This document shows, piece by piece, positions 1 through 59,103 of a DNA stretch of 59,103 bases. A program made the translations under genes and the position numbers. This stretch comes from an uncultured Gammaproteobacteria bacterium. GTDB taxonomy: Bacteria; Patescibacteriota; Microgenomatia; Daviesbacterales; UBA10151. The stretch is from contig CAYQAW010000007.1 in the NCBI GenBank assembly GCA_964415615.1, forward strand, positions 1 to 59,103, read 5' to 3'. Under the pieces are notes generated by a model that did not search any database, was not told the origin of the DNA, and worked only from the letters and a program-made list of their open reading frames with translations. Positions within the stretch are counted from its first letter, which is position 1; each line of letters starts with the position of its first letter.

Positions 1-112
1 ATTTCTCGTGAGGCAATGAATCAATTTCATTCGGATTTTAGGTGAGTCATATCGCCTCCTGTTTAATTCCCTTTTAATTTGGTAAAATTATCCTTGGTTG
101 GACGAGGAATTT

Positions 113-188
113 GCCGATGTAGCTTAAATGGATAAAGCAATGCTTTTGTAAAGCAAAGACTACCGAATCATACTCGGTCATCGGCTCA
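113..188 (+). tRNA. tRNA-Thr(UGU) with atypical T-loop
   Basis: Cloverleaf: acceptor GCCGATG/CATCGGC, D stem GCTT/AAGC, anticodon loop TT-TGT-AA (stem TGCT/AGCA plus an A.A mismatch), T stem ACCGA/TCGGT with loop ATCATAC; no encoded CCA. Confidence 0.75.
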
Positions 189-764
189 GACTGTTTTAAC
201 CTTTTTAAGTATTTTTTTCCAGGCAATCTTGCCTACTAAATAAATCAGTAACAACCCTACCAATTCTAAAATTATTGAGCCTGTTTTAGCATAATGCTTA
301 CTAAAAATATCTGTCAAATTATCAGAAAATCTCTGTGTTAAAGAAACCCAAAATGTATAACTAATAAGTCTTCCTACAAAAAAAGACCCAGCCAAAAGCT
401 TAATTTTGACCTTTGCCAAACCTGCTGCTATAAAAACATCATTAGAAGGAATTGGTAAAAAAGCATAAGCTACCACTAAAGGAATAGTTATGCGTCTGTT
501 GCGGTTTAAATACTCTCCAATGCTGGCATAATTTTCCTGTGAATCAGCAGACAAAATCCTTCTAAAATATTTTCTGGAGATACCTGCCAGAACAACACGC
601 CCTAAAGTAGCACAGCTTGCCCCGATTAAAACAACTGAAATCAGCAAGAGATCATACTTTGTCACAAAAAATGCCAACACTGTCCAAGTTGGAGGCATAA
701 AAGCTGGAATAATATTTAAACCCAAAACTAAGCTTGCAAGTAGCACATAAGACCCTAAAATCAT
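186..764 (-). CDS. Integral membrane protein, VTT/DedA(SNARE-associated)-like
   Basis: 192 aa, several hydrophobic helices, 'IPAFMPPTW' and 'FFVGRLISY' segments resemble DedA-type proteins. Confidence 0.55.
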   Translation of the reverse strand: MILGSYVLLASLVLGLNIIPAFMPPTWTVLAFFVTKYDLLLISVVLIGASCATLGRVVLAGISRKYFRRILSADSQENYASIGEYLNRNRRITIPLVVAYAFLPIPSNDVFIAAGLAKVKIKLLAGSFFVGRLISYTFWVSLTQRFSDNLTDIFSKHYAKTGSIILELVGLLLIYLVGKIAWKKILKKVKTV

Positions 765-786
765 ATATCTAGTTTACCAGAATCTA

Positions 787-795
787 TGCTAAAAT
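787..795 (+). promoter_or_regulatory. Extended -10 promoter (TGcTAAAAT) for the tRNA-Thr(GGU) locus
   Basis: TGnTAAAAT about 10 nt upstream of the first tRNA 5'-end copy at 805. Confidence 0.45.
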
Positions 796-804
796 GTCTT
801 TTAT

Positions 805-948
805 GCCGACATGGCTCAGTGGGTTAAAGTGAGCAACCTCACTTTAACGGGATAACGACAAACAAGTCCGCGTTCAGCGGACAACTTTAAAAAGTTGTTA
901 TCCCAGGAAAAGCATTGTGCATATTGTTAAGCCGACATGGCTCAGTGG
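805..948 (+). repeat. 18-bp direct repeat of the tRNA 5' end (805-822 = 931-948) flanking a 108-nt structured insert
   Basis: GCCGACATGGCTCAGTGG occurs twice; the insert has hairpins 823-848 and 849-904. Confidence 0.9.
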
Positions 949-1005
949 TAGAGCACGATCTTGGTAAGATCGGGGTCGCGGGTTCAATTCCCGCTGTCGG
1001 CTCCA
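931..1005 (+). tRNA. tRNA-Thr(GGU)
   Basis: Canonical cloverleaf GCCGACA/TGTCGGC, anticodon arm CGATC-TTGGTAA-GATCG, T loop TTCAATT, encoded CCA. Confidence 0.97.
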
Positions 1006-2585
1006 AATGAAACTGGAAGGGTATAATTTGCCTGTTTAGGCTGTTGTATCGATCCATCTTTGAGTCCGACTAACCCGTTACTTTCAAAAAGCTCATTTTG
1101 CTTATTTCTAAGAAAGATAAAAGCAGATTTGGCTTCTATAAAAAGCTTTTTGTCTTTTAATCTCAGGTCCGACCCGAGAATTTGCAGTACCATCCTTTTA
1201 ACATAAGGATCTTTACTATTAAATAACTCCTGTATTTTAGTGGCAAAACTCATGGTGTCATCTATCACCTGTCCCCAATAAGAAATCCTATCTGAACTAA
1301 TTTGGTCCTTAATTTCATTTTCTTCTTTTAATATCTCAGCAATTTTAGGTTTGATTTCTGCCTCAGAATAAAGCCCGTCTATCTTCATGGCATACACAAC
1401 CTCTTTCCTTTTATCCAGCTCCTGCAATCTCTTGGTTAGCATTTCCTTACGCTTTCGTTCAAATTCAAATTCTTCTTGGTTTCTTCTTCTTAAAGCTCCC
1501 TTTACCCAATCTATAAACCTTGGATGTAGCTCCAAATTGTTTATGTAAGCTTTCACCTGATCTTCCAGTTGTTCTGCTGGTAAGTAATGCTGAGTGCATT
1601 TAATACCTTTATTTTTCTTGCACCTGTAATAACAAAACTCATGTGATGTGCCGTTCTTATATTGCTTTAATTTCCTATCTCCCGTAACTGTTCCTCCGCA
1701 TTCGGCACATTTAATTGCCCGCGCTAGCGGTAAAGGCTCCCTTTTATCATAATCTTCATATCTTCCACCATATTTACCAGTAATAATCCTTTGGACTTTT
1801 TCATATTCTTCATAAGTAATCATAGCGTTGTGGATACCCTTATGAACTGCTCCTGAGTAATAAAAATGTCCAGTGTAAAATACGTTATGGAAGAACCTAA
1901 AAGCAGCTGTTTTTGAAATTTTGCCACCCTTTTTATCTCTTAATCCCATTTCAGTAATTTCTGCTAAAGATTCTTCAACAGTATATTTGCCAGTAAGCAT
2001 CATCTCCCACCACTTTTTGCATAAATCATACCTCTCAGGGTCATCTACAATGCTTTTTTCACCCTTTATCTCCCCAACATTAAGATAGCCTAATGGAGCT
2101 GTTCCTGGCCTTAATCCTTTTGCCACCTTTGACATCAACCCCCGCTTTACATCTTTGGATAACTTGAGGCTAAAATCTGTGGACATGCCAAACTCAATGA
2201 GAAGCATAAACCAATTTGAAGAATCATACATGGTATACGGAGTAACAATCCTAAGTCCTTTATTTTGAACCAAATCTATGATTTCAGCTCCATCTTTTAA
2301 GTTTCTGGCTAACCTGTTAGCTGCCCAACAAACCACAACTCTGGCTTTACCCTTCTTTAACAGGTCAAGCATTTTATAAAACTCCACTCTTTTACCTGCT
2401 ACTTTGGCTGATTTTTCTTCTTTAAAGTGGGGAGCAACTAGAGTGAGTTCATCATCTTCAATAAGCCTATTACATTCACTAATCTGGTCATCCAATGACA
2501 AAACTTGCTTTTTCTTATCCTCTTCTGACTTTCTGGAATAAGTAACAGCTAAATTATTCATATCATTTTTATTTTCATTATCCAT
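984..2585 (-). CDS. Large serine recombinase (resolvase + recombinase + Zn-ribbon + coiled coil)
   Basis: 'YSRKS' catalytic Ser motif, 'NRLARN', 'CAECGG...YYRC...C' zinc ribbon; last codons overlap the tRNA 3' end. Confidence 0.93.
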   Translation of the reverse strand: MDNENKNDMNNLAVTYSRKSEEDKKKQVLSLDDQISECNRLIEDDELTLVAPHFKEEKSAKVAGKRVEFYKMLDLLKKGKARVVVCWAANRLARNLKDGAEIIDLVQNKGLRIVTPYTMYDSSNWFMLLIEFGMSTDFSLKLSKDVKRGLMSKVAKGLRPGTAPLGYLNVGEIKGEKSIVDDPERYDLCKKWWEMMLTGKYTVEESLAEITEMGLRDKKGGKISKTAAFRFFHNVFYTGHFYYSGAVHKGIHNAMITYEEYEKVQRIITGKYGGRYEDYDKREPLPLARAIKCAECGGTVTGDRKLKQYKNGTSHEFCYYRCKKNKGIKCTQHYLPAEQLEDQVKAYINNLELHPRFIDWVKGALRRRNQEEFEFERKRKEMLTKRLQELDKRKEVVYAMKIDGLYSEAEIKPKIAEILKEENEIKDQISSDRISYWGQVIDDTMSFATKIQELFNSKDPYVKRMVLQILGSDLRLKDKKLFIEAKSAFIFLRNKQNELFESNGLVGLKDGSIQQPKQANYTLPVSFGADSGN

Positions 2586-2760
2586 TACTTTGTACCATTT
2601 TCTTATGTGTTTTCATAGTCTCTGCATTCGCCTTAATCAGTCCTTCAAACAGCATTATTAGTCTGGAACCTTGGTCTAAAGCCTGAGCATCAGTCAATTC
2701 AATACCGTAGACTTCTAAAACCAACCTTTTAAACTCCACAACCTCCTCATGCGTTAACAT
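2578..2760 (-). CDS. Small hypothetical protein coupled to the recombinase gene
   Basis: 60 aa, overlaps both neighbours in a tight minus-strand operon. Confidence 0.65.
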   Translation of the reverse strand: MLTHEEVVEFKRLVLEVYGIELTDAQALDQGSRLIMLFEGLIKANAETMKTHKKMVQSNG

Positions 2761-4174
2761 GCTCCCTCCCCGAATAGTATTCTTCAGCTGTGTTTTTTAT
2801 AAACTTGAATTCTTCCTCAATAAACCAGTTAAATTCAGGCTTTAAAGTCATTACTTTTGACGGCCTTCCTGATGCAACAGACTCTTCATCAGTAAGGTCA
2901 ACAAGCTTGAGGATTTTTAAAACCTCCATCTCTTTTAAAGCTGTTGGTCTTGAGCAATTAAGTTTAGTTAATAACTGTTCGCTGCCTATTTCTCCGTCAT
3001 TCTCAATAAGAATTCTGAATAATCTGGACCTGGTTAAAGGAGCTGAATCTAAAGTAATACTTAAAACAATTCCCAGATCATCATGGTTTATATTTGTTCT
3101 ACCAGATATTAAAGCATGACCTCTTGCTAAGTTATACAAAATCTGAGAAATCCTATCAGGCATTTCAATAATTGGCTCTTGGTAGCTGTATTCATCGCTT
3201 CCACCAAAATCTTCTTTCCAAACATTAATAGAACCTCTAAGTCTAGCCAGCAAATTAGCACAACGGGTAATTATTCTTAAGCAATCTTCAGGATCATCAG
3301 CTTTATTCCATTCAACACCATCTGGGTATTTTGACCAAAGTGTTTTTAAGAAATCTTGAGTTGCTTGACTGCAAACTTTTTGCTTTTCTTTCCAAGATTT
3401 AGAAACAAGCTGATTTGATAACTCCTGTTCACTCTTATCCTTTGATTTAAGATTAAAGAAAAATAATCTTGACCCTAAATTACCCATTAACTTAAAAACT
3501 TTTGGAGGAATAGGAGTTGAGGCTGCTAGCATCATAAAGGAGTAATCCCCGCTATAACCTCTTTGGCCGTGAACTCCTGCATGAAGCTCTAAACCCTCAC
3601 CATCCAACACTCTGGTTAAAACCCCCATACTCCTTAACAAGTCATCATCTCTTAATCCAAATAACGGAGCTAAATCACGAATAATTAAGACTTTGTCTTT
3701 AATTCTAGGTAATAAATCTACATCTTTTAGCTTTTCTGTTTTAACATTGGCTGCCTGAGAGACAAAAGAAGCAGGGGTAAAGTTGTCTAAGGTAATAGAC
3801 TTATCAAATCCTGAGAAAAAATTTAAGGTAATGGTCTTGCCAGCACTAGGCACATCAATAAAAACAGTAGCCTCAGGATTTGTAATATCTTTAATAAGAA
3901 GTTGGCCAAAATGACTTGCTCCTACCTCAGCTGCCATAAGCAGATTGGGGAAGTTCGCTCTAATCTGTTCTCTCCAATTAGGATACTCTAATAAATTAAA
4001 GGTTTCTGACGTTGTGCTTTCATCATGGTCTTCTTCGATAACCTGCTCCTCTTTTAAATCATCCGACACAGCGTCAAATTGGCTTAATTTATTACCATTA
4101 CTGTCCAAATCCTCTTTTAGGAAAGTATTTAATTCACCAATCTCATCATTTGTTAAGATTTCTCCGTTGCCCAT
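2747..4174 (-). CDS. P-loop/AAA+-like ATPase with C-terminal winged helix (replication-helicase-like)
   Basis: Walker A-like 'DVPSAGKT', Walker B-like 'VLIIRDL', 'LGSRLFF' Arg-finger-like segment, C-terminal HTH-like 'SRPTALKEMEVL...GRP'. Confidence 0.6.
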   Translation of the reverse strand: MGNGEILTNDEIGELNTFLKEDLDSNGNKLSQFDAVSDDLKEEQVIEEDHDESTTSETFNLLEYPNWREQIRANFPNLLMAAEVGASHFGQLLIKDITNPEATVFIDVPSAGKTITLNFFSGFDKSITLDNFTPASFVSQAANVKTEKLKDVDLLPRIKDKVLIIRDLAPLFGLRDDDLLRSMGVLTRVLDGEGLELHAGVHGQRGYSGDYSFMMLAASTPIPPKVFKLMGNLGSRLFFFNLKSKDKSEQELSNQLVSKSWKEKQKVCSQATQDFLKTLWSKYPDGVEWNKADDPEDCLRIITRCANLLARLRGSINVWKEDFGGSDEYSYQEPIIEMPDRISQILYNLARGHALISGRTNINHDDLGIVLSITLDSAPLTRSRLFRILIENDGEIGSEQLLTKLNCSRPTALKEMEVLKILKLVDLTDEESVASGRPSKVMTLKPEFNWFIEEEFKFIKNTAEEYYSGREHVNA

Positions 4175-4175
4175 A

Positions 4176-4442
4176 TTACCTTCTTTCGGAATAAAGCCTT
4201 GCTTTAATAGATTTAAGCTGATTGAAGTAAGCCTGGGGCTCTACCCGCACCTTACCATGCCAATAGGACTCAATGAGTTGATCTAATTGTCTGTCTCTTT
4301 TAAAAACAAATTGAGCCTTATAGGGGTTCTGAGTTTTATCAATCGTCTCAAGAGGAAAATAAAGTGCCAGAACACTGGTTAAAGCCAAGTCCGAAGTTTT
4401 GTAATAATCATCATCTTTAGGATCTACATTAGTAATACTCAT
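4176..4442 (-). CDS. DUF5659-like small phage/element protein
   Basis: 'YKTSDLALTSVL...QFVF...YWHGKVRVEPQAYFNQLKSIKARL' pattern. Confidence 0.65.
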   Translation of the reverse strand: MSITNVDPKDDDYYKTSDLALTSVLALYFPLETIDKTQNPYKAQFVFKRDRQLDQLIESYWHGKVRVEPQAYFNQLKSIKARLYSERR

Positions 4443-4631
4443 CTTAGTTATTTAAGCCAAAATGTAAATTTTGACTTTCTAAGATGGATCATAAAAAATC
4501 CTCTTATTTTTAACGTTTGAGAGGAGACCAGAGGATATTACAGTATTAAATTAGCTTATTTAGATTGTTGTATCAATCTCATTTTATACTTCCTCTAAAA
4601 TATTGAAATCCTTATCCTCTAAGTTCCTCTG

Positions 4632-6026
4632 TTAAGATATGAACTCTGCCTTGAGCTGTGTGTTATTTTCATTAAAGCAGAACTTAATCTCCTTTTCTTT
4701 ATCTTTTAACTTACCTATCTTCTGTAACTCCTTTATGGCATATTGAATAATTTCTATTTTCCTAGCTTGAGCTGTATTCCAATTTAATAGCTTATGATCA
4801 TCTTTGTCTTTCTGTTGCCTAATCGCTTCAAAAACTGCATCTATTGTCTTAGCTAAGCTAATTGGTTCTAGAAGGCACTGAATTAATCTAAAAGGTCTTC
4901 CTGTTGCCAAACCAATTTTCTTTTTAGTTCCATGTTTACCAAATTTCAAATACCCCGTTCTTCTTTCAACAATACAATAAGGCTTATTTATAGGCACTGA
5001 CGTATCTGAAGGAGCTTCACTTTTATTTTGCTCTTGGTAAGAAGTAGCCAGTTTTTTATAATTATTTCCTAGTTCTTCATATTTTTTTGGCAATAATTCA
5101 TGGTTAATAAACTGTAGATCATACCATCTGTCCTTCCTTTCCCAGTCTTTAAAAAAGCTTTCCCTCTTAAATCCATCAATAACTCCATCAATCAATTCAA
5201 CGCTTCGGTCTTTAACAGTTAATCGTGCTACAGGTACAAAGATACAATCTGGCCGACTATGTGATTCATATACCTCCCATATAGACTGAAGAGCGTCCCA
5301 CTTTTGCTCGAAAGCTCGTCTTGTAGCGGTATCGTCAAAGGGTAATTCTGTTTCCTCAATTTCTCTTTCTTCTGGTGTCAATAAATATAAAACTAGCCGT
5401 TTAAGCTTATTGATTATTTCGCCTTTAGTCATAATACCTGCTTCTTCAGGGAAAATTTCTTTAAAAAAAGTTATGTACCCCTTTAGTGAGTTATATAAAC
5501 CCCAAATCTCTTCTTTTTCCTTTTCTTCATATTTACGGCTCTGAATCTGGTAATTTCTATATGTCGGAAACACTTCAGTAGCTTTGTCGTAATCCAAATA
5601 CCAAAATCCTTCTCGCTCACTCATTAAATTATCAAAAATTTTAAGTTTCCCAGTGTTCTTACACATTTCAAGAGTAGTACGTATGGCATGGTATAAAGCA
5701 TCAGGCAAACTTTCGCTAGTTAAAACTTCACCTCTCTTGATTTGTTTGTAACGAACAGCATCTATTGAAAGTGGTATTTGAGCTTTACTTGCCTCACCTT
5801 CAATCTTATTAAATAGGGGTTCAATTTCATTTACTGCTTCCTCGCCAAGCTTATTGAGCTGTATATATTCCTTTTCGTACTCTTCTTCCAATTTTCTAAT
5901 TTTTTCTGGATTTTCTATAACAAGAAGATTAAGAAACTGTCTGAAGGTGGGAAAGAATTCCTGATTGGAAATAGTAGATAATTCACTTAACCAATGGCTG
6001 TAAACCTGATGCTTATTAATGTCCAT
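4632..6026 (-). CDS. Hypothetical protein, possible C-terminal DNA-binding (wHTH-like) domain
   Basis: 464-aa open frame, helical N-terminus, basic C-terminal domain. Confidence 0.6.
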   Translation of the reverse strand: MDINKHQVYSHWLSELSTISNQEFFPTFRQFLNLLVIENPEKIRKLEEEYEKEYIQLNKLGEEAVNEIEPLFNKIEGEASKAQIPLSIDAVRYKQIKRGEVLTSESLPDALYHAIRTTLEMCKNTGKLKIFDNLMSEREGFWYLDYDKATEVFPTYRNYQIQSRKYEEKEKEEIWGLYNSLKGYITFFKEIFPEEAGIMTKGEIINKLKRLVLYLLTPEEREIEETELPFDDTATRRAFEQKWDALQSIWEVYESHSRPDCIFVPVARLTVKDRSVELIDGVIDGFKRESFFKDWERKDRWYDLQFINHELLPKKYEELGNNYKKLATSYQEQNKSEAPSDTSVPINKPYCIVERRTGYLKFGKHGTKKKIGLATGRPFRLIQCLLEPISLAKTIDAVFEAIRQQKDKDDHKLLNWNTAQARKIEIIQYAIKELQKIGKLKDKEKEIKFCFNENNTQLKAEFIS

Positions 6027-6123
6027 TTTAATCTTAATAATCGAGGTAATTTTACCTGATTTTAGCTTAATAAACTATATTGATTGGTCAAATTGCTAAG
6101 GAGATACTGACTATACTAAAAGA

Positions 6124-9123
6124 TTAAGCAGCCTTGAGTTTATCCCACTGTCTTTGCATGTCTAAAATAACTCTCTCTTCTTGAGTAACTGCTTCACCTA
6201 CTTCACCTGCTTCAAACTTATTAGCTATTCGAGATACTCGGTCAATCACTGTAACAAATAGTGATTGCATAGCATGTCTAAATTCATTGTCGTGATCCAT
6301 TGACCAGTTATGTGCCACCTCATGAACAAAGGTACTCATAGCTTCTGTAAATTGAGTATTAAAAAGAGATTCATGCATTCCGATAGCTTTTTGTCCCAAA
6401 TTAATTCCCTTACTCCCAGTTCCTCTATATAAAAATAAATCATTTGGTAGGGCAACACCTGTAGTCAATTGCGTATATAATCTTAGCAAACCTAATTGAG
6501 CAAGTTGTCTTTCATTTGGATCAAATACAACCTCAAAATCATCAATCTCATCTTCGGAGGGACTCATTCGGTCAACAATATCTGAGAGCTTTCCAGCAAG
6601 TGCTCCAAGAATTTTATCTTCTGGTGATTCATCACGTATCACGTAAACACTCGCAATCTCAGCTTGGTTTTGTTCGTTTATCAACTCGAGTAAATGTCTC
6701 CCTGTAAGATAACCAGCATTATCACCTAACTGCCCATAAAATTGCCCAGAGTTTCTCCATTGTAAATATTTTTCAAAAACAGTTGATCCTGTTAGAGCTT
6801 GGGGCTGAACTTCTGGCACTAATTCCTCAAGTTTATTAACTGCATCTAAAATACCAGGCAATTGAGCCTCCATTTGCCCTACTCTTGCTTTTTCGGCATC
6901 AGACATCGTTGCTTCTTTATCAACTATAAAACCCTTACTTTCGACTTCAGGTAATTCAGGTTGAGATACAGGAACACGCCCAAATTCTTGTTTTAGTTGC
7001 TCCCTTTGTTGAATAATAAGCCTGTCCTCATCTGTTAAGTCAGCAGAATTTTTTCCTATTGCGTTTAGATAAAGTCTTTCTTGTTCAGGAGTCCATGCTT
7101 TTACTTGTATTGCACGGTCTATATCTATTTCTGTAACTCTATTATCCTCACCTTCAGATTGAGGAGTAATATTAACTACATTTGGGGTGGTACCCTCAAC
7201 AAACCCTCCTTGTACAATACCTGAAACACTTGGTCCAGGTGAAATTGGCGAACGTTGAAATACATCTTTAAATGACTGGAGGTATTGATCTGTAAGCTCC
7301 ACTTCGACAAATAAGCCTTCTTCATTTTCATTCTGAACATTACGTGCCAAGAGAATCCTTTCTTTTACAACTTGGTCGTAATCCATCCCAAAAGTGGTAA
7401 CAAATTCACCTTGTGAGGTAAAAATTTTCTTAAATATTCTATTTTGGAGTCCATAAGCCGCCATTCCTCTTAACAAATATAAAAGTTTTTGATCGCCTTC
7501 TTGTGGTTTTGGAAGAGCATGAAAAAGAAGTTCTTTTTTAATACCCCCTTTTAATTTAATCCTAATAGTATCTGGCTTACCTTCTCTTGATTCAACTGAG
7601 ATTACTTGTGGCGATAAGCGCTCACCTATCAAATGAATGAATTCAGCTGGATCTCTTATGGTAGAAAAATCTTCATGAGCTACTTCCATACCATATTCTT
7701 GAGCAAATCGCTCTTTTTGATATTGTGGGAGTGCTGGAGCTTCGTTGCTAGCTGCCTCCACTGCACTTAGTTTGCTACTAGCTCTGGGCATTCCAATAGA
7801 TTCCATATAAGATGGGCAAATTACAAATCCCTTTTCTTCCAACTCATGAACTTGACTTTCACTTACTCCTCGATCCCAAGCGATATAATTTTTTCCACCA
7901 AAGAGTTGTTGATATTCTGCCTTATCATATCCTCTATAAGGTAATTGCCCCACTAATTTCTCGATTACAACAAACGCTCCTTTTCTTTCAAAACTGTAAC
8001 CTGCGTCAACATGGCCTGCCCAAAGATACTCTGAACGCTTTACTTGCTCAACAAGATCACTTTTTTCCATTCCTCTGACCATATCATCAAGGTAGTAACC
8101 CAAATCAAAGGAAGTTACAGGAGGTCTATCTATACTCATTCTATATTCCAGATTATTTAATTGAATTGTTACTCCTTCTGGTCCCATCCAATAATTTTCG
8201 GCAGAAGTACCCTTATCTTTATAATTCATAACTTGGCCGTTAATGAATAAACGTCCACGGGTAGGAACTAAACCTTCAGATTTAGGAAGCCATTTTATTG
8301 CTCCATGTCTATTTTGATAATCCATACTCTGTAAGTAGGGATTTTCCCTTGATACTCCTAATGTTGGAAGTTGCTGTAATGCTTTTATAACTTCTGCATT
8401 GTCAGTTTCAATAATATATGCGTTTTTGCCAGTCTTCGGCGCTTCCTGAACATCTGCTAGCAGCCAGTCATGCTTTACCACATAAGCGGGATTTTGACCA
8501 TGTAGACTTATCCATTCTCTATTTACATCAACGGCTTTTGCTAATCTATAATCAACAGTCCATCCTTCCCCTTGAATCTGAAATTTATGTACTCCAAAAT
8601 CTCTTAGGAAACGTATCGCTGTTTGTTTCAAGCCAATCCCATTGCCTCCTGCGGTATTCATATTTTCAGGTTTATCAGAATGGGGACTTAATACCCCTGT
8701 AGGATCTTCAAACGGCCAGTCGCCTTCAATCCGAAATCTTTTAGCTCCATGACGCGCATCTTCAACTATAAACCTCACTCCATTTAATGTGCCTGGATCT
8801 TGGGGGTTATGATCTACAAAGTTTTGCACTAATTCTCTTGTTAGCCATGCAGAGTTATATTCGTCTCTAGATTTATCTAAAAAGCTATCTGTTGCTATAG
8901 CATGCGCATCTATCCCTCGTTCTTTAAAAAAATATTGCAGAAGTTTTTGGTCAGTAATGACACCTTCTATATGTGCTTCTGCAATAGCTCCTTCTTCGGG
9001 AGGCGTACCTGGTGTTGTTGGGGTAGGTGTTCCTTTTCTGCCAAAAAACCTATCTCTAAATCCAGCAAACCTTGACCTTCCACCAGATGCTTCAGCATTT
9101 TCTGTCCTCATGGGATCGGCCAT
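6124..9123 (-). CDS. GHKL-type ATPase fused to a C-terminal HEXXH (zincin-like) metallopeptidase domain
   Basis: 'RELVQNFVDH' N-box, 'AGGNGIGLK' G-box, C-terminal 'FVHEVAHNWSMDHDNEF'. Confidence 0.65.
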   Translation of the reverse strand: MADPMRTENAEASGGRSRFAGFRDRFFGRKGTPTPTTPGTPPEEGAIAEAHIEGVITDQKLLQYFFKERGIDAHAIATDSFLDKSRDEYNSAWLTRELVQNFVDHNPQDPGTLNGVRFIVEDARHGAKRFRIEGDWPFEDPTGVLSPHSDKPENMNTAGGNGIGLKQTAIRFLRDFGVHKFQIQGEGWTVDYRLAKAVDVNREWISLHGQNPAYVVKHDWLLADVQEAPKTGKNAYIIETDNAEVIKALQQLPTLGVSRENPYLQSMDYQNRHGAIKWLPKSEGLVPTRGRLFINGQVMNYKDKGTSAENYWMGPEGVTIQLNNLEYRMSIDRPPVTSFDLGYYLDDMVRGMEKSDLVEQVKRSEYLWAGHVDAGYSFERKGAFVVIEKLVGQLPYRGYDKAEYQQLFGGKNYIAWDRGVSESQVHELEEKGFVICPSYMESIGMPRASSKLSAVEAASNEAPALPQYQKERFAQEYGMEVAHEDFSTIRDPAEFIHLIGERLSPQVISVESREGKPDTIRIKLKGGIKKELLFHALPKPQEGDQKLLYLLRGMAAYGLQNRIFKKIFTSQGEFVTTFGMDYDQVVKERILLARNVQNENEEGLFVEVELTDQYLQSFKDVFQRSPISPGPSVSGIVQGGFVEGTTPNVVNITPQSEGEDNRVTEIDIDRAIQVKAWTPEQERLYLNAIGKNSADLTDEDRLIIQQREQLKQEFGRVPVSQPELPEVESKGFIVDKEATMSDAEKARVGQMEAQLPGILDAVNKLEELVPEVQPQALTGSTVFEKYLQWRNSGQFYGQLGDNAGYLTGRHLLELINEQNQAEIASVYVIRDESPEDKILGALAGKLSDIVDRMSPSEDEIDDFEVVFDPNERQLAQLGLLRLYTQLTTGVALPNDLFLYRGTGSKGINLGQKAIGMHESLFNTQFTEAMSTFVHEVAHNWSMDHDNEFRHAMQSLFVTVIDRVSRIANKFEAGEVGEAVTQEERVILDMQRQWDKLKAA

Positions 9124-9183
9124 ATTATATCCATAGTAGCATAAATTACCAGAGTAGGTGTGCTATAATCGTCTTAAGTCACT

Positions 9184-10071
9184 ATGTCAGCACAAAGACA
9201 ACCAGAGTTTGTAAGTGGTGTAAAAAATGTAGCTGCTCCTGATGGATCTTCTTTTGACATCCTAAGAGGAGCATCTGAAGTTACGACTAATCTCAGAGGT
9301 AATGCTTTAGTTCGAATGAGAGAAATAGTACGAGTTAACGAACCAGAAATCCTCCATTTCCTCAATGCTGGACCTGGAATATCCGCTGAGTATGCTATGT
9401 CATCAGGAATTATGCATTCTAAGAAGCCAGGAGTTAAAGCAGACTTAACCAAAATATCTGTTGAAGAACATCTAGCTGAAGGTGATCGTTGGGGAGCAGT
9501 ACATATGCTCGCTTATGCAAAAGCGGCAGAACTACCACTAATTGAATACGGGGAACCTTTTGTAGCAGAGCAATACGATATTTCATTAGAAGAAGGTGAT
9601 CCTGGTGAAGCTTGGCGTATTGCCCGCACCATGCTATCAGAAGGAGACAAGATAGCAAAAATAGAGCCCGAAGTACAAGAGCATGCAACTCAAGCTTGGG
9701 CTGCCAGAGAAAAAAGGGCATTTGAGCTTCATGCAGAAGAAGTATTAGCTAGAACTGATCAGCATGAAGGTGCAAGAGAAGACTGGGACCTTCGAAGTAT
9801 CTTTGAAGAATTAAGATTCCGCCAAGATGGTGGTTTTAATAGTGAGATCCCTAGTGAATTAGCTAAAAGAGTTGCGGAAAAGGTTGTTCAACAAGACTTG
9901 CAAACAAAAGGCAGAGAATGGACTGCTATTATTGATGCAACTGAAGCAAAAATGTCCAATGAATATATAGCTCAACTTAGAGGTCATGTTCCGTCAACAG
10001 GTTTTGAGAAAGTTAAAAATTGGTGGAGTGGAATTAAAGCTAGACTAGAGACTATAATCCCTCGGCAATAA
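9184..10071 (+). CDS. Hypothetical helical protein
   Basis: 295-aa ORF divergent from the 999-aa gene across 60 bp. Confidence 0.65.
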   Translation: MSAQRQPEFVSGVKNVAAPDGSSFDILRGASEVTTNLRGNALVRMREIVRVNEPEILHFLNAGPGISAEYAMSSGIMHSKKPGVKADLTKISVEEHLAEGDRWGAVHMLAYAKAAELPLIEYGEPFVAEQYDISLEEGDPGEAWRIARTMLSEGDKIAKIEPEVQEHATQAWAAREKRAFELHAEEVLARTDQHEGAREDWDLRSIFEELRFRQDGGFNSEIPSELAKRVAEKVVQQDLQTKGREWTAIIDATEAKMSNEYIAQLRGHVPSTGFEKVKNWWSGIKARLETIIPRQ

Positions 10072-10191
10072 TAGTTATCCCTTTGATAAGCGCAATTCTT
10101 TATTGCTTTTTTGAGTGATCCGTAGTAAAATATAGACAAATCGAACCGAAAACTGGCCGTATCGGTAAGCTGATTGAAAAATCTAGGTTCT

Positions 10192-10217
10192 ACCACCCCT
10201 TTGTGGGTGGTTTTTTT
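10192..10217 (+). terminator. Intrinsic terminator-like hairpin (may also belong to a DUF3800-associated RNA on the minus strand)
   Basis: ACCACCC-ctttgt-GGGTGGT followed by a T run. Confidence 0.6.
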
Positions 10218-10221
10218 ATGA

Positions 10222-10800
10222 TTAAACCTCAACTAAGCTTTCTTCTTTTATAGCTTCCTTAAACAGTTTTTCCGAATCTTCAGCCTCTTTATTTAATACA
10301 TCTCTTACAAATCCAGCTATAGCATCAGCTAGTCTTGTTAACGAATTATTTTCATCCCTGCTTACTCCTTGAACCTTTCTAGTAGGAACACCAAGTTTTC
10401 TAAGCTCGCTTCCATATTCCTGCCTTTTGGATTTAGCCAAACCATCAACATAAACTAAGGTGGTATATTCATGAGGCTCCTTAAAATGAATAGCTTTAGC
10501 AATACCCATAATTGTTGCCATATCATAATTGACCTGTTCTTTATAAACTGTGTAGCGAAGTTTGCCTCTAAAAACCTTACAAGAAAAGACTCTCTTCATA
10601 TAATTTAGTCTGCGGTTATGTTCAGCCTTACCCCATTTAAATTTTCCTTTACCGCTATCCTTTTCTATTTCTTCACAAAGATTTAATAATTCATCCCGTT
10701 CCTTGTCAGTAACCACTATAGAGACAACAAACACATCACCTTTTGTATCCTGACCAGATTCATCCACATAACAATAAAGTTTTTGCTTTACATCATTCAT
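10222..10800 (-). CDS. DUF3800 family protein (RNase H-like fold)
   Basis: 'CYVDESG', 'VYVDG' and 'RLADAIAG' acidic motifs. Confidence 0.85.
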   Translation of the reverse strand: MNDVKQKLYCYVDESGQDTKGDVFVVSIVVTDKERDELLNLCEEIEKDSGKGKFKWGKAEHNRRLNYMKRVFSCKVFRGKLRYTVYKEQVNYDMATIMGIAKAIHFKEPHEYTTLVYVDGLAKSKRQEYGSELRKLGVPTRKVQGVSRDENNSLTRLADAIAGFVRDVLNKEAEDSEKLFKEAIKEESLVEV

Positions 10801-10825
10801 ATTAGGATCATACCATTTTCAATAG

Positions 10826-12412
10826 TTAGCTTTCTCTAGCTTCTGCCTCTAATCTCGCTAGCTGTTTTGCTACCCAATTATTATCTACTCCATGCTCAGC
10901 TTTTAACAGATATTCATCCATATCTTCTAATTCAAACTCACAAAAGCCAAAGTCAGTTCTATTTAATTGTTTGAGAGCGTCTTTGATTCTATTATTATGC
11001 GTATTGATGACATTTTGAACTGCTTCTTCAATTCTCCCGATAGAAATATCTTGAGCTAGAGGGTCTTTATTTACAATATCCATTCCATCAAAGTATTTCC
11101 TCTCGATTTCTTCAATTAAAGCTTTATAGTTTACGATTTTTCTAATTAAAATTGTTGCCTGTTCCACAAAATTTACTATCATTTCCTCATAAGTATCTTT
11201 GGAGAACTTAAGAGTTATTTTATTAGCATCGGTGTCTTTATTAATCGCTTGGAAGGGTGCTAACATTCTCAGTAAATCCAACACACTATCAACTTTTGTT
11301 TGCCCATCCTTATCAGGACCAGCAAGAAAAGGCATATTCTCGTTATGTGGGGTGGCAATTACAATATGACGCCAGTTATCACTTTTTAATGCCTGACCAG
11401 AAGATGCAACTTTTCCATCGGCATATCCTATTTCCAAACAATCCTCATTTAATGGATTCCAATGAATATGACTTGATCCTTCCTCACCTGCAAACTTTTG
11501 ATGTCTTTCAGTCCAATCATAGTAACTACCAGCCTCAATTCCATTATCTTTGGCTTTAAGTTGGCCTACTTTTACTGCTTCTAATAGCCTTAATCTTTCT
11601 TCTTCTATAGTTTTTTGCCAAAGATCAAACTCTTCTTGAGTGGGAATCATAAAATAATCTTTATAGCTTTTCTTAATTTCCTCATGTAATTTGTCTTCTG
11701 TTAAATCTACATATTTGCTTACCCAACTAAAAAGTGGTTCATCTCCCTCTAGTCTTGTTTTTCTTTCTTTATATTCTTCAATTCCCTTTTTAATCTCTTG
11801 CAGCTTTTCATTAAATAAATCCTCTTCGGTTTTGCCATAATTTTCTATAAAGTCCAAATATTCATCTAAATCTCCACCTTCTAAAATCTTTCCCTCTTTA
11901 ATTAGTCTGGCGTAAGCTTCTTCCTCAGCTAAGTTATACCTATCATGAAGCTGGATTACTTGAGCTCTTTCAAATTCTCTTGCTGATAAAACACCCTCGT
12001 CATAATCCTTCTTACTTACAATTACTGGAACTCTGGATAATTCGTCAATCATATGCTGAATAAGAAAATCAATAGAAATTAAATAGCTTAAAGCTCTTAT
12101 ATCTCCAGCCATAAGCTCTATTCTGGTTAAATAATCACACATTTTGCCAATAATCTCTTTCCAAACAGCTTTATGGAGACTAACTAAATAATTATATTCA
12201 GAAGCATCTGATGATGGGCAAGAAGCTATAATCATTCTTATATCGGCTTGAGTAGACAAAGTAGGCCTTGTATCTATTTCTCCTTCGTCATATTTTTGAG
12301 CTTCTCCTATAGGTAATTCGTTTAACCCTTTAAGTTCTAGAGAAATTACCAGTTTTGCTCTTTCTTTTGGAGTCATCGCAGATGATATTTTGCTTAAATC
12401 TAAGTTAGTCAT
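10826..12412 (-). CDS. Hypothetical acidic helical protein
   Basis: 528-aa ORF directly abutting the 127-aa gene. Confidence 0.65.
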   Translation of the reverse strand: MTNLDLSKISSAMTPKERAKLVISLELKGLNELPIGEAQKYDEGEIDTRPTLSTQADIRMIIASCPSSDASEYNYLVSLHKAVWKEIIGKMCDYLTRIELMAGDIRALSYLISIDFLIQHMIDELSRVPVIVSKKDYDEGVLSAREFERAQVIQLHDRYNLAEEEAYARLIKEGKILEGGDLDEYLDFIENYGKTEEDLFNEKLQEIKKGIEEYKERKTRLEGDEPLFSWVSKYVDLTEDKLHEEIKKSYKDYFMIPTQEEFDLWQKTIEEERLRLLEAVKVGQLKAKDNGIEAGSYYDWTERHQKFAGEEGSSHIHWNPLNEDCLEIGYADGKVASSGQALKSDNWRHIVIATPHNENMPFLAGPDKDGQTKVDSVLDLLRMLAPFQAINKDTDANKITLKFSKDTYEEMIVNFVEQATILIRKIVNYKALIEEIERKYFDGMDIVNKDPLAQDISIGRIEEAVQNVINTHNNRIKDALKQLNRTDFGFCEFELEDMDEYLLKAEHGVDNNWVAKQLARLEAEARES

Positions 12413-12796
12413 CTAAAATTTCCTCCCTTTTGAGGCTATTTTTCTTTGAAATAAGACACTCTCAATCATTTCAACTCTTTGATCCATATCTGAAACTTCT
12501 AAAGCCTTAAGCATGTGTCCTGCTAAATAACCAATGGTATTGGCAATATTGGGCGGAATTTCACCACTTCTTACACTATTGATGGTGCTTTCCAAAAGAT
12601 CTACCACTTGTTGAGGAGTTTTTATTTCTAGGGGAACAAGTGCTAAAACAGTCTTTTTGCTAGCATATCCACCTTTGGTAACTGCAAGTTGTTTGTCCTG
12701 TTGAGTCTCTGGATTATGGCTAAAGCAAAAGGTAGCCTCCTTGATTGACATGGCTCCACATTGCTCACCATCTTCTTTTATGTACTGACACTGCAT
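12413..12796 (-). CDS. CCCH Zn-finger protein, small-terminase-like
   Basis: N-terminal C-x9-C-x10-C-x2-H, then 'KGG' and a helical tail. Confidence 0.45.
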   Translation of the reverse strand: MQCQYIKEDGEQCGAMSIKEATFCFSHNPETQQDKQLAVTKGGYASKKTVLALVPLEIKTPQQVVDLLESTINSVRSGEIPPNIANTIGYLAGHMLKALEVSDMDQRVEMIESVLFQRKIASKGRKF

Positions 12797-13018
12797 AAGC
12801 TACGCTTACGGGGTATACCCCTAAATCCTCCTTTTCATGCGTAATTAAAACTTTTTATATTTAAATGATTCTTTAGAAGATCAAGTTGAAATGCTAGAAG
12901 TTTGGCTTGTTCTGAGGTATCATTAAATAGGTTTTGGAGTCCGACCCTAATACCGACTCCCGCTCATAGTCTCGTCCTTTTTGTTTCACAAAAAGAGACG
13001 GACTCATTAAACAGCGCA

Positions 13019-13273
13019 ATGTATACACTATACGTTCTTAAAAGCCTCAAGGATGGAAGGACGTATGTTGGTTGTACTAAAGATTTTGAAAATAGGCTTA
13101 GGGAACACAATGCTGGTGAAGTGAAATCTACAAAAAGTAGGATTCCATTTGTGCTTTGGTACAAAGAAGGATATCAGGATAAATATGAAGCTTTTAAACG
13201 CGAACAACATTTTAAAACTTCCTGGGGGCGTAGACAGTTAAGGAAAATTCTTGATAACTTGCCAGAAGCGTAA
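13019..13273 (+). CDS. Small GIY-YIG nuclease (UPF0213-like)
   Basis: 'MYTLYVLKS...TYVG.T...RLREHNAG...REQHFK'; ATG at 13019 preferred over the track start 12902. Confidence 0.88.
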   Translation: MYTLYVLKSLKDGRTYVGCTKDFENRLREHNAGEVKSTKSRIPFVLWYKEGYQDKYEAFKREQHFKTSWGRRQLRKILDNLPEA

Positions 13274-13295
13274 CTATCTAGTAAACTCTTAATAT

Positions 13296-14000
13296 ATGGG
13301 AAACGATACAAACAATGATGAACTAAATAAGACATCACCGTTATCTTCAAAATCATCAAAAACAAATTATGTCGTACTTGTATTAACAGTTTTAGTTTGT
13401 TCTCTCGTTTTTGGTGCGGGAGGTTATTACTTAGGAACAAAATCATCAGTTAATAAGCAGGTTACCACCAAAATACCTTCACCTCAAAATATCGTAAAAG
13501 AGGAAGTAAAAAAGTCAAATTTGCCATTTCCAATAGTACGAGTTAAAAAACAGGTAAGTTACAGTGACTGGACTCGGTACAAATATAAGTCAGGTTATAG
13601 TTTTTATTACCCAAATGATTGGTTTATTAGTGAAGAAGGGCTGCAAGTTCAAAATTGGGATCCTAAAAGCCCTAATCTTAGACCAAGGCCCCTTTCGGGA
13701 GAAGAGACTAAATGGGATTTAAGTTTTAATGAACAACCCCTCTCTTCTTTCGAGGGGGTGATGACCCAAGCTGATACAAGTGTAAGCAACTGGGATTCAA
13801 TAGAAGTTTCATCAACTTTAAAAGGTTGGCCTGTTTATTTTGCTTATAAAGAAAAAACTGAGCCAATGGGAAATCCTTATTTGGTTGCCGTTGTTGTCAC
13901 CCCTGAAAACAAAATATTATCATGGCATGGCTTTTCAGGTGACGCTAAAAGTGTGAATATAGAAAAATTAAAACAAATTGTAGAAAGCCTACAAAAATAA
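13296..14000 (+). CDS. Membrane-anchored exported protein (PsbP-like fold possible)
   Basis: N-terminal TM helix, 'YSFYYPNDW' motif. Confidence 0.6.
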   Translation: MGNDTNNDELNKTSPLSSKSSKTNYVVLVLTVLVCSLVFGAGGYYLGTKSSVNKQVTTKIPSPQNIVKEEVKKSNLPFPIVRVKKQVSYSDWTRYKYKSGYSFYYPNDWFISEEGLQVQNWDPKSPNLRPRPLSGEETKWDLSFNEQPLSSFEGVMTQADTSVSNWDSIEVSSTLKGWPVYFAYKEKTEPMGNPYLVAVVVTPENKILSWHGFSGDAKSVNIEKLKQIVESLQK

Positions 14001-14161
14001 AGCAGTCCGTCTTGGCAGCAAGGATCGATTTTCTAATATGCATACTTATACATTTTTTAGTCCTAAAGTATAGACTAAATCAGGTAAAAGGCCGTCAGAT
14101 AGGAATAATTTGAAGAATTCTGGCAGTCTGGCTAAGACCTCGTCAGGAGCTCCCAGTCCAG

Positions 14162-14196
14162 ATTCTCCACACAGACAGAAAATCTGTATGGAGAAT
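14162..14196. terminator. Hairpin between convergent genes
   Basis: ATTCTCCA-cACAGA...TCTGTa-TGGAGAAT. Confidence 0.5.
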
Positions 14197-14226
14197 TTAA
14201 GATAATCCTTAATAGATCCTCTGCTC

Positions 14227-14454
14227 TTACATTGTTTGATAAGGCTGATCCATTTCTTTCTTACCCCAACCTAATACCTTCATCACATCATCAGCAGAGG
14301 TATAAACCTTATCTGCAAGATGCTCTTCAAACCATTTTTTATCTTCCTTGGAAAAATCAGAAAGGTTTTCACACTCTTTAACCAAATCCTCTTTGCTGGC
14401 TGGATAACTCTGATGGTTTTTCAGATGATCCATGGCTCCTGACATATTTTGCAT
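14227..14454 (-). CDS. DUF2795-like small protein
   Basis: 'YPASKEDLV...YTSADDV' pattern. Confidence 0.55.
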   Translation of the reverse strand: MQNMSGAMDHLKNHQSYPASKEDLVKECENLSDFSKEDKKWFEEHLADKVYTSADDVMKVLGWGKKEMDQPYQTM

Positions 14455-14560
14455 TTATTCTCACCCCCTTCCAGTACCTGCAAGTATCTAATATTCTTTT
14501 AAGATTTACAGAATTTTTCAGTAAGAAATAGGTGATAAATTATGATATAATCCATTGATT

Positions 14561-14728
14561 ATGGCAAAAAAAGGCAACAGGCAGTTATTTAGCTTTCAGT
14601 GTTCAACTTGTAAAAGTAAGAACTATACTGCTACAAAAAACACAGTAAATATTAAAGAAAAGCTTGCTTTGAGTAAATTTTGTAAACACTGCAGAAAATC
14701 CACAGAACACAAAGAAGTAAAACTCTAA
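14561..14728 (+). CDS. rpmG: 50S ribosomal protein L33 (Zn-ribbon C+ form); not in the ORF track
   Basis: Hand translation MAKKGNRQLFSFQCSTCKSKNYTATKNTVNIKEKLALSKFCKHCRKSTEHKEVKL. Confidence 0.95.
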   Translation: MAKKGNRQLFSFQCSTCKSKNYTATKNTVNIKEKLALSKFCKHCRKSTEHKEVKL

Positions 14729-14782
14729 AATCCAGGTTACAGTTTACAGTTAACAGTTAACAGGTTACAATTAACCCAGCTT

Positions 14783-14853
14783 AGGGATGTGATGAAATGG
14801 TATCATAGAGGTCTCCAAAACCTTTTTTTCAGGTCCGAATCCTGACATCCCTG
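14783..14853 (+). tRNA. tRNA-Trp(CCA)
   Basis: AGGGATG/CATCCCT acceptor, anticodon loop CT-CCA-AA, T arm TCAGG-TCCGAAT-CCTGA; usual position after rpmG. Confidence 0.9.
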
Positions 14854-14858
14854 CCCAT

Positions 14859-15566
14859 TTAGAAATTTACCTTAATTCTGGCAGATTGGACAAATAAAGT
14901 TTTGCCTTGAGTGCTTTTTATTTGGATCGAATAAGTCTTCTGCCCGCTGGGCAACTTGAATGTTGCCGAAGTCTGACTACCAAAACTAGTTGAAGTTGTG
15001 CTCAACTCCGAAGAAATAGCACTATTGTCTGTTATATTATATAACCTGACAGATCCTATACCTGCTGCTTCTGTTAACCTGAAATTTGCCTCAAGTTGCA
15101 TACTGGAATAACCTGAATAATTATCCGTATTAATTGAGATCTGATATTCAGCCAAGCTTTCCCAATTCTGATTATCCCAAGGCCCTCCACCAGAACCTAA
15201 AGGAATATATAAAGGATATTTGGCACTGCTCACTGCTGGAGCAGGAGTGGCTTTTTCCAAAACTGCAATACGGGTTTTTAAATCAATAATTGTTGATTCT
15301 AAATCCTTAATTTTTGAATCAGCAGAACTGGAAATATTAACTTGTGGACTTGGGGATTTCAGATTATTAACCTGGGGCACAGGTTCTGCTGTGCTGACTG
15401 CAGGCAAAGTTTTAGGTACTTCTACAGGAGCTTGAACTTGTTGATCAACTTGAGAATTTATCTTTTGTGGTGTTTGCAAGCCCTGTTTGCCTGCCAGATA
15501 TCTCCAATAACCCAGCCCAGAAACTATAATCACAGGTATTAAAATAAAAGGCAGCAGTCTAATCAT
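14859..15566 (-). CDS. Membrane-anchored hypothetical protein
   Basis: N-terminal TM, Pro-rich linker, short coiled coil, beta-rich C-terminal domain. Confidence 0.65.
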   Translation of the reverse strand: MIRLLPFILIPVIIVSGLGYWRYLAGKQGLQTPQKINSQVDQQVQAPVEVPKTLPAVSTAEPVPQVNNLKSPSPQVNISSSADSKIKDLESTIIDLKTRIAVLEKATPAPAVSSAKYPLYIPLGSGGGPWDNQNWESLAEYQISINTDNYSGYSSMQLEANFRLTEAAGIGSVRLYNITDNSAISSELSTTSTSFGSQTSATFKLPSGQKTYSIQIKSTQGKTLFVQSARIKVNF

Positions 15567-15633
15567 AAATTAATAATACCACAACCTGTCCTAGTTTGAT
15601 TTTAAACTTATAGTCTGGTAAAATACTCAACTT

Positions 15634-16266
15634 ATGTTCAAAAAGTCTCTTTTGACCTTGGCCATCATCCCTTATTTAGTTAACCCTTTCCCTGACAACT
15701 ATCTGCTTGCCCGAAAAGAGATGTCTTTAGACAATCGTTACAGTAATCAATTTGTAAATAATGTTTTCAAAGATAATATCTTACTAAACCTGGCCTACAT
15801 GACAGGCAGGGTGACAAAAGCCTCAGACATTAAATGGGATGAAATAGTCAAACCCTTTCAGTATGAATTTAAACTGGATCCCAATAAAACTTTTGCTTTT
15901 CATGAGGATGTAAAAGATAAGTATAAAGCAAGCTTAGTAAAAACCACCAATGCCCATTTTAACTCTGCTGAAGGCTTTAAAACTGATGGATATTTGTTTG
16001 GAGATGGAATCTGTCATCTTGCTTCTTTGATAAATTGGGCAGCAAAAGAAGCAGGTTTGGAAGTTGAAGCACCAACCAATCATGACTTTGCTATCATCCC
16101 TGATATTTCCAAAGAGTATGGAGTATCTATTTATTCTTCACCATTCTCTAAAGGCTCAAATGCCCTGCAAAATTTATATATAACTAACAATAAAGGCAAA
16201 CCAATTACTTTCAAGTTTGAGTATTATAATAACAATCTAAAAGTATCTATTGTTGAGCTAAATTAA
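15634..16266 (+). CDS. VanW-like domain protein
   Basis: 'GDGICHLAS', 'PTNHDF', 'LYITNNKGKPI'. Confidence 0.75.
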   Translation: MFKKSLLTLAIIPYLVNPFPDNYLLARKEMSLDNRYSNQFVNNVFKDNILLNLAYMTGRVTKASDIKWDEIVKPFQYEFKLDPNKTFAFHEDVKDKYKASLVKTTNAHFNSAEGFKTDGYLFGDGICHLASLINWAAKEAGLEVEAPTNHDFAIIPDISKEYGVSIYSSPFSKGSNALQNLYITNNKGKPITFKFEYYNNNLKVSIVELN

Positions 16267-16270
16267 ATTT

Positions 16271-17017
16271 ATGCCAGGCTCCCCTGAATTATTAGACAAA
16301 TGGATCACAACAGGCTTTAATTCTCAAGCAGTTGCTGGTTATGGCACTAGTGTGGAATTTCTAAAGCAGGCATTAGTAACTGGAGAAATACCATGGGGTG
16401 TACCTCAAGATGGTCAAGAGATATTACCTTACCAGCAAAAAATATTAGCCAAAGGAGGTTATCTCTACTTTGCATATCCTTTTGTTGAAAATCTACAGCC
16501 TTATAAACCAAAGCTTGTCAAGAAACTCCGCGTAGTGCCTAATAATGATCTCACTCACAATTCAATCCACGACCAACTTAGTGACTACGCGAGACGTCAA
16601 GCAGTTGAACACCATTTTGAATCATTAACAGATATAAAAAGGGGGGACGACAGAGCAATTGTTTTTCTGACTTATCTGCTTTTCCCAGATTTAATAAGCC
16701 AGTTCAAAGATGATGAATTTCTGGAAAGTTGTTTCTATGCTTTCAAAGCTGACGCTAATTGGCAAGCTCCCCCTGATCTGGGTCTTAATAACTCTACCAT
16801 ACCGCTTCCCCGGTTAAAGGAAATTTTAGCCAGCTGTGTTGAGAAAAGAGGATTAATTATATATTACAACGAAAAAATATTACGCAACCGTGTTTTGCCT
16901 GGATTCGAGCTGGAAAGTGAAATTATGATTCATACCAAAAAACCACTAACCCTAGCTGTTATATCTGGCATCAAACCATTGGCTAAACCAGATATCAAGG
17001 CTTTACACTGCAGTTAA
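16271..17017 (+). CDS. Hypothetical protein (possible ADP-ribosyltransferase-like fold)
   Basis: 248 aa; 'GYGTS' near the N-terminus and 'ESEIMI' near the C-terminus. Confidence 0.55.
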   Translation: MPGSPELLDKWITTGFNSQAVAGYGTSVEFLKQALVTGEIPWGVPQDGQEILPYQQKILAKGGYLYFAYPFVENLQPYKPKLVKKLRVVPNNDLTHNSIHDQLSDYARRQAVEHHFESLTDIKRGDDRAIVFLTYLLFPDLISQFKDDEFLESCFYAFKADANWQAPPDLGLNNSTIPLPRLKEILASCVEKRGLIIYYNEKILRNRVLPGFELESEIMIHTKKPLTLAVISGIKPLAKPDIKALHCS

Positions 17018-17037
17018 CTCTGGGCTAATATTAAATC

Positions 17038-18330
17038 ATGCCTCAAAAGCCACCTGCTGAGCACCATGATCATGGGATATTAAAATTTCCTGAGGGGTTT
17101 TTGTGGGGAGCTGCCACATCTGCTTATCAGGTAGAGGGTAATAATACCAACGCAGATTGGGAAGAATTTAAAAGCGCAGGCAAAGCCTGTGATCAATATA
17201 ACCTTTATGAGCAAGATTTTAAGCTAGCAAAGGAACTAAATCATAACTCTCACAGGCTCTCTATTGAATGGTCCAGGATAGAACCCAAAGAGGGAGAATT
17301 TGACTGCTCAGAAATTGAGCACTACAAAAAGGTATTACAATCTTTAAAAGATAAGGGTTTTACTGTTATGCTAACTTTATGGCATTTTACCCTGCCTAAA
17401 TGGATAGCAGATAAAGGTGGCTGGGAAAACAGCAAAACTCCCTGGTATTTTGAAAGATTTGTCAAAACTATTGTTCCCCAAATTGCTGAGTATGTTGATT
17501 TATGGGTAACTTTGAATGAACCTGGGGTATATGTTTATGATGTATATGTTGAAAAAGTCTGGCCTCCTGTCAAAAAAGGTTGGTTCGGACAAATCAAGAC
17601 TTTTTTGAATCTGGTTTCTGCCCACAAAAGGGTCTACAAATACTTACACTCCACTTTTCCTGCAGGCAAACCTGTAGGCATTGCCAACAATATTTTATCT
17701 TTTGAATCATTCCATAAACACTCAATCAGGGAACAATTGGCAGTTTTTCTAAATGATGTTTTTGTAAATCATCTGTTTTATATATTAACTGTCAAGACCC
17801 ATGATTTTTTGGGGATTAATTATTATTTCCATGTCCGTTTCAAAGGTAAAGAACTAACAGCACAATCTCAAAATATCACAGGAGCAACTCATGATGTATC
17901 TGATTTAGGCTGGGAAATTTACCCTGAGGGAATATTTGAAGTACTGACTGATTTTGCTGATGGCATACCTATATATATTACTGAATGTGGGATTGCCTCT
18001 ACCAATGATGACAGAAGAAACAGGTTTTTAATTGCTTATTTGCAGGAAGTAGCCAGAGCTATAAAATCAGGTGTTAATGTAAGAGGATTTTTTTACTGGT
18101 CTTTAATTGATAATTTTGAATGGCATTTAGGGTATAGCCCTAGGTTTGGCCTTGTCGAGGTTGATTATGAAACAGAGAAACGCCATATCAGGCCATCAGC
18201 CCTGGTGTATACAGATATTATTCAAAACAATGGAATTCCTCATGCCCTACTTCGCTTTATTGGCCACACTGTCCAGGCAGAAGAAGTTTTGGAAAAAAGA
18301 CAAAAGGAGATAGAGAAAGAATTGAAATAG
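17038..18330 (+). CDS. Glycoside hydrolase family 1 (beta-glucosidase-like)
   Basis: 'FLWGAATSAYQVEG', 'TLNEP' acid/base, 'ITECG' nucleophile, 'WSLIDNFEW'. Confidence 0.95.
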   Translation: MPQKPPAEHHDHGILKFPEGFLWGAATSAYQVEGNNTNADWEEFKSAGKACDQYNLYEQDFKLAKELNHNSHRLSIEWSRIEPKEGEFDCSEIEHYKKVLQSLKDKGFTVMLTLWHFTLPKWIADKGGWENSKTPWYFERFVKTIVPQIAEYVDLWVTLNEPGVYVYDVYVEKVWPPVKKGWFGQIKTFLNLVSAHKRVYKYLHSTFPAGKPVGIANNILSFESFHKHSIREQLAVFLNDVFVNHLFYILTVKTHDFLGINYYFHVRFKGKELTAQSQNITGATHDVSDLGWEIYPEGIFEVLTDFADGIPIYITECGIASTNDDRRNRFLIAYLQEVARAIKSGVNVRGFFYWSLIDNFEWHLGYSPRFGLVEVDYETEKRHIRPSALVYTDIIQNNGIPHALLRFIGHTVQAEEVLEKRQKEIEKELK

Positions 18331-18741
18331 CTTTCAGCTATCAGTCATCAGTCGTCAGACATGAATACACATAAATTTAGAAAACTTAATGTGTGGCAAA
18401 GATCTATCCAGTTAGTATCTTTAATTTATAAAATAACATCTAAATTTCCTGCTGAGGAAAAATACGGTTTAATAGATCAGATCCGCAGAGCAGCAGTTAG
18501 CATTTGTCTAAATATTGCTGAAGGTTCAGGTTCTGGATCTGATGCAGAATTTACCAGGTTTCTACGGATAGCACAAAGATCTGCTTATGAAGTAATTGCA
18601 GCATTAGAAATCGCTATCAATTTGGAAATGGCAGACAAAGTGATTATCGAAGGCGTCATAAGTGAAGTTGATCAAGTTAGTGCGATGCTTTCTGGACTGA
18701 TTAAAAGTCTGAAAGCTGACAGCTGAAAGCTGAAGACTATT
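18328..18741 (+). mobile_element. Heptamer-arm inverted-repeat cassette enclosing the four-helix-bundle gene
   Basis: Left arm 18328-18360 (TAGCTTTCAGCTATCAGTCATCAGTCGTCAGAC) and inverted right arm 18707-18741 (GTCTGAAAGCTGACAGCTGAAAGCTGAAGACTATT). Confidence 0.7.
18361..18726 (+). CDS. Four-helix-bundle protein (23S rRNA IVP / TIGR02436-like)
   Basis: 'FRKLNVWQRS...FPAEEKYGLIDQIRRAAVSICLNIAEG...RFLRIAQRSAYE'. Confidence 0.93.
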   Translation: MNTHKFRKLNVWQRSIQLVSLIYKITSKFPAEEKYGLIDQIRRAAVSICLNIAEGSGSGSDAEFTRFLRIAQRSAYEVIAALEIAINLEMADKVIIEGVISEVDQVSAMLSGLIKSLKADS

Positions 18742-18744
18742 ACT

Positions 18745-19611
18745 ATGAATCATTTACCTTTTGTCATTACAGCATACTTTTTCAATGCCTTGGCAGTCAC
18801 AGCCAATAAGTTCCTGCTCAGTAAAACCATTCCAGACCCATTAGTTTATGTTTTTTACATCAGCCTGGTATCTGTTTTGGCAATTTTTGCCCTGCCTTTC
18901 ACTAAAATCCCTGCTTTAGATATATTTTTCATTGCCTCTGCCTCCACCATTTTTTGGACTACTGGAGTATACTTTATGTTTGCTGCCTTGAAAATTGGCC
19001 AAGTTTCCCGGGTTATCCCAATCATTGGCACTTTAATCCCCTTGGTACTCTTGATTTTTGCATCCTCAACTAATACACTCTCGCATACTCAAATTCTTGC
19101 TGTAGTAATTCTGCTGATTGGGATGGTTTTTTTAACCAGATCTGACTTGCAAGGAAAAATGGAAAAGAAAGAGATTATTTTTGAAGTTTTATCTGGTTTT
19201 ACTTTTGCCCTTTCTTATATCTTCTTAAGACAGGCATATTTAAAACTTGATTTTTTCTCTACTTTAGTTTGGTCCAGAATCATCTTGTTGCCCCTGTGTG
19301 TTTTTATGCTAATTATGCCAAATATCAGAAAAAAAATTATCACCTCAAAAGGCTCAACTATTAATTTTTTCTCCAGAAGTGGCCTGATATTTTTGAGCGG
19401 TCAAACAGCTGGAATCATCTCTGAAATATTACTGCTTTTTTCCATATCTTTAGCAAACCCAGCCTTGGTCAATTCTTTACAAGGCACTCAGTATATATTC
19501 CTGCTGATTTTTGGCTTGATTTTTTTCAAAGAAAAATATAACTTTACCAGTCTGTTTTCTAAAATAACTGGCATAGGGACAATAGGCATTGGTCTTTATT
19601 TACTAGTATGA
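18745..19611 (+). CDS. DMT/EamA-like membrane transporter
   Basis: About 10 hydrophobic helices in two repeated halves. Confidence 0.7.
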   Translation: MNHLPFVITAYFFNALAVTANKFLLSKTIPDPLVYVFYISLVSVLAIFALPFTKIPALDIFFIASASTIFWTTGVYFMFAALKIGQVSRVIPIIGTLIPLVLLIFASSTNTLSHTQILAVVILLIGMVFLTRSDLQGKMEKKEIIFEVLSGFTFALSYIFLRQAYLKLDFFSTLVWSRIILLPLCVFMLIMPNIRKKIITSKGSTINFFSRSGLIFLSGQTAGIISEILLLFSISLANPALVNSLQGTQYIFLLIFGLIFFKEKYNFTSLFSKITGIGTIGIGLYLLV

Positions 19612-19870
19612 AAGAGGTTTACTGCCAGAGTAAAACCAAGTTTTTCAAAAGAAGGAAAAGAAAAAGTCTCAAAACTTACACAGAGTTGAAGATTTTGTCG
19701 AGCCTTTTCCTATGTAGGTCCGCACAATGCCACATCAACCTCTGAAGTAATAATCTGTAGAGAAACTAATTAGTTCTTCCCAGTAAAATAATTTGCCTCT
19801 TGTGGGCTGCATGTAAATATTTTAGAATGCGACTACTACTTAACTTATTTTCTGTCCAAAAGCAAGAATT

Positions 19871-22012
19871 ATGCCTGCAGGACGAAGAAAAAAAACCAGT
19901 TTTAGGTTCTTTCCTGCCACCTATGTCCTTTTTTTGGTTAAAATTATTCTGATTAAAATTGGCGAGATTCCATTAAAAATAGTTTACCGCATACACCGAA
20001 GACGGGCAGTAGGTCGCCCTAAAAAGCTGCGTTTTTCTAAAAAAACTAAAATTGCCTTGGCATCAGGTGTATTTTTACTTTTCATCTCTTCTTACACTGC
20101 CTTTATCCTCACAGCAGCCTATGCGCTGCCTACCCCATCCAAGATGGCTTATTCCAATAATCCACTAACTACAGAAATTTATGATAGAAATGGAAATTTG
20201 CTTTATAGATTTTATGAGGCAAAAAACCGGACTCTGGTTCAATTATCAGAAATCCCTAAGAGTTTAACTCAAGCTACTCTGGCTATTGAGGATCAGAATT
20301 TTTATCGCCATTTCGGTGTTGATTTTTCTGCCATAATACGCGCTTTTTATCAGAATGCAACTACAGGTTCCCGGCAAGGAGCCTCAACTATTACCCAACA
20401 GCTGATTAAAAACTCTCTTTTAACTCCAGAGAGAACCTATACCAGAAAGATTAGGGAGGTTATTTTAGCTTTATGGACAGAGCAGGTTTATTCAAAAGAC
20501 CAGATTTTACAGATGTATTTTAATGAGGCTCCATATGGAGGAGCAATTGTGGGTATTGGGGCTGCTTCACAAACCTATTTTGGTAAATCCCCCTCAGAGC
20601 TATCCTTAGCAGAAAGTACCTACCTGGCAGGATTGCCTGCCTCACCTACTCAATTTTCTCCATATGGAGAAAATCCCGAGTTGGCAAAGCAGCGGCAAAA
20701 AGAAATCCTGCAAAGAATGGTTGTAGATAAATATATTACTCAATACCAGGCAGATGAGGCTTACTCAAAGAAGCTTAATATTAAACCTTTAGCCAATGAT
20801 ATCCTGGCTCCACACTTTGTTTTCTATATCAAGGATCAGCTGGTAGACAAGTTAGGACCAAGGGTTGTTTCCCAGGGAGGCTTAAAAGTCTATACTACCC
20901 TGGATTTAAACCTGCAGGGGAAAATTGAACAAATAGTCAAAGATGAGGTGGATAAGCTGCAGAATTTAAATGTTCAAAATGGAGCAGCCATGGTAACCGA
21001 CGGCACAACCGGACAAATCCTGGCTATGGTAGGATCCAGAGACTATCACTATCCTAGCTTTGGTAATTATAATGTGACCCTTTCCCTTCGCCAACCAGGC
21101 TCATCCATCAAACCAATCACTTATGCCACTGCTTTCAAAAACGGTTTTAACCCAGGCAGTATGATCCTGGATGTTCCTGTTGTTTTCAAAGATGAATGGG
21201 GAAATTCTTACTCTCCTGTCAACTATGATGGCACTTTTCATGGCCCAGTTACCCTACGTCAAGCCCTGGGCAGTTCTTTAAATATTCCTGCTGTTAAATT
21301 ACTTGCTACTTTAGGAGTAAATCCTGTAATAGAAACTGCCAGGAATCTAGGAATTACTACTTTTACTGATCCCAAAAGATATGGACTAAGCCTAACTCTC
21401 GGAGGAGCTGAGGTAAAAATGATTGATATGATGGGTTCTTATGGAGCTTTTTCCCAAATGGGCAAGCTAAATACACCCACTGGTATTATAAAAGTCACAG
21501 ATTTTAGTGGCCATATTTTAGATGAGTACAAAAATTCTCCCAAACAAGTACTTTCTGCTGATACAGCGTACCTTGTAACTAACATTTTGACAGATGAAAT
21601 GGCAAGAAAAATGGCTTTTGGACCACATTCTTTACTTTATATTCCGAGTTTTGATGTAGCAGTCAAAACTGGCACCTCCGATAATAAAAGGGATAATTGG
21701 ACTTTTGGCTATACACCAAAGTACGTAGTAGGAGTTTGGGTAGGTAATCCTGACAACTCACCTATGAATCCTGCGTTAACTTCAGGGGTAACAGGGGCAG
21801 CCCCAATTTGGAATAAAATTATGCATACACTTTTAGATAACACCGCACCTTTAGCTTTTGAGAAACCATCAATCTTAGGTGCAGCTGGAACAATTCCTAA
21901 AGCTATGGTCAAAGTACAAAAAAAAGGAGACAAGCTGATTTTTTCTGACGCATTCTCCTCATATTCCACCCCTTCAGCGCAAGCAGCCACTTTAGAAATC
22001 ACCACCAATTAA
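19871..22012 (+). CDS. Class A penicillin-binding protein (PBP1A family)
   Basis: GT51 motifs 'EDQNF', 'QGASTITQQLIKN', 'RKIRE'; transpeptidase SxxK 'GSSIKP', 'SLN', 'KTG'. Confidence 0.95.
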   Translation: MPAGRRKKTSFRFFPATYVLFLVKIILIKIGEIPLKIVYRIHRRRAVGRPKKLRFSKKTKIALASGVFLLFISSYTAFILTAAYALPTPSKMAYSNNPLTTEIYDRNGNLLYRFYEAKNRTLVQLSEIPKSLTQATLAIEDQNFYRHFGVDFSAIIRAFYQNATTGSRQGASTITQQLIKNSLLTPERTYTRKIREVILALWTEQVYSKDQILQMYFNEAPYGGAIVGIGAASQTYFGKSPSELSLAESTYLAGLPASPTQFSPYGENPELAKQRQKEILQRMVVDKYITQYQADEAYSKKLNIKPLANDILAPHFVFYIKDQLVDKLGPRVVSQGGLKVYTTLDLNLQGKIEQIVKDEVDKLQNLNVQNGAAMVTDGTTGQILAMVGSRDYHYPSFGNYNVTLSLRQPGSSIKPITYATAFKNGFNPGSMILDVPVVFKDEWGNSYSPVNYDGTFHGPVTLRQALGSSLNIPAVKLLATLGVNPVIETARNLGITTFTDPKRYGLSLTLGGAEVKMIDMMGSYGAFSQMGKLNTPTGIIKVTDFSGHILDEYKNSPKQVLSADTAYLVTNILTDEMARKMAFGPHSLLYIPSFDVAVKTGTSDNKRDNWTFGYTPKYVVGVWVGNPDNSPMNPALTSGVTGAAPIWNKIMHTLLDNTAPLAFEKPSILGAAGTIPKAMVKVQKKGDKLIFSDAFSSYSTPSAQAATLEITTN

Positions 22013-22043
22013 CAGAATACTACTCTCAAACCACCTTCTATTG

Positions 22044-22550
22044 TCAACGAGAAGAATCACCTGGTGTGGTAAATGGTTGAGATCTCCTAAGGTCCTCTAA
22101 AATTGCCCCGGCTCTACTTACTGCAAGAGGAGTATTCTCAATACCCACCCTTCCTGTCTGAGGAACCTCTGTCCGATTAATATAGGTGATTTTTGAAGGA
22201 TCCTGACTGGCAGTTCTATTCATCATCAAATTTATAAGAAGAGTTTCTTCCTCCAAACCAGTTCTATCTATCTTTAGAAAGATATTGCCTATTTCAGTAC
22301 GGATATACTGTATGGCATACCTTCTTCCGTTAAACGAGAATCTAAGAAAAGGATCTGAGGAATGTGGCGTATCCCAGAATTTCTCATTCAGAGCCTTGCT
22401 GGCTTCTGGCAAGACTTTAAAGGCTTCTCTAAAACCATCAATCAAACGGATGGCTGCTGCCTCAACTTCCAACTCCGGAAGCTCATCATTGACAGATCTT
22501 CTTCTCAGCCACTGATCTGCCTCTTCAGCTATTTGCTCAGGTGTATCCAT
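22044..22550 (-). CDS. Hypothetical protein
   Basis: Open frame; ATG at 22550 (MDTPEQ) preferred. Confidence 0.5.
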   Translation of the reverse strand: MDTPEQIAEEADQWLRRRSVNDELPELEVEAAAIRLIDGFREAFKVLPEASKALNEKFWDTPHSSDPFLRFSFNGRRYAIQYIRTEIGNIFLKIDRTGLEEETLLINLMMNRTASQDPSKITYINRTEVPQTGRVGIENTPLAVSRAGAILEDLRRSQPFTTPGDSSR

Positions 22551-22610
22551 AACTTTCTTACTAATTATACACCAATTTTCCAAACACCTTTTTCTTTAAA
22601 AGCTCAAATA

Positions 22611-22814
22611 TTACTTCTTTACCACACTGCTGACTAACTTTTTAGCTAAATTCCTATAAAAATCTTTCAGCTGATCTAAAGTTAAAGGCTTTAACATTTT
22701 TGGCAAAGAATCAAAAGATTCCACCTTTAGACAATCTATTCCTATTAAAAAAGGATCTGTTTTTAACCTGAATTTAATCCTCGCTCCTTCCATTAAATCC
22801 CAAATAAATGGCAT
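22611..22814 (-). CDS. Small hypothetical protein co-oriented with the ASCH gene
   Basis: 67 aa, starts 5 nt after the ASCH stop. Confidence 0.5.
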   Translation of the reverse strand: MPFIWDLMEGARIKFRLKTDPFLIGIDCLKVESFDSLPKMLKPLTLDQLKDFYRNLAKKLVSSVVKK

Positions 22815-22819
22815 ATATA

Positions 22820-23212
22820 TTATTGTAACACAACCCAGCCTCTTAAGTCAGATTTTTTAATCTTTATTGGTGATGTAATGAAGCGCGCCGAATCTCCAAT
22901 AAAAATTAAGGTCGCATATTTGCTAGTATTTTTATTTATCCAGTAACTTTCATCTACTGCCAGCTCTTTTCCATATTTATTCTTTAAGTTGTCTAAATCA
23001 TTTTGCTCAAGTCCATCAAAAAAGATCACTTTTTTTACTCGGAATTGGCCTATAATCTCTTCACCAGAGGGTTTTATATAAACCAAATCACCACTAGAAA
23101 TGTGACCAAATGGAGGATTTTTTGCCTTGGAAAAACGAGATTCAATAGTTTTTTTACCAAGAAGTATTTCCTCCCCCCCATTACCTTTAAAAATAGCTAA
23201 GTGCTTTTGCAT
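22820..23212 (-). CDS. ASCH domain protein
   Basis: 'ILLGKKTIESR' GxKxxExR motif and 'GDLVYI'. Confidence 0.85.
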   Translation of the reverse strand: MQKHLAIFKGNGGEEILLGKKTIESRFSKAKNPPFGHISSGDLVYIKPSGEEIIGQFRVKKVIFFDGLEQNDLDNLKNKYGKELAVDESYWINKNTSKYATLIFIGDSARFITSPIKIKKSDLRGWVVLQ

Positions 23213-23277
23213 ATTGTAATTATACATCCACATTTGTTATACTTGACAAAGGTCCTCTAAAAGTAGAGGATTTTTTT

Positions 23278-23466
23278 ATGATTACCAAACCAATTGATTT
23301 TATAAAGGAGGTTTGGCAAGAGTTAGCAAAAGTTGCCTGGCCCACCCGCGAACAAACTGTCCGCTATACTGTTTTAGTAATAGTAGTAGCTGTGGCAGTG
23401 GGACTATTTTTAGGTGGACTTGATGCTATTTTAACTGCTGTTACAGCATTTTTGTTAAAGAAATAA
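23278..23466 (+). CDS. secE: Preprotein translocase SecE
   Basis: 'ELAKVAWPTR' plus one TM, upstream of nusG. Confidence 0.95.
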   Translation: MITKPIDFIKEVWQELAKVAWPTREQTVRYTVLVIVVAVAVGLFLGGLDAILTAVTAFLLKK

Positions 23467-23468
23467 AT

Positions 23469-24077
23469 ATGACCGACAATAAAAAACAGCTATCAGCTAT
23501 CAGCTATCAGTCTTCAGATAAAACACTTCCTGAACCAACCGAATCTGATAACCCTGCCTCTAAATGGTATGTAGTTCATACCTATTCTGGCCATGAAAAT
23601 AAAGTATCTCATACCTTAAAACAAAAGATTGAAACTGAACATTTGGAAGAAAAAATTCTGGATGTTCTAGTACCAACTCAGGAAAAAATTGAGATCAAAG
23701 GTGGCAAGAAAACCAATATTAAAGAAAAAATCTTTCCAGGATATATTTTAGTCAAAATGGTTTTGGATGATATTTCCTGGCTGGCTGTTAGAACAACTCA
23801 AGGGGTAACTTCCTTTGTAGGCATGGGCAACAAACCAACTCCTATTTCAGATGCTGAAGTTCAAACAATAGTTAGATTTGCTCAAACTGAAGCACCAATG
23901 TACAAGCAAGTCTTTTCTGCCTCAGATACAGTCAAAATTGTTGATGGTCCATTTGCTGATTTTATAGGTAAAATTGATTCAGTTGACCAGGAAAAAGGCA
24001 AAGTCAGAGTCTTAGTCTCTATCTTTGGTAGAGAAACACCAGTAGAACTAGACTTTTTACAAGTACAAAAAATCTAA
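23469..24077 (+). CDS. nusG: Transcription factor NusG, with heptamer-repeat-derived N-terminal extension
   Basis: '[11 protein letters not shown]', 'FPGYILV', KOW '[11 protein letters not shown]', 'FGRETPVEL'. Confidence 0.97.
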
Positions 24078-24078
24078 T

Positions 24079-24504
24079 ATGGCAAAGAAGGTAAAAACAT
24101 TTATAAAACTAAATATTCCAGCTGGATCAGCAACCCCAGCCCCTCCTGTGGGACCTGCACTGGGACAGCAAGGGCTTCCTATTATGGAGTTTGTTAAGGC
24201 TTTTAATGATAAAACTGCTGAGAAAAAAGGCAATATCTTGCCAGTGGTTATAACAGTTTATGAAGATAGGACCTTTTCTTTTATTACCAAAGAACCCCCT
24301 GTAGCTGAGATGATTAAAAAAACCTTAAGTTTGGAAAAAGGATCAGGAACTGCTTTAAAAGATGCTGTTGGCACACTAACCCAAGCTCAAGTAAGACAGA
24401 TTGCTGAGGCTAAAATGCCTGATTTAAATACCAGAAATGTGGAAGCTGCTATGAAAGTTGTAGAAGGCACAGCCAAAAGTATGGGGGTAAAAATCAGTGG
24501 GTAG
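24079..24504 (+). CDS. rplK: 50S ribosomal protein L11
   Basis: '[12 protein letters not shown]', 'GTAKSMG'. Confidence 0.98.
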
Positions 24505-25234
24505 GCCAAAAATAAAAACAATTGATGATTCAGTAGCAGAAGAGCCAACAGAGACAAAGGAGGCTAGTAAAACTGAGGTTATAAAAGAGGAAGTTAAAAA
24601 AGAAACTAAAAAGGCTAGCAAGCCTGGTAAAGCCAAACCAAGAAGTAAAAAATACCAGGAATTAGTCAAAGATTTAGATAAAACTAAAAGCTACCCTGTA
24701 TCTGAAGCACTAGATTTGGTTAAAAAACTATCTTACTCTAAATTTGAAGGTACCCTAGAAGCTCATATTAACACTGTTACTACAGGTATCCGTGGCTTAG
24801 TCTCTCTTCCTTTTGTAACTGGCAGAAAACTCCGCATCCTGGCTTTTGAAGGTTCAGATGAGATTATAGAAAACATTAACAAAGGCAAGATTGATTTTGA
24901 TATCATAGTTACTTCTCCTGCTTGGATGAGCAAACTTGCCAAAGTTGCCAAAATCTTAGGCCCCAGAGGACTGATGCCTAATCCTAAAAATGGAACTATC
25001 ACTGATGACCTTAAAAAAGCAGTTGAAGGCTTTCAAACAGGCAAAACTGAATATAAAACAGAATCTAAGGCTCCTGTTATACATATTGCCATGGGTAAGC
25101 TAAATCAGCCAAATGAGGAGCTTTCAGCTAATATCAAAGCCTTGCTGCAAATTTTGGGCAAATCAAGGGTCAAAAAAGTTTCTTTATCTCCCACCATGGG
25201 CCCATCAGTTAAATTAGATCTGTCTTCTGTTTAA
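24497..25234 (+). CDS. rplA: 50S ribosomal protein L1 (internally shortened)
   Basis: '[14 protein letters not shown]', 'SPTMGPS'. Confidence 0.95.
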
Positions 25235-25285
25235 CCTTAAATCCTACCTTTCACACTCTAATAATATCATAAAAGATATCAAAAT

Positions 25286-26269
25286 CTATTCTCTTTTTAA
25301 AACCCTCTTGAGCAAAACTCTTACATCAATTTTGAGGCTATAGAGGGAAAATAGGCCAAAAATTAACACAAATATAGCTGTAAGTATATGAACTAACACT
25401 ATCATCGATGAAGCTAAATTAGGCACAATCCCAAATATACCTGAAAGAACCAAGAGCCCAGAGGCTTCAGCTGATCCCACATAGCCTGGAGCTGCAGGAA
25501 CAAGATATGTTAAAGCAGATAAAAGCTGTCCTAAATACATTTTTATAAAATTTTGATTTACCCCTAAAGAGACAAAAGTAAAATACCAGATTGCTGCATC
25601 AGCCCCATAAGCGAAGATTGTGATAATAGTCATATAAAATAAATCCTTTGGATGCCTGTTTAGAATTGAGAAGGATTCTAAAATAAAGTTACTAAACCTA
25701 TCAAAATATATCTTAATAGAATTTATTATAAATAGGTGCCTCAATAATTTAAATAAGTCCTTGGCAAAACCCTTTTTATGAACTATCAGGTAGGTTAAAA
25801 ATAAAGCTGTGATTAGTATAATCGTTATAATAGTTATAAAAGTTATACTAAGTGAGGTGGGAACTATAAAAAATAAAATAGCAGCCAGAAGCAATATTGC
25901 CAGGAAATCTACAAACCTATCAATAAATATCCAAACTACAGACTTACTTAGAGGTAATTTATAGTGGGTATTTAGGTAAACTCCTTTGAGGATCTCCCCT
26001 GCCCTTATTGGCACAAAGAAATTAAGAATTTGGGCTGCCCCATTTAAAAAAATCAGGTCCAAGAGTTTAATTTTGGTAATTTCTGAAAGAAAAATCTGCA
26101 GCCTGGCAGCCCGCAGAACTGGAGAAAGCAGCATAAAGAAAAAAATAGGACCTAAATAAACTAAATTAACTTTTGATAAATTAGAAAGGATTTGAGGAAT
26201 ATCAACAAACCTGGACCAAATAAAAATCAAAACTATGCCTAGAATAGTATTAAAAATAATTTTCAGCAT
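25286..26269 (-). CDS. Lysylphosphatidylglycerol synthase TM / flippase-like (UPF0104) membrane protein
   Basis: 'PIRAGEILK', 'DRFVD', 'PAAPGYVGSAE'. Confidence 0.8.
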   Translation of the reverse strand: MLKIIFNTILGIVLIFIWSRFVDIPQILSNLSKVNLVYLGPIFFFMLLSPVLRAARLQIFLSEITKIKLLDLIFLNGAAQILNFFVPIRAGEILKGVYLNTHYKLPLSKSVVWIFIDRFVDFLAILLLAAILFFIVPTSLSITFITIITIILITALFLTYLIVHKKGFAKDLFKLLRHLFIINSIKIYFDRFSNFILESFSILNRHPKDLFYMTIITIFAYGADAAIWYFTFVSLGVNQNFIKMYLGQLLSALTYLVPAAPGYVGSAEASGLLVLSGIFGIVPNLASSMIVLVHILTAIFVLIFGLFSLYSLKIDVRVLLKRVLKRE

Positions 26270-26376
26270 TGAAAAATCTCCCTTATTAAATATACACTAT
26301 TATTAGCGTAAAGTGTTAAGCGGAAAGGGAGAAGTAAAATTCTTTACCCTTCACGCTTGCCCCTTTACCCTTTCCT

Positions 26377-27249
26377 ATGTTCTCAACTTTTAAACAAAAG
26401 CTGCTTTTGGGAGTATATGTATTTATTCTAGTCTCAATCCCTGTAGGTGCATTTCTTGCTTCTCAGTATAGAACAACTGTCAAAAGCAGCGCTTTTGAAC
26501 AAAAAGGCACTAAACCAACTCTGCAAATTCCCCCCAAACCATCCACCTCACCTGCTAAACAACTACTCAACGCTTCCCAGCAAGCAGCTGCTGGAATAGC
26601 AGCTACAGCTACTCCTTCACCTGAACCTTCATCTCTCACTATAGCTACCTCATATGGCCCCACCTTATCTTTAAAAATAACGTTAGGAGGCAGACCAAAT
26701 AATAATCAGGCAACTAAACTTTTTGTAGGTATAGCAGAAGGTGCTTTAACCACTAACCCTAAATTCGTGCTCAGTTTCAGTGTAGATGTTCCTATCTCAG
26801 GAGAGTATTCTAATCTATCTTTGGCAGGTCTCAACCCTGGATCAACTTACACTGCGCTTTTGAAAGGATCTGCTCAATTAGCTAAATCTGTCACTTTTAC
26901 TATGTCCCCAACTATGACTAACTTAAATAATGGCCAGAGTGTAAATTTGATCTCAGGAGATTTAAATGAAGATAATGTGATAAATAATGCAGATTTAACT
27001 ATTGCCCAAAGAGCCATAGGTACCACTCCAAAATATTCAACCTGGAATGAAAATGCCGATTTAAATAAAGATGGAGTAATAAATATTTTTGATTTAGGAA
27101 TAATATCCAAAAACATTGGCCAGACTGGGGATTCAGGAGTCTGGACTTCACCAATTCCTAAAGTTGCTACCCCTTCTGCCAGCTTAAACTCACCACCTGT
27201 TGGTGGACCAACTGGTGTTGGTGGCTACTGGCTCTGGCTACCAAAATAA
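26377..27249 (+). CDS. Membrane-anchored dockerin type I domain protein
   Basis: N-terminal TM; duplicated 'GDLNEDNVINNAD' / 'ADLNKDGVINIFD'. Confidence 0.8.
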   Translation: MFSTFKQKLLLGVYVFILVSIPVGAFLASQYRTTVKSSAFEQKGTKPTLQIPPKPSTSPAKQLLNASQQAAAGIAATATPSPEPSSLTIATSYGPTLSLKITLGGRPNNNQATKLFVGIAEGALTTNPKFVLSFSVDVPISGEYSNLSLAGLNPGSTYTALLKGSAQLAKSVTFTMSPTMTNLNNGQSVNLISGDLNEDNVINNADLTIAQRAIGTTPKYSTWNENADLNKDGVINIFDLGIISKNIGQTGDSGVWTSPIPKVATPSASLNSPPVGGPTGVGGYWLWLPK

Positions 27250-27308
27250 CATAAGTCCCATAGGACTTGACAAAGTGTTTTAGGTATGCTAGAATACACA
27301 CTTGTATT

Positions 27309-28013
27309 ATGAAAATTATAAGTCCTTTAAATATTAAAAAAGTTTTAGCCCTAAGTTTTATTGGGTTATCTCTTTTATCACCAGTAAATGTTTTAGCTGC
27401 TCCCCAACCTGTTTCTGCACCAATTACTATCCCAGTTATTGTTCCAGTTTTAAGTGCTCCAGAGATGGTCTATCCAAGAAATGGCCAGACTTTAGATTTA
27501 GAAGGGGCATATATGTTCAAAGTAAAACCAGTTGCTGGAGCAACAGGTTATCTATTTGGTTTATTTCAAGATGGACAAATGATCTATGAAAACTATCGGG
27601 ACACTAAAAGATTAAGCCCAGATGGTACATTTGCCCTACGCGAAAATGATTCCAATCATGCTAAATTCCATACTGGTCCAGTGAAAGTAATGATTAGAGC
27701 TTATGTTAACAACCGTTGGACTGATGCTAGAGAGATTACCATCACTTTAAAACCCCGGATTTCTCTTCCAATCCCAACTCCTAATCCAACACCAATCGGC
27801 ATAGGCAACACTGCTCCAATTGGTATTGGGACAACTAATCCTATCGGGATCGGGACTACTAACCCAATTGGAATTGGCACAACCAATCCAATACAACGCG
27901 TTACTGCAACACCAAGCGCTACAATATCAACAGCAAGCAAACCTACCAAACAAGTTCTTCCTGTATGGAGAAGGTTCTTCAACAGATTCTTCTACCGCTT
28001 TTTCTACAGATAA
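27309..28013 (+). CDS. Secreted protein with PIGIGTTN peptide repeats
   Basis: Signal peptide, beta-sandwich-like core, 4 copies of an 8-aa repeat, basic aromatic tail; ATG 27309 preferred. Confidence 0.7.
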   Translation: MKIISPLNIKKVLALSFIGLSLLSPVNVLAAPQPVSAPITIPVIVPVLSAPEMVYPRNGQTLDLEGAYMFKVKPVAGATGYLFGLFQDGQMIYENYRDTKRLSPDGTFALRENDSNHAKFHTGPVKVMIRAYVNNRWTDAREITITLKPRISLPIPTPNPTPIGIGNTAPIGIGTTNPIGIGTTNPIGIGTTNPIQRVTATPSATISTASKPTKQVLPVWRRFFNRFFYRFFYR

Positions 28014-28030
28014 TTTGCTATAGTTAATCT

Positions 28031-29476
28031 ATGGCTTCTCTGTCTCGGATCAGTTGGCTGTTAGTTTTTATTCTCTTTGCTCTCCCTTTGTTATTCTTTC
28101 CCTGGACTTACATGGCCTTTGAGATGCCAAAAGTATTTTTGTTATATATTTTTTCTGTATCTGCAGTTTATTTTTTACTCAAATCAGGCTATAGATTTGG
28201 CAATTTAACAAAAACTCACTGGTTATATTTAATCTTTCTGGTTTGGATTGCAATCACAGCTATTTTAGGCTTATCCTGGCAAAACAGCTTTTGGGGCAGC
28301 TATTTTAGAATGCAGGGCATTTTAACCTGGATTTGCTATAGTTTGTTATTTTTTATCTCTGGCAAGATTTTTGATAATAATCATTTTAGAAAAATGATAA
28401 GCCTGGCTATTTTGGCAAGCAGTAGTGTGGCTGCATTTATTGCTATTGCCCAATTTATATCCCTTTGGTTTTTCGGAAATACTTCCCAGCTACTCTATAA
28501 TAATAGAGTTATTTCTACCTTTGGCCAGCCTAATTTTTTAGGGGCATTTTTAGTCATGTCCCTCCCCTTTATTTGGTACCTATTTAAACAGGTCAAAGGA
28601 CTACCAAAAGCCTTAGTAATATTGGGACTTATTATTACCATTTTAGGCATCATTTCAACTTTTTCAAGAAGTGCTTATGTAGGATTTATCCTTTTAGCCC
28701 TCACCTGGGGCATTTATCATTACCGCTTACTTCTTGCTGGTATTACCTCTTTAATAATACTTTTTGCTCTTTTAGCCAATCTTTTCCCTAATTTGGTTTA
28801 CCAAGAGTGGTATAGATTTCAAGTTGATACAGTTTCCAAATGGACAGCTGAAAATAGGCTCATTATTGCTCAAAAATCAATAAATTTGATCTTAAAAAAA
28901 CCTCTGACAGGCTATGGAATAGAAAATTTTTCCTTAGCTTTTCCTAGTGTTGTTACTGCAGATGATTTAGGATTAAAAGATATTATTGTAGATTCATCAC
29001 ATAACTTATTTTTGGATATTGCAGTCCAAACAGGCTTAGTTGGGTTAGGATTATTTGTGACTGTTTGTATTCTTACATTTATCCGTAGTTTGAAGCATGA
29101 AACTTTTACCAAAACTGCACTGACCTCTGCTGTGGCTTTTTTAGCAATCCATCAGTTTTCTCCTGTTTCTATGGTGCCTGCTGCGCTTTTTTGGTTATCT
29201 TTAGGCATCATAAACGGACCTGTATTAAGCTATACCAATTTATCAAAAAGCCTTAAATTTATTTTAAGTATTGTTGGTATCTCTCTACTTATAATTACCA
29301 GTTTGCTCATCTATCAGACAATCAGAGCAGATATATTGTTTAGAGAAGCCAGTGCTTATGAAGTATCTGATATACAAAGATCTATTAATTTAGATAATGA
29401 TGCTATAGAAATAGCTCCTTGGATCCAATTTTATCAAATAAGAAGAAATTTCCTGCTAAAACAGCTAGGCTATTAA
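28031..29476 (+). CDS. O-antigen ligase family membrane protein
   Basis: 'STFGQPNFLG', 'TFSRSAY', 'GYGIENF', 'SHNLFLD'. Confidence 0.88.
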   Translation: MASLSRISWLLVFILFALPLLFFPWTYMAFEMPKVFLLYIFSVSAVYFLLKSGYRFGNLTKTHWLYLIFLVWIAITAILGLSWQNSFWGSYFRMQGILTWICYSLLFFISGKIFDNNHFRKMISLAILASSSVAAFIAIAQFISLWFFGNTSQLLYNNRVISTFGQPNFLGAFLVMSLPFIWYLFKQVKGLPKALVILGLIITILGIISTFSRSAYVGFILLALTWGIYHYRLLLAGITSLIILFALLANLFPNLVYQEWYRFQVDTVSKWTAENRLIIAQKSINLILKKPLTGYGIENFSLAFPSVVTADDLGLKDIIVDSSHNLFLDIAVQTGLVGLGLFVTVCILTFIRSLKHETFTKTALTSAVAFLAIHQFSPVSMVPAALFWLSLGIINGPVLSYTNLSKSLKFILSIVGISLLIITSLLIYQTIRADILFREASAYEVSDIQRSINLDNDAIEIAPWIQFYQIRRNFLLKQLGY

Positions 29477-29481
29477 CTATT

Positions 29482-29820
29482 TTAAGCCAATTTAGCCCTA
29501 TGTTGTAAAATATTGGCCCAGGTTAAAGCCCTTTCTGCCCAGCATCGTTGATTTTCCTTATTGATATTTAGATTTTTAAGATCTTTGAATTCTTTTGTAA
29601 ATCTTTCTAAAGTTGGTTTGAAACCTTTTGATATATTTTGATGGTATAGATCATTTAAATAATTGTCAGTTTGGCTCATAAATCTTTGAATTAATTCTTT
29701 CTTTAAATCATAGCTATCGAAAACCCACTGGCTTACTCTGGCCATATTAACAGCGATATTGAGTATCTGCAAATTAAGCGGTAAGTCTATTTGGGAAATA
29801 GAATGATTTGTAATCTTCAA
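29482..29820 (-). CDS. Hypothetical helical protein
   Basis: 112 aa, overlaps the stop of the DUF5674 gene. Confidence 0.6.
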   Translation of the reverse strand: MKITNHSISQIDLPLNLQILNIAVNMARVSQWVFDSYDLKKELIQRFMSQTDNYLNDLYHQNISKGFKPTLERFTKEFKDLKNLNINKENQRCWAERALTWANILQHRAKLA

Positions 29821-30152
29821 AGGAGTAAATCCTCCACTATTTGCTTAAACTTTTTCCTTATATCTTCTGGTAAAATATCACGGCTCGGATTACCCTGATG
29901 AGATCTGATATTGATCATTGAATTGTAATCAATCTCCCTGGTTGTAAAATCTATTCCTCCTCCCCAAAGATTCTTCTGGTCGCAGCCATATTCTAAAAGT
30001 AATTGTTCCTCATCATAGTGCATACCCCCGCCTCCAGCCAGTATTTTTTTTTCCACATCAACCACCACTTTGACATAATTGCCCAATTCATAAGACATCT
30101 TATCAAGTTCTTTCTGTGTTGCTTTCCTATTTTTCAAAATAATAATCGACAT
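29817..30152 (-). CDS. DUF5674-like protein
   Basis: 'KVVVDVEKKILAGG..MH...LL..G..Q.NLWG...SMINIR'; ATG 30152 preferred. Confidence 0.7.
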   Translation of the reverse strand: MSIIILKNRKATQKELDKMSYELGNYVKVVVDVEKKILAGGGGMHYDEEQLLLEYGCDQKNLWGGGIDFTTREIDYNSMINIRSHQGNPSRDILPEDIRKKFKQIVEDLLL

Positions 30153-30202
30153 TTGACAAATTGTAGCATGTTGGATTAGAATAAGGAAGCTTAAGAAAGT
30201 GA

Positions 30203-30224
30203 GCCCTTCGACTCCGCTCAGGGC
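30203..30224. repeat. Palindromic REP-like unit GCCCTTCGACTCCGCTCAGGGC
   Basis: GCCCT.../...AGGGC hairpin; it creates the spurious 'LSGVEG' extension in the track ORF. Confidence 0.6.
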
Positions 30225-30258
30225 GGGTCGCATATAAGTCTCACCGAGGCGAATTGAC

Positions 30259-30337
30259 TAGCTTTCAGCTATCAGTCTTCAGTCATCAGACTAAAAATTT
30301 CAAAGTCTGAAAGCTGACAGCTGAAGACTGACGACTA
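30259..30337 (+). repeat. Empty heptamer-arm hairpin upstream of rplJ
   Basis: TAGCTTTCAGCTATCAGTCTTCAGTCATCAGAC-spacer-GTCTGAAAGCTGACAGCTGAAGACTGACGACTA. Confidence 0.9.
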
Positions 30338-30363
30338 CAAAACTCCTTGAAAGGAGTTTTTTT

Positions 30364-30885
30364 ATGAAAACAAGATTACAAAAAGAAGAAGCAGTTGTAA
30401 AATTATCAGAAAAATTAGGTAAAGCAAAAGCCATAGTTTTTGCAGACTATAAAGGCATGAGTATGAAGCAGCTCTCAGACTTAAGAAATAGCCTCCGTGA
30501 TGTTAATGGAGAATTTAGTATTACCAAAAATACTTTGCTATCCCGGGCACTACCAACTACCAACTACCAACTACCAACTGAATTAGAAGGCCCAACTGCC
30601 ACACTCTTTGCCTATGATGATGAAATATCCCCTATTAAAATTTTAGTCAAAGCCCTCAAAGATGCTTCCTTAGGTAAAATCAAAAGTGGGTTTTTAGGCA
30701 CCATAGCTTTAGAAGAAAGCAAAGTCCTGCAACTTGCAACCCTTCCTACCAAAGATGAACTCCGGGGCAAAACTGTGGGAGTATTAGTTGCTCCTTTGCA
30801 AGGCATTATTTCAGTTCTACAAGGCAACTTAAGAAATCTAGTATACACACTTTCCGAAATCCACAAAGCGAAGGGGGGTGAGTAA
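30364..30885 (+). CDS. rplJ: 50S ribosomal protein L10
   Basis: 'DYKGM', 'KNTL', 'LEGPTA', 'LATLPTK'. Confidence 0.96.
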   Translation: MKTRLQKEEAVVKLSEKLGKAKAIVFADYKGMSMKQLSDLRNSLRDVNGEFSITKNTLLSRALPTTNYQLPTELEGPTATLFAYDDEISPIKILVKALKDASLGKIKSGFLGTIALEESKVLQLATLPTKDELRGKTVGVLVAPLQGIISVLQGNLRNLVYTLSEIHKAKGGE

Positions 30886-30960
30886 ATAGCTATCAGTAGT
30901 CAGCTCTCAGCTATCCCGATTAAATCGGGACGACTGAAGACTGATGACTGAAAGCTAATT
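30886..30960 (+). repeat. Heptamer-arm hairpin between rplJ and rplL with a CCCGATTAAATCGGG palindrome at its apex
   Basis: Arms and central palindrome read directly from the sequence. Confidence 0.9.
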
Positions 30961-30963
30961 AAT

Positions 30964-31479
30964 ATGGCAGACGATCAAACAAAAACAGAAGAAGCTAGGG
31001 AAGAAGCCCAAGAGGCAGCAACCGAAGCGAAAGAAGCAGTAGAGGAAGTTAAAGAAAAAGAATCCAAGGCAGTTTCAGCTAACCCCGATAAAATCGGGGC
31101 TAATTTAGAAAAAATCATAGAAACAGTAGAGAAATTAACTGTTTTAGAATTGGCTGATTTAGTTCACGCTTTAGAAGATAGATTTGGTGTTAGCGCTTCA
31201 GCCCCAGTTGCAGTCGCAACTCCTGGAAACAATGGAGCAGCAGCAGGTGAAGCAGAACCAGAGAAAACTACCTTTAATGTTATTTTATCAGGCGCAGGAG
31301 CCAATAAGATTGCAGTTATTAAAGCTGTAAGAGAACTCGTTGCAACCTTAGGCCTAAAAGAGGCTAAAGATTTGGTAGAGGCAGCTCCAAAACCAGTACT
31401 TGAATCAGTTAATAAGGCAACCGCAGAGGAAGCCAAAACAAAGCTTACCGCCGCAGGCGCAACTGTAGAATTACAATAA
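30964..31479 (+). CDS. rplL: 50S ribosomal protein L7/L12 with acidic N-terminal extension
   Basis: '[10 protein letters not shown]', 'KIAVIKAVR...[10 protein letters not shown]'. Confidence 0.97.
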
Positions 31480-31587
31480 TCCGCTTTCTCGTCGCTCGCC
31501 TAGCGCGGGTGACGGGAAATGGGTCAATACTGAATGAAAGTGAAGTATTGACACTGTCTGTTTTGTTATGATATATATTGAGTCAGA

Positions 31588-31800
31588 ATGGCAGACAAGT
31601 TATCACTCGAAACTCTCCCCGATTTATTAACAGTTAAAGAAGTTGCGCAGATACTGCGTGTCTCTCCCCTTACTATCAAGCGCTGGGGCAAAAGAGGCAA
31701 GTTACCCGCAATAAGAATTAACTCCAGAGGAGACAGAAGATATAAAAAGGAAGCAGTATTGTGGTTATTGGGCATTACCCAAAAATTAGCACCTAACTAA
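31588..31800 (+). CDS. MerR/excisionase-type HTH protein
   Basis: 'LLTVKEVAQILRVSPLTIKRW...GDRRY'. Confidence 0.85.
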   Translation: MADKLSLETLPDLLTVKEVAQILRVSPLTIKRWGKRGKLPAIRINSRGDRRYKKEAVLWLLGITQKLAPN

Positions 31801-32509
31801 CATACTCTGCTAATAAGTATAGAATATATTGTCCCAAAGCCATTTGTCTTTTAATCCTCCAAGGCTGTAATATAAGTCTAAATAACCACTCAAATCCTAA
31901 GTCCCTCATCCATTTTGGAGCCCTGCGAACTTCACCTGAAAGATAATCAAAAGCTCCTCCCACTCCCATAGCCAAGTGCACTGGAATTTTATCTAAATTG
32001 TCAGCAATCCATTTTTCCTGTTTAACATGACCTAAAGCCACAAATAATAAATCCAAGGGGGGTATCAGACTTTTTGTATCAGCACTGGTCAACAAAACTT
32101 TAAGTGCTGGATATTTTCTCTTTAAGCACTCAGCTACCTTTTCTGCTACACCATCTTTACCTCCTAGAAAGCCTACTACAAAGCCCTTTTCTGCAGCTAC
32201 CTCAATCAGCCTCTCCATAAAATCAGTCCCGGAAAAAGTATTTTTGATTTTTCCAGACAGCTTTAGTCCAGCCCCATCAGGAACAGATAAGTCTGCATCA
32301 TTTAATATCTTTTTAAATATAGGATCTTTTTGGGCTGCCACAAGAAATTCTGGATTAGGGGTAACTACATAATGTTTCTCCCGACGAATTTCATTCGTCG
32401 AGGATCCTCGATGGAAACTACCATCGGGACAAATCCACTCCTCTACCTGAGTCAAGGCCTCATTTATATCAATGTCATCAATTTTTACTCCCAAAATATC
32501 TACTCTCAT
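31793..32509 (-). CDS. WecB/TagA/CpsF family glycosyltransferase
   Basis: 'VTPNPE', 'PDGAG', 'GVGGAFD', 'EWLFRL..QPWR'. Confidence 0.92.
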   Translation of the reverse strand: MRVDILGVKIDDIDINEALTQVEEWICPDGSFHRGSSTNEIRREKHYVVTPNPEFLVAAQKDPIFKKILNDADLSVPDGAGLKLSGKIKNTFSGTDFMERLIEVAAEKGFVVGFLGGKDGVAEKVAECLKRKYPALKVLLTSADTKSLIPPLDLLFVALGHVKQEKWIADNLDKIPVHLAMGVGGAFDYLSGEVRRAPKWMRDLGFEWLFRLILQPWRIKRQMALGQYILYLLAEYVS

Positions 32510-33633
32510 GTATTACTTTCTAATACCTTCAAGGTTTCTCTAGCGCACTTCTCCCAAGAAAATCTCTTAACATTCTCGAGTCCTATTTTAATTAGCTTGA
32601 TTCTTAATTCATGATTCATGATTCTACCCATCCCACTTACTATATCATCAATATCATAGGGATTCACATAGACCGCTGCTCCGCCAGCTGGCGGACCCCC
32701 AACTTCTGGCATACTCGATAAATTAGAAGTAATCACAGGACATCCACAAGCTTGAGCTTCTAAAATTGGCAGTCCAAACCCTTCAAAAAGAGATGGAAAA
32801 ACAAAAGCAATTGCCCCAGAATATAAAGCAGGTAACTTTTCATCAGGAACATATCCCAAAAATTTAACCCTATCCTCTATCCCCAGCTTCTTTGGTAATT
32901 TATAAATTTCATCACTCATCCAACCTTTAGATCCTGCAATAATCAGTCTGAAAGCTGAAGACTGATGACTGAAAGCTTCTATCAATCTTTCTAAATTTTT
33001 CCTTGGTTGTACTGTACCTACAAAGAGGAAGTAGTTTTGATATATTAAGTTATATTTTTTAATAATTTGACTAACTTTGAACTTTGAACTTTGAACTTTG
33101 AACTTTTCTTTATCGTAGCCCTCATAAACCACACTAATCTTCTTTTCGTCTATATGTATTTTCCTTACCAAATCTTGTTTGGTAGCTTTTGACACAGCAA
33201 TAATCTTAGTGGCAGTTTTAAGCTGCCTCTTTTGCATAAATCCCAAATAAAGCCTTTGTTTAATCTGATGCATGGAAGGCAAATATTCAGAACCTAAATC
33301 ATGAACTGTTACTACAGTTTTAAGTCCTGGCTTTTTGATCACTGGCAAAGTGTGCGATGGAACAAACAACACATCCAAGTTATCCTTAAAAGTTTGCAAA
33401 GCCAAACCCCCTTGAGTCCATAATCTAAACCAGCGAATTTCTTTGATTTGGAAATTATTAGGCAATCCTACATTACTTGTAACGATCGTGGAAGTAATTG
33501 TAGCCCTTGTGTAAATTATATAAGTATTATTCTTATCAATCCTGGCTAAAGCTTTCAGTAGTTGATAAGAATAATACTCTGTCCCTGTTTTCTTATCAAC
33601 AAACGCTCTGGATCCATCAAAACCAATGACCAT
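32506..33633 (-). CDS. Glycosyltransferase family 4
   Basis: 'RKNLERL', 'EGFGLPILEA'. Confidence 0.92.
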   Translation of the reverse strand: MVIGFDGSRAFVDKKTGTEYYSYQLLKALARIDKNNTYIIYTRATITSTIVTSNVGLPNNFQIKEIRWFRLWTQGGLALQTFKDNLDVLFVPSHTLPVIKKPGLKTVVTVHDLGSEYLPSMHQIKQRLYLGFMQKRQLKTATKIIAVSKATKQDLVRKIHIDEKKISVVYEGYDKEKFKVQSSKFKVSQIIKKYNLIYQNYFLFVGTVQPRKNLERLIEAFSHQSSAFRLIIAGSKGWMSDEIYKLPKKLGIEDRVKFLGYVPDEKLPALYSGAIAFVFPSLFEGFGLPILEAQACGCPVITSNLSSMPEVGGPPAGGAAVYVNPYDIDDIVSGMGRIMNHELRIKLIKIGLENVKRFSWEKCARETLKVLESNT

Positions 33634-33640
33634 AAAGCTA

Positions 33641-34657
33641 TTATCTTTTACTAACTGACCTTTTGTACAGATCCAGGTTTTCTAAAGCTAAACCAGTTCC
33701 TAAAGCTACACAAAGCAAAGGATTTTCTGCTAGAGCAGCTGGCACCCCTAAAGCATCTGTTAAAGATTTGTCTAAATTCCTAAGTAGAGATGTTCCCCCG
33801 CTCATCACAATTCCTTTATCAATAATATCTGAAGCCAACTCAGGAGGAATTTGTTCCAAAACACCTTTAGCAGCAGCTATTATCTTACGGATAATATCAG
33901 AAATTGCTTCAGTCACCTCATCAGAGGTAATCTCAATAGATCTGGGTAAACCTGAAAAAGCATCTCTGCCTCTTACTTCCATTTTTTGCATCTCAGAAGG
34001 TTTAAGATGCGTTGCAGACCCTATTTTAATTTTAACCTCTTCGGCCATCCTCTCCCCTATAATTAGATTGTGTTTCTTGCGGATATAACTTTGTATCGCC
34101 TCATCAAGCTTATTACCCCCTACCCTTACAGATGTATGCACCACCACTCCTCCTAAGCAAACCACTGCTGCCTCTGTAGTCCCCCCACCAATATCCACAA
34201 TCATATTGCCTGAAGGATTGGCAATAGGAATTTTGGCGCCAATTGCTGCAGCCAAAGGTTCATCTATTAAAAAAGCAGTTTTTGCGCCAGCTGATAAAGT
34301 AGCATCCAATATTGCTCTTTTCTCCACAGAGGTCACACCAGCTGGAGCGCAAACCATCACTTCAGGCTTAAAAATCCTTGAAGAACCACAAACTTTATCC
34401 AGAAAATAACGGATCATCGCCTCGGTGATTACATAGTCTGCAATCACTCCATCCCTCATCGGACGGGAGGCTACAATATTTCCAGGGGTTCTGCCTAGCA
34501 TCTCCCTGGCTTCATTACCAACAGCCAAAACCCGATAGTCATCTGTGGTAACCGCGACCACAGTTGGCTCGTTTAAAACTATGCCAGTACCTGCCAAATA
34601 AACTAAAGAATTTGCAGTACCCAAATCTATCCCTACTCTTTTGGAGAAATTAAACAT
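33641..34657 (-). CDS. mreB: Rod shape-determining protein MreB
   Basis: 'IDLGTAN', 'VDIGGGT', 'SGGTSLL'. Confidence 0.96.
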   Translation of the reverse strand: MFNFSKRVGIDLGTANSLVYLAGTGIVLNEPTVVAVTTDDYRVLAVGNEAREMLGRTPGNIVASRPMRDGVIADYVITEAMIRYFLDKVCGSSRIFKPEVMVCAPAGVTSVEKRAILDATLSAGAKTAFLIDEPLAAAIGAKIPIANPSGNMIVDIGGGTTEAAVVCLGGVVVHTSVRVGGNKLDEAIQSYIRKKHNLIIGERMAEEVKIKIGSATHLKPSEMQKMEVRGRDAFSGLPRSIEITSDEVTEAISDIIRKIIAAAKGVLEQIPPELASDIIDKGIVMSGGTSLLRNLDKSLTDALGVPAALAENPLLCVALGTGLALENLDLYKRSVSKR

Positions 34658-34718
34658 ATCGCTGGTGTCATTCTACCAACCCAAAAACATAGTCACAAGA
34701 TATACTAAAGGAGTCAAA

Positions 34719-34810
34719 AGCTATCAGCTATCAGCTATCAGCCATCAGCTTTCGGCTATCAGACTTAAATTGTGACCGTCTGACAGCTGACGACTGACTA
34801 CTGACGTCTA
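34719..34810 (-). repeat. Heptamer-arm hairpin starting at the PEGA gene stop codon
   Basis: (GCTATCA)n arm and inverted (CTGACAG/CTGACGA)n arm. Confidence 0.9.
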
Positions 34811-36028
34811 CTTAAGATTTATACCATAGAGGTTGGGTTCTGAGGCAGTAGGAGTTGGGAATGAGCTGATAATAACCAACCTGGATGAATCCAACCAGGG
34901 AAAAACAAAATTATCCTGAAAACTGCCAGCATAAATCACAGCTTTATTAGTACCATCAAAATCCACGACTGATATTGTTCCTTCTTCAATTAAGATAATG
35001 TGCATTGAATCTGGCAGCCAAATATGAGATTTGGCTGGAGGAATGGCATATTCTTTTCTATCTTTTAAATCATAAACTTTCACCGAGCTATCAGTCTTCA
35101 GTATCGCTTCGCCCGCCTTCAGCGTGGCTTCGCTGTCAGCTGTCAGACTTTTTGTTTTGTCTGACGACTGTGGGCCCCCGAAGGGGAAGACGACTGACGA
35201 CTGATTTACTACCATAAATTTGGTCTCGTCTGGCGACCAGCGGACATTGGCAGAACCAGAGGCAATCTGACGTAAATTAATATCTTTGATAGCCAAAATT
35301 CTTGAAGTATTCTTATTTTGAGTATCTTCATCCCAAGATTTTAAAGTAGATTGCAAAAGAGGTGTGATATCCCTGGGATCAGAATTCAATCTATCAAAAT
35401 CCAACAGATAATTATTATCATCTACCCCAATTTTATCGGGGTCTACTGTTGCCAAGACTTGTTTGGAATCAGAAGACCATTTAAGTGTGGCTTTGGAAAA
35501 ATCTGCGATTGTATTCTGGACAATCTGGTGTGGCTCTGAAGATCTGACAAAAGAAATTGGTTGATTCCGCATCTGGGTCCAAACCCAAATCCCACCTTTC
35601 TTAGTGAAACCGGGCACAATATAAGCAAGCTTGCTGCCATCAGGAGACAAAGTAGCATTATCTACTCCAGTAAAAGTTAATGGATAAATAGTAGGGATTG
35701 CCGGAAAAAGAGTTACCTTAATTGCTGTCACTAAACCTTCTTTTACAGACACTTGTTTCTCCCAAGGAATAAAACCTTCTTTTACCACCTTTACTGAATA
35801 ATCTTTAGGAGGCAGCGATGGAACTGTGGCATTAGTGGCAGTAGTCAGATGCCCATCTATATAAACTGAAGCAGCATCTGGCTCTGAAGAAACAGTGATA
35901 ATTCCAGTTCCAACTATCCTTTTTTCTTTTTGAGAAAAGGTATAACCTTTAGCGAAAAGTATAGCTATACCAGCTACAACTGCAATTACCAGCAAGGTTA
36001 CTATGGTAATAATGAATCTTTTACTCAT
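34808..36028 (-). CDS. PEGA domain membrane protein with beta-propeller-like C-terminus
   Basis: TM, then 'VSSEPDAASVYIDG...YSVKVVKEGF'; 'LSPDG', 'WSPD' repeats. Confidence 0.88.
   Translation of the reverse strand: MSKRFIITIVTLLVIAVVAGIAILFAKGYTFSQKEKRIVGTGIITVSSEPDAASVYIDGHLTTATNATVPSLPPKDYSVKVVKEGFIPWEKQVSVKEGLVTAIKVTLFPAIPTIYPLTFTGVDNATLSPDGSKLAYIVPGFTKKGGIWVWTQMRNQPISFVRSSEPHQIVQNTIADFSKATLKWSSDSKQVLATVDPDKIGVDDNNYLLDFDRLNSDPRDITPLLQSTLKSWDEDTQNKNTSRILAIKDINLRQIASGSANVRWSPDETKFMVVNQSSVVFPFGGPQSSDKTKSLTADSEATLKAGEAILKTDSSVKVYDLKDRKEYAIPPAKSHIWLPDSMHIILIEEGTISVVDFDGTNKAVIYAGSFQDNFVFPWLDSSRLVIISSFPTPTASEPNLYGINLK
35086..35202 (-). repeat. 117-bp palindromic composite element inserted in frame in the PEGA gene
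   Basis: Near-identical to 44851-44973. Confidence 0.92.
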
Positions 36029-36062
36029 AAGTCTAAATTATATCACCCCGATTAAATCGGGG

Positions 36063-36752
36063 TCAGCTATTGACTAATTTTGCTCTAATAATGAGTCTAT
36101 TTAATAATGTTCCTGGAGGATCACAGGTCTGCAGAGTTAGAACTGGCGCTTCATATCTGTTAGTAAGATAAGAAACATCTGTGGGATTTACAATTGATTT
36201 ATCAAACACTATATAATCATACCTTTTATTTTTATAAAAGATAACCACCAAGTCACCTGCTTCAAGCTCTCTCAACAGATAAAATATAGCATTGTATCTG
36301 ACTATATTCCATGGAGCATCTGTTGAGTGAGAAAAAAGATATAAATTACCCGGTTGACCTGGAGGAGTTGAACCTAAAGCTTCAGCTACACCAGAGGCTA
36401 ACGCACGGGTATATTCCCTTTCATTACCAGGATTAACACCTGCAACTACTCTTGCATTAGCATTAATTTTTTCAATAACTATTCCATACTCTGTTGAAAC
36501 AGGAATAATACTGTTTTCAGAAGCGTTAATATTACTAAAACTAACTGTTTGAGCAGAGGAAGTTGCTTCAACCTGCTGCAAAGCAGTAATCTGAGACACA
36601 GTTCTTTTAACTTGCAAGATCCTATCTGCTCTATAACTTACTTCTGCTTGAACTAAAGGCCCCAGCATAAAAATAAAGGTAATTAAACCTGCAAAAAATA
36701 CCAGGTACCCAATAAACCTTACAATAAATATTGTTCTAAAACGTTTAGACAT
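36063..36752 (-). CDS. Sortase family protein
   Basis: 'LFSHS' His and 'TLQTC' catalytic Cys, 'R' in 'RLIIRA'. Confidence 0.9.
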   Translation of the reverse strand: MSKRFRTIFIVRFIGYLVFFAGLITFIFMLGPLVQAEVSYRADRILQVKRTVSQITALQQVEATSSAQTVSFSNINASENSIIPVSTEYGIVIEKINANARVVAGVNPGNEREYTRALASGVAEALGSTPPGQPGNLYLFSHSTDAPWNIVRYNAIFYLLRELEAGDLVVIFYKNKRYDYIVFDKSIVNPTDVSYLTNRYEAPVLTLQTCDPPGTLLNRLIIRAKLVNS

Positions 36753-36759
36753 ACTTTAG

Positions 36760-36832
36760 TATCCCTGGAGGGAATTGCACCCCCGACCAACTTCTTAGGA
36801 CGAAGCTGCTCTATCTACTGAGCTACAGGGAC
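36760..36832 (-). tRNA. tRNA-Arg(CCU)
   Basis: Reverse complement folds as GTCCCTG/CAGGGAT, anticodon loop GT-CCT-AA, T arm GGGGG-TGCAATT-CCCTC. Confidence 0.88.
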
Positions 36833-36877
36833 GAACACATGGATATTTTAACATCTTGGAAGGTATAATGCTAAGTA

Positions 36878-36955
36878 CGGGGTGTAGCTCAGTGGCAGAG
36901 CGCACGATTCGGGATCGTGAGGAACTTATCGCTGGTTCGATTCCAGTCACCCCGA
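36878..36955 (+). tRNA. tRNA-Pro(CGG) with enlarged variable loop
   Basis: CGGGGTG/CACCCCG, anticodon arm CACGA-TTCGGGA-TCGTG, T loop TTCGATT. Confidence 0.92.
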
Positions 36956-36971
36956 CTAGTAGGAAATCCGC

Positions 36972-37000
36972 TTGACAATTTGTACAATATGTACTAATAT
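36972..37000 (+). promoter_or_regulatory. Sigma70 promoter of the TA operon with an inverted-repeat operator
   Basis: TTGACA-17 bp-TAATAT; GTACA-ata-TGTAC in the spacer. Confidence 0.7.
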
Positions 37001-37006
37001 TTAGTT

Positions 37007-37285
37007 ATGACATTAACAGTTTCCATTAGTGAACTTAGAAATAATCTGGCGCAATATTTGGAAAGGGTAACAAGTGGAACTAATTTGCTTATCCGTGACG
37101 GGAAGAAAAATCAGCTTGTAGCAGAACTTGTTGGGAAAAAAGAATTTAATACTGATAGATTTGAGAAAGCTCTTCAGTCAGCTGCTGGTGTTTTTACTGC
37201 AAAAAATCATCCTGAGTGGACAACCAAAAAAGATGTAATAAAGTGGCTAGAAAAGACCAGATTAGCCTCAGAACGCATTTTTTAG
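37007..37285 (+). CDS. Phd/YefM-type antitoxin
   Basis: 'VSISELRNNLAQYLERV', upstream of a PIN toxin. Confidence 0.85.
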   Translation: MTLTVSISELRNNLAQYLERVTSGTNLLIRDGKKNQLVAELVGKKEFNTDRFEKALQSAAGVFTAKNHPEWTTKKDVIKWLEKTRLASERIF

Positions 37286-37287
37286 AT

Positions 37288-37662
37288 ATGTACCTAATTG
37301 ATACCGATATTCTTATTTGGGTGCTGAGAGAGAACGGAAAATATGTTAATTTACTTAAAAAGTTGGCGCAAAAAGACTCCCTTGCTATTTCTACTATAAC
37401 TATTGCTGAAATATATAAAAATATTTATCCTACAGAACTGCTAAAAACTGAAAGACTATTAAATGAATTGCAAAACTTTGATGTAACATCCACAGTAGCA
37501 AAACAAGCCGGTCTATATTGGCAGGAATATTCCAAGAATCTAAAAAATTTAAGCTTAATAGATTGTTTAATTGCTGCAACCGCCAACATGAATGAAGCTA
37601 TCTTAGTTTCTCTAAACAAAAAACACTTCCCTATGAGTGATATTAAATTATTGGATTTTTAA
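37288..37662 (+). CDS. VapC/PIN domain toxin
   Basis: 'YLIDTDILI', 'TIAE', 'DCLIAATA', 'N.KHF'; ATG 37288. Confidence 0.9.
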   Translation: MYLIDTDILIWVLRENGKYVNLLKKLAQKDSLAISTITIAEIYKNIYPTELLKTERLLNELQNFDVTSTVAKQAGLYWQEYSKNLKNLSLIDCLIAATANMNEAILVSLNKKHFPMSDIKLLDF

Positions 37663-37718
37663 CCATTCTCTCATCCCTGACATTTACTTCAAAACCATCT
37701 TCTGTGTACAATGAAGAT

Positions 37719-38825
37719 ATGGATCAGAATTTTGAAAAATCTGGGTTTCAACCACGAAAAATATACCAACCTGAACATGGTACAAGCTGGAGAGATTTAA
37801 ACCCAGCTCATGACAAAGGGAAAAATAGATTACCAAACTTTCTTAAAGAACTTATTCCTGCTAGAGAAGATTTGTTGGCTGCCAGAAGAAGGTTGTTAAT
37901 AGCCACAGGCGCAGCTGCATTACTTTTTTCTGGTAGTTTATTTCTGTCAGTACTCGCATCACCTACACCTATAACTATCGCTCCAAATGAAATTCAACCT
38001 CCAGTTGCAACAACAGAACAACCTGCTACTCAAAATTCTTTTGCCAAATTCTTAATCCCTACTACCTACTCTTCTGATGGAAGAAACATTATTAAACCCA
38101 CCGCTGCAATTATCAATGCTGAAGTTAAATATACAAATGAGCAAGCTGATAAAGAAAGTCAAACTTTTCTAGCTTCCAAAGGGGCAGCCTTGCTTAGATA
38201 TGCCAATGTTCAAAAATGGAGTCCTTTGATAGATGAGGCAGTAAATGATCCTAAAATAGGAATCAAGGAAGAAGAAAAAGAAGATATGAAAAAACTCATG
38301 AAGCTTTTGATATCTATAGAAAGCAATGGTGATCCTAAAGCAGAAAGCAACAATAAAGCTTATGGACTTGGGCAAATCAAGGAGGAGGCAGCCAAACAAA
38401 CAGCGCAATATTTGGGAATAAAAACCTACGATATCTTTAATCCCAGAGACAACATCCGTTTGTCTCTGGCTTACTTACAAATCATCCGCCGCTCACACCC
38501 ATCTATGGCCCTCGCTTTAACTGAATATAATGCTGGACCAGGAATAATGATAGGCGCTGATCGGACTTATATACTAAGTCGTCAAAAAGAAAATAATATC
38601 ACCATTGATGCGCTAGACCATGATTTTGATACATTGGGAGCGGATGGAAGAGGGCATACGGCAACCTGGGTTCATGAAGTTAATGACAATATTACCCTCG
38701 CTGTCTTGAGAGAATCTGCTGAGGTTCAAGCGTATCTTAAGAAAAATAATATAGATGCTAATGAGTTCGGACAAAATTATTTTAGGATGGTTAGCTTAGC
38801 CAAAGCCTGGAACTATATTCGTTAA
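37719..38825 (+). CDS. Membrane-anchored lytic transglycosylase (SLT domain)
   Basis: 'IESNG' catalytic Glu, 'GLGQI', 'EYNAG'. Confidence 0.8.
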   Translation: MDQNFEKSGFQPRKIYQPEHGTSWRDLNPAHDKGKNRLPNFLKELIPAREDLLAARRRLLIATGAAALLFSGSLFLSVLASPTPITIAPNEIQPPVATTEQPATQNSFAKFLIPTTYSSDGRNIIKPTAAIINAEVKYTNEQADKESQTFLASKGAALLRYANVQKWSPLIDEAVNDPKIGIKEEEKEDMKKLMKLLISIESNGDPKAESNNKAYGLGQIKEEAAKQTAQYLGIKTYDIFNPRDNIRLSLAYLQIIRRSHPSMALALTEYNAGPGIMIGADRTYILSRQKENNITIDALDHDFDTLGADGRGHTATWVHEVNDNITLAVLRESAEVQAYLKKNNIDANEFGQNYFRMVSLAKAWNYIR

Positions 38826-39334
38826 TCTTCCCCAAACCACAGCTCAATTTCTTTTTGAGCTTCATCTGCAGAACCTGAGGCATGAATTAAATTATAAACT
38901 GGTCTTTCTTCTTGGTTTGCTTTTAAGATATTATCAGTGCCTAAATCTCCTCTGATAGTACCTTTTTCAGCAGTAGCTGGATCTGTAAAACCAGTAGTTT
39001 TTCTAGCAGTAACTATTGCATCTTCCCCCTCCAAAAGCAAAGCTACAATTGGACCAGATGTGATAAATTTTCTAAGCCAAGTGACTACTTTTCTACCCTG
39101 GTCTTCTGCAGATTTTACCTGCTGTCCTGCAGCAATGGTTTTTTCACCAATCAATTTAAGGTAATCTGGATCCATTGGATAGTGTTTCTCAACAATATCT
39201 AAAGGGGCCATTATATCTTTTCTTTTAACAATTTTAAGCCCTGCAGCTTTATATCTTTTAATTATTTCCTCAGTTAAATCTCTCTGGACTCCATCAGGTT
39301 TTATCAGTATCAAAGTCTGTTGTAACATATTCAA
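38822..39334 (-). CDS. ndk: Nucleoside diphosphate kinase
   Basis: 'LIKPDGVQR', 'GTIRGD', 'NLIHAS'. Confidence 0.95.
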   Translation of the reverse strand: MNMLQQTLILIKPDGVQRDLTEEIIKRYKAAGLKIVKRKDIMAPLDIVEKHYPMDPDYLKLIGEKTIAAGQQVKSAEDQGRKVVTWLRKFITSGPIVALLLEGEDAIVTARKTTGFTDPATAEKGTIRGDLGTDNILKANQEERPVYNLIHASGSADEAQKEIELWFGED

Positions 39335-39343
39335 AGTATTATA

Positions 39344-40366
39344 CTACTTTATCTCTACATCCTCTACCTTAGTTGTGCCATCATCAAATACAGACACTAC
39401 TGCAAATCTGGGAGCCTGAGGATTTCTTTCGATGGTCACTGCCCCAATAGTTACCATCTCAAGATCAGTTACAGGCTCTTTATACTCTGAGAAAAAATGA
39501 GTATCCCCAGTAAAAACCTTTTTAACCCCAGCAGCCTTTAACTGATACATCAAATCCCTTGCTTGTTGCTTTAAACCACTTTCTATCTTACCCATCACAT
39601 GATCAGAAGAAGGATGGAACAAAGGCTCATGCAGAAAAACAAAAGTACCATTGGTTGGTTGTTGTTTAATCTTTTCCAATTCATTTTCAATCCATTTTTG
39701 CTGAGTATCTCCTAAGCCTTTATAATCATCACTATTGTCCAAAAGCAAGAATTTAAAATTGTTGTAATCAAAAGATTGAAAAAGTGGCCCAAAAATCTGG
39801 TTAAAATTAGTACCGTCTGACATTTTTTTATCTCTAGAGTCCCAAAGATCATGATCTCCTGCTATTAAAAAGTATCTCAAACCAGAACTATCCAGCTCTT
39901 TTTTAGCATTATTTAACTCTGCAGTAGTTCCCACATTAGTATAATCCCCAAGTCCAATGATAAATTTCAAATCAGGATAAGATGCCCTAGCATGAGCAAG
40001 AGCTTTACTTAAATCATCATTATCACTATGAGAATCAGCTATTAGCAAGAATCTGAAAGCTGGAGTTACTGCTGTATCTGGGGTAGAATTCTCCAAAACT
40101 AGCTGGTTATTGGACAGAATAGGTAAAGTTTTTGAATCAATCTTAATTGAGGATAAAACCCCTAATACTTGTTGAGGAGTTCTCGCTGCTAATACATTTT
40201 TAACCACAGCCTGAGGATCCAACTTTAAAGGATCTATACCAGAAAAATGCTTATAGGCAACATAAATTCCCACTGCCAGAACTGCCAGCATTACCATGCT
40301 CAAAATTAGTCTAAATAGAACAAACAATATATTAGGAGATCGTTTTTGATAATGTTTTTTAAACAT
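39344..40366 (-). CDS. Membrane-anchored calcineurin-like metallophosphoesterase
   Basis: 'ADSH', 'GDY', 'GDHD', 'HEP', 'GDTH'. Confidence 0.88.
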   Translation of the reverse strand: MFKKHYQKRSPNILFVLFRLILSMVMLAVLAVGIYVAYKHFSGIDPLKLDPQAVVKNVLAARTPQQVLGVLSSIKIDSKTLPILSNNQLVLENSTPDTAVTPAFRFLLIADSHSDNDDLSKALAHARASYPDLKFIIGLGDYTNVGTTAELNNAKKELDSSGLRYFLIAGDHDLWDSRDKKMSDGTNFNQIFGPLFQSFDYNNFKFLLLDNSDDYKGLGDTQQKWIENELEKIKQQPTNGTFVFLHEPLFHPSSDHVMGKIESGLKQQARDLMYQLKAAGVKKVFTGDTHFFSEYKEPVTDLEMVTIGAVTIERNPQAPRFAVVSVFDDGTTKVEDVEIK

Positions 40367-40369
40367 AGC

Positions 40370-41977
40370 TCACATCCTTTCAGGAGCTGAAACTCCTAAA
40401 AGTTTTAAATTATTCTCCATCGTAATTTTGGCAGAACTAACCAAAACAAGTCTTGCTTGAATCAGTTGCTCGCTTTCTGCCTGCAGCACTGGGCAATTTT
40501 CATAAAACTTATGAAATAAGTCTGCCAAATAAATTGCATACTCAGTAAGTTGTTGCACCTGATAATTTGCAGCTATCTCTTCTATCAGATCAGGAAAATT
40601 CAGCAGATGCTTGATTAAATCCAGCTCTGATTTAGAATTCAACAAACTGTAATCTATGTTTTCTACGCCTTCCATTTTATTAACAATATTTACCATTCTG
40701 ACATAAGCATACTGAACATAATATACTGGGTTTTTGTTTGATTGCTGTTTTAAAAGCTCCAGATCAAAATCCATATGGGTTTGGGGAGAAAACCTGAGAA
40801 GATAAAACCTAAAAGCATCTACTCCTACCTCATCCAAAACCTCCCTAGCAGTGACAAAATTACCAGCCCTCTTGCTCATTTTAACTATATCAATACCCCT
40901 TCTAACTCTAACATACTGATACAAAATTACTTTTAGTTTTTGGGGGTTAAAACCCAAGGCTCTAATGGCAGCCTGCATCCTGGGGATATGCCCATGATGA
41001 TTACTGCCCCACACATTTATCACCAAATCTGCGCCTGTTGTAAATTTTTGTTTGTGATACACAATATCAGAAGTAAAATAAGTATAATTTCCATCTGATT
41101 TTCTAATTACAGTCTCTCTATCTTTTAGAAACTCATCATTAGGAGCCAGCCACAAAGCTCCATCTTTTTCCTTAATTACTCCCTTTTTTTGTAATTCTTC
41201 TATAATTTCAGGCGCCTCTTTACGCAACTGCGACTCATGGACAACTAAGTCAAATTTAATGCCCATCGCATGAGCGTCAGCCATAATATCTTCATATATC
41301 AAATTCACAGCCATCCCGCCTATCTCCAAATCAGACTTATCTTCTATTTCAGTTTCCAATTCTTTAACCAAATCATTAATATATTCTCCCTGATATTGAT
41401 TTTGACTGGCTAAATTCCCATGATATTTAGCTTTAATTGTGGCACCCAAAGCTTCAACTTGTCCACCCACATTATTATCAAGATATTCTCTTAAAACTTC
41501 ATATCCACAAAATGCTAGAACATTGGCTACTGTATCACCTAGTGGTCCGCCTCTGGCATTACCTATATGTAAAGGCCCTGTTGGATTGGCAGAAATATAC
41601 TCTACTCTGGCCTTTTTTCCTTTACCAATTTCTGATTTTCCAAAACTTTCTTTTCTTTCCAAAATTTCTTTTAAATTATCTGCTAAATTTTCTGCCTTTA
41701 CAAAAAAATTAATAAATCCCCCACCAGCAATTTCTATTTTTTCTAAATAGTCTTTACTAGACTCTTGACTCTTGACTCTTGTCACTATTTCATTAGCAAT
41801 TTCTACTGGTGATTGCTTACTATTTTCTGGTTTTAGTTTAGTAAGCTGCAAGGCTACATTCGTGGTATAGTCCCCAAAAGCATAATTTTTGGGACTAGAT
41901 AAAACTATATCACTAGTTGGAAACCCCAAATCTTCAATTATCTTTTTAAGGTCTCCTAAAAGTATCTGCTTTAGCAT
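40370..41977 (-). CDS. argS: Arginine--tRNA ligase
   Basis: HIGH 'PLHIGNAR', 'KMSKRAG', DALR-like C-terminus. Confidence 0.96.
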   Translation of the reverse strand: MLKQILLGDLKKIIEDLGFPTSDIVLSSPKNYAFGDYTTNVALQLTKLKPENSKQSPVEIANEIVTRVKSQESSKDYLEKIEIAGGGFINFFVKAENLADNLKEILERKESFGKSEIGKGKKARVEYISANPTGPLHIGNARGGPLGDTVANVLAFCGYEVLREYLDNNVGGQVEALGATIKAKYHGNLASQNQYQGEYINDLVKELETEIEDKSDLEIGGMAVNLIYEDIMADAHAMGIKFDLVVHESQLRKEAPEIIEELQKKGVIKEKDGALWLAPNDEFLKDRETVIRKSDGNYTYFTSDIVYHKQKFTTGADLVINVWGSNHHGHIPRMQAAIRALGFNPQKLKVILYQYVRVRRGIDIVKMSKRAGNFVTAREVLDEVGVDAFRFYLLRFSPQTHMDFDLELLKQQSNKNPVYYVQYAYVRMVNIVNKMEGVENIDYSLLNSKSELDLIKHLLNFPDLIEEIAANYQVQQLTEYAIYLADLFHKFYENCPVLQAESEQLIQARLVLVSSAKITMENNLKLLGVSAPERM

Positions 41978-42944
41978 TATTTAATAATAACATAATCCCA
42001 GCAAGTAAAATATAATACCCTACCCATGTTATCCAAACTTGTTCTCCTACATATTCCCAAGCAAAGGGCAGAGAAGCAAAAAATTGAACTACATAGATAA
42101 AATATGTCAAAAATATGCTAGTTGCTAAACCCAGAATTGACCCTAAAACCAGCATTAAGCTTCCTAGAATCATTATAAAAGGTACTGTCCAACCTATAAA
42201 TAAATTAGTAATTACCCCTACCAAAGATAATTGATGAAAATTAGCAATAATAATAGGTGTAACCATCAGTTGAGCTGCCAAGGTAACTGCTAAATCATTC
42301 CCAATGATAGGTAAAACTTTAAAATAGGCAAGTAAAATAGGAGAAACCACCACTACCCCAAGTGTGGCCAGGAAACTTAATTGAAAAGATAAATCAGTAA
42401 CCCACTTAGGATTTACCAGTAACATCAAAGCAGCAGTAATAAGTAGTACTCTCCAGCCTTCTTTGGCTCTACCAAATAAAGAAGCCAAAGATGCTAAAGA
42501 AAACATAATCGCAGCTCTAAGAATTGGTACCTGTACGCCCGTTAGCAGAGTATAAAGTAGGACTGCCAACAGACTCAAAAACAGAGCATTTCTTCTTTTA
42601 ATCAGCCCAGCCAGGCTCAAGAAAAATCCAGCTACCATACTTAAGTTTTGTCCTGAGGCCACCACTATATGCAAAGTTGAGGTATCTCTTAAAGCCAGTT
42701 TAAGTTGTCCAGGCAGGTTTTTATTTTGCCCTAATAATACCCCTGAAAGCAGTTCTGCTTGAGGTGAAGGCAAAAATTGGCTGATTTTTTGATCCAAAAA
42801 CTGGCGCTCACCTTGAAACAAGTCAACTTTTACATCCCCTCTATCCCTTTGGGTCTGACCCTCAGTGTCGTAGACCTGCTGATACCTAATAAAATAGATC
42901 AAAAGGTATAAAACAATAGCTAAAATAATTGGCAACTTCTTCAT
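41946..42944 (-). CDS. comEC: ComEC/Rec2 competence membrane protein (channel domain only)
   Basis: 'HIVVASGQN', 'RAAIM', 'FQLSFLAT'. Confidence 0.9.
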   Translation of the reverse strand: MKKLPIILAIVLYLLIYFIRYQQVYDTEGQTQRDRGDVKVDLFQGERQFLDQKISQFLPSPQAELLSGVLLGQNKNLPGQLKLALRDTSTLHIVVASGQNLSMVAGFFLSLAGLIKRRNALFLSLLAVLLYTLLTGVQVPILRAAIMFSLASLASLFGRAKEGWRVLLITAALMLLVNPKWVTDLSFQLSFLATLGVVVVSPILLAYFKVLPIIGNDLAVTLAAQLMVTPIIIANFHQLSLVGVITNLFIGWTVPFIMILGSLMLVLGSILGLATSIFLTYFIYVVQFFASLPFAWEYVGEQVWITWVGYYILLAGIMLLLNNAKADTFRRP

Positions 42945-42954
42945 AAACCCTACA

Positions 42955-43470
42955 CTAACTTCCACGATCGTTGAATATTATGTAGTTTAAAGACTCATCT
43001 CCTGATTCAATCACCGCCACCCACTTCTCAATTTCTAAATTTTTGATCAGCCTTCGTAGTTTATCTGTAATATTTCTATTACTAACCCAAACACTTCTTT
43101 GCCAGTTTTTAAATCCCCAATCTTTTAGTCTCCTTCGAAAAAGATCTCTGATCCCCCTTCTATTCTCTGGAATATCAAAAAGAACTAGCCTGTATAACCC
43201 ATCCCATTTTTCATCTTCTACTCCTAAAAAATCTTTGCCCAACTGAGTCAATTTAAAAATAATCTGTCCTTCTTTAACATCTTTTTCAATATAACCATCT
43301 AATCTCAATCTTCTTAGAGCTTGAGCTAAAGAAGATTTCTTAAGCTCAGGGATATCATAATGATATCTGTAGTGGTGAAAAGCAAAATCTTCCAACCTGC
43401 AATAACCATCAATTGCCTTTTCAAGGGTAAACAATACCGCACTGCTAATGCTTTTCTTCCTTAAGCCCAT
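42955..43470 (-). CDS. PaaX-like regulator (wHTH plus Cas2-like ferredoxin domain)
   Basis: 'FKLTQLG', 'WDGLYRLVLFDIPE..R..RDLFR..L...GF...QRSVW'. Confidence 0.8.
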   Translation of the reverse strand: MGLRKKSISSAVLFTLEKAIDGYCRLEDFAFHHYRYHYDIPELKKSSLAQALRRLRLDGYIEKDVKEGQIIFKLTQLGKDFLGVEDEKWDGLYRLVLFDIPENRRGIRDLFRRRLKDWGFKNWQRSVWVSNRNITDKLRRLIKNLEIEKWVAVIESGDESLNYIIFNDRGS

Positions 43471-43514
43471 GCTTTAACCCTACATTATTTGTAACGATCG
43501 TGTCAAGAATTGTA

Positions 43515-44120
43515 TTAATATGCCGAGACTAAGTCTTTAATCTTCTCGAAGATAGCTGGGGATATGATCTTCTTGCTTACAAGATCCTCTATTGCAGCAT
43601 ACTGCCTACCAGAAATAATTTTAGCAGCCCTGGTTGTACCAATATCTGGCAAACCTTCCAGTTCTGCTGAGTTAGCTGTATTTATATTTACTTTATTACT
43701 TGCCTGGACTCCAGCCACTACTCCACTGCTTTGAGACCCACTTACTTGCTCCCCTGCAAAAGGCACATAAACCTTACTGCCATCTGATAGCTTTTGTGCC
43801 ATATTTAAATACTTTGATATATATTCCTGATTGGCTTCCTGGCTAAAACCTCCTGCTTCTTTTATGGCTTGTTCAATCCTGGAACCATCAGTGAACTTAT
43901 AAACACCAGGCTTTTGGACTGCTCCAGATACATCAACAGAAATAAATTTCTGGTTCTGAACCAAACTTTCCTTGGGAAATCCGCCGGCTGGCGGATTTGG
44001 TTGCTGCTTATTTAAACCTGAAGCAAGTACTCCTCCAATAATCAGCACCAGTCCTAAAAGACTTAAAGCTATGGGGATTTTAAATTGTTCCAGCTTTTCT
44101 CTCCAATTTGGACTGTCCAT
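43515..44120 (-). CDS. comEA: Competence protein ComEA (SLBB + HhH)
   Basis: 'VDVSGAVQKPGVY', 'NINTANSAELEGLPDIG'. Confidence 0.92.
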   Translation of the reverse strand: MDSPNWREKLEQFKIPIALSLLGLVLIIGGVLASGLNKQQPNPPAGGFPKESLVQNQKFISVDVSGAVQKPGVYKFTDGSRIEQAIKEAGGFSQEANQEYISKYLNMAQKLSDGSKVYVPFAGEQVSGSQSSGVVAGVQASNKVNINTANSAELEGLPDIGTTRAAKIISGRQYAAIEDLVSKKIISPAIFEKIKDLVSAY

Positions 44121-44123
44121 ACT

Positions 44124-44552
44124 CTACCAATCTGCTGTCAATTCTTTTCTATATTGCTTTACCCATTCTCTATAAGCATCATGCAGATAGCCCATCCCTC
44201 TCTCATTCATTTCTCTATTGACCACTCCACCAGCATGAGGGTAACGGTGCAGTCGTGGCTGGGTAGAAGAAAATCCATGAGCGTAATGAACCAGCTCATG
44301 ACCAATAGTATGATCTACCACTTCAGCAGGGATGTTTAAATCTTTAAACATCGAAGTAATAGTGACATAACTGGATTTTGTAGTCCTGTTTAACTTTATT
44401 GACCCTAGTCTATATTTAGCAGACCTGCCAAACTTTATAAATACCTTGTTTGTTTGGGGAACATCTGCAAAATACTTTGACCAGATAAAATCCAGACGTG
44501 ATAATAACCAGATATTATCTCTTTTCGCAGCAGTTTTTGATTTCATTGTCAT
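44124..44552 (-). CDS. SprT-like HEXXH metalloprotein
   Basis: 'HELVHY...H'. Confidence 0.65.
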   Translation of the reverse strand: MTMKSKTAAKRDNIWLLSRLDFIWSKYFADVPQTNKVFIKFGRSAKYRLGSIKLNRTTKSSYVTITSMFKDLNIPAEVVDHTIGHELVHYAHGFSSTQPRLHRYPHAGGVVNREMNERGMGYLHDAYREWVKQYRKELTADW

Positions 44553-44596
44553 AACAGTCTAAACTATCTACTAATAATCATTAGCAATAACAATTG

Positions 44597-47095
44597 CTAG
44601 TTGCCAGTAACAAAGCTAACTATTTTACCAGGGATATACACAATTTTTTTCACAGATTTTCTATCCAAAAATTTCCCCACCTTTTTACTGCCTTTGGCCA
44701 TTTTTTCTACAACCTCTCTATTTCCTACTATATCCTTCTGTATCACTAATACATCTCTAACTTTTCCATTAACTTGAACAGCTATTGATATTTCTTCTTC
44801 CTCCAGGAATTTACTAGCAAATTTGGGCCAAGACTGCTGATGTATAGAGAAGCTATCAGTCTTCAGTATCGCTTCGCCCGCCTTCGGCGTGGCTTCGCTG
44901 TCAGCTGTCAGACTTTTTTCTGATTTTTTGTCTGACGACTGTGGGCCCCCGAAGGGGAAGACGACTGACGACTTTAATATCTCCCATAACTCTTCTGTAA
45001 TATGAGGCGCAAATGGAGCTAGTAGCATCAAGAAAGTTTTATACTCCTCTGCAGAGATCTCTGCTTTCCTGGAAAGATAATTCAACCATTCCATGAGGCT
45101 AGAAATAGCAGTGTTAAACTTTAACTGCTCAATATCCTCTGTCACTTTCTTAATCGTCTTATGCATTATCCTTAAATCGTTCATCGTTAATCGTTCATCG
45201 TTAATCGTTAATCGTTCCTGTAACATCCAGACTCTTTGTAAAAAGTGATATGCTCCATTAACTCCATCAGGATTCCAAGAAGTAACTATATCAAAAGGGC
45301 CTAAAAACATTAAATAAAGCCTGATAGCATCGGCACCATAACTTTTTACTTCTTCATCAGGATTGACCACATTCCCCTTAGATTTGCTCATCCTGGCTCC
45401 ATCAGGACCTAAAATCGTACCATGGTGAATCCTTTTTTTGGCATATTCATCAAAATTTATTAACCCTAACTCTTTAAAAATCATGGTAAAAAACCTGGAA
45501 TATAAAGCATGGCCTAAAGTATGCTCAGGTCCCCCAATATAAATCTCGAGCGGCATCCATTCAGCAGCAATATTTTTATCAAAGATTGCCTGGTCGTTTT
45601 CCGGATCCAGGTATCTAAAAAAATACCAGGCAGAATCCACAAAAGTATCCATAGTTTCAACTTCCCTTTTAGCAGGCCCACCACATTCAGGACATTCTGT
45701 ATTAACCCAATCCTCTGCTGTAGCCAATGGAGGCTTACCATGAGGAGCATAATCCACCTTGTAGGGAAGTTCTACTGGTAAATCTTTTTCTGGAACAGGA
45801 ACAGCCCCATCTTTATCACAATAAATCATTGGGATAGGTGTGCCCCAATAACGCTGTCTTGAGATTGACCAATCATGAAGATGATAGTTGGTGGTTCTTT
45901 TTCCTAAATTATGTTGCTCTAAATAATCTGATATTTTTTCCCTGGCTACCTTGTTTAGCAATCCATTATATTCTCCGCTATTTACCATTTCTCCATTGCC
46001 TATATAAGCTGCTTTGGATATATCCCCGCCTTTAACAACTTCTCTTATCAATAGATCAAACTTTTTGGCAAACTCATAATCTCTTTGGTCATGGGCTGGC
46101 ACGCCCATAACTGCACCTGTTCCATAGCCTACTAATACATAATCAGCTACCCAAACTGGAAGTTTCTCACCATTAATTGGACTTTTGACATAAGAACCAG
46201 TAAATACTCCTGTTTTTTCTTTATTTTCTTTTCTTTCCAGCTCGCTTTTCTTTTTTGCTTGTCGGATATACTCTTCGACCGCTAATTTTTGTTCAGGCAT
46301 AACTAAAGCGGCTAGCAAAGAATTTTCAGGACTGATAACTATAAATGTAACCCCAAATATCGTGTCCTGACGGGTACCAAAGATTTCTATGTTATCAAAC
46401 TTTATCACTATACCTTCTGATCTGCCAATCCAATCATTTTGCCCTACTCTTAAAGACTTAGGCCAATCTGCCTGAGGTGGCTCTTGCCAGAGTAATTTAT
46501 CTGCAAAAGCAGTAATCTTAAAAAACCACTGGTCAATTTCTTTTTGGACCACCTCTGTTCCGCATCTCCAACATTTACCGTCCTCAACATTTTCATTAGC
46601 AAGTACAGTTTGATCTTTTGGACACCAGTTTGACAGTAATTTTCCCCTGTAAGCCCAACCTTTTTCTAGCATTTTCAAAAAAATCCATTGATTCCACTTA
46701 TAATACTTAGGATCACAAGCTACCATAGTTTTTGTCCAATCAATTGATGTACCTAAAGTTTCAAATTGATCTCTCATCCGCTCCATATTTTTATATGTCC
46801 AGTCTCGGGGGTGAATGCCGTTTTTAATGGCAGCATTCTCAGCAGGCAGCCCAAATGCATCAAAGCCATTAGGAAAAAGCACATTAAAACCCTGCCTGGA
46901 TTTAAACCTGGCTAAAATATCACCCATGGTAAAAGTAAACCAATGACCCATATGTAGATCGCCAGAGGTATAAGGCAGCTCGACTAAAACATAGTATTTG
47001 TCTGTCGATTTAGAAAGATCAGTTAAATAAAGACTCTCCTCTCCCCACTTCTTCTGCCACTTGGGCTCTATATCTTGAGGAATGTATTTCTTCAT
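44597..47095 (-). CDS. leuS: Leucine--tRNA ligase
   Basis: 'LHMGH', CP1 editing domain 'GTGAVMGVPAHDQRD', 'RMSKSKGN'. Confidence 0.98.
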   Translation of the reverse strand: MKKYIPQDIEPKWQKKWGEESLYLTDLSKSTDKYYVLVELPYTSGDLHMGHWFTFTMGDILARFKSRQGFNVLFPNGFDAFGLPAENAAIKNGIHPRDWTYKNMERMRDQFETLGTSIDWTKTMVACDPKYYKWNQWIFLKMLEKGWAYRGKLLSNWCPKDQTVLANENVEDGKCWRCGTEVVQKEIDQWFFKITAFADKLLWQEPPQADWPKSLRVGQNDWIGRSEGIVIKFDNIEIFGTRQDTIFGVTFIVISPENSLLAALVMPEQKLAVEEYIRQAKKKSELERKENKEKTGVFTGSYVKSPINGEKLPVWVADYVLVGYGTGAVMGVPAHDQRDYEFAKKFDLLIREVVKGGDISKAAYIGNGEMVNSGEYNGLLNKVAREKISDYLEQHNLGKRTTNYHLHDWSISRQRYWGTPIPMIYCDKDGAVPVPEKDLPVELPYKVDYAPHGKPPLATAEDWVNTECPECGGPAKREVETMDTFVDSAWYFFRYLDPENDQAIFDKNIAAEWMPLEIYIGGPEHTLGHALYSRFFTMIFKELGLINFDEYAKKRIHHGTILGPDGARMSKSKGNVVNPDEEVKSYGADAIRLYLMFLGPFDIVTSWNPDGVNGAYHFLQRVWMLQERLTINDERLTMNDLRIMHKTIKKVTEDIEQLKFNTAISSLMEWLNYLSRKAEISAEEYKTFLMLLAPFAPHITEELWEILKSSVVFPFGGPQSSDKKSEKSLTADSEATPKAGEAILKTDSFSIHQQSWPKFASKFLEEEEISIAVQVNGKVRDVLVIQKDIVGNREVVEKMAKGSKKVGKFLDRKSVKKIVYIPGKIVSFVTGN
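44851..44973 (-). repeat. 123-bp palindromic composite element inserted in frame in leuS
   Basis: Near-identical to 35086-35202. Confidence 0.92.
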
Positions 47096-47120
47096 AATAA
47101 CCTGATGTTAACATAAAAGC

Positions 47121-47198
47121 CGTCAGCTGTCAGCTTTCAGTCATCAGCCTTTTAATTTTTTAAATCTGATAGCTGAAGACTGACTACTGATAGCTATT
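47121..47198. repeat. Heptamer-arm hairpin upstream of leuS
   Basis: (GCTGTCA/GTCATCA)n arm, AT spacer, inverted arm ending TAGCTATT. Confidence 0.85.
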
Positions 47199-47369
47199 TC
47201 TCTTTTCATATTCTCTTTTCACAAGCTAAACACTTTGTTATCTAATTATAATTGATATAGTTTATACATATTCTGATCTATTCTAGACTCTAGACTCTTG
47301 ACTCTAGTCTCTATTTTGTGTTCATGCGGTAATTATCTTGATTTTTTTTGATATAGAATGAGAGATTGA

Positions 47370-48338
<969 letters not shown>

Positions 48339-48339
48339 C

Positions 48340-48410
48340 GAGAGACTAGTCGCTAGAGTCTAGTAGCTAGTATAGTATCTTGACTCTTGACTCTAGACTC
48401 TTGTCACTTT
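48340..48410. repeat. Heptamer-arm hairpin of the TAGAGTC/GACTCTA family (related arm at 47281-47312)
   Basis: GAGACTAG..TAGAGTCTAG arm versus (CTTGACT/CTAGACT)n arm. Confidence 0.7.
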
Positions 48411-48428
48411 CTGTCGTATCATCTACTT

Positions 48429-49115
48429 ATGCCCACTCTGCCCTTGGATTTAACCACCCTACTGTTAATTTTTACCATCGTTTTAATCACAATTCTCTAT
48501 CTTCGTGAATATAACCAGAGAAAAAAACTTGAATCTTCTGAAGAGAGGTTCTTAGAACAATTCAAGGAGAAAGGCTGGAATACTTTACATAAATCCATCC
48601 AAAAATCTCAGGATTTACTGGGACAGGCAGAACTGGAAGGCATAAAAGTAGTAGCTGGCAGCAAAATTGAAACCTCCAAAATGGAGCAGGATTTTTCAAA
48701 AGAAATCTCTCAGTCTCTACTTGCATCTAAGCAAACTATAGCTTCTGCCCAAAATCAGCTTTTACAATTTATGACAGACTTACAAAAAAGAAGCGCTGAA
48801 TTTGAGGAAGCTAGCAAAAAAACAGGAGAACAAAGAATCAACCAGCTATTTGGCAGAATTGAAGAAAGACTAGCTGATCTGCTGGTACAGACAGAGCAAA
48901 GAACCACCTCTTCCATTGAACTGGAGTTAAAAAGCACCAGACAACTAATTGAAACTTATAAAAACGAGCAGCTTAAACTGATTGATGAAAATATTGTGGC
49001 CATGATGGAACAAACTTTAGGTATAGTCTTAAGCAAAAAACTGTCTTTAAAAGACCAACTGGATATTATTTATGAAGCACTTGAGAAAGCTAAGGTGGAG
49101 AAATTCATTGTATAA
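48429..49115 (+). CDS. Single-TM coiled-coil protein, F0 subunit b-like
   Basis: N-terminal TM, long charged helix, position in the atp operon. Confidence 0.55.
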   Translation: MPTLPLDLTTLLLIFTIVLITILYLREYNQRKKLESSEERFLEQFKEKGWNTLHKSIQKSQDLLGQAELEGIKVVAGSKIETSKMEQDFSKEISQSLLASKQTIASAQNQLLQFMTDLQKRSAEFEEASKKTGEQRINQLFGRIEERLADLLVQTEQRTTSSIELELKSTRQLIETYKNEQLKLIDENIVAMMEQTLGIVLSKKLSLKDQLDIIYEALEKAKVEKFIV

Positions 49116-49208
49116 ATAGCTATCAGCTATCAGTCTTCAGTCATCAGACAAGAAAAGTCTGACAGCTGACAGCTGACAGCTGACAGCGAAGCGATACTGA
49201 AGACTATT
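49116..49208 (+). repeat. Empty heptamer-arm hairpin filling the stop-to-start gap
   Basis: TAA|ATAGCTATCAG...GAC-aagaaaa-GTCTGACAG...GAAGACTATT|ATG. Confidence 0.92.
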
Positions 49209-49682
49209 ATGGATGACACGCTGGCCGTTATTTTAAAAGACACCTATTCCTTATCCCAACTCAAACATAGACTGAGGATCTTAAAATCCTCTCTTTTGAG
49301 AGCATTTTTTGGAGGAGAAAACCTCTCTTTTACTCCTGAACAACTAAGCTGGCTCAAATCCCTGCCCACTGAGTTTTATCAAAAATTTAACAAAGATAAT
49401 GTTTACCAAATCTTTACTGAAATTGACAAGGAGATGGGCAAACTTAAAACCTTAACTATGTATTTAACTTTTGAACCAGATGAGATGACTTTAGCCCAAC
49501 TAGGCACCTATATCAGAACCAATTTTGGTCCAAATTTCCTTTTGGATATTAAATTGAAACCAGACCTTATTGCTGGGCCTGCTTTAGTATGGAAAGGAAT
49601 TTATAAAGATTATTCTCTGAAAGCTAAACTGGAAAGTAAAAATACAGAAATTTTGCAGGAATTTAAGAAGTTCTTAAGGTAG
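49209..49682 (+). CDS. atpH: ATP synthase delta/OSCP-like subunit (divergent)
   Basis: C-terminal 'LDIKLKPDLIAG...KDYSLKAKL' resembles the delta C-domain; directly upstream of atpA. Confidence 0.6.
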   Translation: MDDTLAVILKDTYSLSQLKHRLRILKSSLLRAFFGGENLSFTPEQLSWLKSLPTEFYQKFNKDNVYQIFTEIDKEMGKLKTLTMYLTFEPDEMTLAQLGTYIRTNFGPNFLLDIKLKPDLIAGPALVWKGIYKDYSLKAKLESKNTEILQEFKKFLR

Positions 49683-49770
49683 TCGTCAGCCATCAGTTTT
49701 CAGCTATCAGACTAAAAAATTAAAAATCTGAAAGCTGACAGCTGAGAGCGAAGCGATACTGAAGACTATT
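49680..49770 (+). repeat. Empty heptamer-arm hairpin, atpH-atpA
   Basis: Arm begins with the TAG stop and ends GAAGACTATT 3 nt before ATG. Confidence 0.92.
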
Positions 49771-49773
49771 ATT

Positions 49774-51222
49774 ATGAATCAAAACGAAGTAGGTTATGTT
49801 GTATCAAGCAGGGATTTTCTAGTTTACCTAAATGGCTTCCCCACCATCAGAGTTAATGACATGGTGGAATCTGATAATAATCTCCGTGGCTGGGTTAATT
49901 CTACCCTAGAAGATAAAATTGAAGTTCTGATGTTAGATGAAGGAGAAATCAAACCAAAGCAACAATTTAAAAAACTACCTAACCGTTTAGGAATTGCTGT
50001 AGGAAATTCATTGCTAGGGCGGGCAGTCAACCCTTTAGGAATACCTATTGATGGTAAGGGCCTACTTTCCCATACTAAATCTACTGATATCTCAGAACTG
50101 GACAAAGAGGCCCCTGGAATAGAATCCAGAGAATTTATTACCACCCAATTTTTAACAGGAATAACTTTAATTGATACTTTGATTCCTCTGGGACAAGGCC
50201 AAAGAGAACTGGTTTTGGGAGATGCCCATTCTGGTAAAACAGGCTTCTTGATTGATACAGTTATAAATCAAAAAAACACTGGTGTAATTTGTGTGATAGC
50301 CTCAATTGGCAAACCTGCTGTGACAGTCAGGAATTTGATTGATACCCTAAAAAACAATGGTGCTTTGGATTATACAATTGTGGTTGCCACATCTTCTTCT
50401 GAACCAGCGCCTCTAATTTTTTTAACTCCTAAAACTGCCATGACTATTGCTGAATATTTCCAAAAACAGGGCAAAGATGTGCTGTTGATATTAGATGATT
50501 TAGGCTCGCATGCCAAAATCTACCGGGAAATTTCCCTGCTCGGCAACAAAGCCCCAGGCAGAGAATCTTATCCTGGAGATATTTTTTACCAGCATGCTCA
50601 TTTACTGGAAAGGGCTGGGAATTTTTTGCCACAATTTGGCGGAGGTTCTATCACAGCTCTACCTGTAATCGAGCTTAATTTAAATGATTTTACTACTCTT
50701 ATCCCTACAAATGTGATGTCCATGACTGATGGACATTTAATGTTTAAAGCTTCTATGCGTTCCCAGGGACAAATACCAGCCATAGATATTTCTTTATCAG
50801 TATCCAGAGTAGGCAGGCAAACTCAAAACCATTTAACTAATTTACTTTCTACTAAAATCAGGCAAGTTCTATCTGAAGCAGCAGATTTGGAAACAGTTTC
50901 CAGATTTTCTTCAGAACTACCAGCAGAAACTCAGCTGATATTAAAAAGAAGAGATTTAATCATGGAAATTTTAAAACAAGAATCTTTAACTGCTGTAGTC
51001 AAACAAATTCAAGTTATACTTCTGGCACTCCCCTTTACCAAATTCTTGCAGGATAAAAACAAAGCTTTTGTTGAAAAATATAAACCAATAATTATTGAAA
51101 ACTTTCTAAAAAATCCTGGACTTGTACCAATTACCAAATCCATCAACCAGTTAAAAAGTGACGAGGAATTAATAAAAATGCTGGAGGGAGCAGGACCAGT
51201 ACTGACAAAAATCTGCCAATAG
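49774..51222 (+). CDS. atpA: F1 ATPase alpha subunit (divergent)
   Basis: 'GQGQRELVLGD..SGKT', 'PGRESYPGDIFY', 'SMTDG', 'SVSRVG'. Confidence 0.93.
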   Translation: MNQNEVGYVVSSRDFLVYLNGFPTIRVNDMVESDNNLRGWVNSTLEDKIEVLMLDEGEIKPKQQFKKLPNRLGIAVGNSLLGRAVNPLGIPIDGKGLLSHTKSTDISELDKEAPGIESREFITTQFLTGITLIDTLIPLGQGQRELVLGDAHSGKTGFLIDTVINQKNTGVICVIASIGKPAVTVRNLIDTLKNNGALDYTIVVATSSSEPAPLIFLTPKTAMTIAEYFQKQGKDVLLILDDLGSHAKIYREISLLGNKAPGRESYPGDIFYQHAHLLERAGNFLPQFGGGSITALPVIELNLNDFTTLIPTNVMSMTDGHLMFKASMRSQGQIPAIDISLSVSRVGRQTQNHLTNLLSTKIRQVLSEAADLETVSRFSSELPAETQLILKRRDLIMEILKQESLTAVVKQIQVILLALPFTKFLQDKNKAFVEKYKPIIIENFLKNPGLVPITKSINQLKSDEELIKMLEGAGPVLTKICQ

Positions 51223-51310
51223 CTATCAGCTATCAGTCTTCAGCCATCAGACTAAAAATTTCAGAGTCTGAAAGCTGAAAGCTGAGAGCGAAGCGATACT
51301 GAAGACTATT
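51220..51310 (+). repeat. Empty heptamer-arm hairpin, atpA-atpG
   Basis: TAG stop inside the arm; GAAGACTATT directly before ATG. Confidence 0.92.
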
Positions 51311-52159
51311 ATGACTATAAAACAAATTGATGCAGCGCTGGAAGAAGGACAATCTTTAAAACAGATTGCTCAAGCTTATTCTGAAATTGCCAATCTGAAA
51401 ATTAAAAGAATCAGAACAGAGGTGGAAAGAAACAGGGTCTTTTTTAAAGAGATTGAAGGAGTTTATGCTTTGATTAAAAATCTGGCTGTCAGGAGAAAAA
51501 CAAATATTACCAAACCTAAAAAGACAATCAGCATAGTTTTAACTTCAAATCACAGGTTTTATGGCAACATTAACTCTGATCTATTAAAGTTTTTTGTAAG
51601 TTCTACTCAAAACTTAGATACAGATAGAATCATGCTGGGCAAGGCTGCAATAGATTATTTCAGGGCTGATCCCATATTTAAAGATTACCAGGAAATAACA
51701 TTAAAAGAGGACCAGCCAGATAGTGTTGAGCTGTTGGCTTTAACAAATATGGTCAAGGATTATAACCAAGTACTGGTTTTTTATTCCAGTATGAAAAGTT
51801 TACTAGTCCAGCAACCTGTGGTAACAGATATCACAGCCTCAAGTACACTCGTAGCAAGCGATCCCAATCTCCATCCTCAAAACAAAGAAGGATTTAAATT
51901 TATCTTTGAGCCGGATTTAGGTAAAATATTGCATTTTTTTGACAGTCAAATCATCACTCTACTAATTGAGGGGACATTTTTAGAATCTGAACTCTCCAGA
52001 ACAGCTTCCCGTTTTGTTTCCATGGATGGTGCAGAAACGCAGGCAAATAAATTTCTTAAAGATTATCAATTGATTAAAGCATATGCTAAAAGAAACATGG
52101 ACAACAATACAATTTTAGAAAATTTTGCTACTATGATAGCTGTAAGAAAGGAGCATTAG
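51311..52159 (+). CDS. atpG: F1 ATPase gamma subunit (divergent)
   Basis: 'IVLTSNHRFYGNIN', 'SELSRTASRFVSMDGA'. Confidence 0.88.
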   Translation: MTIKQIDAALEEGQSLKQIAQAYSEIANLKIKRIRTEVERNRVFFKEIEGVYALIKNLAVRRKTNITKPKKTISIVLTSNHRFYGNINSDLLKFFVSSTQNLDTDRIMLGKAAIDYFRADPIFKDYQEITLKEDQPDSVELLALTNMVKDYNQVLVFYSSMKSLLVQQPVVTDITASSTLVASDPNLHPQNKEGFKFIFEPDLGKILHFFDSQIITLLIEGTFLESELSRTASRFVSMDGAETQANKFLKDYQLIKAYAKRNMDNNTILENFATMIAVRKEH

Positions 52160-52279
52160 ACAATAGAAGGTAGAAGATAGTATTTTGATAATAGAAGTTA
52201 GATAGTAGATAATTCCATCTTCTATCTTCTATATTCAAAGATCCATTTTCTATTTTCCATCATCTATCGTCAGAACATT
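52160..52279 (+). repeat. Heptamer-arm hairpin of a different family (TAGAAGA/TCTTCTA), atpG-atpD
   Basis: Purine-rich 7-mer arm followed by a complementary pyrimidine-rich arm. Confidence 0.8.
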
Positions 52280-53779
52280 ATGTCAAATCCAACTGTTCAA
52301 AATAGTCCAAATATCGCCTCCACACCTTCCCTAAACCATCAAAATCGGGCCCGCGGAACCATCACCTCCGTCAATGGCCAAATTGCTACTGTTGAGATTG
52401 ACGGCGATATTTTTCCTGAACTTTTTGAGATACTGGCTGCACCCTCTGACCCCTCAGTAATTTTGGAAGTTTTTTCCCAGTCTGAACTTTCAATTTTTGT
52501 CCAGATTTTAAGTAATCCGGATAAACTATTCAGGGGCATGCAAGTTGTAGGCACTGGATCTGATTTAAAAGTCCCTGTGGGGTCTCCTGTTTTAGGACGG
52601 GTTATAGATTTATTTGGAATTCCCAAAGATAATGGCAAGGCAATAACTACAGATAAAAAAAGCTCTATTTATTCCAAAGCGCCATCTTTAAATATCGTTA
52701 AATCAACCTATCAGGTTTTAGAAACAGGCATCAAGGCTATAGATTTCCTGACCCCCATACAAAAAGGTGGAAAAGTGGGCTTTATAGGAGGAGCAGGTGT
52801 AGGAAAAACTATTTTACTTACAGAACTCATGCACAACATTACCTTAAGACCAGCCAGTTCACACCTCCCAGGTGAGCATAAGCTGCAGACTGAATCACAC
52901 CTGGGAGGTGAAAGTAAACCAGTCTATTCTGTATTTGCAGGTGTAGGAGAAAGAATTAGAGAAGGACAAGAGTTGGTTCAACGTTTACAAGAATCAGGAG
53001 TTTTACCTAAAACAATCCTGGTGCTGGGACAAATGAATGAAAATGCAGCTATCCGTTTCAGGATAGCTTTAGCAGCAGCAGCCCAGGCAGAATATTTTAG
53101 GGATGAAATAAAATCAGATGTGCTATTTTTTATTGATAATATGTTCAGGTATGTTCAGGCAGGAGCTGAGGTAGCAACGCTTCTGGGTACTATCCCCTCT
53201 GAACAAGCCTATCAGGCTACTCTTCAAACAGAGGTAGCAACCCTAGAAGACAGACTAATCCCTACAGGAAATGGGGCGATTACTTCTTTCCAGAATGTGT
53301 ACGTGCCAGCAGATGAAATTTCCGATGCTGGAGTAGTAGCTGTTATGTCGCTTCTGGATAATGCCATAGTACTATCACGTTCTGTTGCCCAAAAAGGTAT
53401 TTACCCTCCTATAGACTTATTCCAGTCCTCTTCTTCTACTGCTTCCAGGTCTTTCTTAGGTGAAGTGCATTTTAAAGCTTTAACAGAGTTTCAAAAGATT
53501 CTGGAAAACTATAACAAACTATCACACATTGTAGCAATTGTCGGAGAAGAAGAATTATCCCCGGAAAACAGGATACTTTATAACAGGACCAAAAAAATAA
53601 TAAATTATCTAACCCAGCCTTTTTTTATGACCGAAAAACAAACTGGCAAAAAAGGAGTTTATGTTTCCAGAGAGACTAGTGTAAAAGATATCGCAATAAT
53701 ACTTTCTGGCTCATTAGATAACACCCCAGCAGAAAAATTTATGTACATTGGATCTCTGGCTGACGCCAAGATAATATAG
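52280..53779 (+). CDS. atpD: F1 ATPase beta subunit
   Basis: 'GGAGVGKT', 'GVGERIREG', 'GQMNE', 'IDNMFRY', 'YVPADE'. Confidence 0.96.
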   Translation: MSNPTVQNSPNIASTPSLNHQNRARGTITSVNGQIATVEIDGDIFPELFEILAAPSDPSVILEVFSQSELSIFVQILSNPDKLFRGMQVVGTGSDLKVPVGSPVLGRVIDLFGIPKDNGKAITTDKKSSIYSKAPSLNIVKSTYQVLETGIKAIDFLTPIQKGGKVGFIGGAGVGKTILLTELMHNITLRPASSHLPGEHKLQTESHLGGESKPVYSVFAGVGERIREGQELVQRLQESGVLPKTILVLGQMNENAAIRFRIALAAAAQAEYFRDEIKSDVLFFIDNMFRYVQAGAEVATLLGTIPSEQAYQATLQTEVATLEDRLIPTGNGAITSFQNVYVPADEISDAGVVAVMSLLDNAIVLSRSVAQKGIYPPIDLFQSSSSTASRSFLGEVHFKALTEFQKILENYNKLSHIVAIVGEEELSPENRILYNRTKKIINYLTQPFFMTEKQTGKKGVYVSRETSVKDIAIILSGSLDNTPAEKFMYIGSLADAKII

Positions 53780-53855
53780 CTTTCAGTCATCAGTCTTCAG
53801 CTTTCAGACTTTTCTGATTTGTCTGATGACTGACAGCTGATAGCTGACGACTATT
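53777..53855 (+). repeat. Empty heptamer-arm hairpin, atpD-atpC
   Basis: TAG...GACGACTATT|ATG. Confidence 0.92.
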
Positions 53856-54122
53856 ATGCAAACCTTACATGTCAGAATCATCTCCCCTCAACAACTAATC
53901 TTAGATACTACTGCTTCCTCAGTCAGCTCCAAAAACCCCCAGGGGAATTTTGATATCTTACCCCAACATGCTAATTTTATAACCATTGTAGAAAATGAAC
54001 CTATTGTGGTAAGAACGCTGGACCAAAAATCTGTAACTTTTAAATTTCCTCTAGCTATAATTTTAACAAGAGAAAATAAGGTGAGTATTTATACATATAT
54101 CCAGCCTCAATTAGATAAGTAG
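53856..54122 (+). CDS. atpC: F1 epsilon subunit, N-terminal beta domain only
   Basis: 'LHVRIISP', 'GNFDILPQHANFIT'; 88 aa, no C-terminal helices. Confidence 0.85.
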   Translation: MQTLHVRIISPQQLILDTTASSVSSKNPQGNFDILPQHANFITIVENEPIVVRTLDQKSVTFKFPLAIILTRENKVSIYTYIQPQLDK

Positions 54123-54241
54123 TAATTTTCAAGTACCAATTATCAATTTACAATGAATTTTCAATGATTCAATTACCAATGTTTGAAAATTATTCCATTG
54201 ATCATTGATTGAAAATTGCAAAATTGAAAATTGTAAATTAA
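54120..54241. repeat. Heptamer-arm hairpin (AATTTTC/GAAAATT family) after atpC
   Basis: (CAATTNN)n arm versus (AAAATTG)n arm. Confidence 0.75.
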
Positions 54242-54344
54242 TTCTGATCCTTTTTGATTACCCCCTTTTTTCTTCTTAGTAATGAATTTTAATTACTAAG
54301 TATTAGTATTAACCATTATATATATTAATCATTAATAATAAGTC

Positions 54345-54414
54345 TTGACAAATGCGTCAAAATCTATGCATACTGGATATAGGATCTATGCATGATAAAA
54401 AAAGATGCATAGAT
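54345..54414 (+). promoter_or_regulatory. Promoter (TTGACA at 54345) with three ATCTATGCAT operator-like boxes
   Basis: Direct copies at 54362-54371 and 54384-54393, inverted copy at 54405-54414. Confidence 0.65.
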
Positions 54415-54482
54415 TTAGGGCAGAGCAGCCTAGATTTTTGCAGACGGAAGCCTGAATCCCTCTTTTTTTTACTTTTGTTTTT

Positions 54483-57400
54483 ATGGAAAAACCGTCTGCG
54501 AAAAAAGTTAATAGTTCAGAGTTAATAGTTAATAGTGAAAAAACTACAAACTACAAACTACAAACTAATAACTTCGTTAAGATTGGCCAAGCTTCTGAAA
54601 TCCTCGGAGTTTCTATTGACACCTTAAGAAGATGGGAGAGGCTTGGAAAAATCACAGTTCAAAGAACCCCCGGCGGAACAAGACTTTACCCTCTGTCTGT
54701 AAAAATTGGTGATGCCTCTAAAATTTTAGGAGTTTCTATTGACACCTTAAGAAGATGGGAAGCAGCTGGCAAAATAGCAACCATCAGAACCTCTGGCGGA
54801 ACAAGACTTTATTCCTTAGTATCCTTAAGCAGAAAAAATAAAGCTGAGCCTAAAAACACCAATAGCACAGAAGAATTACTCAAAAAAACTAACTCCGATT
54901 CAAAAAATATATCACCTAGCTCTTATATTATTCCTACATCTACTCCTATCACTCTGGAGAAAACAAAGGATATAAACAAATTCTTAATTGGAGCTGGATT
55001 TACTTTGGTAGTAATTTTAATAATTTCTGGCTTCATGGTTGCTTCTTTCCAAAAGAAAAATGGGCTATCTACCAACTACCAACCCCGATTCAATCGGGGC
55101 CAACTACCAACTACCAACTCTAATGTCCTGGCTGTAACAACTGTTTCTAAATATCTAGAAATAAACAGCGATACTCAAATCAATGGGTCTTTATCTGTGC
55201 GTGATGGCATCAATGGTTTAACCTTGGAAGCTACTCCTTCAACAAATAGCATTGCTTTAACATCAGGAGATACTACTTTGACTGTAACAAAGACTGCCAA
55301 ACTAGATCAAGATGTATCAACTACCTCTACTCCTACCTTTGCCAGTCTTAATTTATCCTCTACTAAAAATCAACTAGTTTTCCAAAGTGGTGGACCCACA
55401 GGCACTTTAACCTGGACTCCAACTGGTGCAAGAATTGTAACCTTACCTGATGCCACCACAACCTTAGTTGGTAAAGATACTACTGATACTTTAACCAACA
55501 AATCCATTTCTGGTTCTACCAATACTTTAACTAATATCCCCAATTCTGCTTTAACCAATCCATCTGTTACTGTAACTGCTGGGACCAACTTAACTGGTGG
55601 AGGAACTGTTGCACTAGGCGGTTCAGTTACCCTTGCTCTAAAAGACTCGCCTGCTTTTACTGGTCAGGTTCTGCTAACTGATGGAACAGCTGCTGCCCCA
55701 GCTTTAGCCTTCAGCAGTGATATTGATTCAGGTCTATATCTAATTGGTACAAACAAGATCGCTCTGATCACAGGAGGCACAGCTACCTCAGGTATTACTA
55801 TTGATGCATCTGGTAATTTAGGAGTAGCTAATAATGCTCCAGCATATAAATTAGACGTGACAGGCACAGCCAATATTACTTCCAATACTACTATTGGTGG
55901 AACTTTGGGAGTAACGGGCGCCTCGACTCTCTCTTCGACCCTAGGGGTATCTTCAGGATTATCTGTTGGTTCTGCTTACTACTCGCTTTCGCCACCACCA
56001 AATGGTGCCATTATAGAAGGTAATGTCGGAATCGGAACCAGCGCGCCTGGTTCTTTTGCGTTAAATGTAAACGGTGATGCTAATATCACCGGGAGCCTGA
56101 TAACCAGTCAATCTTTAACATTTTCCTCTCTTTCTCAAGGATCAGTTGTCTTTGCAGGCTCATCAGGAACTCTGTCTCAAAACAACCCAAACTTCTACTG
56201 GGATGATACCAATACCAGGCTGGGAATAGGCACCTCTGCTCCTTCTGATACCCTCACTGTCAGTGGTACTAGTTCTTTTGCTTCTACCTTAACTGCTTCC
56301 AATGGTTTAACTCTAACCACAGGAGCTTTAAATTTAACCTCTACCTCAGGAGCTGTTAACTTAGGGTTAACCTCCTCTACTCAAGCATTTAGATTAGGAG
56401 CTGGATTTAACTTTGATTCTACTAACTCCAGAGTTGGTATAGGTTCTACTGCTGCTCCAACTTCTGCTTTAACAGTAATTGGTAATATTGGTATTGGTAC
56501 CTCTGCTGCAGGAGCAGCCTTACAGGTAAATGGCGGAGGACTATTTGGCTGGGGGACAGCTTCTTCTTCCCTCTCTTCTGGAGCTATTTTAGGAGTTAAT
56601 GGAAATGTGGGAGTAGGAACTACTACACCTTTGGCTAACCTGCATGTAGTAGGACAGTGTGTGACTGGAGATACCAGGCTGAGGAGAAGGAAGAAAAAGA
56701 AGAATGGTGAGTGGTCTGATGAATATGAAGATATAGAGATTAAAGATATCCAAACAGGAGACCAAATCCTGTCCTTAAATGAGAGTACTGGTGAATTTGA
56801 ACCTCATACTGTCAAAGCCCTCAAAAATATGGGTAAACAGGGAGTATTCATGTTAGTTACCCAGTCAGGAAAAAGAATTGAAACTACAAATGAACACCCA
56901 TATCTGACTATTACACACCTGGAAGGAGTCAAGGCCCACCTTCCAGGTGCTAATCAACAAAAATCCTCTGTCTTTGAAGTTGATCAATCACCTAAGGTGG
57001 AAATCTTAACCCAAAAATCTGTGGTAGCAATAGCCCAAAAAAATCAAGCATTCACTTTAACAATCTCCAAAGAACTTAAAAGGAAATTGTTTGATAACTA
57101 CTATCAGGACAGACCTAAATTATTTGGACCGGAGATTTTTGCATTCTCCATCATAGATCTTTTACAAAAATCAAACACTTCTATCACCAGATTGGAAATT
57201 GATACTGATTACACAGGATATGGGATAAAGATTACGGCATTAATAAAAAGATTCTATCCGGAAATTGATGTCCGCTTTAAAGAAGTTGGTAAACACTCAC
57301 CTGCTCACTTGGCAGCATACCTTACCCAGACAGGAAGAAAAGTTCAGAAAACCAATAAAAAAGAGACCCTGGCCAATTTGAAACTCAAAGGCTTCTTGGC

Positions 57401-59103
57401 TTCAGAACTGTTGCGCCAGGCGTTTACAAGGGTTCGCAGTCCACATGGTCTCTTAAACATTTCCAAGTATACCACTAAATGGGAAAAAATCAAGTATCTA
57501 AAACCTGGAATGATTATAGCTACAGCTGATGGATGGGAGAAAATACAAACTAAATACTCTACTGGTAAAAAACAAACCTTTGATATAGAAGTTAGTGAAA
57601 CTCATAACTTTGTAGGGAATAATATAGTTGCCCATAATACTTTTATCACTGGTAATGTTGGGATAGCTAACTCTGCTCCATCTTTTACTCTGGATGTAGT
57701 AGGTACTGGTAGATTTTCTTCTGCTTTAACGGCCTCAAATAGTTTAACTCTATCAACTGGAGCTCTAAATTTAACTTCTACCTCAGGCCAAGCTAACTTA
57801 GCTTTAAGCAGTAACACCAATGCCTTTACCGTTAATGGATTGTTTGGGATTGATACACAAAATAATAGAGTCGGCATTGGGACAACTGCTCCAGTTCAAA
57901 CTTTCCAGGTAAATTCAGGCACTTCTTCTATGGTGGTTACTTCAGGAGGAAATGTTGGAATAGGATTTACTTCTCCAACAGCTAACTTACATGTTGTTGG
58001 AACCACCAGATTTGATGGCACCACCACCTCTTATGGCAATATCCTGCCTGGCAATGATGTTACTTATGATCTTGGCTCTTCTGCTGTCAGATGGAATAAT
58101 TTATATGCCTACAACATCACTGCCACCAATATAGCAGGTGTGATTACTGGAGGTTCTACTTCTTCTTCTGATTGGTTAATCAACTCCACCAATACCTCAG
58201 ACAGCGCTAATTCATCTTTAAGCTTTAAAAGAGGCTCTGCTACTAATGCTGTACTGCAGTGGTATGGAGACAATAATACTTTTGATTTTAACTCAGGTAT
58301 AAGAATTGGGGTAAACGGTGGTGCTGCTTCTACCATTGAAAATACTACTGGCTTAGTATTATCTGGTTTTGGAAATGATATCACCACAGGCACTAATGAA
58401 AACTTATCCTTAATTCCCAATGGTACAGGCAATGTTGGAATTGGAACATCCAATCCAACCCAATTCTTCCAAATTAACTCCAATGGTTCCTCAGCTTTTG
58501 TTGTAACCTCCTCTGGAAATGTTGGAATAGGAACAACCACTGCTGATTACAACTTATCTGTTGTTGGTACAGCTAACTTTACAGGCAATGTAGGAATTGG
58601 AGGCACAGCTACTATCAGTTCCCTACTACAGGCAAATGGTGGTTTAACTGTGACTGGATCTTCCATACTTCAAGCTCTGTCTGCTACAGATATATCCTCA
58701 TCTACATTAACCACTACTGGAAATGTGGGAGTAGGAGGATCTTTAACTGTTACAGGTACTTCTACCTTCACAGGACTTTCTACTTTCAATGGTGGAGCTA
58801 CTATTGCCTCAGGACAAAACCTAACATTATCTGGATTTACTTCTGGAGCAGGACTGTTTGCTGGAACATCAGGAGTAGTATCTCAAAACCCATCAAACTA
58901 TTACTGGGATAATACTAACAACAGATTAGGAATAGGTACTTCTGCCCCATCTGCTGCTTTCCAGGTTAATACTAATACCTCAAACCCAGTAGTAATTACC
59001 TCTACTGGTAATGTTGGTATTGGAACCACCTCCCCAGCCATGCTTTTGCAAGTCATGGGTAATGCTGGTTTTGGAGATTCAGTTACAGCTGCCAGGGCTA
59101 GCA
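54483..59103 (+). CDS. Giant surface/fibre-like protein (3'-truncated by the window edge): 2x MerR-type HTH, TM, Thr/Ser/Gly-rich 'GNVGIGT..P' repeats, internal intein
   Basis: Most of the frame hand-translated from ATG 54483 without meeting a stop; its absence from the stop-delimited ORF track fits an ORF running off the window; >1540 codons. Confidence 0.9.
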   Translation, partial: MEKPSAKKVNSSELIVNSEKTTNYKLQTNNFVKIGQASEILGVSIDTLRRWERLGKITVQRTPGGTRLYPLSVKIGDASKILGVSIDTLRRWEAAGKIATIRTSGGTRLYSLVSLSRKNKAEPKNTNSTEELLKKTNSDSKNISPSSYIIPTSTPITLEKTKDINKFLIGAGFTLVVILIISGFMVASFQKKNGLSTNYQPRFNRGQLPTTNSNVLAVTTVSKYLEINSDTQINGSLSVRDGINGLTLEATPSTNSIALTSGDTTLTVTKTAKLDQDVSTTSTPTFASLNLSSTKNQLVFQSGGPTGTLTWTPTGARIVTLPDATTTLVGKDTTDTLTNKSISGSTNTLTNIPNSALTNPSVTVTAGTNLTGGGTVALGGSVTLALKDSPAFTGQVLLTDGTAAAPALAFSSDIDSGLYLIGTNKIALITGGTATSGITIDASGNLGVANNAPAYKLDVTGTANITSNTTIGGTLGVTGASTLSSTLGVSSGLSVGSAYYSLSPPPNGAIIEGNVGIGTSAPGSFALNVNGDANITGSLITSQSLTFSSLSQGSVVFAGSSGTLSQNNPNFYWDDTNTRLGIGTSAPSDTLTVSGTSSFASTLTASNGLTLTTGALNLTSTSGAVNLGLTSSTQAFRLGAGFNFDSTNSRVGIGSTAAPTSALTVIGNIGIGTSAAGAALQVNGGGLFGWGTASSSLSSGAILGVNGNVGVGTTTPLANLHVVGQCVTGDTRLRRRKKKKNGEWSDEYEDIEIKDIQTGDQILSLNESTGEFEPHTVKALKNMGKQGVFMLVTQSGKRIETTNEHPYLTITHLEGVKAHLPGANQQKSSVFEVDQSPKVEILTQKSVVAIAQKNQAFTLTISKELKRKLFDNYYQDRPKLFGPEIFAFSIIDLLQKSNTSITRLEIDTDYTGYGIKITALIKRFYPEIDVRFKEVGKHSPAHLAAYLTQTGRKVQKTNKKETLANLKLKGFLASELLRQAFTRVRSPHGLLNISKYTTKWEKIKYLKPGMIIATADGWEKIQTKYSTGKKQTFDIEVSETHNFVGNNIVAHNTFITGNVGIANSAPSFTLDVVGTGRFSSALTASNSLTLSTGALNLTSTSGQANLALSSNTNAFTVNGLFGIDTQNNRVGIGTTAPVQTFQVNSGTSSMVVTSGGNVGIGFTSPTANLHVVGTTRFDGTTTSYGNILPGNDVTYDLGSSAVRWNNLYAYNITATNIAGVITGGSTSSSDWLINSTNTSDSANSSLSFKRGSATNAVLQWYGDNNTFDFNSGIRIGVNGGAASTIENTTGLVLSGFGNDITTGTNENLSLIPNGTGNVGIGTSNPTQFFQINSNGSSAFVVTSSGNVGIGTTTADYNLSVVGTANFTGNVGIGGTATISSLLQANGGLTVTGSSILQALSATDISSSTLTTTGNVGVGGSLTVTGTSTFTGLSTFNGGATIASGQNLTLSGFTSGAGLFAGTSGVVSQNPSNYYWDNTNNRLGIGTSAPSAAFQVNTNTSNPVVITSTGNVGIGTTSPAMLLQVMGNAGFGDSVTAARAS
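56658..57638 (+). mobile_element. Intein (Hint), 327 aa, with a non-LAGLIDADG insert
   Basis: Block A 'CVTGDT', block B 'TTNEHPY', blocks F/G 'TFDIEVSETHNFVGNNIVAHN', +1 residue Thr. Confidence 0.92.

Follow-up and report, generated by a model that had tools for sequence, protein, structure and literature searches.

Serine integrases are prized as genome-engineering tools, and the control of their one-way reaction is an active question. The canonical phage enzymes target protein-coding genes or intergenic sites and, to our knowledge, attP has not been described inside the integrase ORF. In the integration-dependent immunity of mycobacteriophages, attP crosses the repressor gene, recombination is carried out by a tyrosine integrase and the part removed is a degradation tag. 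As a section of PMC8092301 describes it, location of attP inside a gene means that integration alters the C-terminus of the encoded protein and, with it, how that protein behaves. For Mx8 IntP/IntX, an excerpt of PMC6070905 (cited in PMC4383910) places attP within the integrase coding sequence, so that the prophage gene is a recombinant with a new 3′ end and a different C-terminus; Mx8 Int is a tyrosine recombinase (PMC4383910). The recombination site also lies within the integrase ORF of the SSV-type archaeal ('suicidal') integrases, as reported in a part of PMC7253208. According to the Islander paper, no serine integrase is known to use a tRNA gene as its target (PMC4383910), and the word tRNA occurs 0 times in the main text of a survey of 6,207 large serine recombinases (LSRs; PMC10083194). 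In the literature that we searched, no report of a serine integrase with attP in its own ORF or with a tRNA target was found; the supplementary tables of large surveys may list cases.

Here we describe such a candidate in the window (W), the whole 59-kb stretch of DNA that was analysed, and compare it with the related loci and elements L041 (which lies in G007), L042, L051, L056 and L057. As in Mx8, attP appears to lie in the integrase gene and the C-terminus to be changed by integration, but the W enzyme is a large serine recombinase, which would lose a linker and a conserved segment. The SSV-type integrases are tyrosine recombinases whose gene is split in two, whereas in W only the C-terminal tail would be exchanged, leaving the catalytic and DNA-binding domains intact. 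With the mycobacteriophage systems W shares an attP in a gene; in W, however, it would cross the integrase gene, and no ssrA-like AA ending was found on the recombinase tails. phiC31, Bxb1 and SPbeta share with W the Resolvase, Recombinase and zinc ribbon domains with a coiled-coil insertion as well as a short core; in W a small candidate partner is modelled at the coiled-coil base, as a putative counterpart of their recombination directionality factors (RDFs). Like Islander-type tDNA islands, the W element lies at the 3′ part of a tRNA gene, has its integrase gene beside that tRNA and carries a tRNA-like fragment at its distal end. The islands use a tyrosine integrase, whereas W has a serine enzyme, and its distal fragment, apparently a look-alike carried by the element, does not have to match the target tRNA. 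The pairing expected of Islander-type islands, an intact tDNA facing a displaced fragment of the same tDNA across the island, is absent from W.

A probable integrative element at tRNA-Thr(GGT)

The locus comprises the following features, given as positions in the window:

931 to 1005, plus strand: tRNA-Thr(GGT), integration target and B arm of attL (ARAGORN; Rfam tRNA, 70.5 bits)
984 to 2585, minus strand: large serine recombinase, integrated (short) form, 533 aa (Pfam Resolvase, Recombinase, Zn_ribbon_recom; phrog_95 integrase, 8.8e-59)
1000 to 1003: left crossover region, GCTC (attL/attR comparison in 6 elements)
1025 to 1050, plus strand: left repeat copy, in the recombinase coding tail, 22-50 bp from the crossover
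2578 to 2760, minus strand: 60-aa protein, candidate recombination directionality factor, overlapping the recombinase start (blastp, alignment A3, complex model)
2747 to 4174, minus strand: 475-aa protein with a P-loop-like SAGKT (motif read in translation)
4176 to 4442, minus strand: DUF5659 protein, first gene of the leftward integrase operon (Pfam PF18903, 1.8e-10)
4549 to 4578: right repeat copy, intergenic, upstream of the integrase operon; candidate operator
4632 to 12796: putative cargo region with six ORFs
4632 to 6026, minus strand: cargo, 464 aa
6124 to 9123, minus strand: cargo, 999 aa
9184 to 10071, plus strand: cargo, 295 aa
10222 to 10800, minus strand: cargo, DUF3800
10826 to 12412, minus strand: cargo, 528 aa
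12413 to 12796, minus strand: cargo, 127 aa
12835 to 12963, minus strand: tail-coding frame without start codon, 42 codons and stop (tblastn, relatives, pN/pS)
12936 to 12965, plus strand: P arm of attR, resembling a tRNA 3′ half (T-loop-like, T-stem 3′, acceptor 3′) and ending in GCTC at 12962-12965

The N-terminal resolvase catalytic domain of the recombinase was recognised at residues 13-157 (PF00239, 2.6e-20), together with matches to PF07508 (6.9e-6) and PF13408 (2.2e-10). Only serine recombinase domains were found in the integrase by Pfam, and none of tyrosine recombinase chemistry. R18, K19 and S20 are invariant across 25 homologues, and S20 may be the nucleophilic serine. The coiled-coil insertion is predicted from the model of the relative P0032, which has long helices at 342-389, 394-415 and 420-441. 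Integrated and un-integrated relatives give indirect evidence that the W recombinase may catalyse attP × attB integration. Its ORF reads IQQPKQANYTLPVSFGADSGN* across the left repeat copy into the tRNA, as a preliminary description of this DNA had noted; the final 22 nt, stop codon included, lie inside the tRNA and the stop sits in the T-loop. An ORF 3′ end within a tRNA was also observed in 5/6 and 10/15 related loci, and in 18 of the 31 recombinase loci of the host's order, both paralogues of this genome included.

The element extends from about 1004 to 12965 (11,962 bp), as established by the empty site of a relative and by a conserved right end. The empty site in G003 has the order tRNA-Thr(TGT), DedA remnant, tRNA-Thr(GGT), 134 bp, rpmG and tRNA-Trp; the flanks of W are the same, but here tRNA-Thr(GGT) and rpmG are 13.5 kb apart. 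The right end reads ...CTGAGGTATCATT..GTTTTGGAGTCCGAC, then the tRNA-like piece, in W (12901-12965) as well as in L041 and L042. In L042 about 18 nt separate it from the following host tRNA, which makes it the extreme end of the element. One X6 contig tracks the window to 1003 and then jumps to 14634. Among the contigs of four runs, neither a circle junction nor a precise empty site of the W element was seen, and blastn-short with 780-1110 as query found the tRNA 3′ end nowhere else on the contig. The preliminary description had proposed two repeats, at 1025-1050 and 4549-4574, as the ends; comparison with the empty tRNA-Thr locus, set beforehand as a test of this proposal, places the boundaries elsewhere. 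It is likely that 1004-12965 is an integrative element at the 3′ end of tRNA-Thr(GGT), inserted by its own large serine recombinase, with attP inside the recombinase ORF and a longer protein in the circle form.

A candidate operator upstream of the integrase operon

The two 26-mers do match at 21/26 positions in direct orientation, and they bracket the minus-strand ORFs 984-2585, 2578-2760, 2747-4174 and 4176-4442. Identity extends slightly further, to ...TGTTGTATC.ATC, and the best 20-nt core aligns 1035-1054 with 4559-4578 at 17/20. Comparison of 984-1100 with the whole window on the same strand gave 1 diagonal of at least 21/26, and 1/30 first-order Markov shuffles had any (mean 0.03). With at most one mismatch, TTTAGNNTGTTGTATC has 2 sites in the window versus 0.04 expected, and 0/100 shuffles reached 2. 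Based on these shuffle tests the likeness is moderately unlikely to be due to chance, for a pair that was chosen after the whole window had been read.

The core at 4559-4578 (TTTAGATTGTTGTATCAATC) is an imperfect palindrome with an ATTG-N6-CAAT dyad. It is identical (20/20) at 14081-14100 of L041, where it lies 1 nt from a promoter, TTGACA-17-TACTGT, directed into the integrase operon. A variant motif was found downstream of TTGACA-17-TACRCT in L041 and L051. The 20-mer combines conservation, dyad symmetry and a location at or next to a promoter; a promoter scan of W listed no strong site at 4559-4578. The right copy is probably the operator of the DUF5659-...-60aa-recombinase operon, and the operator that had been suggested as an alternative to an att site suits this copy well. 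This role is suggested by two independent elements and by the variant motif in a third. Family searches found no DNA-binding family among the proteins of the element. The two 26-nt copies do not form an att pair, and the right copy resembles the recombinase 3′ end either by coincidence or as a weak second site.

Cox/Apl-type proteins in P2 and 186 couple integrase expression to recombination. In a similar manner, the two copies could be bound as a functional pair by a single regulator or accessory factor of the element, one copy at the operon promoter and the other beside attL/attP. We consider this unlikely. On both strands of the 1.2-Mb genome, only two further sites match the 20-mer with up to 3 mismatches, one of them 30-50 bp away from attL of this very element, and the 3′ end of the L041 integrase finds its best internal match at the homologous site (18/24). 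However, the integrase-side copies differ at 3 positions that are invariant among the 4 intergenic sites, and such a site is missing from the other elements. W and L041, being related, do not count as independent cases. Moreover, the site falls outside the canonical serine attP of about 50 bp given in a section of PMC11722253.

Position of the crossover

In the attL/attR comparison, GCTC is the only identity in register between the left and right ends of W. Identity begins at the tRNA 3′ end and spans 16-17 nt in L041, 12 in L057 and 10 in L056; in W and L042 it consists of GAGC only (integrase sense). The ends therefore carry a short common core and no long direct repeats; the core is 4 nt long in W and L042 and reaches 10-17 nt in elements whose P arm by chance matches the target tRNA. 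Because the ends of W share only 4 nt, the crossover was placed by analogy with the relatives and by the reading frame. Its exact position would, by this analogy, most likely fall within GCTC at the tRNA acceptor end (1000-1003 / 12962-12965), and the last two bases of the tRNA, CA (1004-1005), would be supplied by the element. The right-end piece in W is Gly-like although the target is a tRNA-Thr, and both have only GCTC in common.

A crossover in the T-loop, in which the element supplies a new tRNA 3′ end and the right-end piece is the displaced host fragment, would correspond to the classic anatomy given for tDNA islands (PMC4383910). The right-end piece of L042 shares TCGAATCCC with its target tRNA, and 16 nt are shared in L041. 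Nevertheless, W and L042, both at tRNA-Thr targets, carry the same Gly-type acceptor strand C[AT]CCCGCTC as L041, so the right-end piece travels with the element. In addition, the identity blocks begin exactly at the tRNA 3′ terminus, and in W a T-loop crossover would throw the conserved tail out of frame unless the join is put in the T-stem. We regard such a crossover as quite improbable and continue with strand exchange within GCTC.

The recombinase ORF in un-integrated relatives

The tail-coding frame is present at the right end of 7 integrated elements (tblastn), and in-frame ATG, GTG or TTG codons ahead of its conserved part are absent in 5/7 copies. All 15 pairs of 6 copies have a pN/pS of 0.18-0.41, which indicates purifying selection; pS is 0.31-0.90 (synonymous sites near saturation) versus a pN of 0.11-0.28. 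The tail is therefore under coding constraint. In un-integrated relatives it belongs to the recombinase. The 77-aa fragment P0121, retrieved with the W tail as query (E 2.2e-7, 73% identity), runs straight from the recombinase tail ...SNFPLGAGNG into IRVGLQNLFND.... P0032, encoded on a 12,364-nt contig, is an un-integrated long form of 566 aa, whose tail (residues 488-566) was modelled at pLDDT <50. In L062 and L063 the tail lies within the recombinase ORF, and no tRNA was called anywhere in either locus. The ORF is thus continuous over attP in the free form of these relatives, and the integrated form has a tRNA-derived 3′ end. From reading frame and homology, the ORF of W itself is expected to be continuous across attP when free. 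The tail in un-integrated relatives bears out the earlier proposal of an attP within the recombinase ORF and a C-terminus that depends on the integration state. Its direction has to be reversed: since this conserved, startless minus-strand tail continues the ORF, the circular-form recombinase would be about 37 residues longer, not shorter.

It is very unlikely that the right-end frame is not part of the recombinase but an independent small gene, or DNA kept only as a protein-binding arm. The frame lies 11 kb from the recombinase gene in every integrated copy, and G002 (L004) retains a tail-coding relic with no recombinase nearby, so tail relics can outlive the element. Against independence stand the lack of a start codon in five of the seven copies, the excess of pS over pN and the contiguous ORF in P0121, P0032 and L062/L063.

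The initial suggestion that the two 26-mers are attL/attR cores of a 3.5-kb element with the recombinase, 60-aa, 475-aa and DUF5659 genes, the circle of which would shorten the protein to ...IQQSK, is exceedingly improbable: the repeat brackets exactly the recombinase-to-DUF5659 operon, a match as good arose in only 1/30 shuffles and the right copy does read IQQSK* in the equivalent frame, but the other boundary is at 12962-12965 (G003 empty site, conserved right end of relatives), serine integrase sites share only few bases (5-8 bp in a section of PMC8092301; here GCTC), the internal match occurs among 11 related elements only in W (17/20) and more weakly in L041 (15/20), and the integrase-side copies do not preserve the ATTG...CAAT ends that are invariant in the internal motif. 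The best internal matches in the other related elements are 14-16/20 at unrelated places, with three loci too short to inform. No contig of the four runs joins the two 26-mers, which is weak evidence; together with the boundaries placed elsewhere, it counts against the 3.5-kb circle.

A possible integration-dependent switch

With attP inside the recombinase ORF, the gene-side arm would carry the last codons ahead of the crossover. At the distal right end of the integrated element, the second arm would consist of the tRNA 3′-half look-alike and would then encode the conserved tail, about 40 residues long (12838-12963, minus strand). Once the element is excised as a circle, the ORF would continue past G528-A529 into the tail, giving about 570 aa; in the integrated state it would enter the tRNA and stop in the T-loop, giving 533 aa. 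Since the integrated ORF reads into the tRNA instead of the tail, integration would remove a conserved C-terminal helix. The lost part comprises a linker and a conserved segment of about 33 residues that is predicted to be helical. This change of the C-terminus may affect the activity or specificity of the recombinase.

It is conceivable, albeit doubtful, that the helix, made only from the circle, is a built-in state switch. The long form would be competent for integration, or have its RDF groove filled in cis, and integration would leave a short form that is either active only with the 60-aa factor or inactive. A large serine-integrase clade of small-genome groundwater bacteria would then have taken over tRNA targets by means of the tRNA 3′-half look-alike in attP. 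If true, this would contradict the published view that serine integrases avoid tRNA genes.

Independently of such a switch, tRNA genes probably serve as serine-integrase targets here, and judged from the sequences the attP arm works across Thr, Gly, Lys and other tRNAs. An integrase gene rewired by its own reaction, with a removed part that is conserved and under selection, would amount to a natural experiment on what the C-terminus does.

The 60-aa protein and its operon neighbours

The 60-aa protein adjoins the recombinase in 6/6 related loci. A complex model with recombinase residues 270-533 scored 0.74, compared to 0.00 for the best of 3 controls, a score to which resemblance to solved integrase-RDF complexes may have contributed in part. 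The mark used for such models was attained by 58/80 solved complexes and 2/110 mismatched pairs. The runs share at least 92% of contacts, and the partner has a pLDDT of at least 78. Contacts were modelled at recombinase residues 353-368, 436-441, 450-472 and 489-493, which would place the 60-aa protein at the base of the coiled coil, like directionality factors. A section of PMC11722253 describes binding of known RDFs near the coiled-coil base. The 60-aa protein is, on the basis of this model, likely a directionality factor and a putative switch to attL × attR excision.

For the 475-aa protein, no family match was found in Pfam, PHROGs, PADLOC or NCBIfam. The ATPase label in the preliminary description has no family match behind it, only the P-loop-like ...SAGKT... 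read in the translation, whereas the serine recombinase and DUF5659 labels were confirmed by Pfam. Homologues of the DUF5659 protein are encoded in the L041 and L042 elements.

A large serine recombinase overlaps its tRNA target

The window is the entire contig C7 of a 1.2-Mb genome (40 contigs, GC 0.36), and this contig is present in groundwater metagenomes. Two genes overlap near its left end:

984-2585, minus strand: large serine recombinase (LSR) ORF with Resolvase, Recombinase and Zn_ribbon_recom domains and a phrog_95 integrase match
931-1005, strand opposite to the recombinase: tRNA-Thr(GGT), with the end of the recombinase ORF 22 nt inside it

The nearest recombinases are found in genomes G068 (77% identity), G007 (69%), G078 (66%), G081 (49%), G069 (46%) and G005 (46%). 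In five of these six loci, the ORF enters or crosses a tRNA gene on the opposite strand (Thr-GGT, Gly-TCC, Thr-TGT, Gly-TCC and Gly-CCC), and in the remaining one it exits the contig end. One recombinase homologue is labelled Candidatus Daviesbacteria by its source. Searching genome contigs with the recombinase alignment returned only three already-known genomes, and the single-protein search returned none.

Boundaries of the integrated element

The locus was compared with that of G003, a genome of the same genus, where the order is tRNA-Thr(TGT), a DedA remnant, tRNA-Thr(GGT), rpmG, an additional ORF and tRNA-Trp. These flanking genes recur in the window, but 13.5 kb separates tRNA-Thr(GGT) from rpmG (about 14561-14728) compared to 134 bp in G003. 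This makes the insertion far larger than the 3.5 kb implied by the preliminary description, and its boundaries lie elsewhere than the two 26-nt repeats (1025-1050 and 4549-4574) proposed there. For the right end, the 85 nt of each element next to the tRNA were compared with the element itself. In G007, 16 nt of the tRNA-Gly 3′ end recur about 10.4 kb away. A right-end sequence, ...CTGAGGTATCATT..GTTTTGGAGTCCGAC and then a tRNA-like piece, is common to the window (12901-12965), the G007 element (L041) and the G078 locus L042. Because the piece stops about 18 nt short of the next host tRNA gene in L042, we take it to be the true element end. Sequence comparison thus places the window's element at about 1004-12965 (11,962 bp). 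Its cargo genes (4632-12796) gained no function from PADLOC, NCBIfam, PHROGs or Pfam. Between the element and rpmG, outside the element, are:

13019-13273: GIY-YIG gene
a 234-aa ORF
a small ORF on the minus strand

Contigs of four sequencing runs (X1, X4, X5 and X6) on positions 1-15000 contained neither a joint from about 12965 to about 1003, nor a precise skip from 1003 to 12966, nor a joint linking the two 26-nt repeats; as these are contigs only, the absence weighs little. A single contig of run X6 (depth 9, side 25) matches the window up to 1003, then from 14634 onward in rpmG, and is interpreted as coming from a relative whose site is empty.

A probable displaced gene end at the right boundary

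On the minus strand of the right end, seven integrated elements (the window's, L004, L041, L042, L056, L057 and L061) carry an open frame of 42-50 codons, which reads AGVGIRVGLQNLFNDTSEQAKLLAFQLDLLKNHLNIKSFNYA and a stop in the window (12838-12963). An in-frame ATG, GTG or TTG ahead of the conserved part is absent in five of the seven copies. Across all 15 pairs of six copies (27 codons), pN/pS is 0.18-0.41 with pS at 0.31-0.90. The low pN/pS together with the missing start codon indicates that this tail is translated but unable to start by itself. Comparing it with a set of 5.8 billion proteins retrieved P0121 (E 2.2e-7, 73% identity), a 77-aa fragment in which the recombinase tail ...SEAKYDSIISNFPLGAGNG passes directly to IRVGLQNLFND...LLAFQLELLRNHL. 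Among the best 47 recombinase homologues, we read the printed tails almost throughout as tRNA 3′ ends in reverse; one of the 47, P0032 (566 aa, on a 12,364-nt contig), has the conserved tail at its end instead. The tail also lies within the recombinase ORF in the metagenome loci L062 and L063, where no tRNA was called in either locus and the L063 ORF spans a single stretch similar to the 3′ half of a tRNA. Since the tail is under constraint without a start and is contiguous with the recombinase in P0121, P0032, L062 and L063, attP is predicted to lie inside the recombinase ORF, and the protein of the free form to be longer. The preliminary description had thus anticipated the principle, an attP within the ORF and two C-termini, but misjudged the size of the insertion and which form is the longer.

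A tail-coding relic with 82% protein identity to that of the window is located 5.8 kb past DedA in L004 (G002:C25, 7113-7229). Neither a recombinase nor tRNA-Thr(GGT) is present between relic and DedA, and it looks like the remains of a decayed or replaced element.

Probable position of the crossover

In integrase sense, attL and attR are identical over TTGGAGCGGGTGAGGG in L041, TGGAGCGGGTGA in L057, TGGAGCGGGA in L056 and GTGAGGC in L061, and over GAGC only in the window and L042. The right-end piece of the window, L041 and L042 has a Gly-type acceptor strand although the window's element and L042 are inserted in tRNA-Thr genes, which argues for an element-borne P arm and not a displaced host fragment. 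All identity blocks start at the tRNA 3′ terminus, and it seems quite improbable that the crossover takes place in the T-loop instead. A core at the second GAGTCCGAC (1062-1070, encoding VGL within the gene) was dropped because the 56 nt to the tRNA are kept among elements in different tRNAs. With a crossover at GCTC (1000-1003 / 12962-12965), the tail would follow in frame after G528-A529 in the window, L041, L042 and L057, and in L057 this predicts a join very similar to P0121.

The internal repeat and a candidate operator

Recomputing the 26-nt direct repeat confirmed its coordinates, identity (21/26) and orientation. The two tails described with it were also reproduced: the recombinase ORF ends in IQQPKQANYTLPVSFGADSGN and a stop, and the right-copy frame in IQQSK and a stop. 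Comparison of 984-1100 with the window gave one diagonal at 21/26, and any such match occurred in 1 of 30 Markov shuffles. Two occurrences of a 16-nt pattern with two free positions were counted in the window (0.04 expected). For the loose pattern ATTGTNNTATCAA, the window shows no enrichment (3 found, 2.7 expected). The right copy has the following context:

4559-4578: core of the right repeat copy, TTTAGATTGTTGTATCAATC, in a 190-nt gap from a 464-aa gene to the DUF5659 gene

The G007 element carries this core at 20/20 identity, 1 nt from a TTGACA-17-TACTGT promoter directed into an operon of a 158-aa ORF, DUF5659, the 60-aa ORF and the recombinase. A variant, GRTTGATATGACAATG, is found downstream of a TTGACA-17-TACRCT promoter in G007 and L051. 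Common to the four intergenic sites is TTT..ATTGT..TATCAA.C, an imperfect ATTG-N6-CAAT dyad. Genome-wide, two further sites match the 20-mer with at most 3 mismatches, one of which is the integrase-side copy. The integrase-side copies (17/20 in the window, 15/20 in L041) are each altered at three positions that are invariant in the intergenic sites. Such an internal match was not found in other elements, with 14-16/20 at unrelated places and three loci too short to judge. It is unlikely that the operator-like copy and the copy at the recombinase 3′ end are a functional pair; otherwise, their likeness would be due to chance. A promoter scan of 4300-4800 gave 3 promoter-like sites (2.3 expected), none at the 20-mer. 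We read the right copy as a candidate operator.

A putative partner protein and the structure of the tail

Homologues of the 60-aa ORF, which overlaps the recombinase start, occupy the same position in all six related loci. A complex model of the 60-aa protein with recombinase residues 270-533 scored 0.74, compared to 0.00 for the best of three controls; the mark used is reached by 58/80 solved complexes and 2/110 mismatched pairs. Contact agreement between runs was at least 92%, with a partner pLDDT of at least 78. The modelled contacts (353-368, 436-441, 450-472 and 489-493) correspond to the coiled-coil foot and the zinc-ribbon domain, the region where excerpts of a published study place binding of recombination directionality factors (RDFs) (PMC11722253). 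Solved integrase-RDF structures may have contributed to this result. For P0032, a natural long form, AlphaFold2 gave a confident core and a tail (488-566) at pLDDT <50, made of a low-confidence linker (491-529) and a helix (534-565). This is too low to support any docking of the tail.

Distribution among related genomes

For the survey, the top recombinase matches across 96 genomes of the order were pooled with the two paralogues encoded by the window's genome, which gave 31 loci. Of these, 18 have an ORF whose end falls within a tRNA on the opposite strand. Among the other 13, three read across a tRNA, six run off the locus edge and four have no tRNA called at the end, although in one of these four (L016) the ORF goes through a tRNA further in. 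Closer metagenome relatives showed an ORF end in a tRNA in 10 of 15 cases. Target tRNAs include Thr, Gly, Gln, Leu, Ser, His, Lys, Glu, Pro and Phe.

The other full-length LSR genes of the window's genome, on C1 (L007, 1468-3129) and C17 (L008, 1387-2961), end in tRNA-Gln(CTG) and tRNA-Gly(CCC), respectively. L042 (G078:C5) contains a second, unrelated LSR (16581-18148, 25% identity) whose end lies inside the neighbouring tRNA-Trp, so two such elements occupy adjacent tRNAs. In L045 / L016 (G005:C1), a 46%-identical recombinase ORF extends across an entire tRNA-Gly(CCC) to 851-854 aa, with a PS-repeat at its end.

Relation to known systems

In the available text on Mx8, attP lies inside the integrase gene and integration alters the C-terminus (PMC6070905); excerpts describe the same for SSV-type integrases. 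Both are tyrosine recombinases, whereas the window's enzyme is a serine recombinase. Mycobacteriophage integration-dependent immunity applies an equivalent trick to a repressor, and the three Int-S sites of the M. abscessus survey are all within ORFs, according to excerpts of the same paper (PMC8092301). An excerpt of the Islander paper states that tRNA genes are not known as serine integrase targets (PMC4383910), and tRNA is absent from the main text, as available, of a survey of 6,207 LSRs (PMC10083194). Our searches of main-text passages and outlines returned no serine integrase ORF spanning attP and no tRNA-targeting LSR.

Other features of the window

The GIY-YIG gene lies directly right of attR. 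Similar genes are present in the same genome at C26 (about 4900-5140) and C27 (about 1-245), followed by AGGATTCGAACTCAT and a copy of TTTAGATTGTTGTATCAATC with 2-4 mismatches. An exact 18-nt copy of the tRNA-Thr(GGT) 5′ end (931-948) is found at 805-822, behind a native-looking upstream region. Next comes an insert of about 107 nt with two strong hairpins (-47.5 kcal/mol, z -6.4, 0/200 shuffles as good) and no match in Rfam. The insert core occurs three times in the genome; the copy at C2:122784 likewise comes after a 19-nt tRNA-5′-like fragment and before a complete tRNA. This may be a miniature insert targeting the tRNA D-loop. Finally, a dispersed repeat of about 40-90 nt with AGCTATCAG/TCAGTC-type units is present in numerous copies of either orientation at 18300-54000 (families D1-D6 and I1-I25).

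Follow-up and report, generated by a model that had tools for sequence, protein, structure and literature searches.

A probable family of selfish hairpins with heptamer-repeat arms in Candidatus Daviesbacteria, some copies of which carry a PF05635 gene

The window, by which we mean the whole stretch of 59,103 nt that was analysed, is a contig of Candidatus Daviesbacteria (CPR), where its homologues place it; an origin in cyanobacteria (Nostocales), to which the heptamer repeats had pointed at first, was rejected. It contains one gene of the PF05635 family placed between inverted arrays of phased heptamers, together with short copies of the same arms that enclose no ORF, eight of them intergenic and two within coding sequences. 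We consider it probable that all of these belong to one selfish hairpin family, similar to rRNA intervening sequences and to foldback elements or MITEs, the full copy of which carries a single conserved gene. Each arm is built of tandem heptamers, four or five in number, that share a fixed TCAG or CTGA core, and the members devoid of the ORF are short hairpins. With this reading, PF05635 gains a reproducible genomic signature, namely a position between inverted heptamer arrays, arms that co-diverge with the protein, and ORF-less companions. Such a signature would link three questions: how rRNA intervening sequences originated, what stand-alone Avd-like proteins are for, and where bacterial heptamer repeats come from.

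The gene-bearing element and its protein

The full element is ~420 nt long, and its ORF lies between the inverted arms:

18328..18360, plus strand: left arm of the full element, TAG CTTTCAG CTATCAG TCATCAG TCGTCAG AC
18361..18726, plus strand: cargo gene, 121 aa, PF05635 23S_rRNA_IVP / TIGR02436, Avd-like fold
18707..18741, plus strand: right arm of the full element, GTCTGAAAG CTGACAG CTGAAAG CTGAAGA CTATT

The left arm consists of an outer TAG, four NNNTCAG heptamers and AC, and adjoins the ATG at 18361; its outer TAG doubles as the stop of the GH1 gene that precedes it (ORF 17038..18330). The right arm consists of GT, four CTGANNN heptamers and an outer CTATT, and encodes the last six codons of the cargo gene (S-L-K-A-D-S) as well as its TGA stop at 18724-18726; an EamA family gene follows, with its ATG at 18745. 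The preliminary description, according to which the ORF starts directly after the left arm and stops inside the inverted right arm, was accurate in both coordinates and sequence. The two arms of the full element are 83% complementary over 23 nt. Period-7 arrays were detected by TRF throughout the window, which holds 10 TCAG and 10 CTGA arrays when an array is defined as at least three phased TCAG (or CTGA) units; chance is excluded as their source, since 100 shuffles produced 0 such arrays.

Within about 3 kb, the neighbours of the element are a weak match to VanW, an unknown ORF, the GH1 and EamA genes, and a PBP (transglycosylase/transpeptidase), and no recombinase, nuclease or reverse transcriptase was found in the element or adjoining it. 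An Rfam search of the window at gathering thresholds returned five tRNAs as its only matches and, accordingly, no known RNA family for the element. PADLOC gave no match that would link it to a defence system, and viral contigs contained no relatives of the protein that would indicate phage carriage.

The assignment of the 121-aa protein to the family encoded in 23S rRNA intervening sequences was corroborated by profile searches. Pfam PF05635 matched with E 2e-36 (124.9 bits vs a cut-off of 33.8, profile positions 1-106 of 106) and TIGR02436 with E 1e-35 (122.2 bits vs a cut-off of 24), while no transposase domain was found in the protein by the Pfam/TIGR profile searches; phmmer matched the solved homologue 2GSC with E 1e-20. 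The AF2 model of the monomer has four helices (pLDDT 83), and its Foldseek matches are 2GSC (TM 0.84) and 2RLD (TM 0.83), followed by the DGR Avd structures 8UB7 and 4DWL (TM 0.74-0.77), which bears out the Avd-like fold suggested earlier. Sequence identity to Avd is only 11-14%, and among PHROG families 'Avd protein of DGR' gives a weak profile match to the protein. Avd forms a pentamer in the DGR complexes whose structures have been solved, where it works with RNA and a reverse transcriptase. The residues E33, Q40, R43, S47, N51, E54, S74 and E77 of the 121-aa protein are near-invariant. The entries 2GSC and 2RLD hold five chains each, and XCC0516 was reported to be a homopentamer (PMC4990558). 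The dN/dS of the gene is 0.03-0.12 with saturated dS, and the arms are nonetheless conserved; judged by these substitutions, the cargo gene, which appears to be single-copy, is functional and under strong purifying selection. We know of no catalytic activity of a PF05635 protein, and the family, although large, is to our knowledge known only as an rRNA intervening-sequence ORF and as a relative of DGR Avd.

ORF-less hairpins, their arms and their folding

The short copies in the window are the following:

30259..30337, plus strand: empty hairpin upstream of rplJ, loop TAAAAATTTCAAA, near-duplicate of the 51220 copy
30886..30959, plus strand: empty hairpin in the rplJ-rplL spacer, loop replaced by the mini-hairpin CCCGATTAAATCGGG
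34719..34810, minus strand: empty hairpin separating the PEGA-domain gene from mreB, both of which are minus-strand genes
35093..35207, minus strand: second copy of the nested hairpin, in frame in the PEGA-domain gene, encoding nearly the same peptide
44852..44973, minus strand: TCAG/CTGA hairpin in frame in leuS, with two nested GC-rich mini-hairpins
47118..47196, minus strand: empty hairpin lying ~25 nt before the start codon of leuS
49116..49208, plus strand: empty hairpin in the spacer of ORF 48387..49115 and ORF 49209..49682, right arm with a nested GCGAAGCGATA insert
49680..49773, plus strand: empty hairpin in the spacer of ORF 49209..49682 and atpA, with a nested GCGAAGCGATA insert
51220..51310, plus strand: empty hairpin in the atpA-atpG spacer, upstream TAG stop in the outer unit, ATG directly after CTATT
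53777..53855, plus strand: empty hairpin in the atpD-atpC spacer, orthologous to a hairpin in another genome (L288)

The eight ORF-less copies of the preliminary description (30259, 30886, 34719, 47121, 49116, 49680, 51220 and 53777) all exist, and their spacers are, as stated there, AT-rich in general; the claim fails at 30886, where the loop is a small GC hairpin, CCCGATTAAATCGGG. The hairpins fill cistron junctions in transcribed DNA, placed exactly between the upstream stop codon and the downstream start codon. The outer TAG is often itself the stop, the outer unit containing that of the PEGA-domain gene at 34719..34810 and the upstream TAG stop at 49680..49773, and the downstream ATG lies 0-6 nt past the outer CTAT(T). 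The ORFs 48387..49115 and 49209..49682, both without a Pfam match, are called atpF and atpH here because they precede atpA. In leuS, the in-frame hairpin adds about 42 aa; very small as they are, these CPR genomes tolerate a burst of such palindromes, at each junction of essential operons and even inside this gene.

Near-identical empty hairpins are found at non-orthologous sites, both within the window (30259 vs 51220) and between genomes: the first 64 nt of the hairpin at 53777, loop included, match a hairpin at a different locus of another genome (L087) in 62/64 positions. The presence of near-identical copies at different loci indicates that the empty hairpins have been copied. The loops of the empty copies might be remnants of the ends of the gene, but the similarities between them are too short and AT-rich to be informative.

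Four TCAG units were counted in the left arm of 53/70 cases and in the right arm of 49/70, in addition to an outer in-phase TAG or CTA unit. Outer TAG...CTA ends are present in 54/73 and 51/73 copies (~70%) and would fit a TA target; no clean target-site duplication was seen when filled and empty sites were compared.

In RNAfold predictions, the arms pair imperfectly into a ~30-bp stem of 5-8 bp helices with 1x1 or 2x2 internal loops between them (-36 kcal/mol for the arms alone), and when the complete element of ~420 nt is folded, the minimum-energy structure still pairs arm with arm and loops out the ORF. To this extent the long RNA stem proposed in the preliminary description was recovered, whereas selection for an RNA stem specifically received no support. 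Sense and antisense folds were equally stable (16 vs 16, p 0.5), so that a G.U signature does not single out RNA, and in-register variable triplets were complementary in 2.7% of cases vs 15% by chance, as estimated from re-paired controls. Because in-register triplets pair less than these controls, covariation lends no support to the stem, and this depletion, together with the equal stability of the sense and antisense folds, suggests that the stem as such may not be the selected feature.

Comparison with Daviesbacteria and other phyla

Seven homologues of the gene in other Daviesbacteria (L001-L007), 83-87% identical, carry the same arms, both arms being present in 8/8 copies when that of the window is included. 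These eight copies from eight genomes occupy five loci. L007 has the cassette in reverse orientation with unchanged neighbours on both sides, and between copies at different loci similarity extends no further than about -50 and +30 nt from the gene. Their comparison shows that the gene and its arms behave as a single unit in inheritance, movement and inversion. The arm-to-arm distance in 510 kb of Daviesbacteria DNA is bimodal, either 3-25 nt (14 cases) or 350-367 nt (8 cases); all eight of the longer pairs enclose a PF05635 gene, and no other cargo was found between arms in this DNA. Other hairpin families of Daviesbacteria also have a gene-bearing copy with matching arms (L310, located in the atpD-atpC spacer, L299 and L209). 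Strict-pattern hairpins number at least four in five Daviesbacteria genomes, and four of these five carry the cognate gene, an association confounded by phylogeny; in some hairpin-bearing genomes (JACPEX, MFCP and others), which are incomplete MAGs, the cognate gene was not found among the matches listed.

Orthologous loci of relatives provide the corresponding empty sites. At the GH1-EamA junction, compared in ~40 relatives, the spacer is missing in ~16, consists of an empty TCAG hairpin in 4-5 and contains a different heptamer palindrome in several, the gene being present in the window only. Operons of atp genes were found via AtpD, a search with atpG as query for orthologous operons having given no matches, and the atpA-atpG and atpG-atpD junctions were left out. 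At the three atp junctions compared in 39 relatives, most have -6 to +22 nt, as does the closest relative (L282, 83% AtpD identity), and the window has hairpins at all three. Since most relatives have no spacer at the same junctions, the hairpins are best read as insertions. No empty-site allele was found within the same population: contigs with an identical EamA protein all carry the gene upstream, and the contig L281 is simply truncated.

Outside Daviesbacteria, 27/66 homologues (41%) lie between inverted period-7 arrays vs 3/260 (1%) of neighbouring control genes, and one of the three armed controls (L010) is the antisense ORF of a homologue. The flank repeats were inverted in 43 and direct in 8 of 74 cases, and in 60/67 the gene points the same way as the gene before it. 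The association of gene and arms spans more than ten phyla with lineage-specific arms: arm type tracks protein clade, proteins have arms in common only above about 60% identity, and a single protein clade found in Nitrospirota, Desulfobacterota and Scalindua has AGTTCGG arms. For the TCAGACN hairpins of high-GC phyla, no PF05635 gene was present within 8 kb among the matches listed, which come from incomplete MAGs, so that these absences are weak evidence in either direction. The preliminary description had viewed the gene-bearing and empty copies as a related full/empty pair and had proposed to look for presence or absence of arms and ORF at orthologous loci and for heptamer arms flanking genes of this family. 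Presence/absence was found at the GH1-EamA and atp junctions, the association with arms is statistically present in Daviesbacteria (8/8) as well as across phyla (27/66 vs 3/260), and the full/empty relation is upheld by both the association and the empty-site alleles, the two points whose absence the preliminary description had named as refuting it.

Alternative explanations, mechanism and known systems

Could the hairpins belong to the host rather than to a selfish element? The protein would then be a global RNA-binding regulator and the hairpins operators in operon spacers (atp, rplJL) that tune cistron stoichiometry, mRNA stability or translational coupling, with the gene residing in a hairpin for autoregulation. 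Such a system would agree with the exact placement of hairpins where cistrons meet in highly expressed operons, with strong purifying selection on an apparently single-copy protein, with the tightly fixed arm length, and with the persistence of some hairpins at orthologous junctions between species with saturated synonymous sites, as at atpD-atpC of the window and L288. We nevertheless find it unlikely, as a given junction is occupied only sporadically: in most relatives, the closest among them, the genes overlap or adjoin there, and others have unrelated heptamer palindromes at the same spot. Near-identical copies at non-orthologous sites and the changes of locus and orientation of the gene-plus-arms unit also argue against it, and operators would leave the in-frame copies inside leuS and another CDS unexplained. 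It is likewise improbable that the gene is a passive cargo, without functional interaction of protein and arms, that merely survives in the loops of palindromes spread by slippage, recombination or an unrelated enzyme, e.g. because the stem provides it with processing or expression. The many heptamer-palindrome families with mostly ORF-less copies would suit a passive cargo, as would hairpins in genomes (albeit incomplete MAGs) where the cognate gene was not found and a protein in which no catalytic motif for nucleic acids is known. However, the PF05635 gene is the only cargo seen in the 510 kb of Daviesbacteria DNA. Its association with arms holds in over ten phyla, each lineage having arms of its own type, and protein and arms diverge together. 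Several hairpin families also include a cognate copy with the gene, and Avd, to which the protein is structurally closest, forms a pentamer that binds nucleic acid and reverse transcriptase.

That the whole arrangement is a product of chance or assembly, with low-complexity heptamer repeats mis-assembled around a small ORF, we regard as hardly conceivable. Short-read Logan contigs do break exactly at the left arm, which indicates that the arms are repetitive for assemblers, but eight independent MAGs, obtained in different studies, share the architecture, as do dozens of genomes from other phyla, the shuffles contained no arrays, and independent assemblies of the same protein keep the right arm and the downstream gene. 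In practice, heptamer arms break short-read assemblies, and the arrays may be mistaken for other repeat systems.

For a selfish hairpin family, which we favour, the following mechanism may be put forward. In the transcript, the arms would pair into an imperfect ~30-bp stem that rejoins the upstream stop and the downstream start, and insertion into a coupled operon junction would be tolerated because the stem would bring the two codons together. The stem would be of the substrate type cut by RNase III in rRNA intervening sequences, and the gene, judging from its co-orientation, would be read by run-through transcription from the upstream gene. The protein may serve as the element's own trans-acting factor by recognising the heptamer arrays, plausibly with one subunit of a homopentamer per heptamer; candidate biochemical steps are recombination between arms, copying, protection and processing. 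Empty copies may derive from full ones through deletion, or the gene may have entered hairpins that already existed. A wider generalisation is speculative and, in our estimate, rather doubtful: stand-alone Avd-like PF05635 proteins might be the trans-acting factors of a pan-bacterial class of mobile hairpins with tandem-heptamer arms, in which each subunit of the pentameric ring reads one heptamer. This class would comprise 23S rRNA intervening sequences, ORF-less CPR operon-junction palindromes, high-GC TCAGACN hairpins and possibly the heptamer repeats of cyanobacteria and Beggiatoaceae, and would spread without a conventional transposase, e.g. by arm-guided recombination or by copying with a host enzyme.

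The rRNA intervening sequences of Leptospira, Coxiella burnetii and CPR bacteria resemble the element in having an S23p-family protein in the loop and a long closing stem; short ORF-less versions exist, as here, and they are regarded as selfish and horizontally spread. They are located in rRNA genes, whereas the element lies between protein genes of an operon (GH1, EamA) in a window without rRNA by Rfam. Unlike in intervening sequences, both arms are wholly phased heptamers, and ORF-less copies occur in mRNA spacers and coding sequences. 23S_rRNA_IVP ORFs are present in rRNA insertions of CPR bacteria. A terminal stem of 28 bp closes the intervening sequence of Coxiella 23S rRNA, which is cut by RNase III and whose loop contains an S23p ORF, with tandem heptameric repeats of varying copy number directly before the ATG (PMC4990558). 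Apart from that paper, we found no description of heptamer repeats with this ORF, and none of the general association, in a literature search that covered one library.

REPIN/REP sequences and RAYT are similar to the element in that each genome has one conserved gene, bordered on both sides, in inverted orientation, by the repeat that is also dispersed in many ORF-less hairpins, and that repeat type and protein clade go together. RAYT, however, is an HUH (IS200/IS605-like) transposase, whereas the protein here is a 121-aa helical bundle, and REP are not tandem heptamers. By analogy, the element would correspond to a lone RAYT gene with the REP sequences that it serves on either side. Correia/NEMIS elements of Neisseria and MITEs are, like the hairpins, short palindromic insertions that are co-transcribed with adjacent genes, form hairpins in RNA and are polymorphic for presence or absence, and Correia elements are cut by RNase III. 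As expected of MITEs, the short copies share termini with a longer gene-bearing copy, near-identical copies occur, and orthologous sites are polymorphic; MITEs have a DDE transposase as partner, in contrast to the hairpins, for which none was found and whose long copy carries a non-transposase gene. Foldback elements have arms of short tandem repeats and, occasionally, internal genes. DGR Avd shares the fold (TM 0.74-0.77), but no reverse transcriptase adjoins the gene here. Rickettsia palindromic elements (RPE) are in-frame palindromes in essential protein genes that add a tolerated peptide, similarly to the hairpins in leuS and in the PEGA-domain gene; unlike these, they are not heptameric and have no known gene-bearing form.

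The STRR repeats of cyanobacteria and TAACTGA repeats of Beggiatoaceae, known from distant phyla and with no known mechanism, are also intergenic tandem heptamers near start codons, and TAACTGA shares the CTGA core. No link of either to a four-helix-bundle protein has been reported, and the arrays described here occur, unlike theirs, in inverted pairs: both are described as direct arrays, with only one inverted set among 170 in the Beggiatoa genome.

Anatomy of the full element and its empty counterparts

The full element lies at the junction of a GH1 beta-glucosidase gene and an EamA-family gene, arranged as follows.

17038..18330: GH1 beta-glucosidase ORF (Pfam Glyco_hydro_1), stop TAG at 18328-18330
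18328-18360: left arm, TAG CTTTCAG CTATCAG TCATCAG TCGTCAG AC, its first triplet being the GH1 stop TAG
18361..18726: four-helix-bundle ORF of 121 codons, ATG at 18361 directly after the left arm
18707-18741: right arm, GTCTGAAAG CTGACAG CTGAAAG CTGAAGA CTATT, coding for the C-terminal S-L-K-A-D-S and containing the TGA stop (18724-18726)
18745: start of the EamA-family gene, downstream of the right arm

Arms, ORF and stop were thus found where the preliminary description had placed them, as were all eight ORF-less copies listed there (30259, 30886, 34719, 47121, 49116, 49680, 51220 and 53777). The window contains ten arrays with three or more TCAG units in phase and ten with three or more CTGA units; none appeared in 100 shuffles. 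Read directly off the sequence, the NNNTCAG arrays hold no stop in any frame, while in the CTGANNN arrays three units are enough for a TGA to occur in all frames; hence, a ribosome entering from either side would read the near arm and halt in the far one. In 6 of 9 copies the upstream gene in fact ends with the outer TAG, and the next ATG lies 0-6 nt past CTAT(T).

RNAfold predicted an imperfect stem of ~30 bp (-25 to -36 kcal/mol), and the arm-arm stem was retained when the whole 420-nt full element was folded. Sense and antisense folds were equally stable, and variable triplets standing in register paired in 2.7% of cases, compared with 15% by chance, from which perfect palindromes seem to be avoided. 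Of the earlier idea of a full/empty pair with an arm stem, the empty copies are real and a predicted stem is kept around the ORF, but a constraint specific to RNA is not demonstrated by these folds. The arms may equally act at the DNA level, as inverted arrays of putative protein-binding sites comparable to the ends of foldback transposons.

A Shine-Dalgarno motif precedes only 7 of the 56 window genes, so its absence before the ORF at 18361 says little. The window suggests that leaderless or short-leader mRNAs are frequent in this genome. TATAAT-like boxes were observed upstream of many window start codons, no farther than ~10-20 nt from the ATG, e.g. 6124..9123, 9184..10071, 10222..10800 and 15634..16266.

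Sporadic insertion and the cassette in Daviesbacteria

Comparison of orthologous loci had been proposed as a check, and empty-site alleles were indeed found. Among ~40 relatives compared at the GH1-EamA junction, the window alone carries the gene: about 16 have no spacer (e.g. TAATG), loci L087, L090, L093 and L110 hold an empty TCAG/CTGA hairpin, which is degenerate in L084, and others have palindromes of quite different heptamers. In L088 and L103 only TAGCTGCTATG or TAGCTATG is present, so that the outermost parts of the element abut with no hairpin between them; these junctions look like collapsed remnants, and could be footprints of excision or collapse, or seeds. Every atp spacer of the window contains a heptamer palindrome, four of them of TCAG type (the two ORFs before atpA gave no Pfam hit and are named atpF and atpH by position only). 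Three atp junctions scored in 39 relatives mostly measured -6 to +22 nt, and in a minority a TCAG hairpin or a palindrome of other heptamers was present. In the closest relative (L282, 83% AtpD identity) the atp junctions are short, and the GH1-EamA hairpin is missing as well (L082). Since spacers in relatives are mostly short or absent, the ancestral state is one of tightly coupled genes, and the hairpins are sporadic insertions.

The ORF-less hairpins show signs of having been copied. That at 53777 in the window (atpD-atpC) and the GH1-EamA hairpin of L087 agree at 62 of 64 nt, loop included, although protein identity between these genomes is only ~76%. Within the window, the copy at 30259 nearly duplicates that at 51220, and L288, another genome, has the atpD-atpC hairpin at the orthologous site. 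In AT-rich hosts four TCAG units were counted in 53/70 left and 49/70 right arms, an outer in-phase TAG or CTA occurs in 54/73 and 51/73 copies, and a target duplication could not be delineated.

For the ORF and its flanking genes alike, the nearest homologues are in Candidatus Daviesbacteria (CPR/Microgenomates lineage); several of these MAGs are labelled "uncultured Gammaproteobacteria" and are clearly of the same group. Gene and arms form a single unit: in each of seven Daviesbacteria homologues (L001-L007, 83-87% identity) the same left arm runs up to the ATG and an identical type of right arm overlaps the stop. In translated comparison of copies at different loci, similarity extends no farther than ~50 nt before and ~30 nt after the gene. 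One locus is common to L003, L004 and L005; in L007 the cassette is inverted between the same two neighbouring genes, and the copies of the window, L001, L002 and L006 each lie elsewhere, giving five loci and one in-place inversion among eight genomes. The gene is under strong purifying selection judging by its dN/dS of 0.03-0.12, with synonymous sites saturated; despite this saturation the left arm, though non-coding, is almost unchanged among copies.

Across 510 kb of Daviesbacteria DNA, the distance from TCAG to the next CTGA array is either 3-25 nt (n = 14) or 350-367 nt (n = 8, all eight with the gene); no other cargo lies between arms there, and the rest are a few unpaired arrays. Profile searches returned a single gene copy in the window and no further copy in ~350 kb of other Daviesbacteria flanks. 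Other Daviesbacteria hairpin families each have a gene-bearing copy of their own with matching arms.

L310: TTGATTA/TAATCAA arms, in an atpD-atpC spacer
L299: CAAAACN arms, gene degenerate
L209: divergent gene, the second one in the genome that holds L001

A strict hairpin pattern matched at least 113 loci in the species collection. Among the matches listed, 4 of 5 Daviesbacteria genomes with at least four hairpins have the cognate gene, a count confounded by phylogeny and MAG completeness.

The protein family and its arms in other phyla

The ORF matched PF05635 (23S_rRNA_IVP) over its full length (E 2e-36), TIGR02436 "four helix bundle protein" and, by sequence, Xanthomonas XCC0516 (2GSC, E 1e-20), reported to be a homopentamer (PMC4990558). 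AlphaFold run on the single sequence gave four helices (pLDDT 83), for which Foldseek ranked 2GSC and 2RLD highest (TM 0.83-0.84), followed by Avd chains of the Bordetella phage DGR (8UB7, 8UB8 and 4DWL; TM 0.74-0.77, 11-14% identity). These matches bear out the earlier assignment to the family encoded in 23S rRNA intervening sequences and to the Avd fold. A PHROG profile, "Avd protein of DGR", matched weakly, and PADLOC had no match for the protein. The family, as represented by 77 homologues, is mildly basic (median pI 8.9), with near-invariant polar residues E33, Q40, R43, S47, N51, E54, S74 and E77.

Outside Daviesbacteria, an inverted repeat of period 7 scoring at least 24 flanks 27 of 66 four-helix-bundle genes, whose hosts include Nitrospirota, Desulfobacterota, Planctomycetota, Bacteroidota, Omnitrophota, Chloroflexota and other CPR. 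Such flanks were found for 3 of 260 neighbouring control genes, one of the three being an antisense frame of a four-helix-bundle gene; the association of gene family and heptamer arms posited beforehand therefore extends beyond the window. Flanks were inverted in 43/74 cases and direct in 8/74. The heptamer type follows the protein clade (AGTTCGG, ATGGCTT, AACGATG, AGTTGTT, ACAGTCG, AAGTCGT and others), arms are shared only above ~60% protein identity, and the AGTTCGG-armed clade spans at least three phyla. Given that arms and protein diverge together, that arm length is fixed and that the protein is related to Avd, we infer that it may recognise the heptamers; on the same grounds, each of five subunits might engage one heptamer unit, at five units per arm.

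Beyond Daviesbacteria, TCAGACN hairpins were found, among the matches listed, in Gemmatimonadota, Acidimicrobiia, Acidobacteriota, Chloroflexota, Thioalkalivibrio, Chryseobacterium and others, with no four-helix-bundle gene within 8 kb. Hairpins built of this heptamer and its inverse are widespread in high-GC phyla, with arms of 3-12 units (L161-L273 among the matches listed; e.g. L192 Thioalkalivibrio, L172 Chryseobacterium, L199 and L204 Gemmatimonadales, L167 Acidimicrobiia). A Planctomycetia contig (L010) has a four-helix-bundle gene with TTAGTTC arms, apparently between two tRNA-like sequences.

Possible mode of action, known systems and other repeats

The stem would bring the upstream stop beside the downstream start, by which insertions at overlapping stop/start junctions would be tolerated. 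The stem may be a substrate of RNase III, as in rRNA intervening sequences. The gene would be expressed by run-through transcription from the upstream gene, which fits the shared orientation with the upstream neighbour in 60 of 67 four-helix-bundle genes. Full copies may have given rise to the empty ones, or else the gene entered empty hairpins, e.g. by recombination between arms; no mobilising enzyme is encoded in or beside the element.

In its proposed working the element resembles an rRNA intervening sequence with an S23p ORF, such as that of Coxiella, in which RNase III cuts a sequence with a 28-bp stem, an ORF of the same family and tandem heptamers ahead of its ATG (PMC4990558); however, the element here does not lie in an rRNA gene, the defining feature of that class. 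Its organisation is similar to that of a RAYT gene flanked by REP and of a foldback/MITE pair, but without a transposase, and it is not a DGR, as reverse transcriptase is absent nearby. In the literature searched, heptameric repeats are tied to the ORF family only for Coxiella, and neither a general association of the family with heptamer arms nor an ORF-less hairpin family in operon junctions is described. The ORF has been noted in rRNA insertions of CPR bacteria, and unexplained direct heptamer repeats in Beggiatoaceae, cyanobacteria and Bacteroidetes. The element makes the function of PF05635, a large orphan family, testable. In a CRISPR-discovery paper, '23S rRNA IVP' figures in the list of CRISPR-linked proteins, a link that might be an effect of its flanking repeat arrays. 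Logan short-read contigs with the identical protein (L275-L278) all begin 2 nt before the ATG, so such assemblies break at the left arm.

One ~120-nt TCAG/CTGA hairpin with two nested GC-rich mini-hairpins stands in frame in two unrelated genes.

44852-44973, minus: in leuS
35093-35207, minus: in a PEGA-domain gene

Both encode nearly the same peptide (SSVVFPFGGPQSSDK..KSLTADSEAT.KAGEAILKTDS) and are reminiscent of Rickettsia palindromic elements. Against solved LeuRS structures, the leuS copy is a 42-aa insertion between the last two aligned LeuRS segments, a site we read as the linker of the anticodon-binding and C-terminal domains. Half-arms of four TCAG or CTGA units, with no partner arm nearby, are also translated, as a ten-residue peptide and as SHQSSAFRL.

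23487-23517: NusG N-terminus
32948-32972, minus: within ORF 32506..33633

Many other period-7 arrays or palindromes of unrelated units occur in the window (TAGAAGG/CTTCTATC, CTAGAGA/TCTTGAC, ATTGAAA, CTTCACC, AACTTTG, AATCGTT, AAACTAC, CTACCAA, CAGTTTA), at the following positions.

52156-52268, 48336-48408, 54107-54240, 47282-47313, 47565-47594
33073-33106, 45175-45216, 54506-54573, 55069-55119, 14733-14775

The same other families recur at atp and GH1 junctions of relatives, some with a four-helix-bundle gene of their own. Small GC-rich inserts (GCGAAGCGATA, CCCGATTnAATCGGG, GGTCCGAT..ATCGGACC) are nested in heptamer arms or loops at 49187-49200, 49750-49762, 51290-51302, 30912-30928 and 55083-55099, as well as in the loci L003, L168 and L288; some of them are in turn interrupted, an example being GCGAAACCGCGCCAAAGGCGGGCGAAGCGGTA in L288. 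These inserts look like a second tier of tiny insertions targeting heptamer arrays.

What the first reader, a model, noticed from the sequence alone, without database searches (positions are those of the whole stretch)
44851..44973. The same ~40-aa repeat-derived peptide is inserted in frame in LeuRS and in an unrelated PEGA protein
Seen: leuS has 'SSVVFPFGGPQSSDKKSEKSLTADSEATPKAGEAILKTDS' (123 bp) between 'ELWEILK' and 'SIHQQSWP', and the PEGA gene has 'SSVVFPFGGPQSSDKTKSLTADSEATLKAGEAILKTDS' (117 bp, 35086-35202). The DNA is near-identical apart from the central spacer. Both lengths are multiples of 3, both have the same orientation and reading frame, and both are built from the heptamer arms plus nested palindromes. 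Established: LeuRS normally has only a short loop here, and Rickettsia palindromic elements are a precedent for repeats adding peptides to essential proteins. Inference: recent mobility of the hairpin family into coding sequence, tolerated as a surface loop or removed at the RNA level.
Basis: partly seen in the sequence, partly recalled or inferred. Interest (0 to 1): 0.75.

Follow-up and report, generated by a model that had tools for sequence, protein, structure and literature searches.

The report
Nested hairpin repeats translated inside genes
A 123-bp hairpin repeat carrying smaller nested repeats is read in frame as a floppy ~40-residue loop in the essential leucyl-tRNA synthetase and in an unrelated envelope protein of a Candidatus Daviesbacteria (CPR) genome. 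Both sites were already occupied in related species, and the two copies look alike because one recently overwrote the other.

Summary
Window 44851-44973 (leuS) and 35086-35202 (PEGA gene) differ by one substitution and a 6-nt loop indel, and both are in frame.

The segment is an ORF-less member of a family of hairpins with heptamer arms (TCAGnnn ... nnnCTGA). At least eight more copies lie between genes in the window. It carries three nested mini-modules of 10, 21 and 19 nt. AlphaFold2 predicts both inserts as disordered loops: the LeuRS tether before the C-terminal domain, and a beta-hairpin loop in the PEGA protein.

It is not a recent jump. The same element sits at the same leuS junction in three other Daviesbacteria genomes, and a simpler hairpin sits at the same PEGA junction in the closest relative. 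The window's PEGA copy keeps its own loop but has leuS-type arms and modules, which points to ectopic gene conversion.

Three consecutive CTGA heptamers close all three reading frames. Every copy inside a gene has at most two, so the inserts are most likely translated rather than excised.

One full-length family member (18325-18740) carries a PF05635 "23S rRNA intervening-sequence protein" gene in its loop. This links the family to IVS elements.

Verdict: a new CPR variant of Rickettsia-palindromic-element-like insertion.

The parts
44597..47095 (-). leuS (leucyl-tRNA synthetase, 832 aa), host gene 1
   Evidence: PDB phmmer hit to T. thermophilus LeuRS, E=4e-230; Pfam tRNA-synt_1, tRNA-synt_1_2, Anticodon_1
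44851..44973 (-). Composite 123-bp hairpin element in frame in leuS. It encodes SSVVFPFGGPQSSDKKSEKSLTADSEATPKAGEAILKTDS and lies between the last helix of the anticodon-binding domain and the C-terminal domain.
   Evidence: RNA fold -48.9 kcal/mol, z=-4.4; AF2 pLDDT<50 at residues 712-747
44960..44973 (-). Outer part of the 5' arm (AG TCGTCAG TCGTC)
44941..44959 (-). Nested 19-nt module TTCCCCTTCGGGGGCCCAC, inserted at heptamer phase TC^AG
   Evidence: Absent from the L002, L004 and L082 leuS copies. Found at the same heptamer phase in 6 other loci, 5 of them inside ORFs in different frames.
44930..44940 (-). Inner part of the 5' arm (AG TCGTCAG AC)
44914..44929 (-). Loop AAAAAATCAGAAAAAA (10 nt in the PEGA copy, 7 nt in the L002 leuS copy)
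44898..44913 (-). Inner part of the 3' arm (GT CTGACAG CTGACAG): two CTGA heptamers
44867..44897 (-). Nested 10-nt module CGAAGC/GATA, itself split by the 21-nt module CACGCCGAAGGCGGGCGAAGC (44871-44891). It shifts the phase between CTGA heptamers 2 and 3, which leaves one frame open.
   Evidence: The 29-nt core was found in 11 loci (12 matches) of other Daviesbacteria-like genomes; 7 further matches lie inside ORFs, in four frame/orientation combinations.
44851..44866 (-). Outer part of the 3' arm (CTGAAGA CTGATAG CT)
34808..36028 (-). PEGA-domain protein gene (406 aa), host gene 2
   Evidence: Pfam PEGA E=9e-16; conserved synteny with sortase and mreB
35086..35202 (-). Second composite copy (117 bp), in frame in a loop between two beta-strands. 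19-nt module at 35170-35188; 31-nt module at 35102-35132; loop at 35149-35158.
   Evidence: AF2 pLDDT<50 at 278-313, between strands 270-274 and 316-320; orthologous simpler hairpin in L101
18325..18740 (+). Full-length family member: heptamer arms (18325-18360 and 18703-18740) enclosing a 121-aa PF05635/TIGR02436 '23S rRNA IVP' ORF (18361-18726)
30256..30343 (.). Intergenic ORF-less hairpin upstream of rplJ
30883..30963 (.). Intergenic hairpin filling the rplJ stop to rplL start spacer; its loop carries the CCCGATTAAATCGGG mini-palindrome
34715..34810 (.). Intergenic hairpin directly after the PEGA stop codon
47114..47199 (.). Intergenic hairpin 22 nt upstream of the leuS start
49114..49210 (.). 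Intergenic hairpin with the 10-nt CGAAGCGATA module; fills a stop-to-start spacer
49677..49772 (.). Intergenic hairpin with the 10-nt module, upstream of atpA
51217..51312 (.). Intergenic hairpin with the 10-nt module, between atpA and atpG
53774..53857 (.). Intergenic hairpin between atpD and atpC; about 95% identical, by eye, to its orthologue in L002

Best explanation
The 123-bp segment is a resident, ORF-less copy of a family of hairpins with heptamer arms that is shared across Candidatus Daviesbacteria. The 5' arm is made of TCAGnnn units and the 3' arm of nnnCTGA units. The family's full-length form carries a PF05635 'intervening-sequence protein' gene in its loop, so it has the architecture of a 23S rRNA IVS but lies outside rRNA.

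The leuS copy has picked up three smaller nested modules: a 10-nt CGAAGCGATA, a 21-nt module inside that, and a 19-nt module at a TC^AG heptamer core. It is transcribed and translated with the gene and forms a disordered loop of about 40 residues in the flexible tether before the LeuRS C-terminal domain.

Copies survive inside genes only through a filter. The site must tolerate a loop, and the element must offer a stop-free frame. A normal arm with 3 or more consecutive CTGA heptamers has TGA in all three frames (7 mod 3 = 1). Only variants in which the 10-nt module interrupts the run after two heptamers are readable.

The PEGA copy is an older hairpin that is orthologous to the one in related genomes. 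Its arms and modules, but not its loop, were recently overwritten from the leuS copy 9.7 kb away, by ectopic gene conversion or template switching. That is why the two copies are nearly identical.

Shown: the anatomy, the occupancy of both sites in relatives, the mosaic structure, the frame logic, and the predicted disorder. Inferred: translation, the conversion mechanism, and neutrality of the peptide.
For: Anatomy and family membership.

LeuRS site: it is the 3-residue linker of T. thermophilus LeuRS, and AF2 gives pLDDT below 50 only at residues 712-747.

PEGA site: it is a loop between two beta-strands with pLDDT below 50.

Same element at the same nucleotide junction in leuS of L002, L004 and L082.

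PEGA orthologues: L101 (86% identical) has the hairpin at the same junction, with the same loop AAAACAAAAR but without the 19- and 21-nt modules and with different arm heptamers. L002, L004 and L082 have an empty 7-residue loop.

Mosaic: the window's PEGA copy has a PEGA-type loop and leuS-type arms at about 10 diagnostic positions, plus both modules. The 21-nt module is present in the leuS copies of L002 and L004 but in no PEGA orthologue whose DNA was read (L101, L103).

Frame logic: 3 of 6 frames are open. In the census, the 20 intergenic hairpins have 3-4 consecutive heptamers in both arms, while all 9 rows for copies inside genes (6 distinct copies detected; the window leuS copy fell outside the detector's spacing limit but one search shows the same for it) have only 2 CTGA heptamers in a row on the coding strand.

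The modules occur independently in many other ORFs, in different frames and orientations: UvrA, RluA, a CCA-adding-like enzyme and others.

No Rfam family matches at the site.
Against: There are no expression or proteome data, so translation is inferred.

The leuS element is much more conserved in DNA than its host gene. Third codon positions are 91%, 83% and 74% identical, against 54%, 41% and 43% for the rest of the gene, in comparisons with L002, L004 and L082 (p = 3e-6, 2e-7 and 1e-3). A passive neutral insert inherited vertically would not behave this way.

The four LeuRS lineages that carry the element are not each other's nearest relatives. Homing or re-acquisition may therefore contribute.

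Gene conversion that spares the loop needs two tracts or loop-specific repair.

Parallel site-specific nested insertions into both copies cannot be fully excluded, because the 19-nt module does show target-phase specificity.
Confidence: 0.7

Rival explanations
1. One reading: the whole composite recently transposed from the hairpin family (or from one gene) into both coding sequences.
For: The two copies are 99% identical outside the loop, and closer to each other than to any intergenic copy. The family is clearly mobile on evolutionary time scales: IVP cassettes sit at non-orthologous sites in the window, L002, L101 and L084.
Against: Both sites were already occupied by the hairpin in relatives, at identical junctions. 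The PEGA copy retains the loop sequence of its L101 orthologue. No target-site duplication is visible at either junction.
Confidence: 0.1
2. The hairpin is a functional, selected RNA or DNA element inside the genes. Examples would be an RNase III or IVP recognition site that tunes LeuRS expression, a translational pause at a domain boundary, or a useful lengthening of the LeuRS tether. It would be kept or re-acquired for that reason.
For: DNA-level conservation far exceeds that of the host gene, including at third codon positions. Occupancy recurs at exactly the domain boundary in many lineages. The RNA structure is strong. IVS stems of the same architecture are RNase III substrates in Coxiella (PMC4990558).
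Against: Most orthologues (about 60%) have the empty LGEKY linker. Others carry unrelated hairpins or remnants. Intergenic copies are equally conserved, so the conservation is a property of the family and not of the leuS site. The encoded peptide is low-complexity and predicted disordered.
Confidence: 0.15
3. The segment is removed from the transcript (IVS-like or intron-like), so the protein lacks the peptide.
For: The family has the architecture of 23S rRNA intervening sequences, which RNase III excises. CPR rRNA genes are rich in excised insertions, some of which encode 23S_rRNA_IVP (PMC11270868).
Against: IVS excision does not re-ligate, so it would destroy an mRNA. All copies inside genes have lengths divisible by three and avoid stop codons, including the special break in the CTGA heptamer run. 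No group I or group II intron signal was found. At 123 nt the segment is too small for a self-splicing intron.
Confidence: 0.04
4. Assembly artefact: repeat-induced chimera or collapse.
For: The window comes from a metagenome-assembled genome (GCA_016180885.1). The element is repeated.
Against: Unique flanks continue in frame on both sides in both genes. The same insert is at the same site in independent assemblies from other studies: L002, L004 and L082 for leuS; L101/L102, L103 and at least 10 database proteins for PEGA.
Confidence: 0.01

Closest known systems
Rickettsia palindromic elements (RPEs; Ogata et al. 2000, cited from my own knowledge; reviewed in PMC10969869)
   Same: A palindromic repeat of about 100-150 bp, present both between genes and in frame within unrelated, even essential, protein-coding genes. 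It adds a peptide at positions compatible with the fold.
   Different: No sequence relationship was tested or is expected. Here the arms are built from tandem heptamers, the element carries nested mini-modules, the host is a CPR bacterium, and a full-length relative carries a PF05635 gene.
Cyanobacterial small dispersed repeats and heptameric STRR arrays (Elhai et al. 2008, Genome Res 18:1484, pmid 18599681; reference seen, paper not held, content from my own knowledge)
   Same: Very small (about 20-nt) hairpin-like modules are found nested inside other repeats, including heptamer arrays, at fixed positions, and sometimes inside genes.
   Different: Different phylum and different sequences. 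Here the heptamers form inverted arms of a hairpin rather than only direct arrays.
23S rRNA intervening sequences (IVS) encoding S23p/PF05635, e.g. Coxiella burnetii (PMC4990558); also found in CPR rRNA insertions (PMC11270868)
   Same: A long terminal-inverted-repeat stem with heptameric repeats next to the ORF, and a PF05635 four-helix-bundle ORF in the loop (window 18325-18740). Period-7 arms flank PF05635 genes in 68 loci from many phyla.
   Different: The window's copies lie between or inside protein-coding genes, not in helix 25 or 45 of 23S rRNA. The leuS and PEGA copies have no ORF. RNase III excision is untested.
MITEs and REP/REPIN elements (PMC3184786, PMC3116915, PMC3733652, PMC5896051)
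   Same: Short, non-autonomous, hairpin-forming repeats that are mostly intergenic. There is a possible autonomous/non-autonomous relationship (IVP-carrying versus ORF-less hairpins).
   Different: No target-site duplication. No transposase or RAYT gene was seen in the window. The candidate partner protein is a four-helix bundle with no known catalytic activity.
TAACTGA heptamer repeats of Beggiatoaceae and cyanobacteria (PMC4679880)
   Same: Tandem heptamers with a CTGA core next to start codons. One Daviesbacteria LeuRS insert (L083) uses TCAGTTA, the reverse complement of TAACTGA.
   Different: Those are almost all direct repeats upstream of genes. Here they form inverted arms of hairpins.

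Membership tests
RPE-like in-frame palindromic insertion | Multi-copy palindromic element of about 100-150 bp | tested here: met
   Two composite copies and at least 9 further hairpins of the family in 59 kb; folds at -49 to -52 kcal/mol
RPE-like in-frame palindromic insertion | Inserted in frame in unrelated protein-coding genes without disrupting them | tested here: met
   leuS and PEGA ORFs are intact and their flanks align to orthologues
RPE-like in-frame palindromic insertion | Insert lies at a surface or loop position compatible with the fold | tested here: met
   AF2 gives pLDDT<50 coil only at the inserts; the flanking domains are confident. This is a prediction, not a solved structure.
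RPE-like in-frame palindromic insertion | Sequence homology to Rickettsia RPE families | not tested
   No RPE sequences were compared; no Rfam hit at the site
RPE-like in-frame palindromic insertion | Insert is transcribed and translated | not testable with these tools
   Indirect evidence only: frame is kept and stop codons are avoided
MITE | Terminal inverted repeats | tested here: met
   AGTCGTCAGT... versus ...ACTGATAGCT; the imperfect inverted repeat extends through the arms
MITE | Target-site duplication flanking the element | tested here: not met
   No direct repeat at either junction. Instead, about 4 ancestral codons are replaced.
MITE | Related autonomous element encoding a transposase | tested here: inconclusive
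   The only ORF-bearing relative carries PF05635, which is not a known transposase. The rest of the genome was not available.
23S rRNA IVS element | Long stem from terminal inverted repeats, with heptameric repeats | tested here: met
   Coxiella precedent
23S rRNA IVS element | PF05635 (S23p/IVP) ORF in the loop | tested here: not met
   Met for 18325-18740. The leuS and PEGA copies have a 10-16-nt loop and no ORF.
23S rRNA IVS element | Located in helix 25 or 45 of 23S rRNA | tested here: not met
   There is no rRNA in the window; all copies lie between or inside protein-coding genes
23S rRNA IVS element | Excised by RNase III | not testable with these tools
   Needs RNA data or an in vitro assay
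SDR-type very small nested mobile repeats | Module of about 20 nt found nested in several different host repeats and genes at a defined position | tested here: met
   The 19-nt module is always at phase TC^AG in 7 contexts. The 29-nt core lies inside three different host repeat families and in ORFs, in 4 frames/orientations.
Group I/II intron or intein | Catalytic RNA structure, or intein splicing motifs | tested here: not met
   No Rfam match. The segment is 123 nt. The peptide is low-complexity with no homologue.

The most novel reading that the evidence does not exclude
The hairpins with heptamer arms are miniature, ORF-less derivatives of IVS-type elements. In this reading the PF05635 four-helix-bundle protein is the trans-acting factor that recognises the heptamer stems and drives their spread, homing or homogenisation. 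The targets would be rRNA helices, stop-to-start junctions in operons, and permissive loops such as the LeuRS tether. This would explain why copies stay 81-95% identical across species whose genes are saturated at synonymous sites, and why the same element appears at the same leuS nucleotide in non-sister lineages.
Probability: 0.25. Interest if true: 0.85.

Novelty: new variant of a known kind. Interest (0 to 1): 0.6.

Why it matters
CPR (Patescibacteria) bacteria have tiny genomes, yet this one tolerates repeat-derived peptides in an essential aminoacyl-tRNA synthetase and in several other proteins. The same few loops are hit again and again across the clade.

This bears on three things:
- It offers a natural map of insertion-tolerant sites, such as the LeuRS tether.
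- It warns annotators and phylogeneticists that length variation in CPR core proteins is often selfish DNA rather than adaptation.
- It gives a concrete link between the long-unexplained PF05635 "intervening sequence protein" elements and a family of miniature hairpins. That makes the 30-year-old idea that IVSs are mobile elements testable.

The frame rule also shows how a nested insertion can convert an untranslatable repeat into a translatable one: three CTGA heptamers close all frames, and a 10-nt nested module reopens one.

Tried and rejected
- Searching 5.8 billion proteins with the 40-aa peptide found nothing, because no three 5-mer words are shared. It gave no census of other host proteins; DNA pattern scans of the modules did that job instead.
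- The search for related loci with LeuRS returned mostly distant phyla. Only L002 and L004 were useful.
- The inserts of L083 and L084 have no matches elsewhere in their own short contigs. Whether each insert resembles its own genome's repeats could only be shown for the window and L002.
- I tested whether copies inside genes avoid long perfect helices, as possible RNase III avoidance. They do not: intergenic and genic copies both have 5-7-bp helices broken once per heptamer, with longest runs of 6-14 bp and 6-7 bp respectively. The idea was dropped.
- The NJ tree of LeuRS is star-like, so I rely only on well-separated sister pairs and nearest-neighbour identities and not on a count of gains.
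- Viral contig scans for the 29-nt module and for the arm found nothing, so there is no evidence for a phage vector.
- Rfam found nothing at the site.
- Elhai et al. 2008 is not held, so the SDR comparison rests on memory.
- Literature searches found no paper on such repeats in CPR. Absence from the held library is not proof of absence.
- The genome-contig scan did not contain the window's own genome, so other composite copies in it could not be sought.
Full report
**1. The observation**

On the coding (minus) strand, leuS (44597-47095) reads ...ELWEILK-SSVVFPFGGPQSSDKKSEKSLTADSEATPKAGEAILKTDS-FSIHQQSWP.... The PEGA gene (34808-36028) reads ...FMVVNQ-SSVVFPFGGPQSSDKTKSLTADSEATLKAGEAILKTDS-SVKVYDL....

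The DNA copies (123 and 117 nt) differ by one C/T substitution and a 6-nt difference in the central A-rich loop. Long sub-patterns occur exactly twice in the window, against zero expected in shuffles.

The window is about 37% G+C; by eye the element is much more G+C-rich (not computed). The source is contig JACPAI010000004.1 of MAG GCA_016180885.1. By LeuRS and PEGA homologues the organism is a Candidatus Daviesbacteria, in the CPR/Microgenomates group.

**2. Anatomy**

The element is a hairpin. Its 5' arm is made of TCGTCAG-type heptamers (general form TCAGnnn) and its 3' arm of nnnCTGA heptamers.

At least eight ORF-less hairpins of the same family lie between genes: 30256, 30883, 34715, 47114, 49114, 49677, 51217 and 53774. 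Those between co-directional genes fill the spacer from the stop codon to the next start codon, to within -2 to +7 nt.

Compared with these, the copies inside genes carry three nested modules:
- A 10-nt CGAAGC|GATA after the second CTGA heptamer. It is also present in the intergenic copies at 49114, 49677 and 51217.
- A 21-nt CACGCCGAAGGCGGGCGAAGC inserted inside that module (44871-44891).
- A 19-nt TTCCCCTTCGGGGGCCCAC inserted in a heptamer core, TC^AG (44941-44959).

The mRNA strand folds at -48.9 kcal/mol for leuS and -51.8 kcal/mol for PEGA (z about -4). No Rfam family matches.

**3. Where the inserts sit in the proteins**

In the alignment to T. thermophilus LeuRS, window residue 707 pairs with residue 794 and window residue 750 with residue 798. 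About 42 residues therefore replace 3, exactly between the anticodon-binding domain and the C-terminal domain. From my own knowledge, this is a flexible tether.

AlphaFold2 with 77 homologues gives a mean pLDDT of 87.9. The only stretch below 50 is 712-747, predicted as coil.

In the PEGA protein the insert (pLDDT<50 at 278-313) lies between strands 270-274 and 316-320.

**4. Neither insertion is recent**

- *leuS.* L002 (Daviesbacteria STD1_94) has the same element at the same nucleotide junction. Its LeuRS is 77% identical to the window's over conserved columns, or 74% in the best tblastn segment. It lacks only the 19-nt module and has a shorter loop. L004 (about 57%) has the element with the 21-nt module. 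L082/P0106 (about 60%) has it with only the 10-nt module.
- *PEGA.* The closest relative, L101 (RIFCSPLOWO2_02_FULL_36_7, 86% identical protein by BLASTP), has a hairpin at the same junction (VVNQ|...|SVKVY) and with the same loop (AAAACAAAAG). It has no 19- or 21-nt module, and its arm heptamers differ. L103 carries the 19-nt module in a different heptamer and a different frame. At least 10 of 120 orthologues have hairpin-type peptides in this loop. L002, L004 and L082 have an empty 7-residue loop.

**5. Why the two window copies are nearly identical**

In a six-way alignment, the window's PEGA copy has the PEGA-type loop. At about 10 diagnostic arm positions it matches window leuS and its L002 orthologue (L082 at some of them), not the PEGA orthologues.

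It also shares both nested modules at the same positions. The 21-nt module is present in the leuS copies of L002 and L004, but in no PEGA orthologue whose DNA was read (L101, L103).

Between the window and L101, the PEGA insert is no more conserved than the rest of the gene (84% versus 90% nucleotide identity). That fits an orthologous copy that was partly overwritten.

The most parsimonious reading is ectopic gene conversion or template switching from the leuS copy to the PEGA copy, 9.7 kb away and in the same orientation. Parallel targeted nested insertions plus about 10 coincident substitutions is the far less likely alternative.

**6. Translated or excised?**

Only 3 of 6 frames of the composite are stop-free, and only 1 of 3 on the coding strand. 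The shared frame and orientation are therefore weak evidence for anything special.

More telling is the heptamer arithmetic. Because 7 mod 3 = 1, three consecutive CTGAnnn units place TGA in all three frames. In my census, all 20 intergenic hairpins have 3-4 consecutive heptamers in both arms. All 9 rows for copies inside genes have only two CTGA heptamers in a row on the coding strand, the run being broken by the 10-nt module. These rows represent 6 distinct copies at three independent loci. The window leuS copy fell outside the detector's spacing limit but shows the same.

The distance between heptamers 2 and 3 becomes 17 or 38 nt (both 2 mod 3), which leaves one frame open. Such avoidance of stop codons is pointless if the segment were removed from the mRNA, so translation is the likely fate.

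**7. The phenomenon is general in this clade**

Among 120 Daviesbacteria LeuRS sequences, most have the linker L-G-E-K-Y. Roughly 40% carry inserts of 8-45 residues at exactly this site, from several repeat families (SSVV..., QLSVL..., VILR...PES...DSGQARM, NGQW......INDERLTMNDW). There are further hotspots after residues about 235, 363 and 632.

Filled and empty states are interleaved, including in well-separated sister pairs: P0061/62, P0059/86, P0014/20 and P0004/05.

The 29-nt core of the 21-nt module was found in 11 loci (12 matches) of other genomes. One match is the L002 leuS copy. Seven further matches lie inside long ORFs, in four different frame/orientation combinations, nested in three different host repeat families.

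The 19-nt module was found in 6 other loci, always at heptamer phase TC^AG. Hosts include UvrA (same frame, VVFPFGGPQSS), an RluA-type synthase and three other large ORFs.

In the window itself:
- NusG has an arm read in frame at its N-terminus.
- A GT4 glycosyltransferase has an arm-like segment and a different 36-nt palindrome in frame.
- leuS has a second in-frame array, (AACGATK)x6 at 45170-45217.

**8. Link to IVS elements**

At 18325-18740, a hairpin of the same family encloses a 121-aa PF05635/TIGR02436 "23S rRNA intervening-sequence protein" ORF. The ATG directly follows ...TCAGAC, and the stop codon lies in the 3' arm.

Equivalent cassettes lie at non-orthologous places in L002 (between argS and a metallophosphatase gene, where the window has a 3-nt gap), in L101 (between mreB and GT4) and in L084 (in the atp operon, with a different arm family). 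The cassettes therefore move.

In 49 PF05635 loci from many phyla, the ORF flanks pair better than displaced controls (Wilcoxon p=2.6e-6; two controls gave no valid duplex energy and were not excluded). In 68 such loci the flanks show a period-7 signal of 0.41/0.39, against 0.26 in controls.

The Coxiella IVS has the same features: an inverted-repeat stem, GACAGAT heptamers, an S23p ORF and RNase III excision (PMC4990558). PF05635 ORFs also occur in CPR rRNA insertions (PMC11270868).

The leuS and PEGA inserts are thus best described as miniature, ORF-less, IVS-type stems.

**9. What remains unexplained**

The leuS element is far more conserved than its host gene. Third codon positions are 91%, 83% and 74% identical, against 54%, 41% and 43% for the rest of the gene, in comparisons with L002, L004 and L082.

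Orthologous intergenic hairpins look about 85-95% identical by eye (sequences; not computed). The four element-bearing LeuRS lineages are not each other's nearest relatives.

Some sequence-specific process must act on the family: constraint, homogenisation or homing. The PF05635 protein is an obvious but untested candidate.

Insert-bearing LeuRS sequences mostly end ...[N/D]W|SIH, replacing the ancestral GEKY rather than merely splitting it. No target-site duplication is seen.

**10. Comparison with known systems, and verdict**

In behaviour this is closest to Rickettsia palindromic elements. In fine structure it is closest to cyanobacterial nested small dispersed repeats (from memory; reference). 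In architecture it is closest to 23S rRNA IVS elements.

It fails the MITE criterion of a target-site duplication, and it fails the IVS criteria of rRNA location and, for these two copies, an ORF.

I found no description of such elements in CPR genomes in the held literature.

Verdict: a real feature and a new variant of a known kind. Interest is moderate to high, mainly for the recurrent hotspots, the frame-opening rule and the link to IVS elements.

Noticed in passing
window 18325-18740: A PF05635/TIGR02436 '23S rRNA intervening-sequence protein' gene (18361-18726) sits exactly in the loop of a heptamer-arm hairpin of the same family. Equivalent cassettes are at non-orthologous sites in L002, L101 and L084. 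Period-7 inverted arms flank PF05635 genes in 68 loci from many phyla.
   Followed up: partly
window 30883-30963, 49114-49210, 49677-49772, 51217-51312, 53774-53857: Intergenic hairpins between co-directional genes (rplJ|rplL and the atp operon) span from the upstream stop codon, which often lies within the first arm bases (A)TAGCT, to 2-7 nt before the downstream ATG. Folding would bring the stop and start codons together, which might preserve translational coupling.
   Followed up: partly
window 23469-23530 (NusG start; arm at 23484-23524): The N-terminal extension of Nus[19 protein letters not shown]..., is a 5' heptamer arm (CAGCTATCAGCTATCAGCTATCAGTCTTCAGAT) read in frame. No clear partner arm follows.
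   Followed up: no
window 32945-32977 and 33464-33502 (GT4 glycosyltransferase gene 32506-33633): 32945-32977 ('SHQSSAFR') is a perfect 33-nt complement of the arm at 53778-53810 and is conserved in the L082 orthologue. 33464-33502 is a different, CGATCG-centred 36-nt palindrome in frame (a 7-residue insert relative to L082), with copies at 42946-42984 and 43476-43514.
   Followed up: partly
window 45170-45217 (inside leuS): Six tandem heptamers (AACGATK) encode ERLTINDERLTMND in the anticodon-binding domain. L002 has EKLKVKSEKLKVED at the same place, and the peptide INDERLTMNDW appears at the tether of another orthologue (P0029). This is a second repeat-derived segment in the same gene.
   Followed up: partly
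L005:10001-12448 (leuS of a Patescibacteria MAG) and window 30915-30930: An 18-nt palindrome, CCCCGATTAAATCGGGGT, is in frame ('PRLNRG') four codons after an empty tether in L005 LeuRS. The same CCCGATTAAATCGGG forms the loop of the window hairpin at 30883-30963. This is another tiny module shared across genomes.
   Followed up: no
window 44867-44897; L085-L095: The nested module contains two copies of GCGAAGC, the sequence of the extraordinarily stable DNA mini-hairpin d(GCGAAGC) (PMC13037366). This hints at a single-stranded-DNA stage in its spread.
   Followed up: no
window 41751-41790, 47277-47316, 48373-48412; 30553, 54547, 55065, 55100: Further heptamer repeat families: GACTCTT/GACTCTA arrays and CCAACTA arrays.
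   Followed up: no
window 54456-59102: An open frame of more than 1549 codons runs off the window end. It has an N-terminal MerR/excisionase-like HTH-looking stretch (judged by eye) and many GNVGIGT(T/S) repeats.
   Followed up: no
L001, L004, L086, L087, L092 (records titled 'uncultured Gammaproteobacteria', binchicken MAGs): L001 is 37% G+C and carries the 19-nt module, L086, L087 and L092 carry the 29-nt core, and L004 has leuS-PEGA-GT4 synteny typical of Daviesbacteria. The taxonomic labels of these records are probably wrong.
   Followed up: no

Follow-up and report, generated by a model that had tools for sequence, protein, structure and literature searches.

Several ATP synthase genes of a Candidatus Daviesbacteria genome are separated by spacers that consist entirely of an RNA hairpin, with the stop codon of one gene at one end and the ATG of the next at the other, which raises the question of whether the hairpins serve the operon or were inserted into it. 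An earlier note had offered both readings: a stop-start junction rebuilt by folding, for termination-reinitiation coupling or for setting subunit stoichiometry, and an insertion preference. Our analysis of the window (the whole 59,103-nucleotide stretch, contig CAYQAW010000007.1) and of related genomes favors the second; the hairpins probably belong to a mobile palindromic element, MITE-like and multicopy, that inserted in tight stop-start gaps, and are ORF-less kin of an intervening-sequence-type element that carries a PF05635 gene.

The atp Hairpins

Four plus-strand hairpins of a TCAG-containing type lie in the atp operon. The ORF-less b/delta element (49117..49206) follows a TAA stop (49113-49115) and a single A, opens with TAG (49117-49119), and ends with CTA (49204-49206), TT, and the delta ATG (49209); it has an extra GCGAAGCGATACTGAAG module on its 3′ side. 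The gene upstream of delta is ATP synthase b-like. In the other three, the opening triplet is itself the upstream stop codon: delta/alpha (49680..49768; TAG 49680-49682; CTA 49766-49768, TTATT, ATG 49774), alpha/gamma (51220..51308; TAG 51220-51222; CTA 51306-51308, TT, ATG 51311), and beta/epsilon (53777..53853; TAG 53777-53779; CTA 53851-53853, TT, ATG 53856). These coordinates and sequences bear out the earlier description of a stop codon and a downstream ATG at the ends of a hairpin that fills the spacer: the four occupy the entire 76-93 nt, with TAG at the stop or 1 nt past it and CTA 2-5 nt before ATG. The same arrangement recurs at 18328/18745 and at 30883-30966, the latter with TAA-A-TAG.

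Folding of the intergenic RNAs, proposed earlier as a check, gave strong structures at all four atp junctions (z -4.0 to -5.3), each outfolding every one of 200 dinucleotide-preserving shuffles (z -4.05, -5.26, -4.02, and -4.05 in operon order). The predicted stems are 5-7 bp helices broken by 1-2 nt internal loops at 7 nt intervals, because only the TCAG/CTGA heptamer cores are invariant. The notion that stop and ATG sit side by side at the stem base holds for their placement at the hairpin ends and mostly fails for the predicted pairing: an extra module of ~20 nt (GCGAAGCGATACTGAAGACTA) is present in the right arm of three of the four hairpins, so the minimum-free-energy stem base is not a clean UAG:CUA, and the prediction leaves 10-20 nt upstream of the AUG unpaired. 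At beta/epsilon the predicted stem base (AUAAUA:UAUUAU) extends into the AU of the AUG.

Shine-Dalgarno sequences are lacking at the hairpin junctions, as had been remarked, but this does not set them apart; a GGAG/GAGG-type motif at -20..-4 precedes only six of the window's 59 genes, and by this count Shine-Dalgarno-poor starts are a genome-wide trait, not a junction trait. Masking of start codons by the hairpins was not found, the predicted accessibility of the downstream starts being no lower than for other genes, and there are no T-tract terminators. Sense-strand bias is absent as well (43 G·U pairs in sense versus 44 in antisense; sense more stable in 7 of 15).

A Repeat Family with Short and Long Forms

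At least nine full copies in the window share the consensus TAG-(NNNTCAG)x4-AC ... GT-(CTGANNN)x4-CTA, and further TCAG-type copies occur within ORFs and as solo arms. In an alignment of 12 copies from three genomes the TAG and each TCAG/CTGA core are invariant, and copies at unrelated junctions have their termini in common, along with remnants of the loop and the asymmetric GCGAAGCGATACTGAAG module; by this comparison, the atp hairpins belong to a repeat family and are not operon-specific devices. Among the other copies are one between rplJ and rplL (30887..30957, plus strand; rplJ stop TAA 30883-30885, rplL ATG 30964; z -4.52) and one on the minus strand 3′ of a PEGA-domain gene (34718..34810; z -4.52), whose opening minus-strand TAG (34808-34810) is the stop codon of that gene, with the mreB start ~60 nt beyond.

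Copies are also found beyond operon junctions, in divergent promoter regions and in frame within genes. Divergent regions are occupied between a minus-strand DUF5674 gene and plus-strand rplJ (30259..30337, plus strand; z -3.29) and between minus-strand leuS and the plus-strand atp operon (47117..47196, unstranded; z -6.20); the first of these keeps its TAG start and CTA end without any stop codon involved. A composite copy (44851..44960, minus strand), made of TCAG heptamers and nested GC-rich small palindromes, lies in frame in a variable loop of leucyl-tRNA synthetase; a near-identical twin is located inside the PEGA-domain gene (35088-35207). A solo left-arm array (23490..23517, plus strand; CTATCAG x3 plus TCTTCAG) is translated within the NusG N-terminus, and a solo right-arm array lies inside a glycosyltransferase gene (32948-32975).

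The long form (18328..18739, plus strand) is flanked by the genes for a GH1 glycosidase and, downstream, an EamA transporter (ATG 18745), with a left arm of TAG+(NNNTCAG)x4+AC and a right arm ending in CTA. Its loop holds a 121-aa PF05635/TIGR02436 gene (18361-18726; PF05635 E 2e-36) whose TGA stop is located inside the right arm and which is under purifying selection (dN/dS 0.04-0.17). PF05635 is the 23S rRNA intervening-sequence protein family, an S23p/Avd-like four-helix bundle (structure PDB 2GSC); its members have no known mobility function, and the element is accompanied by no transposase, integrase, or reverse transcriptase. Homologs 84-93% identical, with the same arms, are found between different gene pairs: relative L006 has an orthologous copy, and L005, L007, and L009 have copies in other contexts; taken together, the copies adjoin an undecaprenyl-diphosphate-synthase-like (Prenyltransf) gene, ArgRS/metallophosphatase, Wzy/86-aa ORF, and GH1/EamA. 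Inspection of the orthologous window and L006 arms revealed no compensatory changes, only the TCAG cores being kept. In four of five PF05635-carrying copies the element's TAG is the upstream stop, and L007 has a TAA stop 6 nt before TAG; on the downstream side stand CTA, TT..TTTT, and ATG. Across genomes, then, copies with or without the gene have TAG at the stop and CTA followed by a T-rich 0-6 nt and ATG, and the short hairpins look like ORF-less derivatives of the PF05635-carrying form.

Heptamer arms accompany PF05635 genes at large. Among 74 diverse PF05635 loci from metagenomes, arrays of at least three consecutive heptamers flank the gene on at least one side in 64 and on both in 41; control periods gave 11 and 0 (lag 6) and 5 and 1 (lag 8), and distant control windows had arrays in 0 of 65 and 0 of 63. 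The arrays typically have 3-5 units, and the two arms of a locus complement each other but not the arms of other loci (median score 12 versus 6, P 1e-21).

The window also contains other heptamer families, with 31 lag-7 tandem segments versus 0-1 for lags 5, 6, and 8-12. A hairpin of the AGAAGAT/ATCTTCT type (52157..52279, plus strand; z -4.61) takes up the whole gamma/beta junction, its opening TAG being the gamma stop. An inverted repeat of a third family (TTNNCAA/TTGAAAA; 54120..54240, plus strand) opens at the epsilon stop TAG and folds weakly (z -1.68); its arms match those around the PF05635 gene of L003, so it is an ORF-less relative of the L003 element, and a second family thus shows the behavior of the TCAG-type one. 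The single PF05635 gene of the window thus stands against at least four heptamer families, and three or four different families between them occupy every atp junction of this genome, which could hint at benefit rather than neutrality.

Probable Insertion at Stop-Start Junctions

The atp junctions were compared with those of relatives L001-L004, the closest of which have AtpA 80-93% identical. At b/delta, delta/alpha, and gamma/beta these have TAA, 1-7 nt, and ATG, or 4-nt overlaps, and no hairpin (delta/alpha is empty in L001, L003, and L004 and overlaps in L002; at gamma/beta, L001, L002, and L004 have an empty or overlapping junction), so the hairpins are best read as insertions; comparison with relatives was a check suggested earlier. 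At alpha/gamma, L001 and L004 have different heptamer hairpins, and L003 has a PF05635 gene. Conversely, at ArgRS/metallophosphatase the window has ATG-TGA-GCT-ATG where L007 has a PF05635 element.

Removal of G...CT in silico yields AGG-TAA-TTATT-ATG, CAA-TAA-TT-ATG, and ATA-TAA-TT-ATG and preserves the C-termini found in relatives (delta ...LR*, alpha ...CQ*). We infer the insertion point, and whether or not TA was duplicated, from diverged sequences, the closest AtpA being 93% identical.

Of 18 elements in the Daviesbacteria sample, 12-13 sit exactly between the stop and start of co-directional genes, and none in convergent regions; in the window the figure is six of nine (per-base null, P ~7e-10). 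Tested against a per-intergenic-region null, the junction enrichment has P 0.008 for 12 of 18 elements and P 0.06 for the window alone; it is only moderate by this measure, and part could reflect post-insertion selection, not targeting. Stops directly abutting an element are TAG in 10 of 10 cases versus a 20-28% background (P 1e-7 to 3e-6), which indicates that the TAG is part of the element or made by its insertion. With empty sites in relatives, TAG in all ten, and one family at unrelated junctions in different genomes, the insertion preference proposed in the note gains support.

The arms are tandem arrays of about four heptamers with an invariant core, TCAG on the left and CTGA on the right, bounded by TAG...CTA, and the full-length, intervening-sequence-type form carries a promoterless PF05635 gene in its loop, co-oriented with the host operon. 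Sequence comparison establishes that the copies form one family, that its short and long forms are linked, that relatives have empty sites, that the stops involved are specifically TAG, that junctions are enriched, and that heptamer arms are general around PF05635 genes. On the preferred reading, the elements would integrate or survive preferentially in gaps of 1-7 nt from a stop to the next start, where G...CT may go in after the TA of a TAA stop, ahead of its final A, or at the same point of a TAA-like triplet within an A/T spacer, without target duplication. This would turn TAA into TAG at the ancestral stop position and leave the old spacer and ATG intact after CTA; stop and start at the stem base would then mark where an element entered a junction that was already tight. 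In a polycistronic mRNA the folded hairpin would rejoin stop and start, sparing downstream expression in a largely Shine-Dalgarno-independent organism. Reinitiation preserved in this way is plausible, and the restored proximity is a reasonable explanation of why insertions are tolerated. The ~30 bp stem may also be an RNase III substrate, as 23S rRNA intervening sequences are, and excision by RNase III is plausible by that analogy (PMC4990558).

Alternative Explanations

The hairpins might instead be RNA devices, kept by selection for termination-reinitiation, or for subunit ratios via processing or stabilization, with their repeat origin secondary. REP sequences in E. coli operons stabilize upstream mRNA segments, and here each atp junction is occupied, by several heptamer families; alpha/gamma is occupied by different elements in the window, L001, L003, and L004, and in the window the junction of rplJ/rplL, a classic unequal-stoichiometry pair, has an element too. 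The ancestral junctions are tight or overlapping, so coupling is probably ancestral, and a GGAG (52150-52153) stands just 5′ of the gamma/beta hairpin where L004 has AAGGAG directly before ATG. Against this, b/delta, delta/alpha, and gamma/beta are empty in all four relatives, so the hairpins are not conserved operon features, divergent promoter regions and ORFs (in frame) contain the same sequences, stability and G·U pairs show no sense-strand bias, the window and L006 arms lack compensatory changes, and starts are predicted to be unmasked, with no T-tract terminators. We consider such a device unlikely; an adaptive coupling or stoichiometry role is weakly disfavored, since the closest relatives lack the hairpins and neither sense-strand G·U bias nor start-codon masking is seen.

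The heptamers may also be candidate sites, as RNA or DNA, for an oligomeric factor controlling downstream initiation, with inversion secondary; the factor could be the pentameric PF05635 protein or a ribosome-associated protein such as that proposed for TAACTGA repeats. Invariance limited to 4-nt cores every 7 nt, with pairing not invariant, fits this proposal, as do the occurrence of solo arrays, the typical 3-5 units beside homopentameric PF05635 proteins (PDB 2GSC; PMC4990558), and CTGA-type arrays directly 5′ of starts, like the Beggiatoaceae TAACTGA repeats, which also lack Shine-Dalgarno sequences (PMC4679880). However, arms that are complementary within a PF05635 locus while heptamers differ widely between loci argue for selection or templating for an inverted repeat, not for one shared binding motif, and one PF05635 gene would have to serve at least four heptamer families; we regard the proposal as rather improbable. 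Local growth at AT-rich junctions, through slippage during replication and heptamer palindrome amplification with no transposition, could draw on the many distinct families in the window, on the finding that long simple repeats of bacteria are most often heptamers, which may be prone to slippage (Mrazek 2007, as summarised in PMC4679880), and on repeat numbers that differ among Coxiella strains (PMC4990558). It is very improbable: whole units are present or absent between relatives, and the same PF05635 gene (84-93% identical) moves with its arms to different junctions. The complex sequence common to copies at unrelated junctions (termini, loop remnants, GCGAAGCGATACTGAAG module) largely refutes it.

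Comparison with Other Elements

An S23p ORF is found in the 23S rRNA intervening sequences of Coxiella burnetii and Leptospira, and short ORF-less forms occur in Salmonella; in Coxiella a 28 bp stem is cleaved by RNase III, and GACAGAT x3 precedes the S23p ATG (PMC4990558). The window elements similarly have a ~28 bp stem from terminal inverted repeats, a PF05635 four-helix-bundle ORF in the loop, tandem heptamers right before the ORF start (NNNTCAG x4 here), and ORF-containing and short ORF-less forms, and they are likewise embedded in a host transcript, transcribed along with it while it keeps its function. They differ in lying between or inside protein-coding genes, not in helix 25 or 45 of 23S rRNA, in being many per genome, and in an ORF under strong purifying selection, whereas that of Coxiella decays; excision by RNase III would be by analogy, and the stop/start placement has no rRNA counterpart.

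Neisseria Correia elements are co-transcribed MITEs that form long RNA hairpins, are RNase III substrates, and duplicate TA. They too are short (70-160 nt) multicopy palindromes beside genes, present or absent among relatives, with TA in their termini, but have no PF05635 origin; here heptamer arrays make up the arms, the long form lacks a transposase, and a TA duplication would be at odds with the way the upstream proteins keep their C-termini. REP/BIME and REPIN sequences, with their RAYT transposases, are intercistronic palindromes that affect mRNA stability and, if within 15 nt of a stop, translation. The conserved tetranucleotide before the palindrome (GTAG-like; A/GTAG here) and the inverted-doublet hairpin form are similar; unlike them, the window elements have PF05635 as cargo with no RAYT gene seen, show heptamer periodicity, and begin right at the stop, their end being followed by the start after 0-6 nt. 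Rickettsia palindromic elements are palindromic repeats inserted in frame in protein-coding genes and translated, as are the copies at 44851-44960, 35088-35207, and 23490-23517, but they have other sequences, no heptamers, no associated ORF, and no stop-start concentration.

The heptamer repeats of cyanobacteria known as STRR and the TAACTGA repeats of Beggiatoaceae, Cyanobacteria, and Bacteroidetes are tandem heptamers, mostly a few nucleotides 5′ of starts without Shine-Dalgarno sequences (PMC4679880). These STRR/TAACTGA repeats contain CTGA (TAACTGA is CTGATAA rephased), lie partly in ORFs, and are spread patchily across phyla, like the elements here, but are described as direct repeats without inverted partner, and their description includes no PF05635 link and no stop-codon association (PMC4679880). 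Diversity-generating retroelements differ in that the window element has no adjacent reverse transcriptase or template/variable repeat pair, its neighbors being GH1 glycosidase and EamA transporter genes; their bAvd is a pentameric nucleic-acid-binding four-helix bundle, and the loop protein of the window element is of the same fold and family (PMC10053308).

Intergenic Hairpins of the ATP Synthase Operon

An F-type ATP synthase operon lies on the plus strand of the window at 47.4–54.1 kb (gene calls are our own simple ORF calls). The alpha, gamma, beta, and epsilon subunits were named by Pfam, and the ORFs upstream in the operon have diverged too far to be named; AtpA homologues assign the host to Candidatus Daviesbacteria (Microgenomates, Candidate Phyla Radiation). 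The earlier note had described hairpins that bring an upstream stop codon and a downstream ATG side by side at the stem base, and four atp intergenic regions are built in this way: each is 76–93 nt long, with TAG at its left end and GACTATT at its right end, followed by 0 or 3 nt and then ATG. The TAG of the element is the stop codon itself at 49680, 51220, and 53777; the stop at 49113 is a TAA, separated from the element's TAG by a single A. On folding, the four hairpins beat all 200 dinucleotide-preserving shuffles (z −4.0 to −5.3). A different heptamer hairpin occupies the gamma/beta junction (52157–52279, z −4.6), and a heptamer repeat of a third type follows epsilon (54120–54240). The a/b junction region (48339–48428) has GACTCTT-type heptamers yet folds no better than shuffles (z −0.9), and it is therefore not counted as a hairpin.

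The operon and its surroundings have other unusual features. Two ORFs before delta (47496–48338 and 48429–49115) lack a Pfam match; the C-terminus of the first, between two hydrophobic stretches, resembles the c subunit of ATP synthase, with a long N-terminal domain fused to it, and no recognizable a subunit was found in the window's atp operon. AtpD (beta) has an in-frame palindromic insert at 52859–52912 (TCACACCTCCCAGGTGA ... TCACACCTGGGAGGTGA) just past the P-loop region, about eight residues more than in the relative L004, which itself has an unusual insert there. The seemingly ORF-free 3.5 kb after atpC is an artefact, since one giant ORF (54483–59103, at least 1555 aa in the source record) extends past the window end; it has Pfam matches to MerR/HTH_17 and intein-splicing domains, heptamer arrays in its 5′ part (54503–54576 and 55100–55127), and a 2187-aa counterpart in L004.

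A Repeat Family with Heptamer Arms

The four atp copies are among nine full copies of a TCAG-type element in the window, the others being at 18328–18739 (a long form, with a PF05635 ORF in its loop), 30259–30337, 30887–30957, 34718–34810, and 47117–47196. Left arms consist of (NNNTCAG)x4 followed by AC, and right arms of GT followed by (CTGANNN)x3–4; these inverted-repeat arms are about 30 nt long, and the elements fold with z −3.3 to −6.2. In-frame copies are found inside leuS (44851–44960) and a PEGA-domain gene (35088–35207), and solo arms in nusG (23490–23517) and a glycosyltransferase gene (32948–32975). Across 12 aligned short copies from three genomes, invariance is confined to the terminal TAG and to the TCAG/CTGA cores, which recur every 7 nt, and the three bases separating the cores vary, so that the stems are 5–7 bp helices with small internal loops every 7 nt. 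The period is specific: the window contains 31 lag-7 arrays, of many different heptamers, versus 0–1 for lags 5, 6, and 8–12.

Inside TCAG elements sits a small GC-rich palindrome (GCGAAGC...GCTTCGC) that itself contains nested GCCCGCCTTCGGCGTGGC and GGGCCCCCGAAGGGG hairpins; it occurs both in the in-frame copies (44851–44960 and 35088–35207) and in right arms (49187–49206, 49749–49768, and 51289–51308). Three atp copies, and a def/fmt copy in the Daviesbacteria stretch L009, have a portion of this palindrome, GCGAAGCGATACTGAAG. This nesting is reminiscent of the nested very small repeats of cyanobacteria. Other heptamer arrays are translated within coding sequences, namely CGTTAAT/CGTTCAT in leuS (45171–45221), CTACCAA in rplJ (30543–30584), CTTTGAA in a glycosyltransferase gene (33068–33113), and CTTCACC in the first atp ORF (47560–47599). 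A TTACAGT/TTAACAG array (14729–14775) lies directly upstream of tRNA-Trp (14782–14857). A terminator-like hairpin with a T run (AAAACTCCTTGAAAGGAGTTTTTTT, 30338–30363) ends at the rplJ ATG, and its 3′ half supplies one of the window's few Shine-Dalgarno-like GGAG motifs.

Empty Junctions and the Probable Point of Insertion

Comparison with relatives, which the earlier note had suggested, was made at the atp operons of L001–L004 (AtpA 93, 87, 83, and 80% identical). In these genomes the b/delta, delta/alpha, and gamma/beta genes either overlap directly, by 4-nt ATGA overlaps, or are separated by TAA and 1–7 A/T-rich nt before ATG. The alpha/gamma junction is a hot spot, with a TAGGGNN-type heptamer hairpin in L001 (z −5.2), a GTTAGAN/TCCAAC-type hairpin in L004 (z −7.2), and a PF05635 element in L003. 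At the ArgRS/metallophosphatase junction the window reads ATG-TGA-GCT-ATG, and the Daviesbacteria stretch L007 has a PF05635 element there. A 59,191-nt contig (JACPAI010000004.1 of GCA_016180885.1) offers no presence/absence polymorphism against the 59,103-nt window, the two being one record from which 44 nt have been cut at either end.

Removal of G...CT from window junctions leaves AGG-TAA-TTATT-ATG, CAA-TAA-TT-ATG, and ATA-TAA-TT-ATG, and the restored TAA falls where relatives end the same proteins. From these comparisons, which are between diverged genomes rather than isogenic alleles, we infer that the element entered between the TA and the A of a TAA, making TAG. The element shares with miniature inverted-repeat transposable elements (MITEs) its terminal inverted repeats, its multiple copies, and its presence or absence between relatives, and its TA...TA flanks are compatible with a TA target-site duplication of the Tc1/IS630 kind; on the comparison with diverged relatives, however, that model leaves delta, alpha, and beta without a stop codon at three atp junctions where the relatives' proteins terminate at the same residues. 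Insertion at TA^A without duplication fits better, because duplication would leave no stop at conserved protein ends. Insertion of this type in a fixed orientation would be analogous to the single-strand, hairpin-dependent transposition of IS200/IS605 and REP-RAYT systems.

The earlier note had offered, as one of three readings, an insertion preference for TAG/TATT-ATG junctions, and our analysis supports it. In addition to the junctions that are empty in relatives, the placement of 18 elements in about 100 kb of Daviesbacteria DNA (the window, L005–L009, and L032) departs from chance. (A)TAG precedes and CTA(T/C) follows 16 of the 18, and the other two have TAG at the far end, on the opposite strand. 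Between 12 and 13 of the 18 occupy the exact stop-start junction of co-directional genes, the start lying 0–6 nt past CTA or, once, overlapping it as CTATG; among the remaining sites one copy abuts a stop only, three are in divergent promoter regions, and none of the 18 is in a convergent region. Tight junctions make up only about 1.4% of the window's noncoding bases once elements are removed, giving a per-base P of about 7e-10 for six of nine copies; with a single count per intergenic region, the enrichment is moderate (P 0.06 for the window, 0.008 for all 18). Stops that directly abut an element are TAG in 10/10 cases, versus 20–28% elsewhere in the window (P 1e-7 to 3e-6). Hairpins of a similar kind often abut stops and sometimes starts in Acidobacteriota, Verrucomicrobiota, and others.

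The Long Form and Its Probable Derivatives

The loop of the 18328–18739 copy contains an ORF of 121 aa (18361–18726) assigned to PF05635/TIGR02436 (E 2e-36), a family named either for the 23S rRNA intervening sequence protein or for its four-helix bundle; the closest solved structure is the pentameric XCC0516 (PDB 2GSC). The left arm, with its four NNNTCAG units, runs right up to the ATG of the ORF (GTCAGAC-ATG), and the right arm encodes the last residues of the ORF and its stop codon. Other Daviesbacteria carry homologues of 84–93% identity, and the gene pairs around them differ: the L005 copy follows an undecaprenyl-diphosphate-synthase-like (Prenyltransf) gene, the L006 copy (orthologous to that of the window) lies between GH1 and EamA genes, those of L007 and L008 between ArgRS and a metallophosphatase gene, and that of L009 between a Wzy-like gene and a small ORF. 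The layout is common to all: the upstream stop is the left-arm TAG or lies a few nucleotides before it, four heptamers and the ORF follow, and the right arm ends in CTA, after which come TT to TTTT and the ATG of the next gene (window and L005–L009). The loop ORF is under purifying selection (dN/dS 0.04–0.17). No transposase was found within the long form, which encodes the PF05635 protein only, and no Y1 transposase (RAYT) among the selected window ORFs scanned against Pfam. A role in anti-phage defense was considered and dropped, as the loop protein had no match among the PADLOC profiles.

The short hairpins are best read as ORF-less derivatives of PF05635-carrying elements. Their loops retain the long form's ...AAAAGTCTGA end, and the same relationship of long and short forms recurs in a second family, in which the arms of the 54120–54240 repeat match those around a divergent PF05635 gene between alpha and gamma in L003. 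The TAGGGAC/GTCCCTA heptamers of the L001 alpha/gamma hairpin (L001 2076–2164) also flank PF05635 genes in two unrelated metagenome loci (L188 and L205), which suggests that this hairpin too is an ORF-less derivative.

Heptamer Arms around PF05635 Genes in Other Bacteria

A scan for TCAGNNNTCAGNNNTCAGNNNTCAGAC in one genome per species returned at least 120 stretches from many phyla, against about 17 expected by chance. A CTGA arm was present downstream in about 47 of 201 matches, and a PF05635 ORF lay between the arms at four loci (a proteobacterium, Pirellulaceae, Terriglobales, and Planctomycetota). The expectation that a PF05635 gene would accompany most TCAG arrays of other phyla was not borne out; within the DNA examined one was present at just 6 of 120 loci, so most arrays are solo or ORF-less. 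L068, an 8-kb stretch of a Verrucomicrobia metagenome-assembled genome, holds three PF05635-like ORFs beside TCAG-type arrays. In L045 (Myxococcales) a GACCTCA array of about 28 units lies at a contig end.

An independent sample, gathered with an alignment of PF05635 proteins, comprised the 80 metagenome loci that best match one subfamily, 39–69% identical to the window protein. By a strict measure (length 28 nt or more, lag-7 identity 80% or higher) an array adjoins the gene in 40 of 76 loci, versus 0/65 and 0/63 in distant windows and 0–1 at lags 5, 6, 8, and 9. By a looser measure, at least three heptamers are found on one side in 64 of 74 loci and on both sides in 41 of 74, the corresponding controls being 11 and 0 at lag 6 and 5 and 1 at lag 8. 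The heptamers vary widely between loci (GTTCGGA, TAGGGAC, CACTTAG, CCAGTTT, GGAGGCA, and others), and the upstream and downstream arrays of one locus are complementary to each other (median score 12, versus 6 for mismatched loci; P 1e-21). Earlier work noted PF05635 genes within cas loci (PMC3936711).

Is a Function in the RNA Needed?

The earlier note's other readings were that the hairpins serve termination-reinitiation coupling or set subunit stoichiometry through processing or stabilization. It had noted that no Shine-Dalgarno sequence is present; such absence is the norm in the window, where Shine-Dalgarno-like motifs precede 6 of 59 genes (about 10%). Restoration of such a site by folding was considered, and the gamma/beta junction alone has a GGAG ahead of its hairpin; with use of about 10% genome-wide, it cannot be general. 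Masking of the start codon, relieved by the upstream ribosome, is disfavored, the hairpins ending short of the initiation region: the predicted unpaired probability at −12 to +6 of start codons is 0.50 after hairpins versus 0.46 elsewhere (P 0.35), the gene after the long element (start 18745) being an exception in start accessibility. Selection on the sense-strand RNA was rejected, since neither strand has the more stable fold overall (the sense strand leads in 7/15) and the two have equal numbers of G·U pairs (43 versus 44), with no sign that the mRNA strand in particular is selected to pair. By eye, the window arms and their L006 orthologues show several differences at variable positions, none of them compensated.

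Intrinsic terminators and internal promoters were likewise rejected. No T tract follows the hairpins, whose arms run into CTATT-ATG, and promoter-like sites in the window show no excess over shuffles. Terminator-like matches do exceed shuffles (15 versus 5.3), and all but one are in coding sequence; the scan calls no full inter-arm hairpin, its one match inside an element (51216–51236, minus strand) being a small intra-arm stem. At the Rfam gathering threshold no family matches the element, only five tRNAs being found in the window, and identity with a known RNA family was set aside. Nothing in the sequences thus requires an adaptive RNA role, which does not make the hairpins inert, and coupling or stoichiometry is not needed to explain the pattern.

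Proposed Mechanism and Significance

A mobile-type repeat family, with PF05635-encoding long forms and ORF-less short forms, has colonized tight stop-start junctions in this lineage, including those of the atp operon, rplJ-rplL, and the gene pairs PEGA-mreB and GH1-EamA; the TAG now found in place of the old stop is brought or created by the element. In 6/6 copies the start-proximal side is the one that carries the asymmetric GCGAAGCGATACTGAAG module, which suggests that insertion is oriented relative to transcription. The long form would rely on read-through transcription of the host operon, as it is always co-oriented with host genes and has no space for a promoter. Once transcribed into mRNA, the stem would fold, and a terminating ribosome, to read TAG, would have to unwind roughly 12 nt at the start of the left arm and would end beside the AUG, across the stem base. 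With Shine-Dalgarno-independent initiation on the unpaired A/U-rich leader, the downstream gene would stay expressed, which would explain survival in essential operons. Alternatively or additionally, RNase III may cut the stem, as it does in rRNA, yielding monocistronic RNAs with short leaders and, from the long form, a free PF05635 mRNA.

A wider proposal, which we put forward as speculative and hold to be rather unlikely as it stands, is that PF05635 genes with heptamer inverted arms form a widespread, unrecognized class of self-propagating elements, "intervening sequences of operons." Their target would be stop-start junctions, at the TA^A of the stop codon; the transcript of the host operon would carry and express them, the stem would let them be removed from the RNA or tolerated in it, and they would spawn ORF-less hairpins able to fill every operon junction. 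The pentameric protein would recognize the four to five heptamers of an arm and take part in mobility without a classical transposase, and the 23S rRNA intervening sequence would be a special case that landed in rRNA.

The stop and start at the base of each intercistronic hairpin can be read as the footprint of a mobile element and not as a purpose-built regulatory device. This reading ties together three subjects so far treated apart: the intervening sequences of 23S rRNA, the large orphan family of PF05635 "four helix bundle" proteins, and heptamer repeats that lack an explanation in several phyla. If the targeting of junctions is real, it would be a new safe-harbor strategy by which selfish DNA persists in very compact genomes, those of the Candidate Phyla Radiation among them. 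The element would also offer a natural system for learning how an essential operon can take a hairpin of 76–120 nt into a translationally coupled junction and still be expressed. For annotation, the reading accounts for many stops that are TAG, for odd peptide inserts in frame, and for the "four helix bundle" genes that turn up amid conserved operons.

Comparison with Known Systems

The general link between PF05635 genes and heptamer hairpins, and the homing to stop-start junctions, appear to be undescribed: literature on PF05635, TIGR02436, and heptamer hairpins of the Candidate Phyla Radiation yielded no earlier account of this element, and no paper was found that gives heptamer arms as a general property of the family or places such elements at gene junctions. 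The intervening sequence of Coxiella 23S rRNA has a 28 bp stem cut by RNase III and three GACAGAT heptamers before the S23p ATG (PMC4990558). The window element resembles it in its terminal inverted repeats, which form a long stem (arms of about 30 nt, compared with about 28 bp in Coxiella), and in the long form's PF05635 (S23p) loop ORF preceded by tandem heptamers; the rRNA elements sit in helix 25 or 45 of 23S rRNA, whereas all window copies are between or inside protein-coding genes. In diversity-generating retroelements the PF05635 gene (Avd) lies beside a reverse transcriptase and template/variable repeats; this identity was rejected, the window gene having GH1 and EamA as neighbors with no reverse transcriptase adjoining it, and other copies sitting between housekeeping genes rather than in such surroundings. 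With the TAACTGA/STRR repeats the element shares tandem heptamers, often just upstream of starts without a Shine-Dalgarno sequence, and its inverted arrangement and PF05635 link exceed the published description (PMC4679880). MITEs have in common with it the inverted repeats, copy number, and presence/absence pattern, and differ in that its long form lacks a transposase. The element is related both to the rRNA intervening sequences and to MITE/REP-like palindromes.
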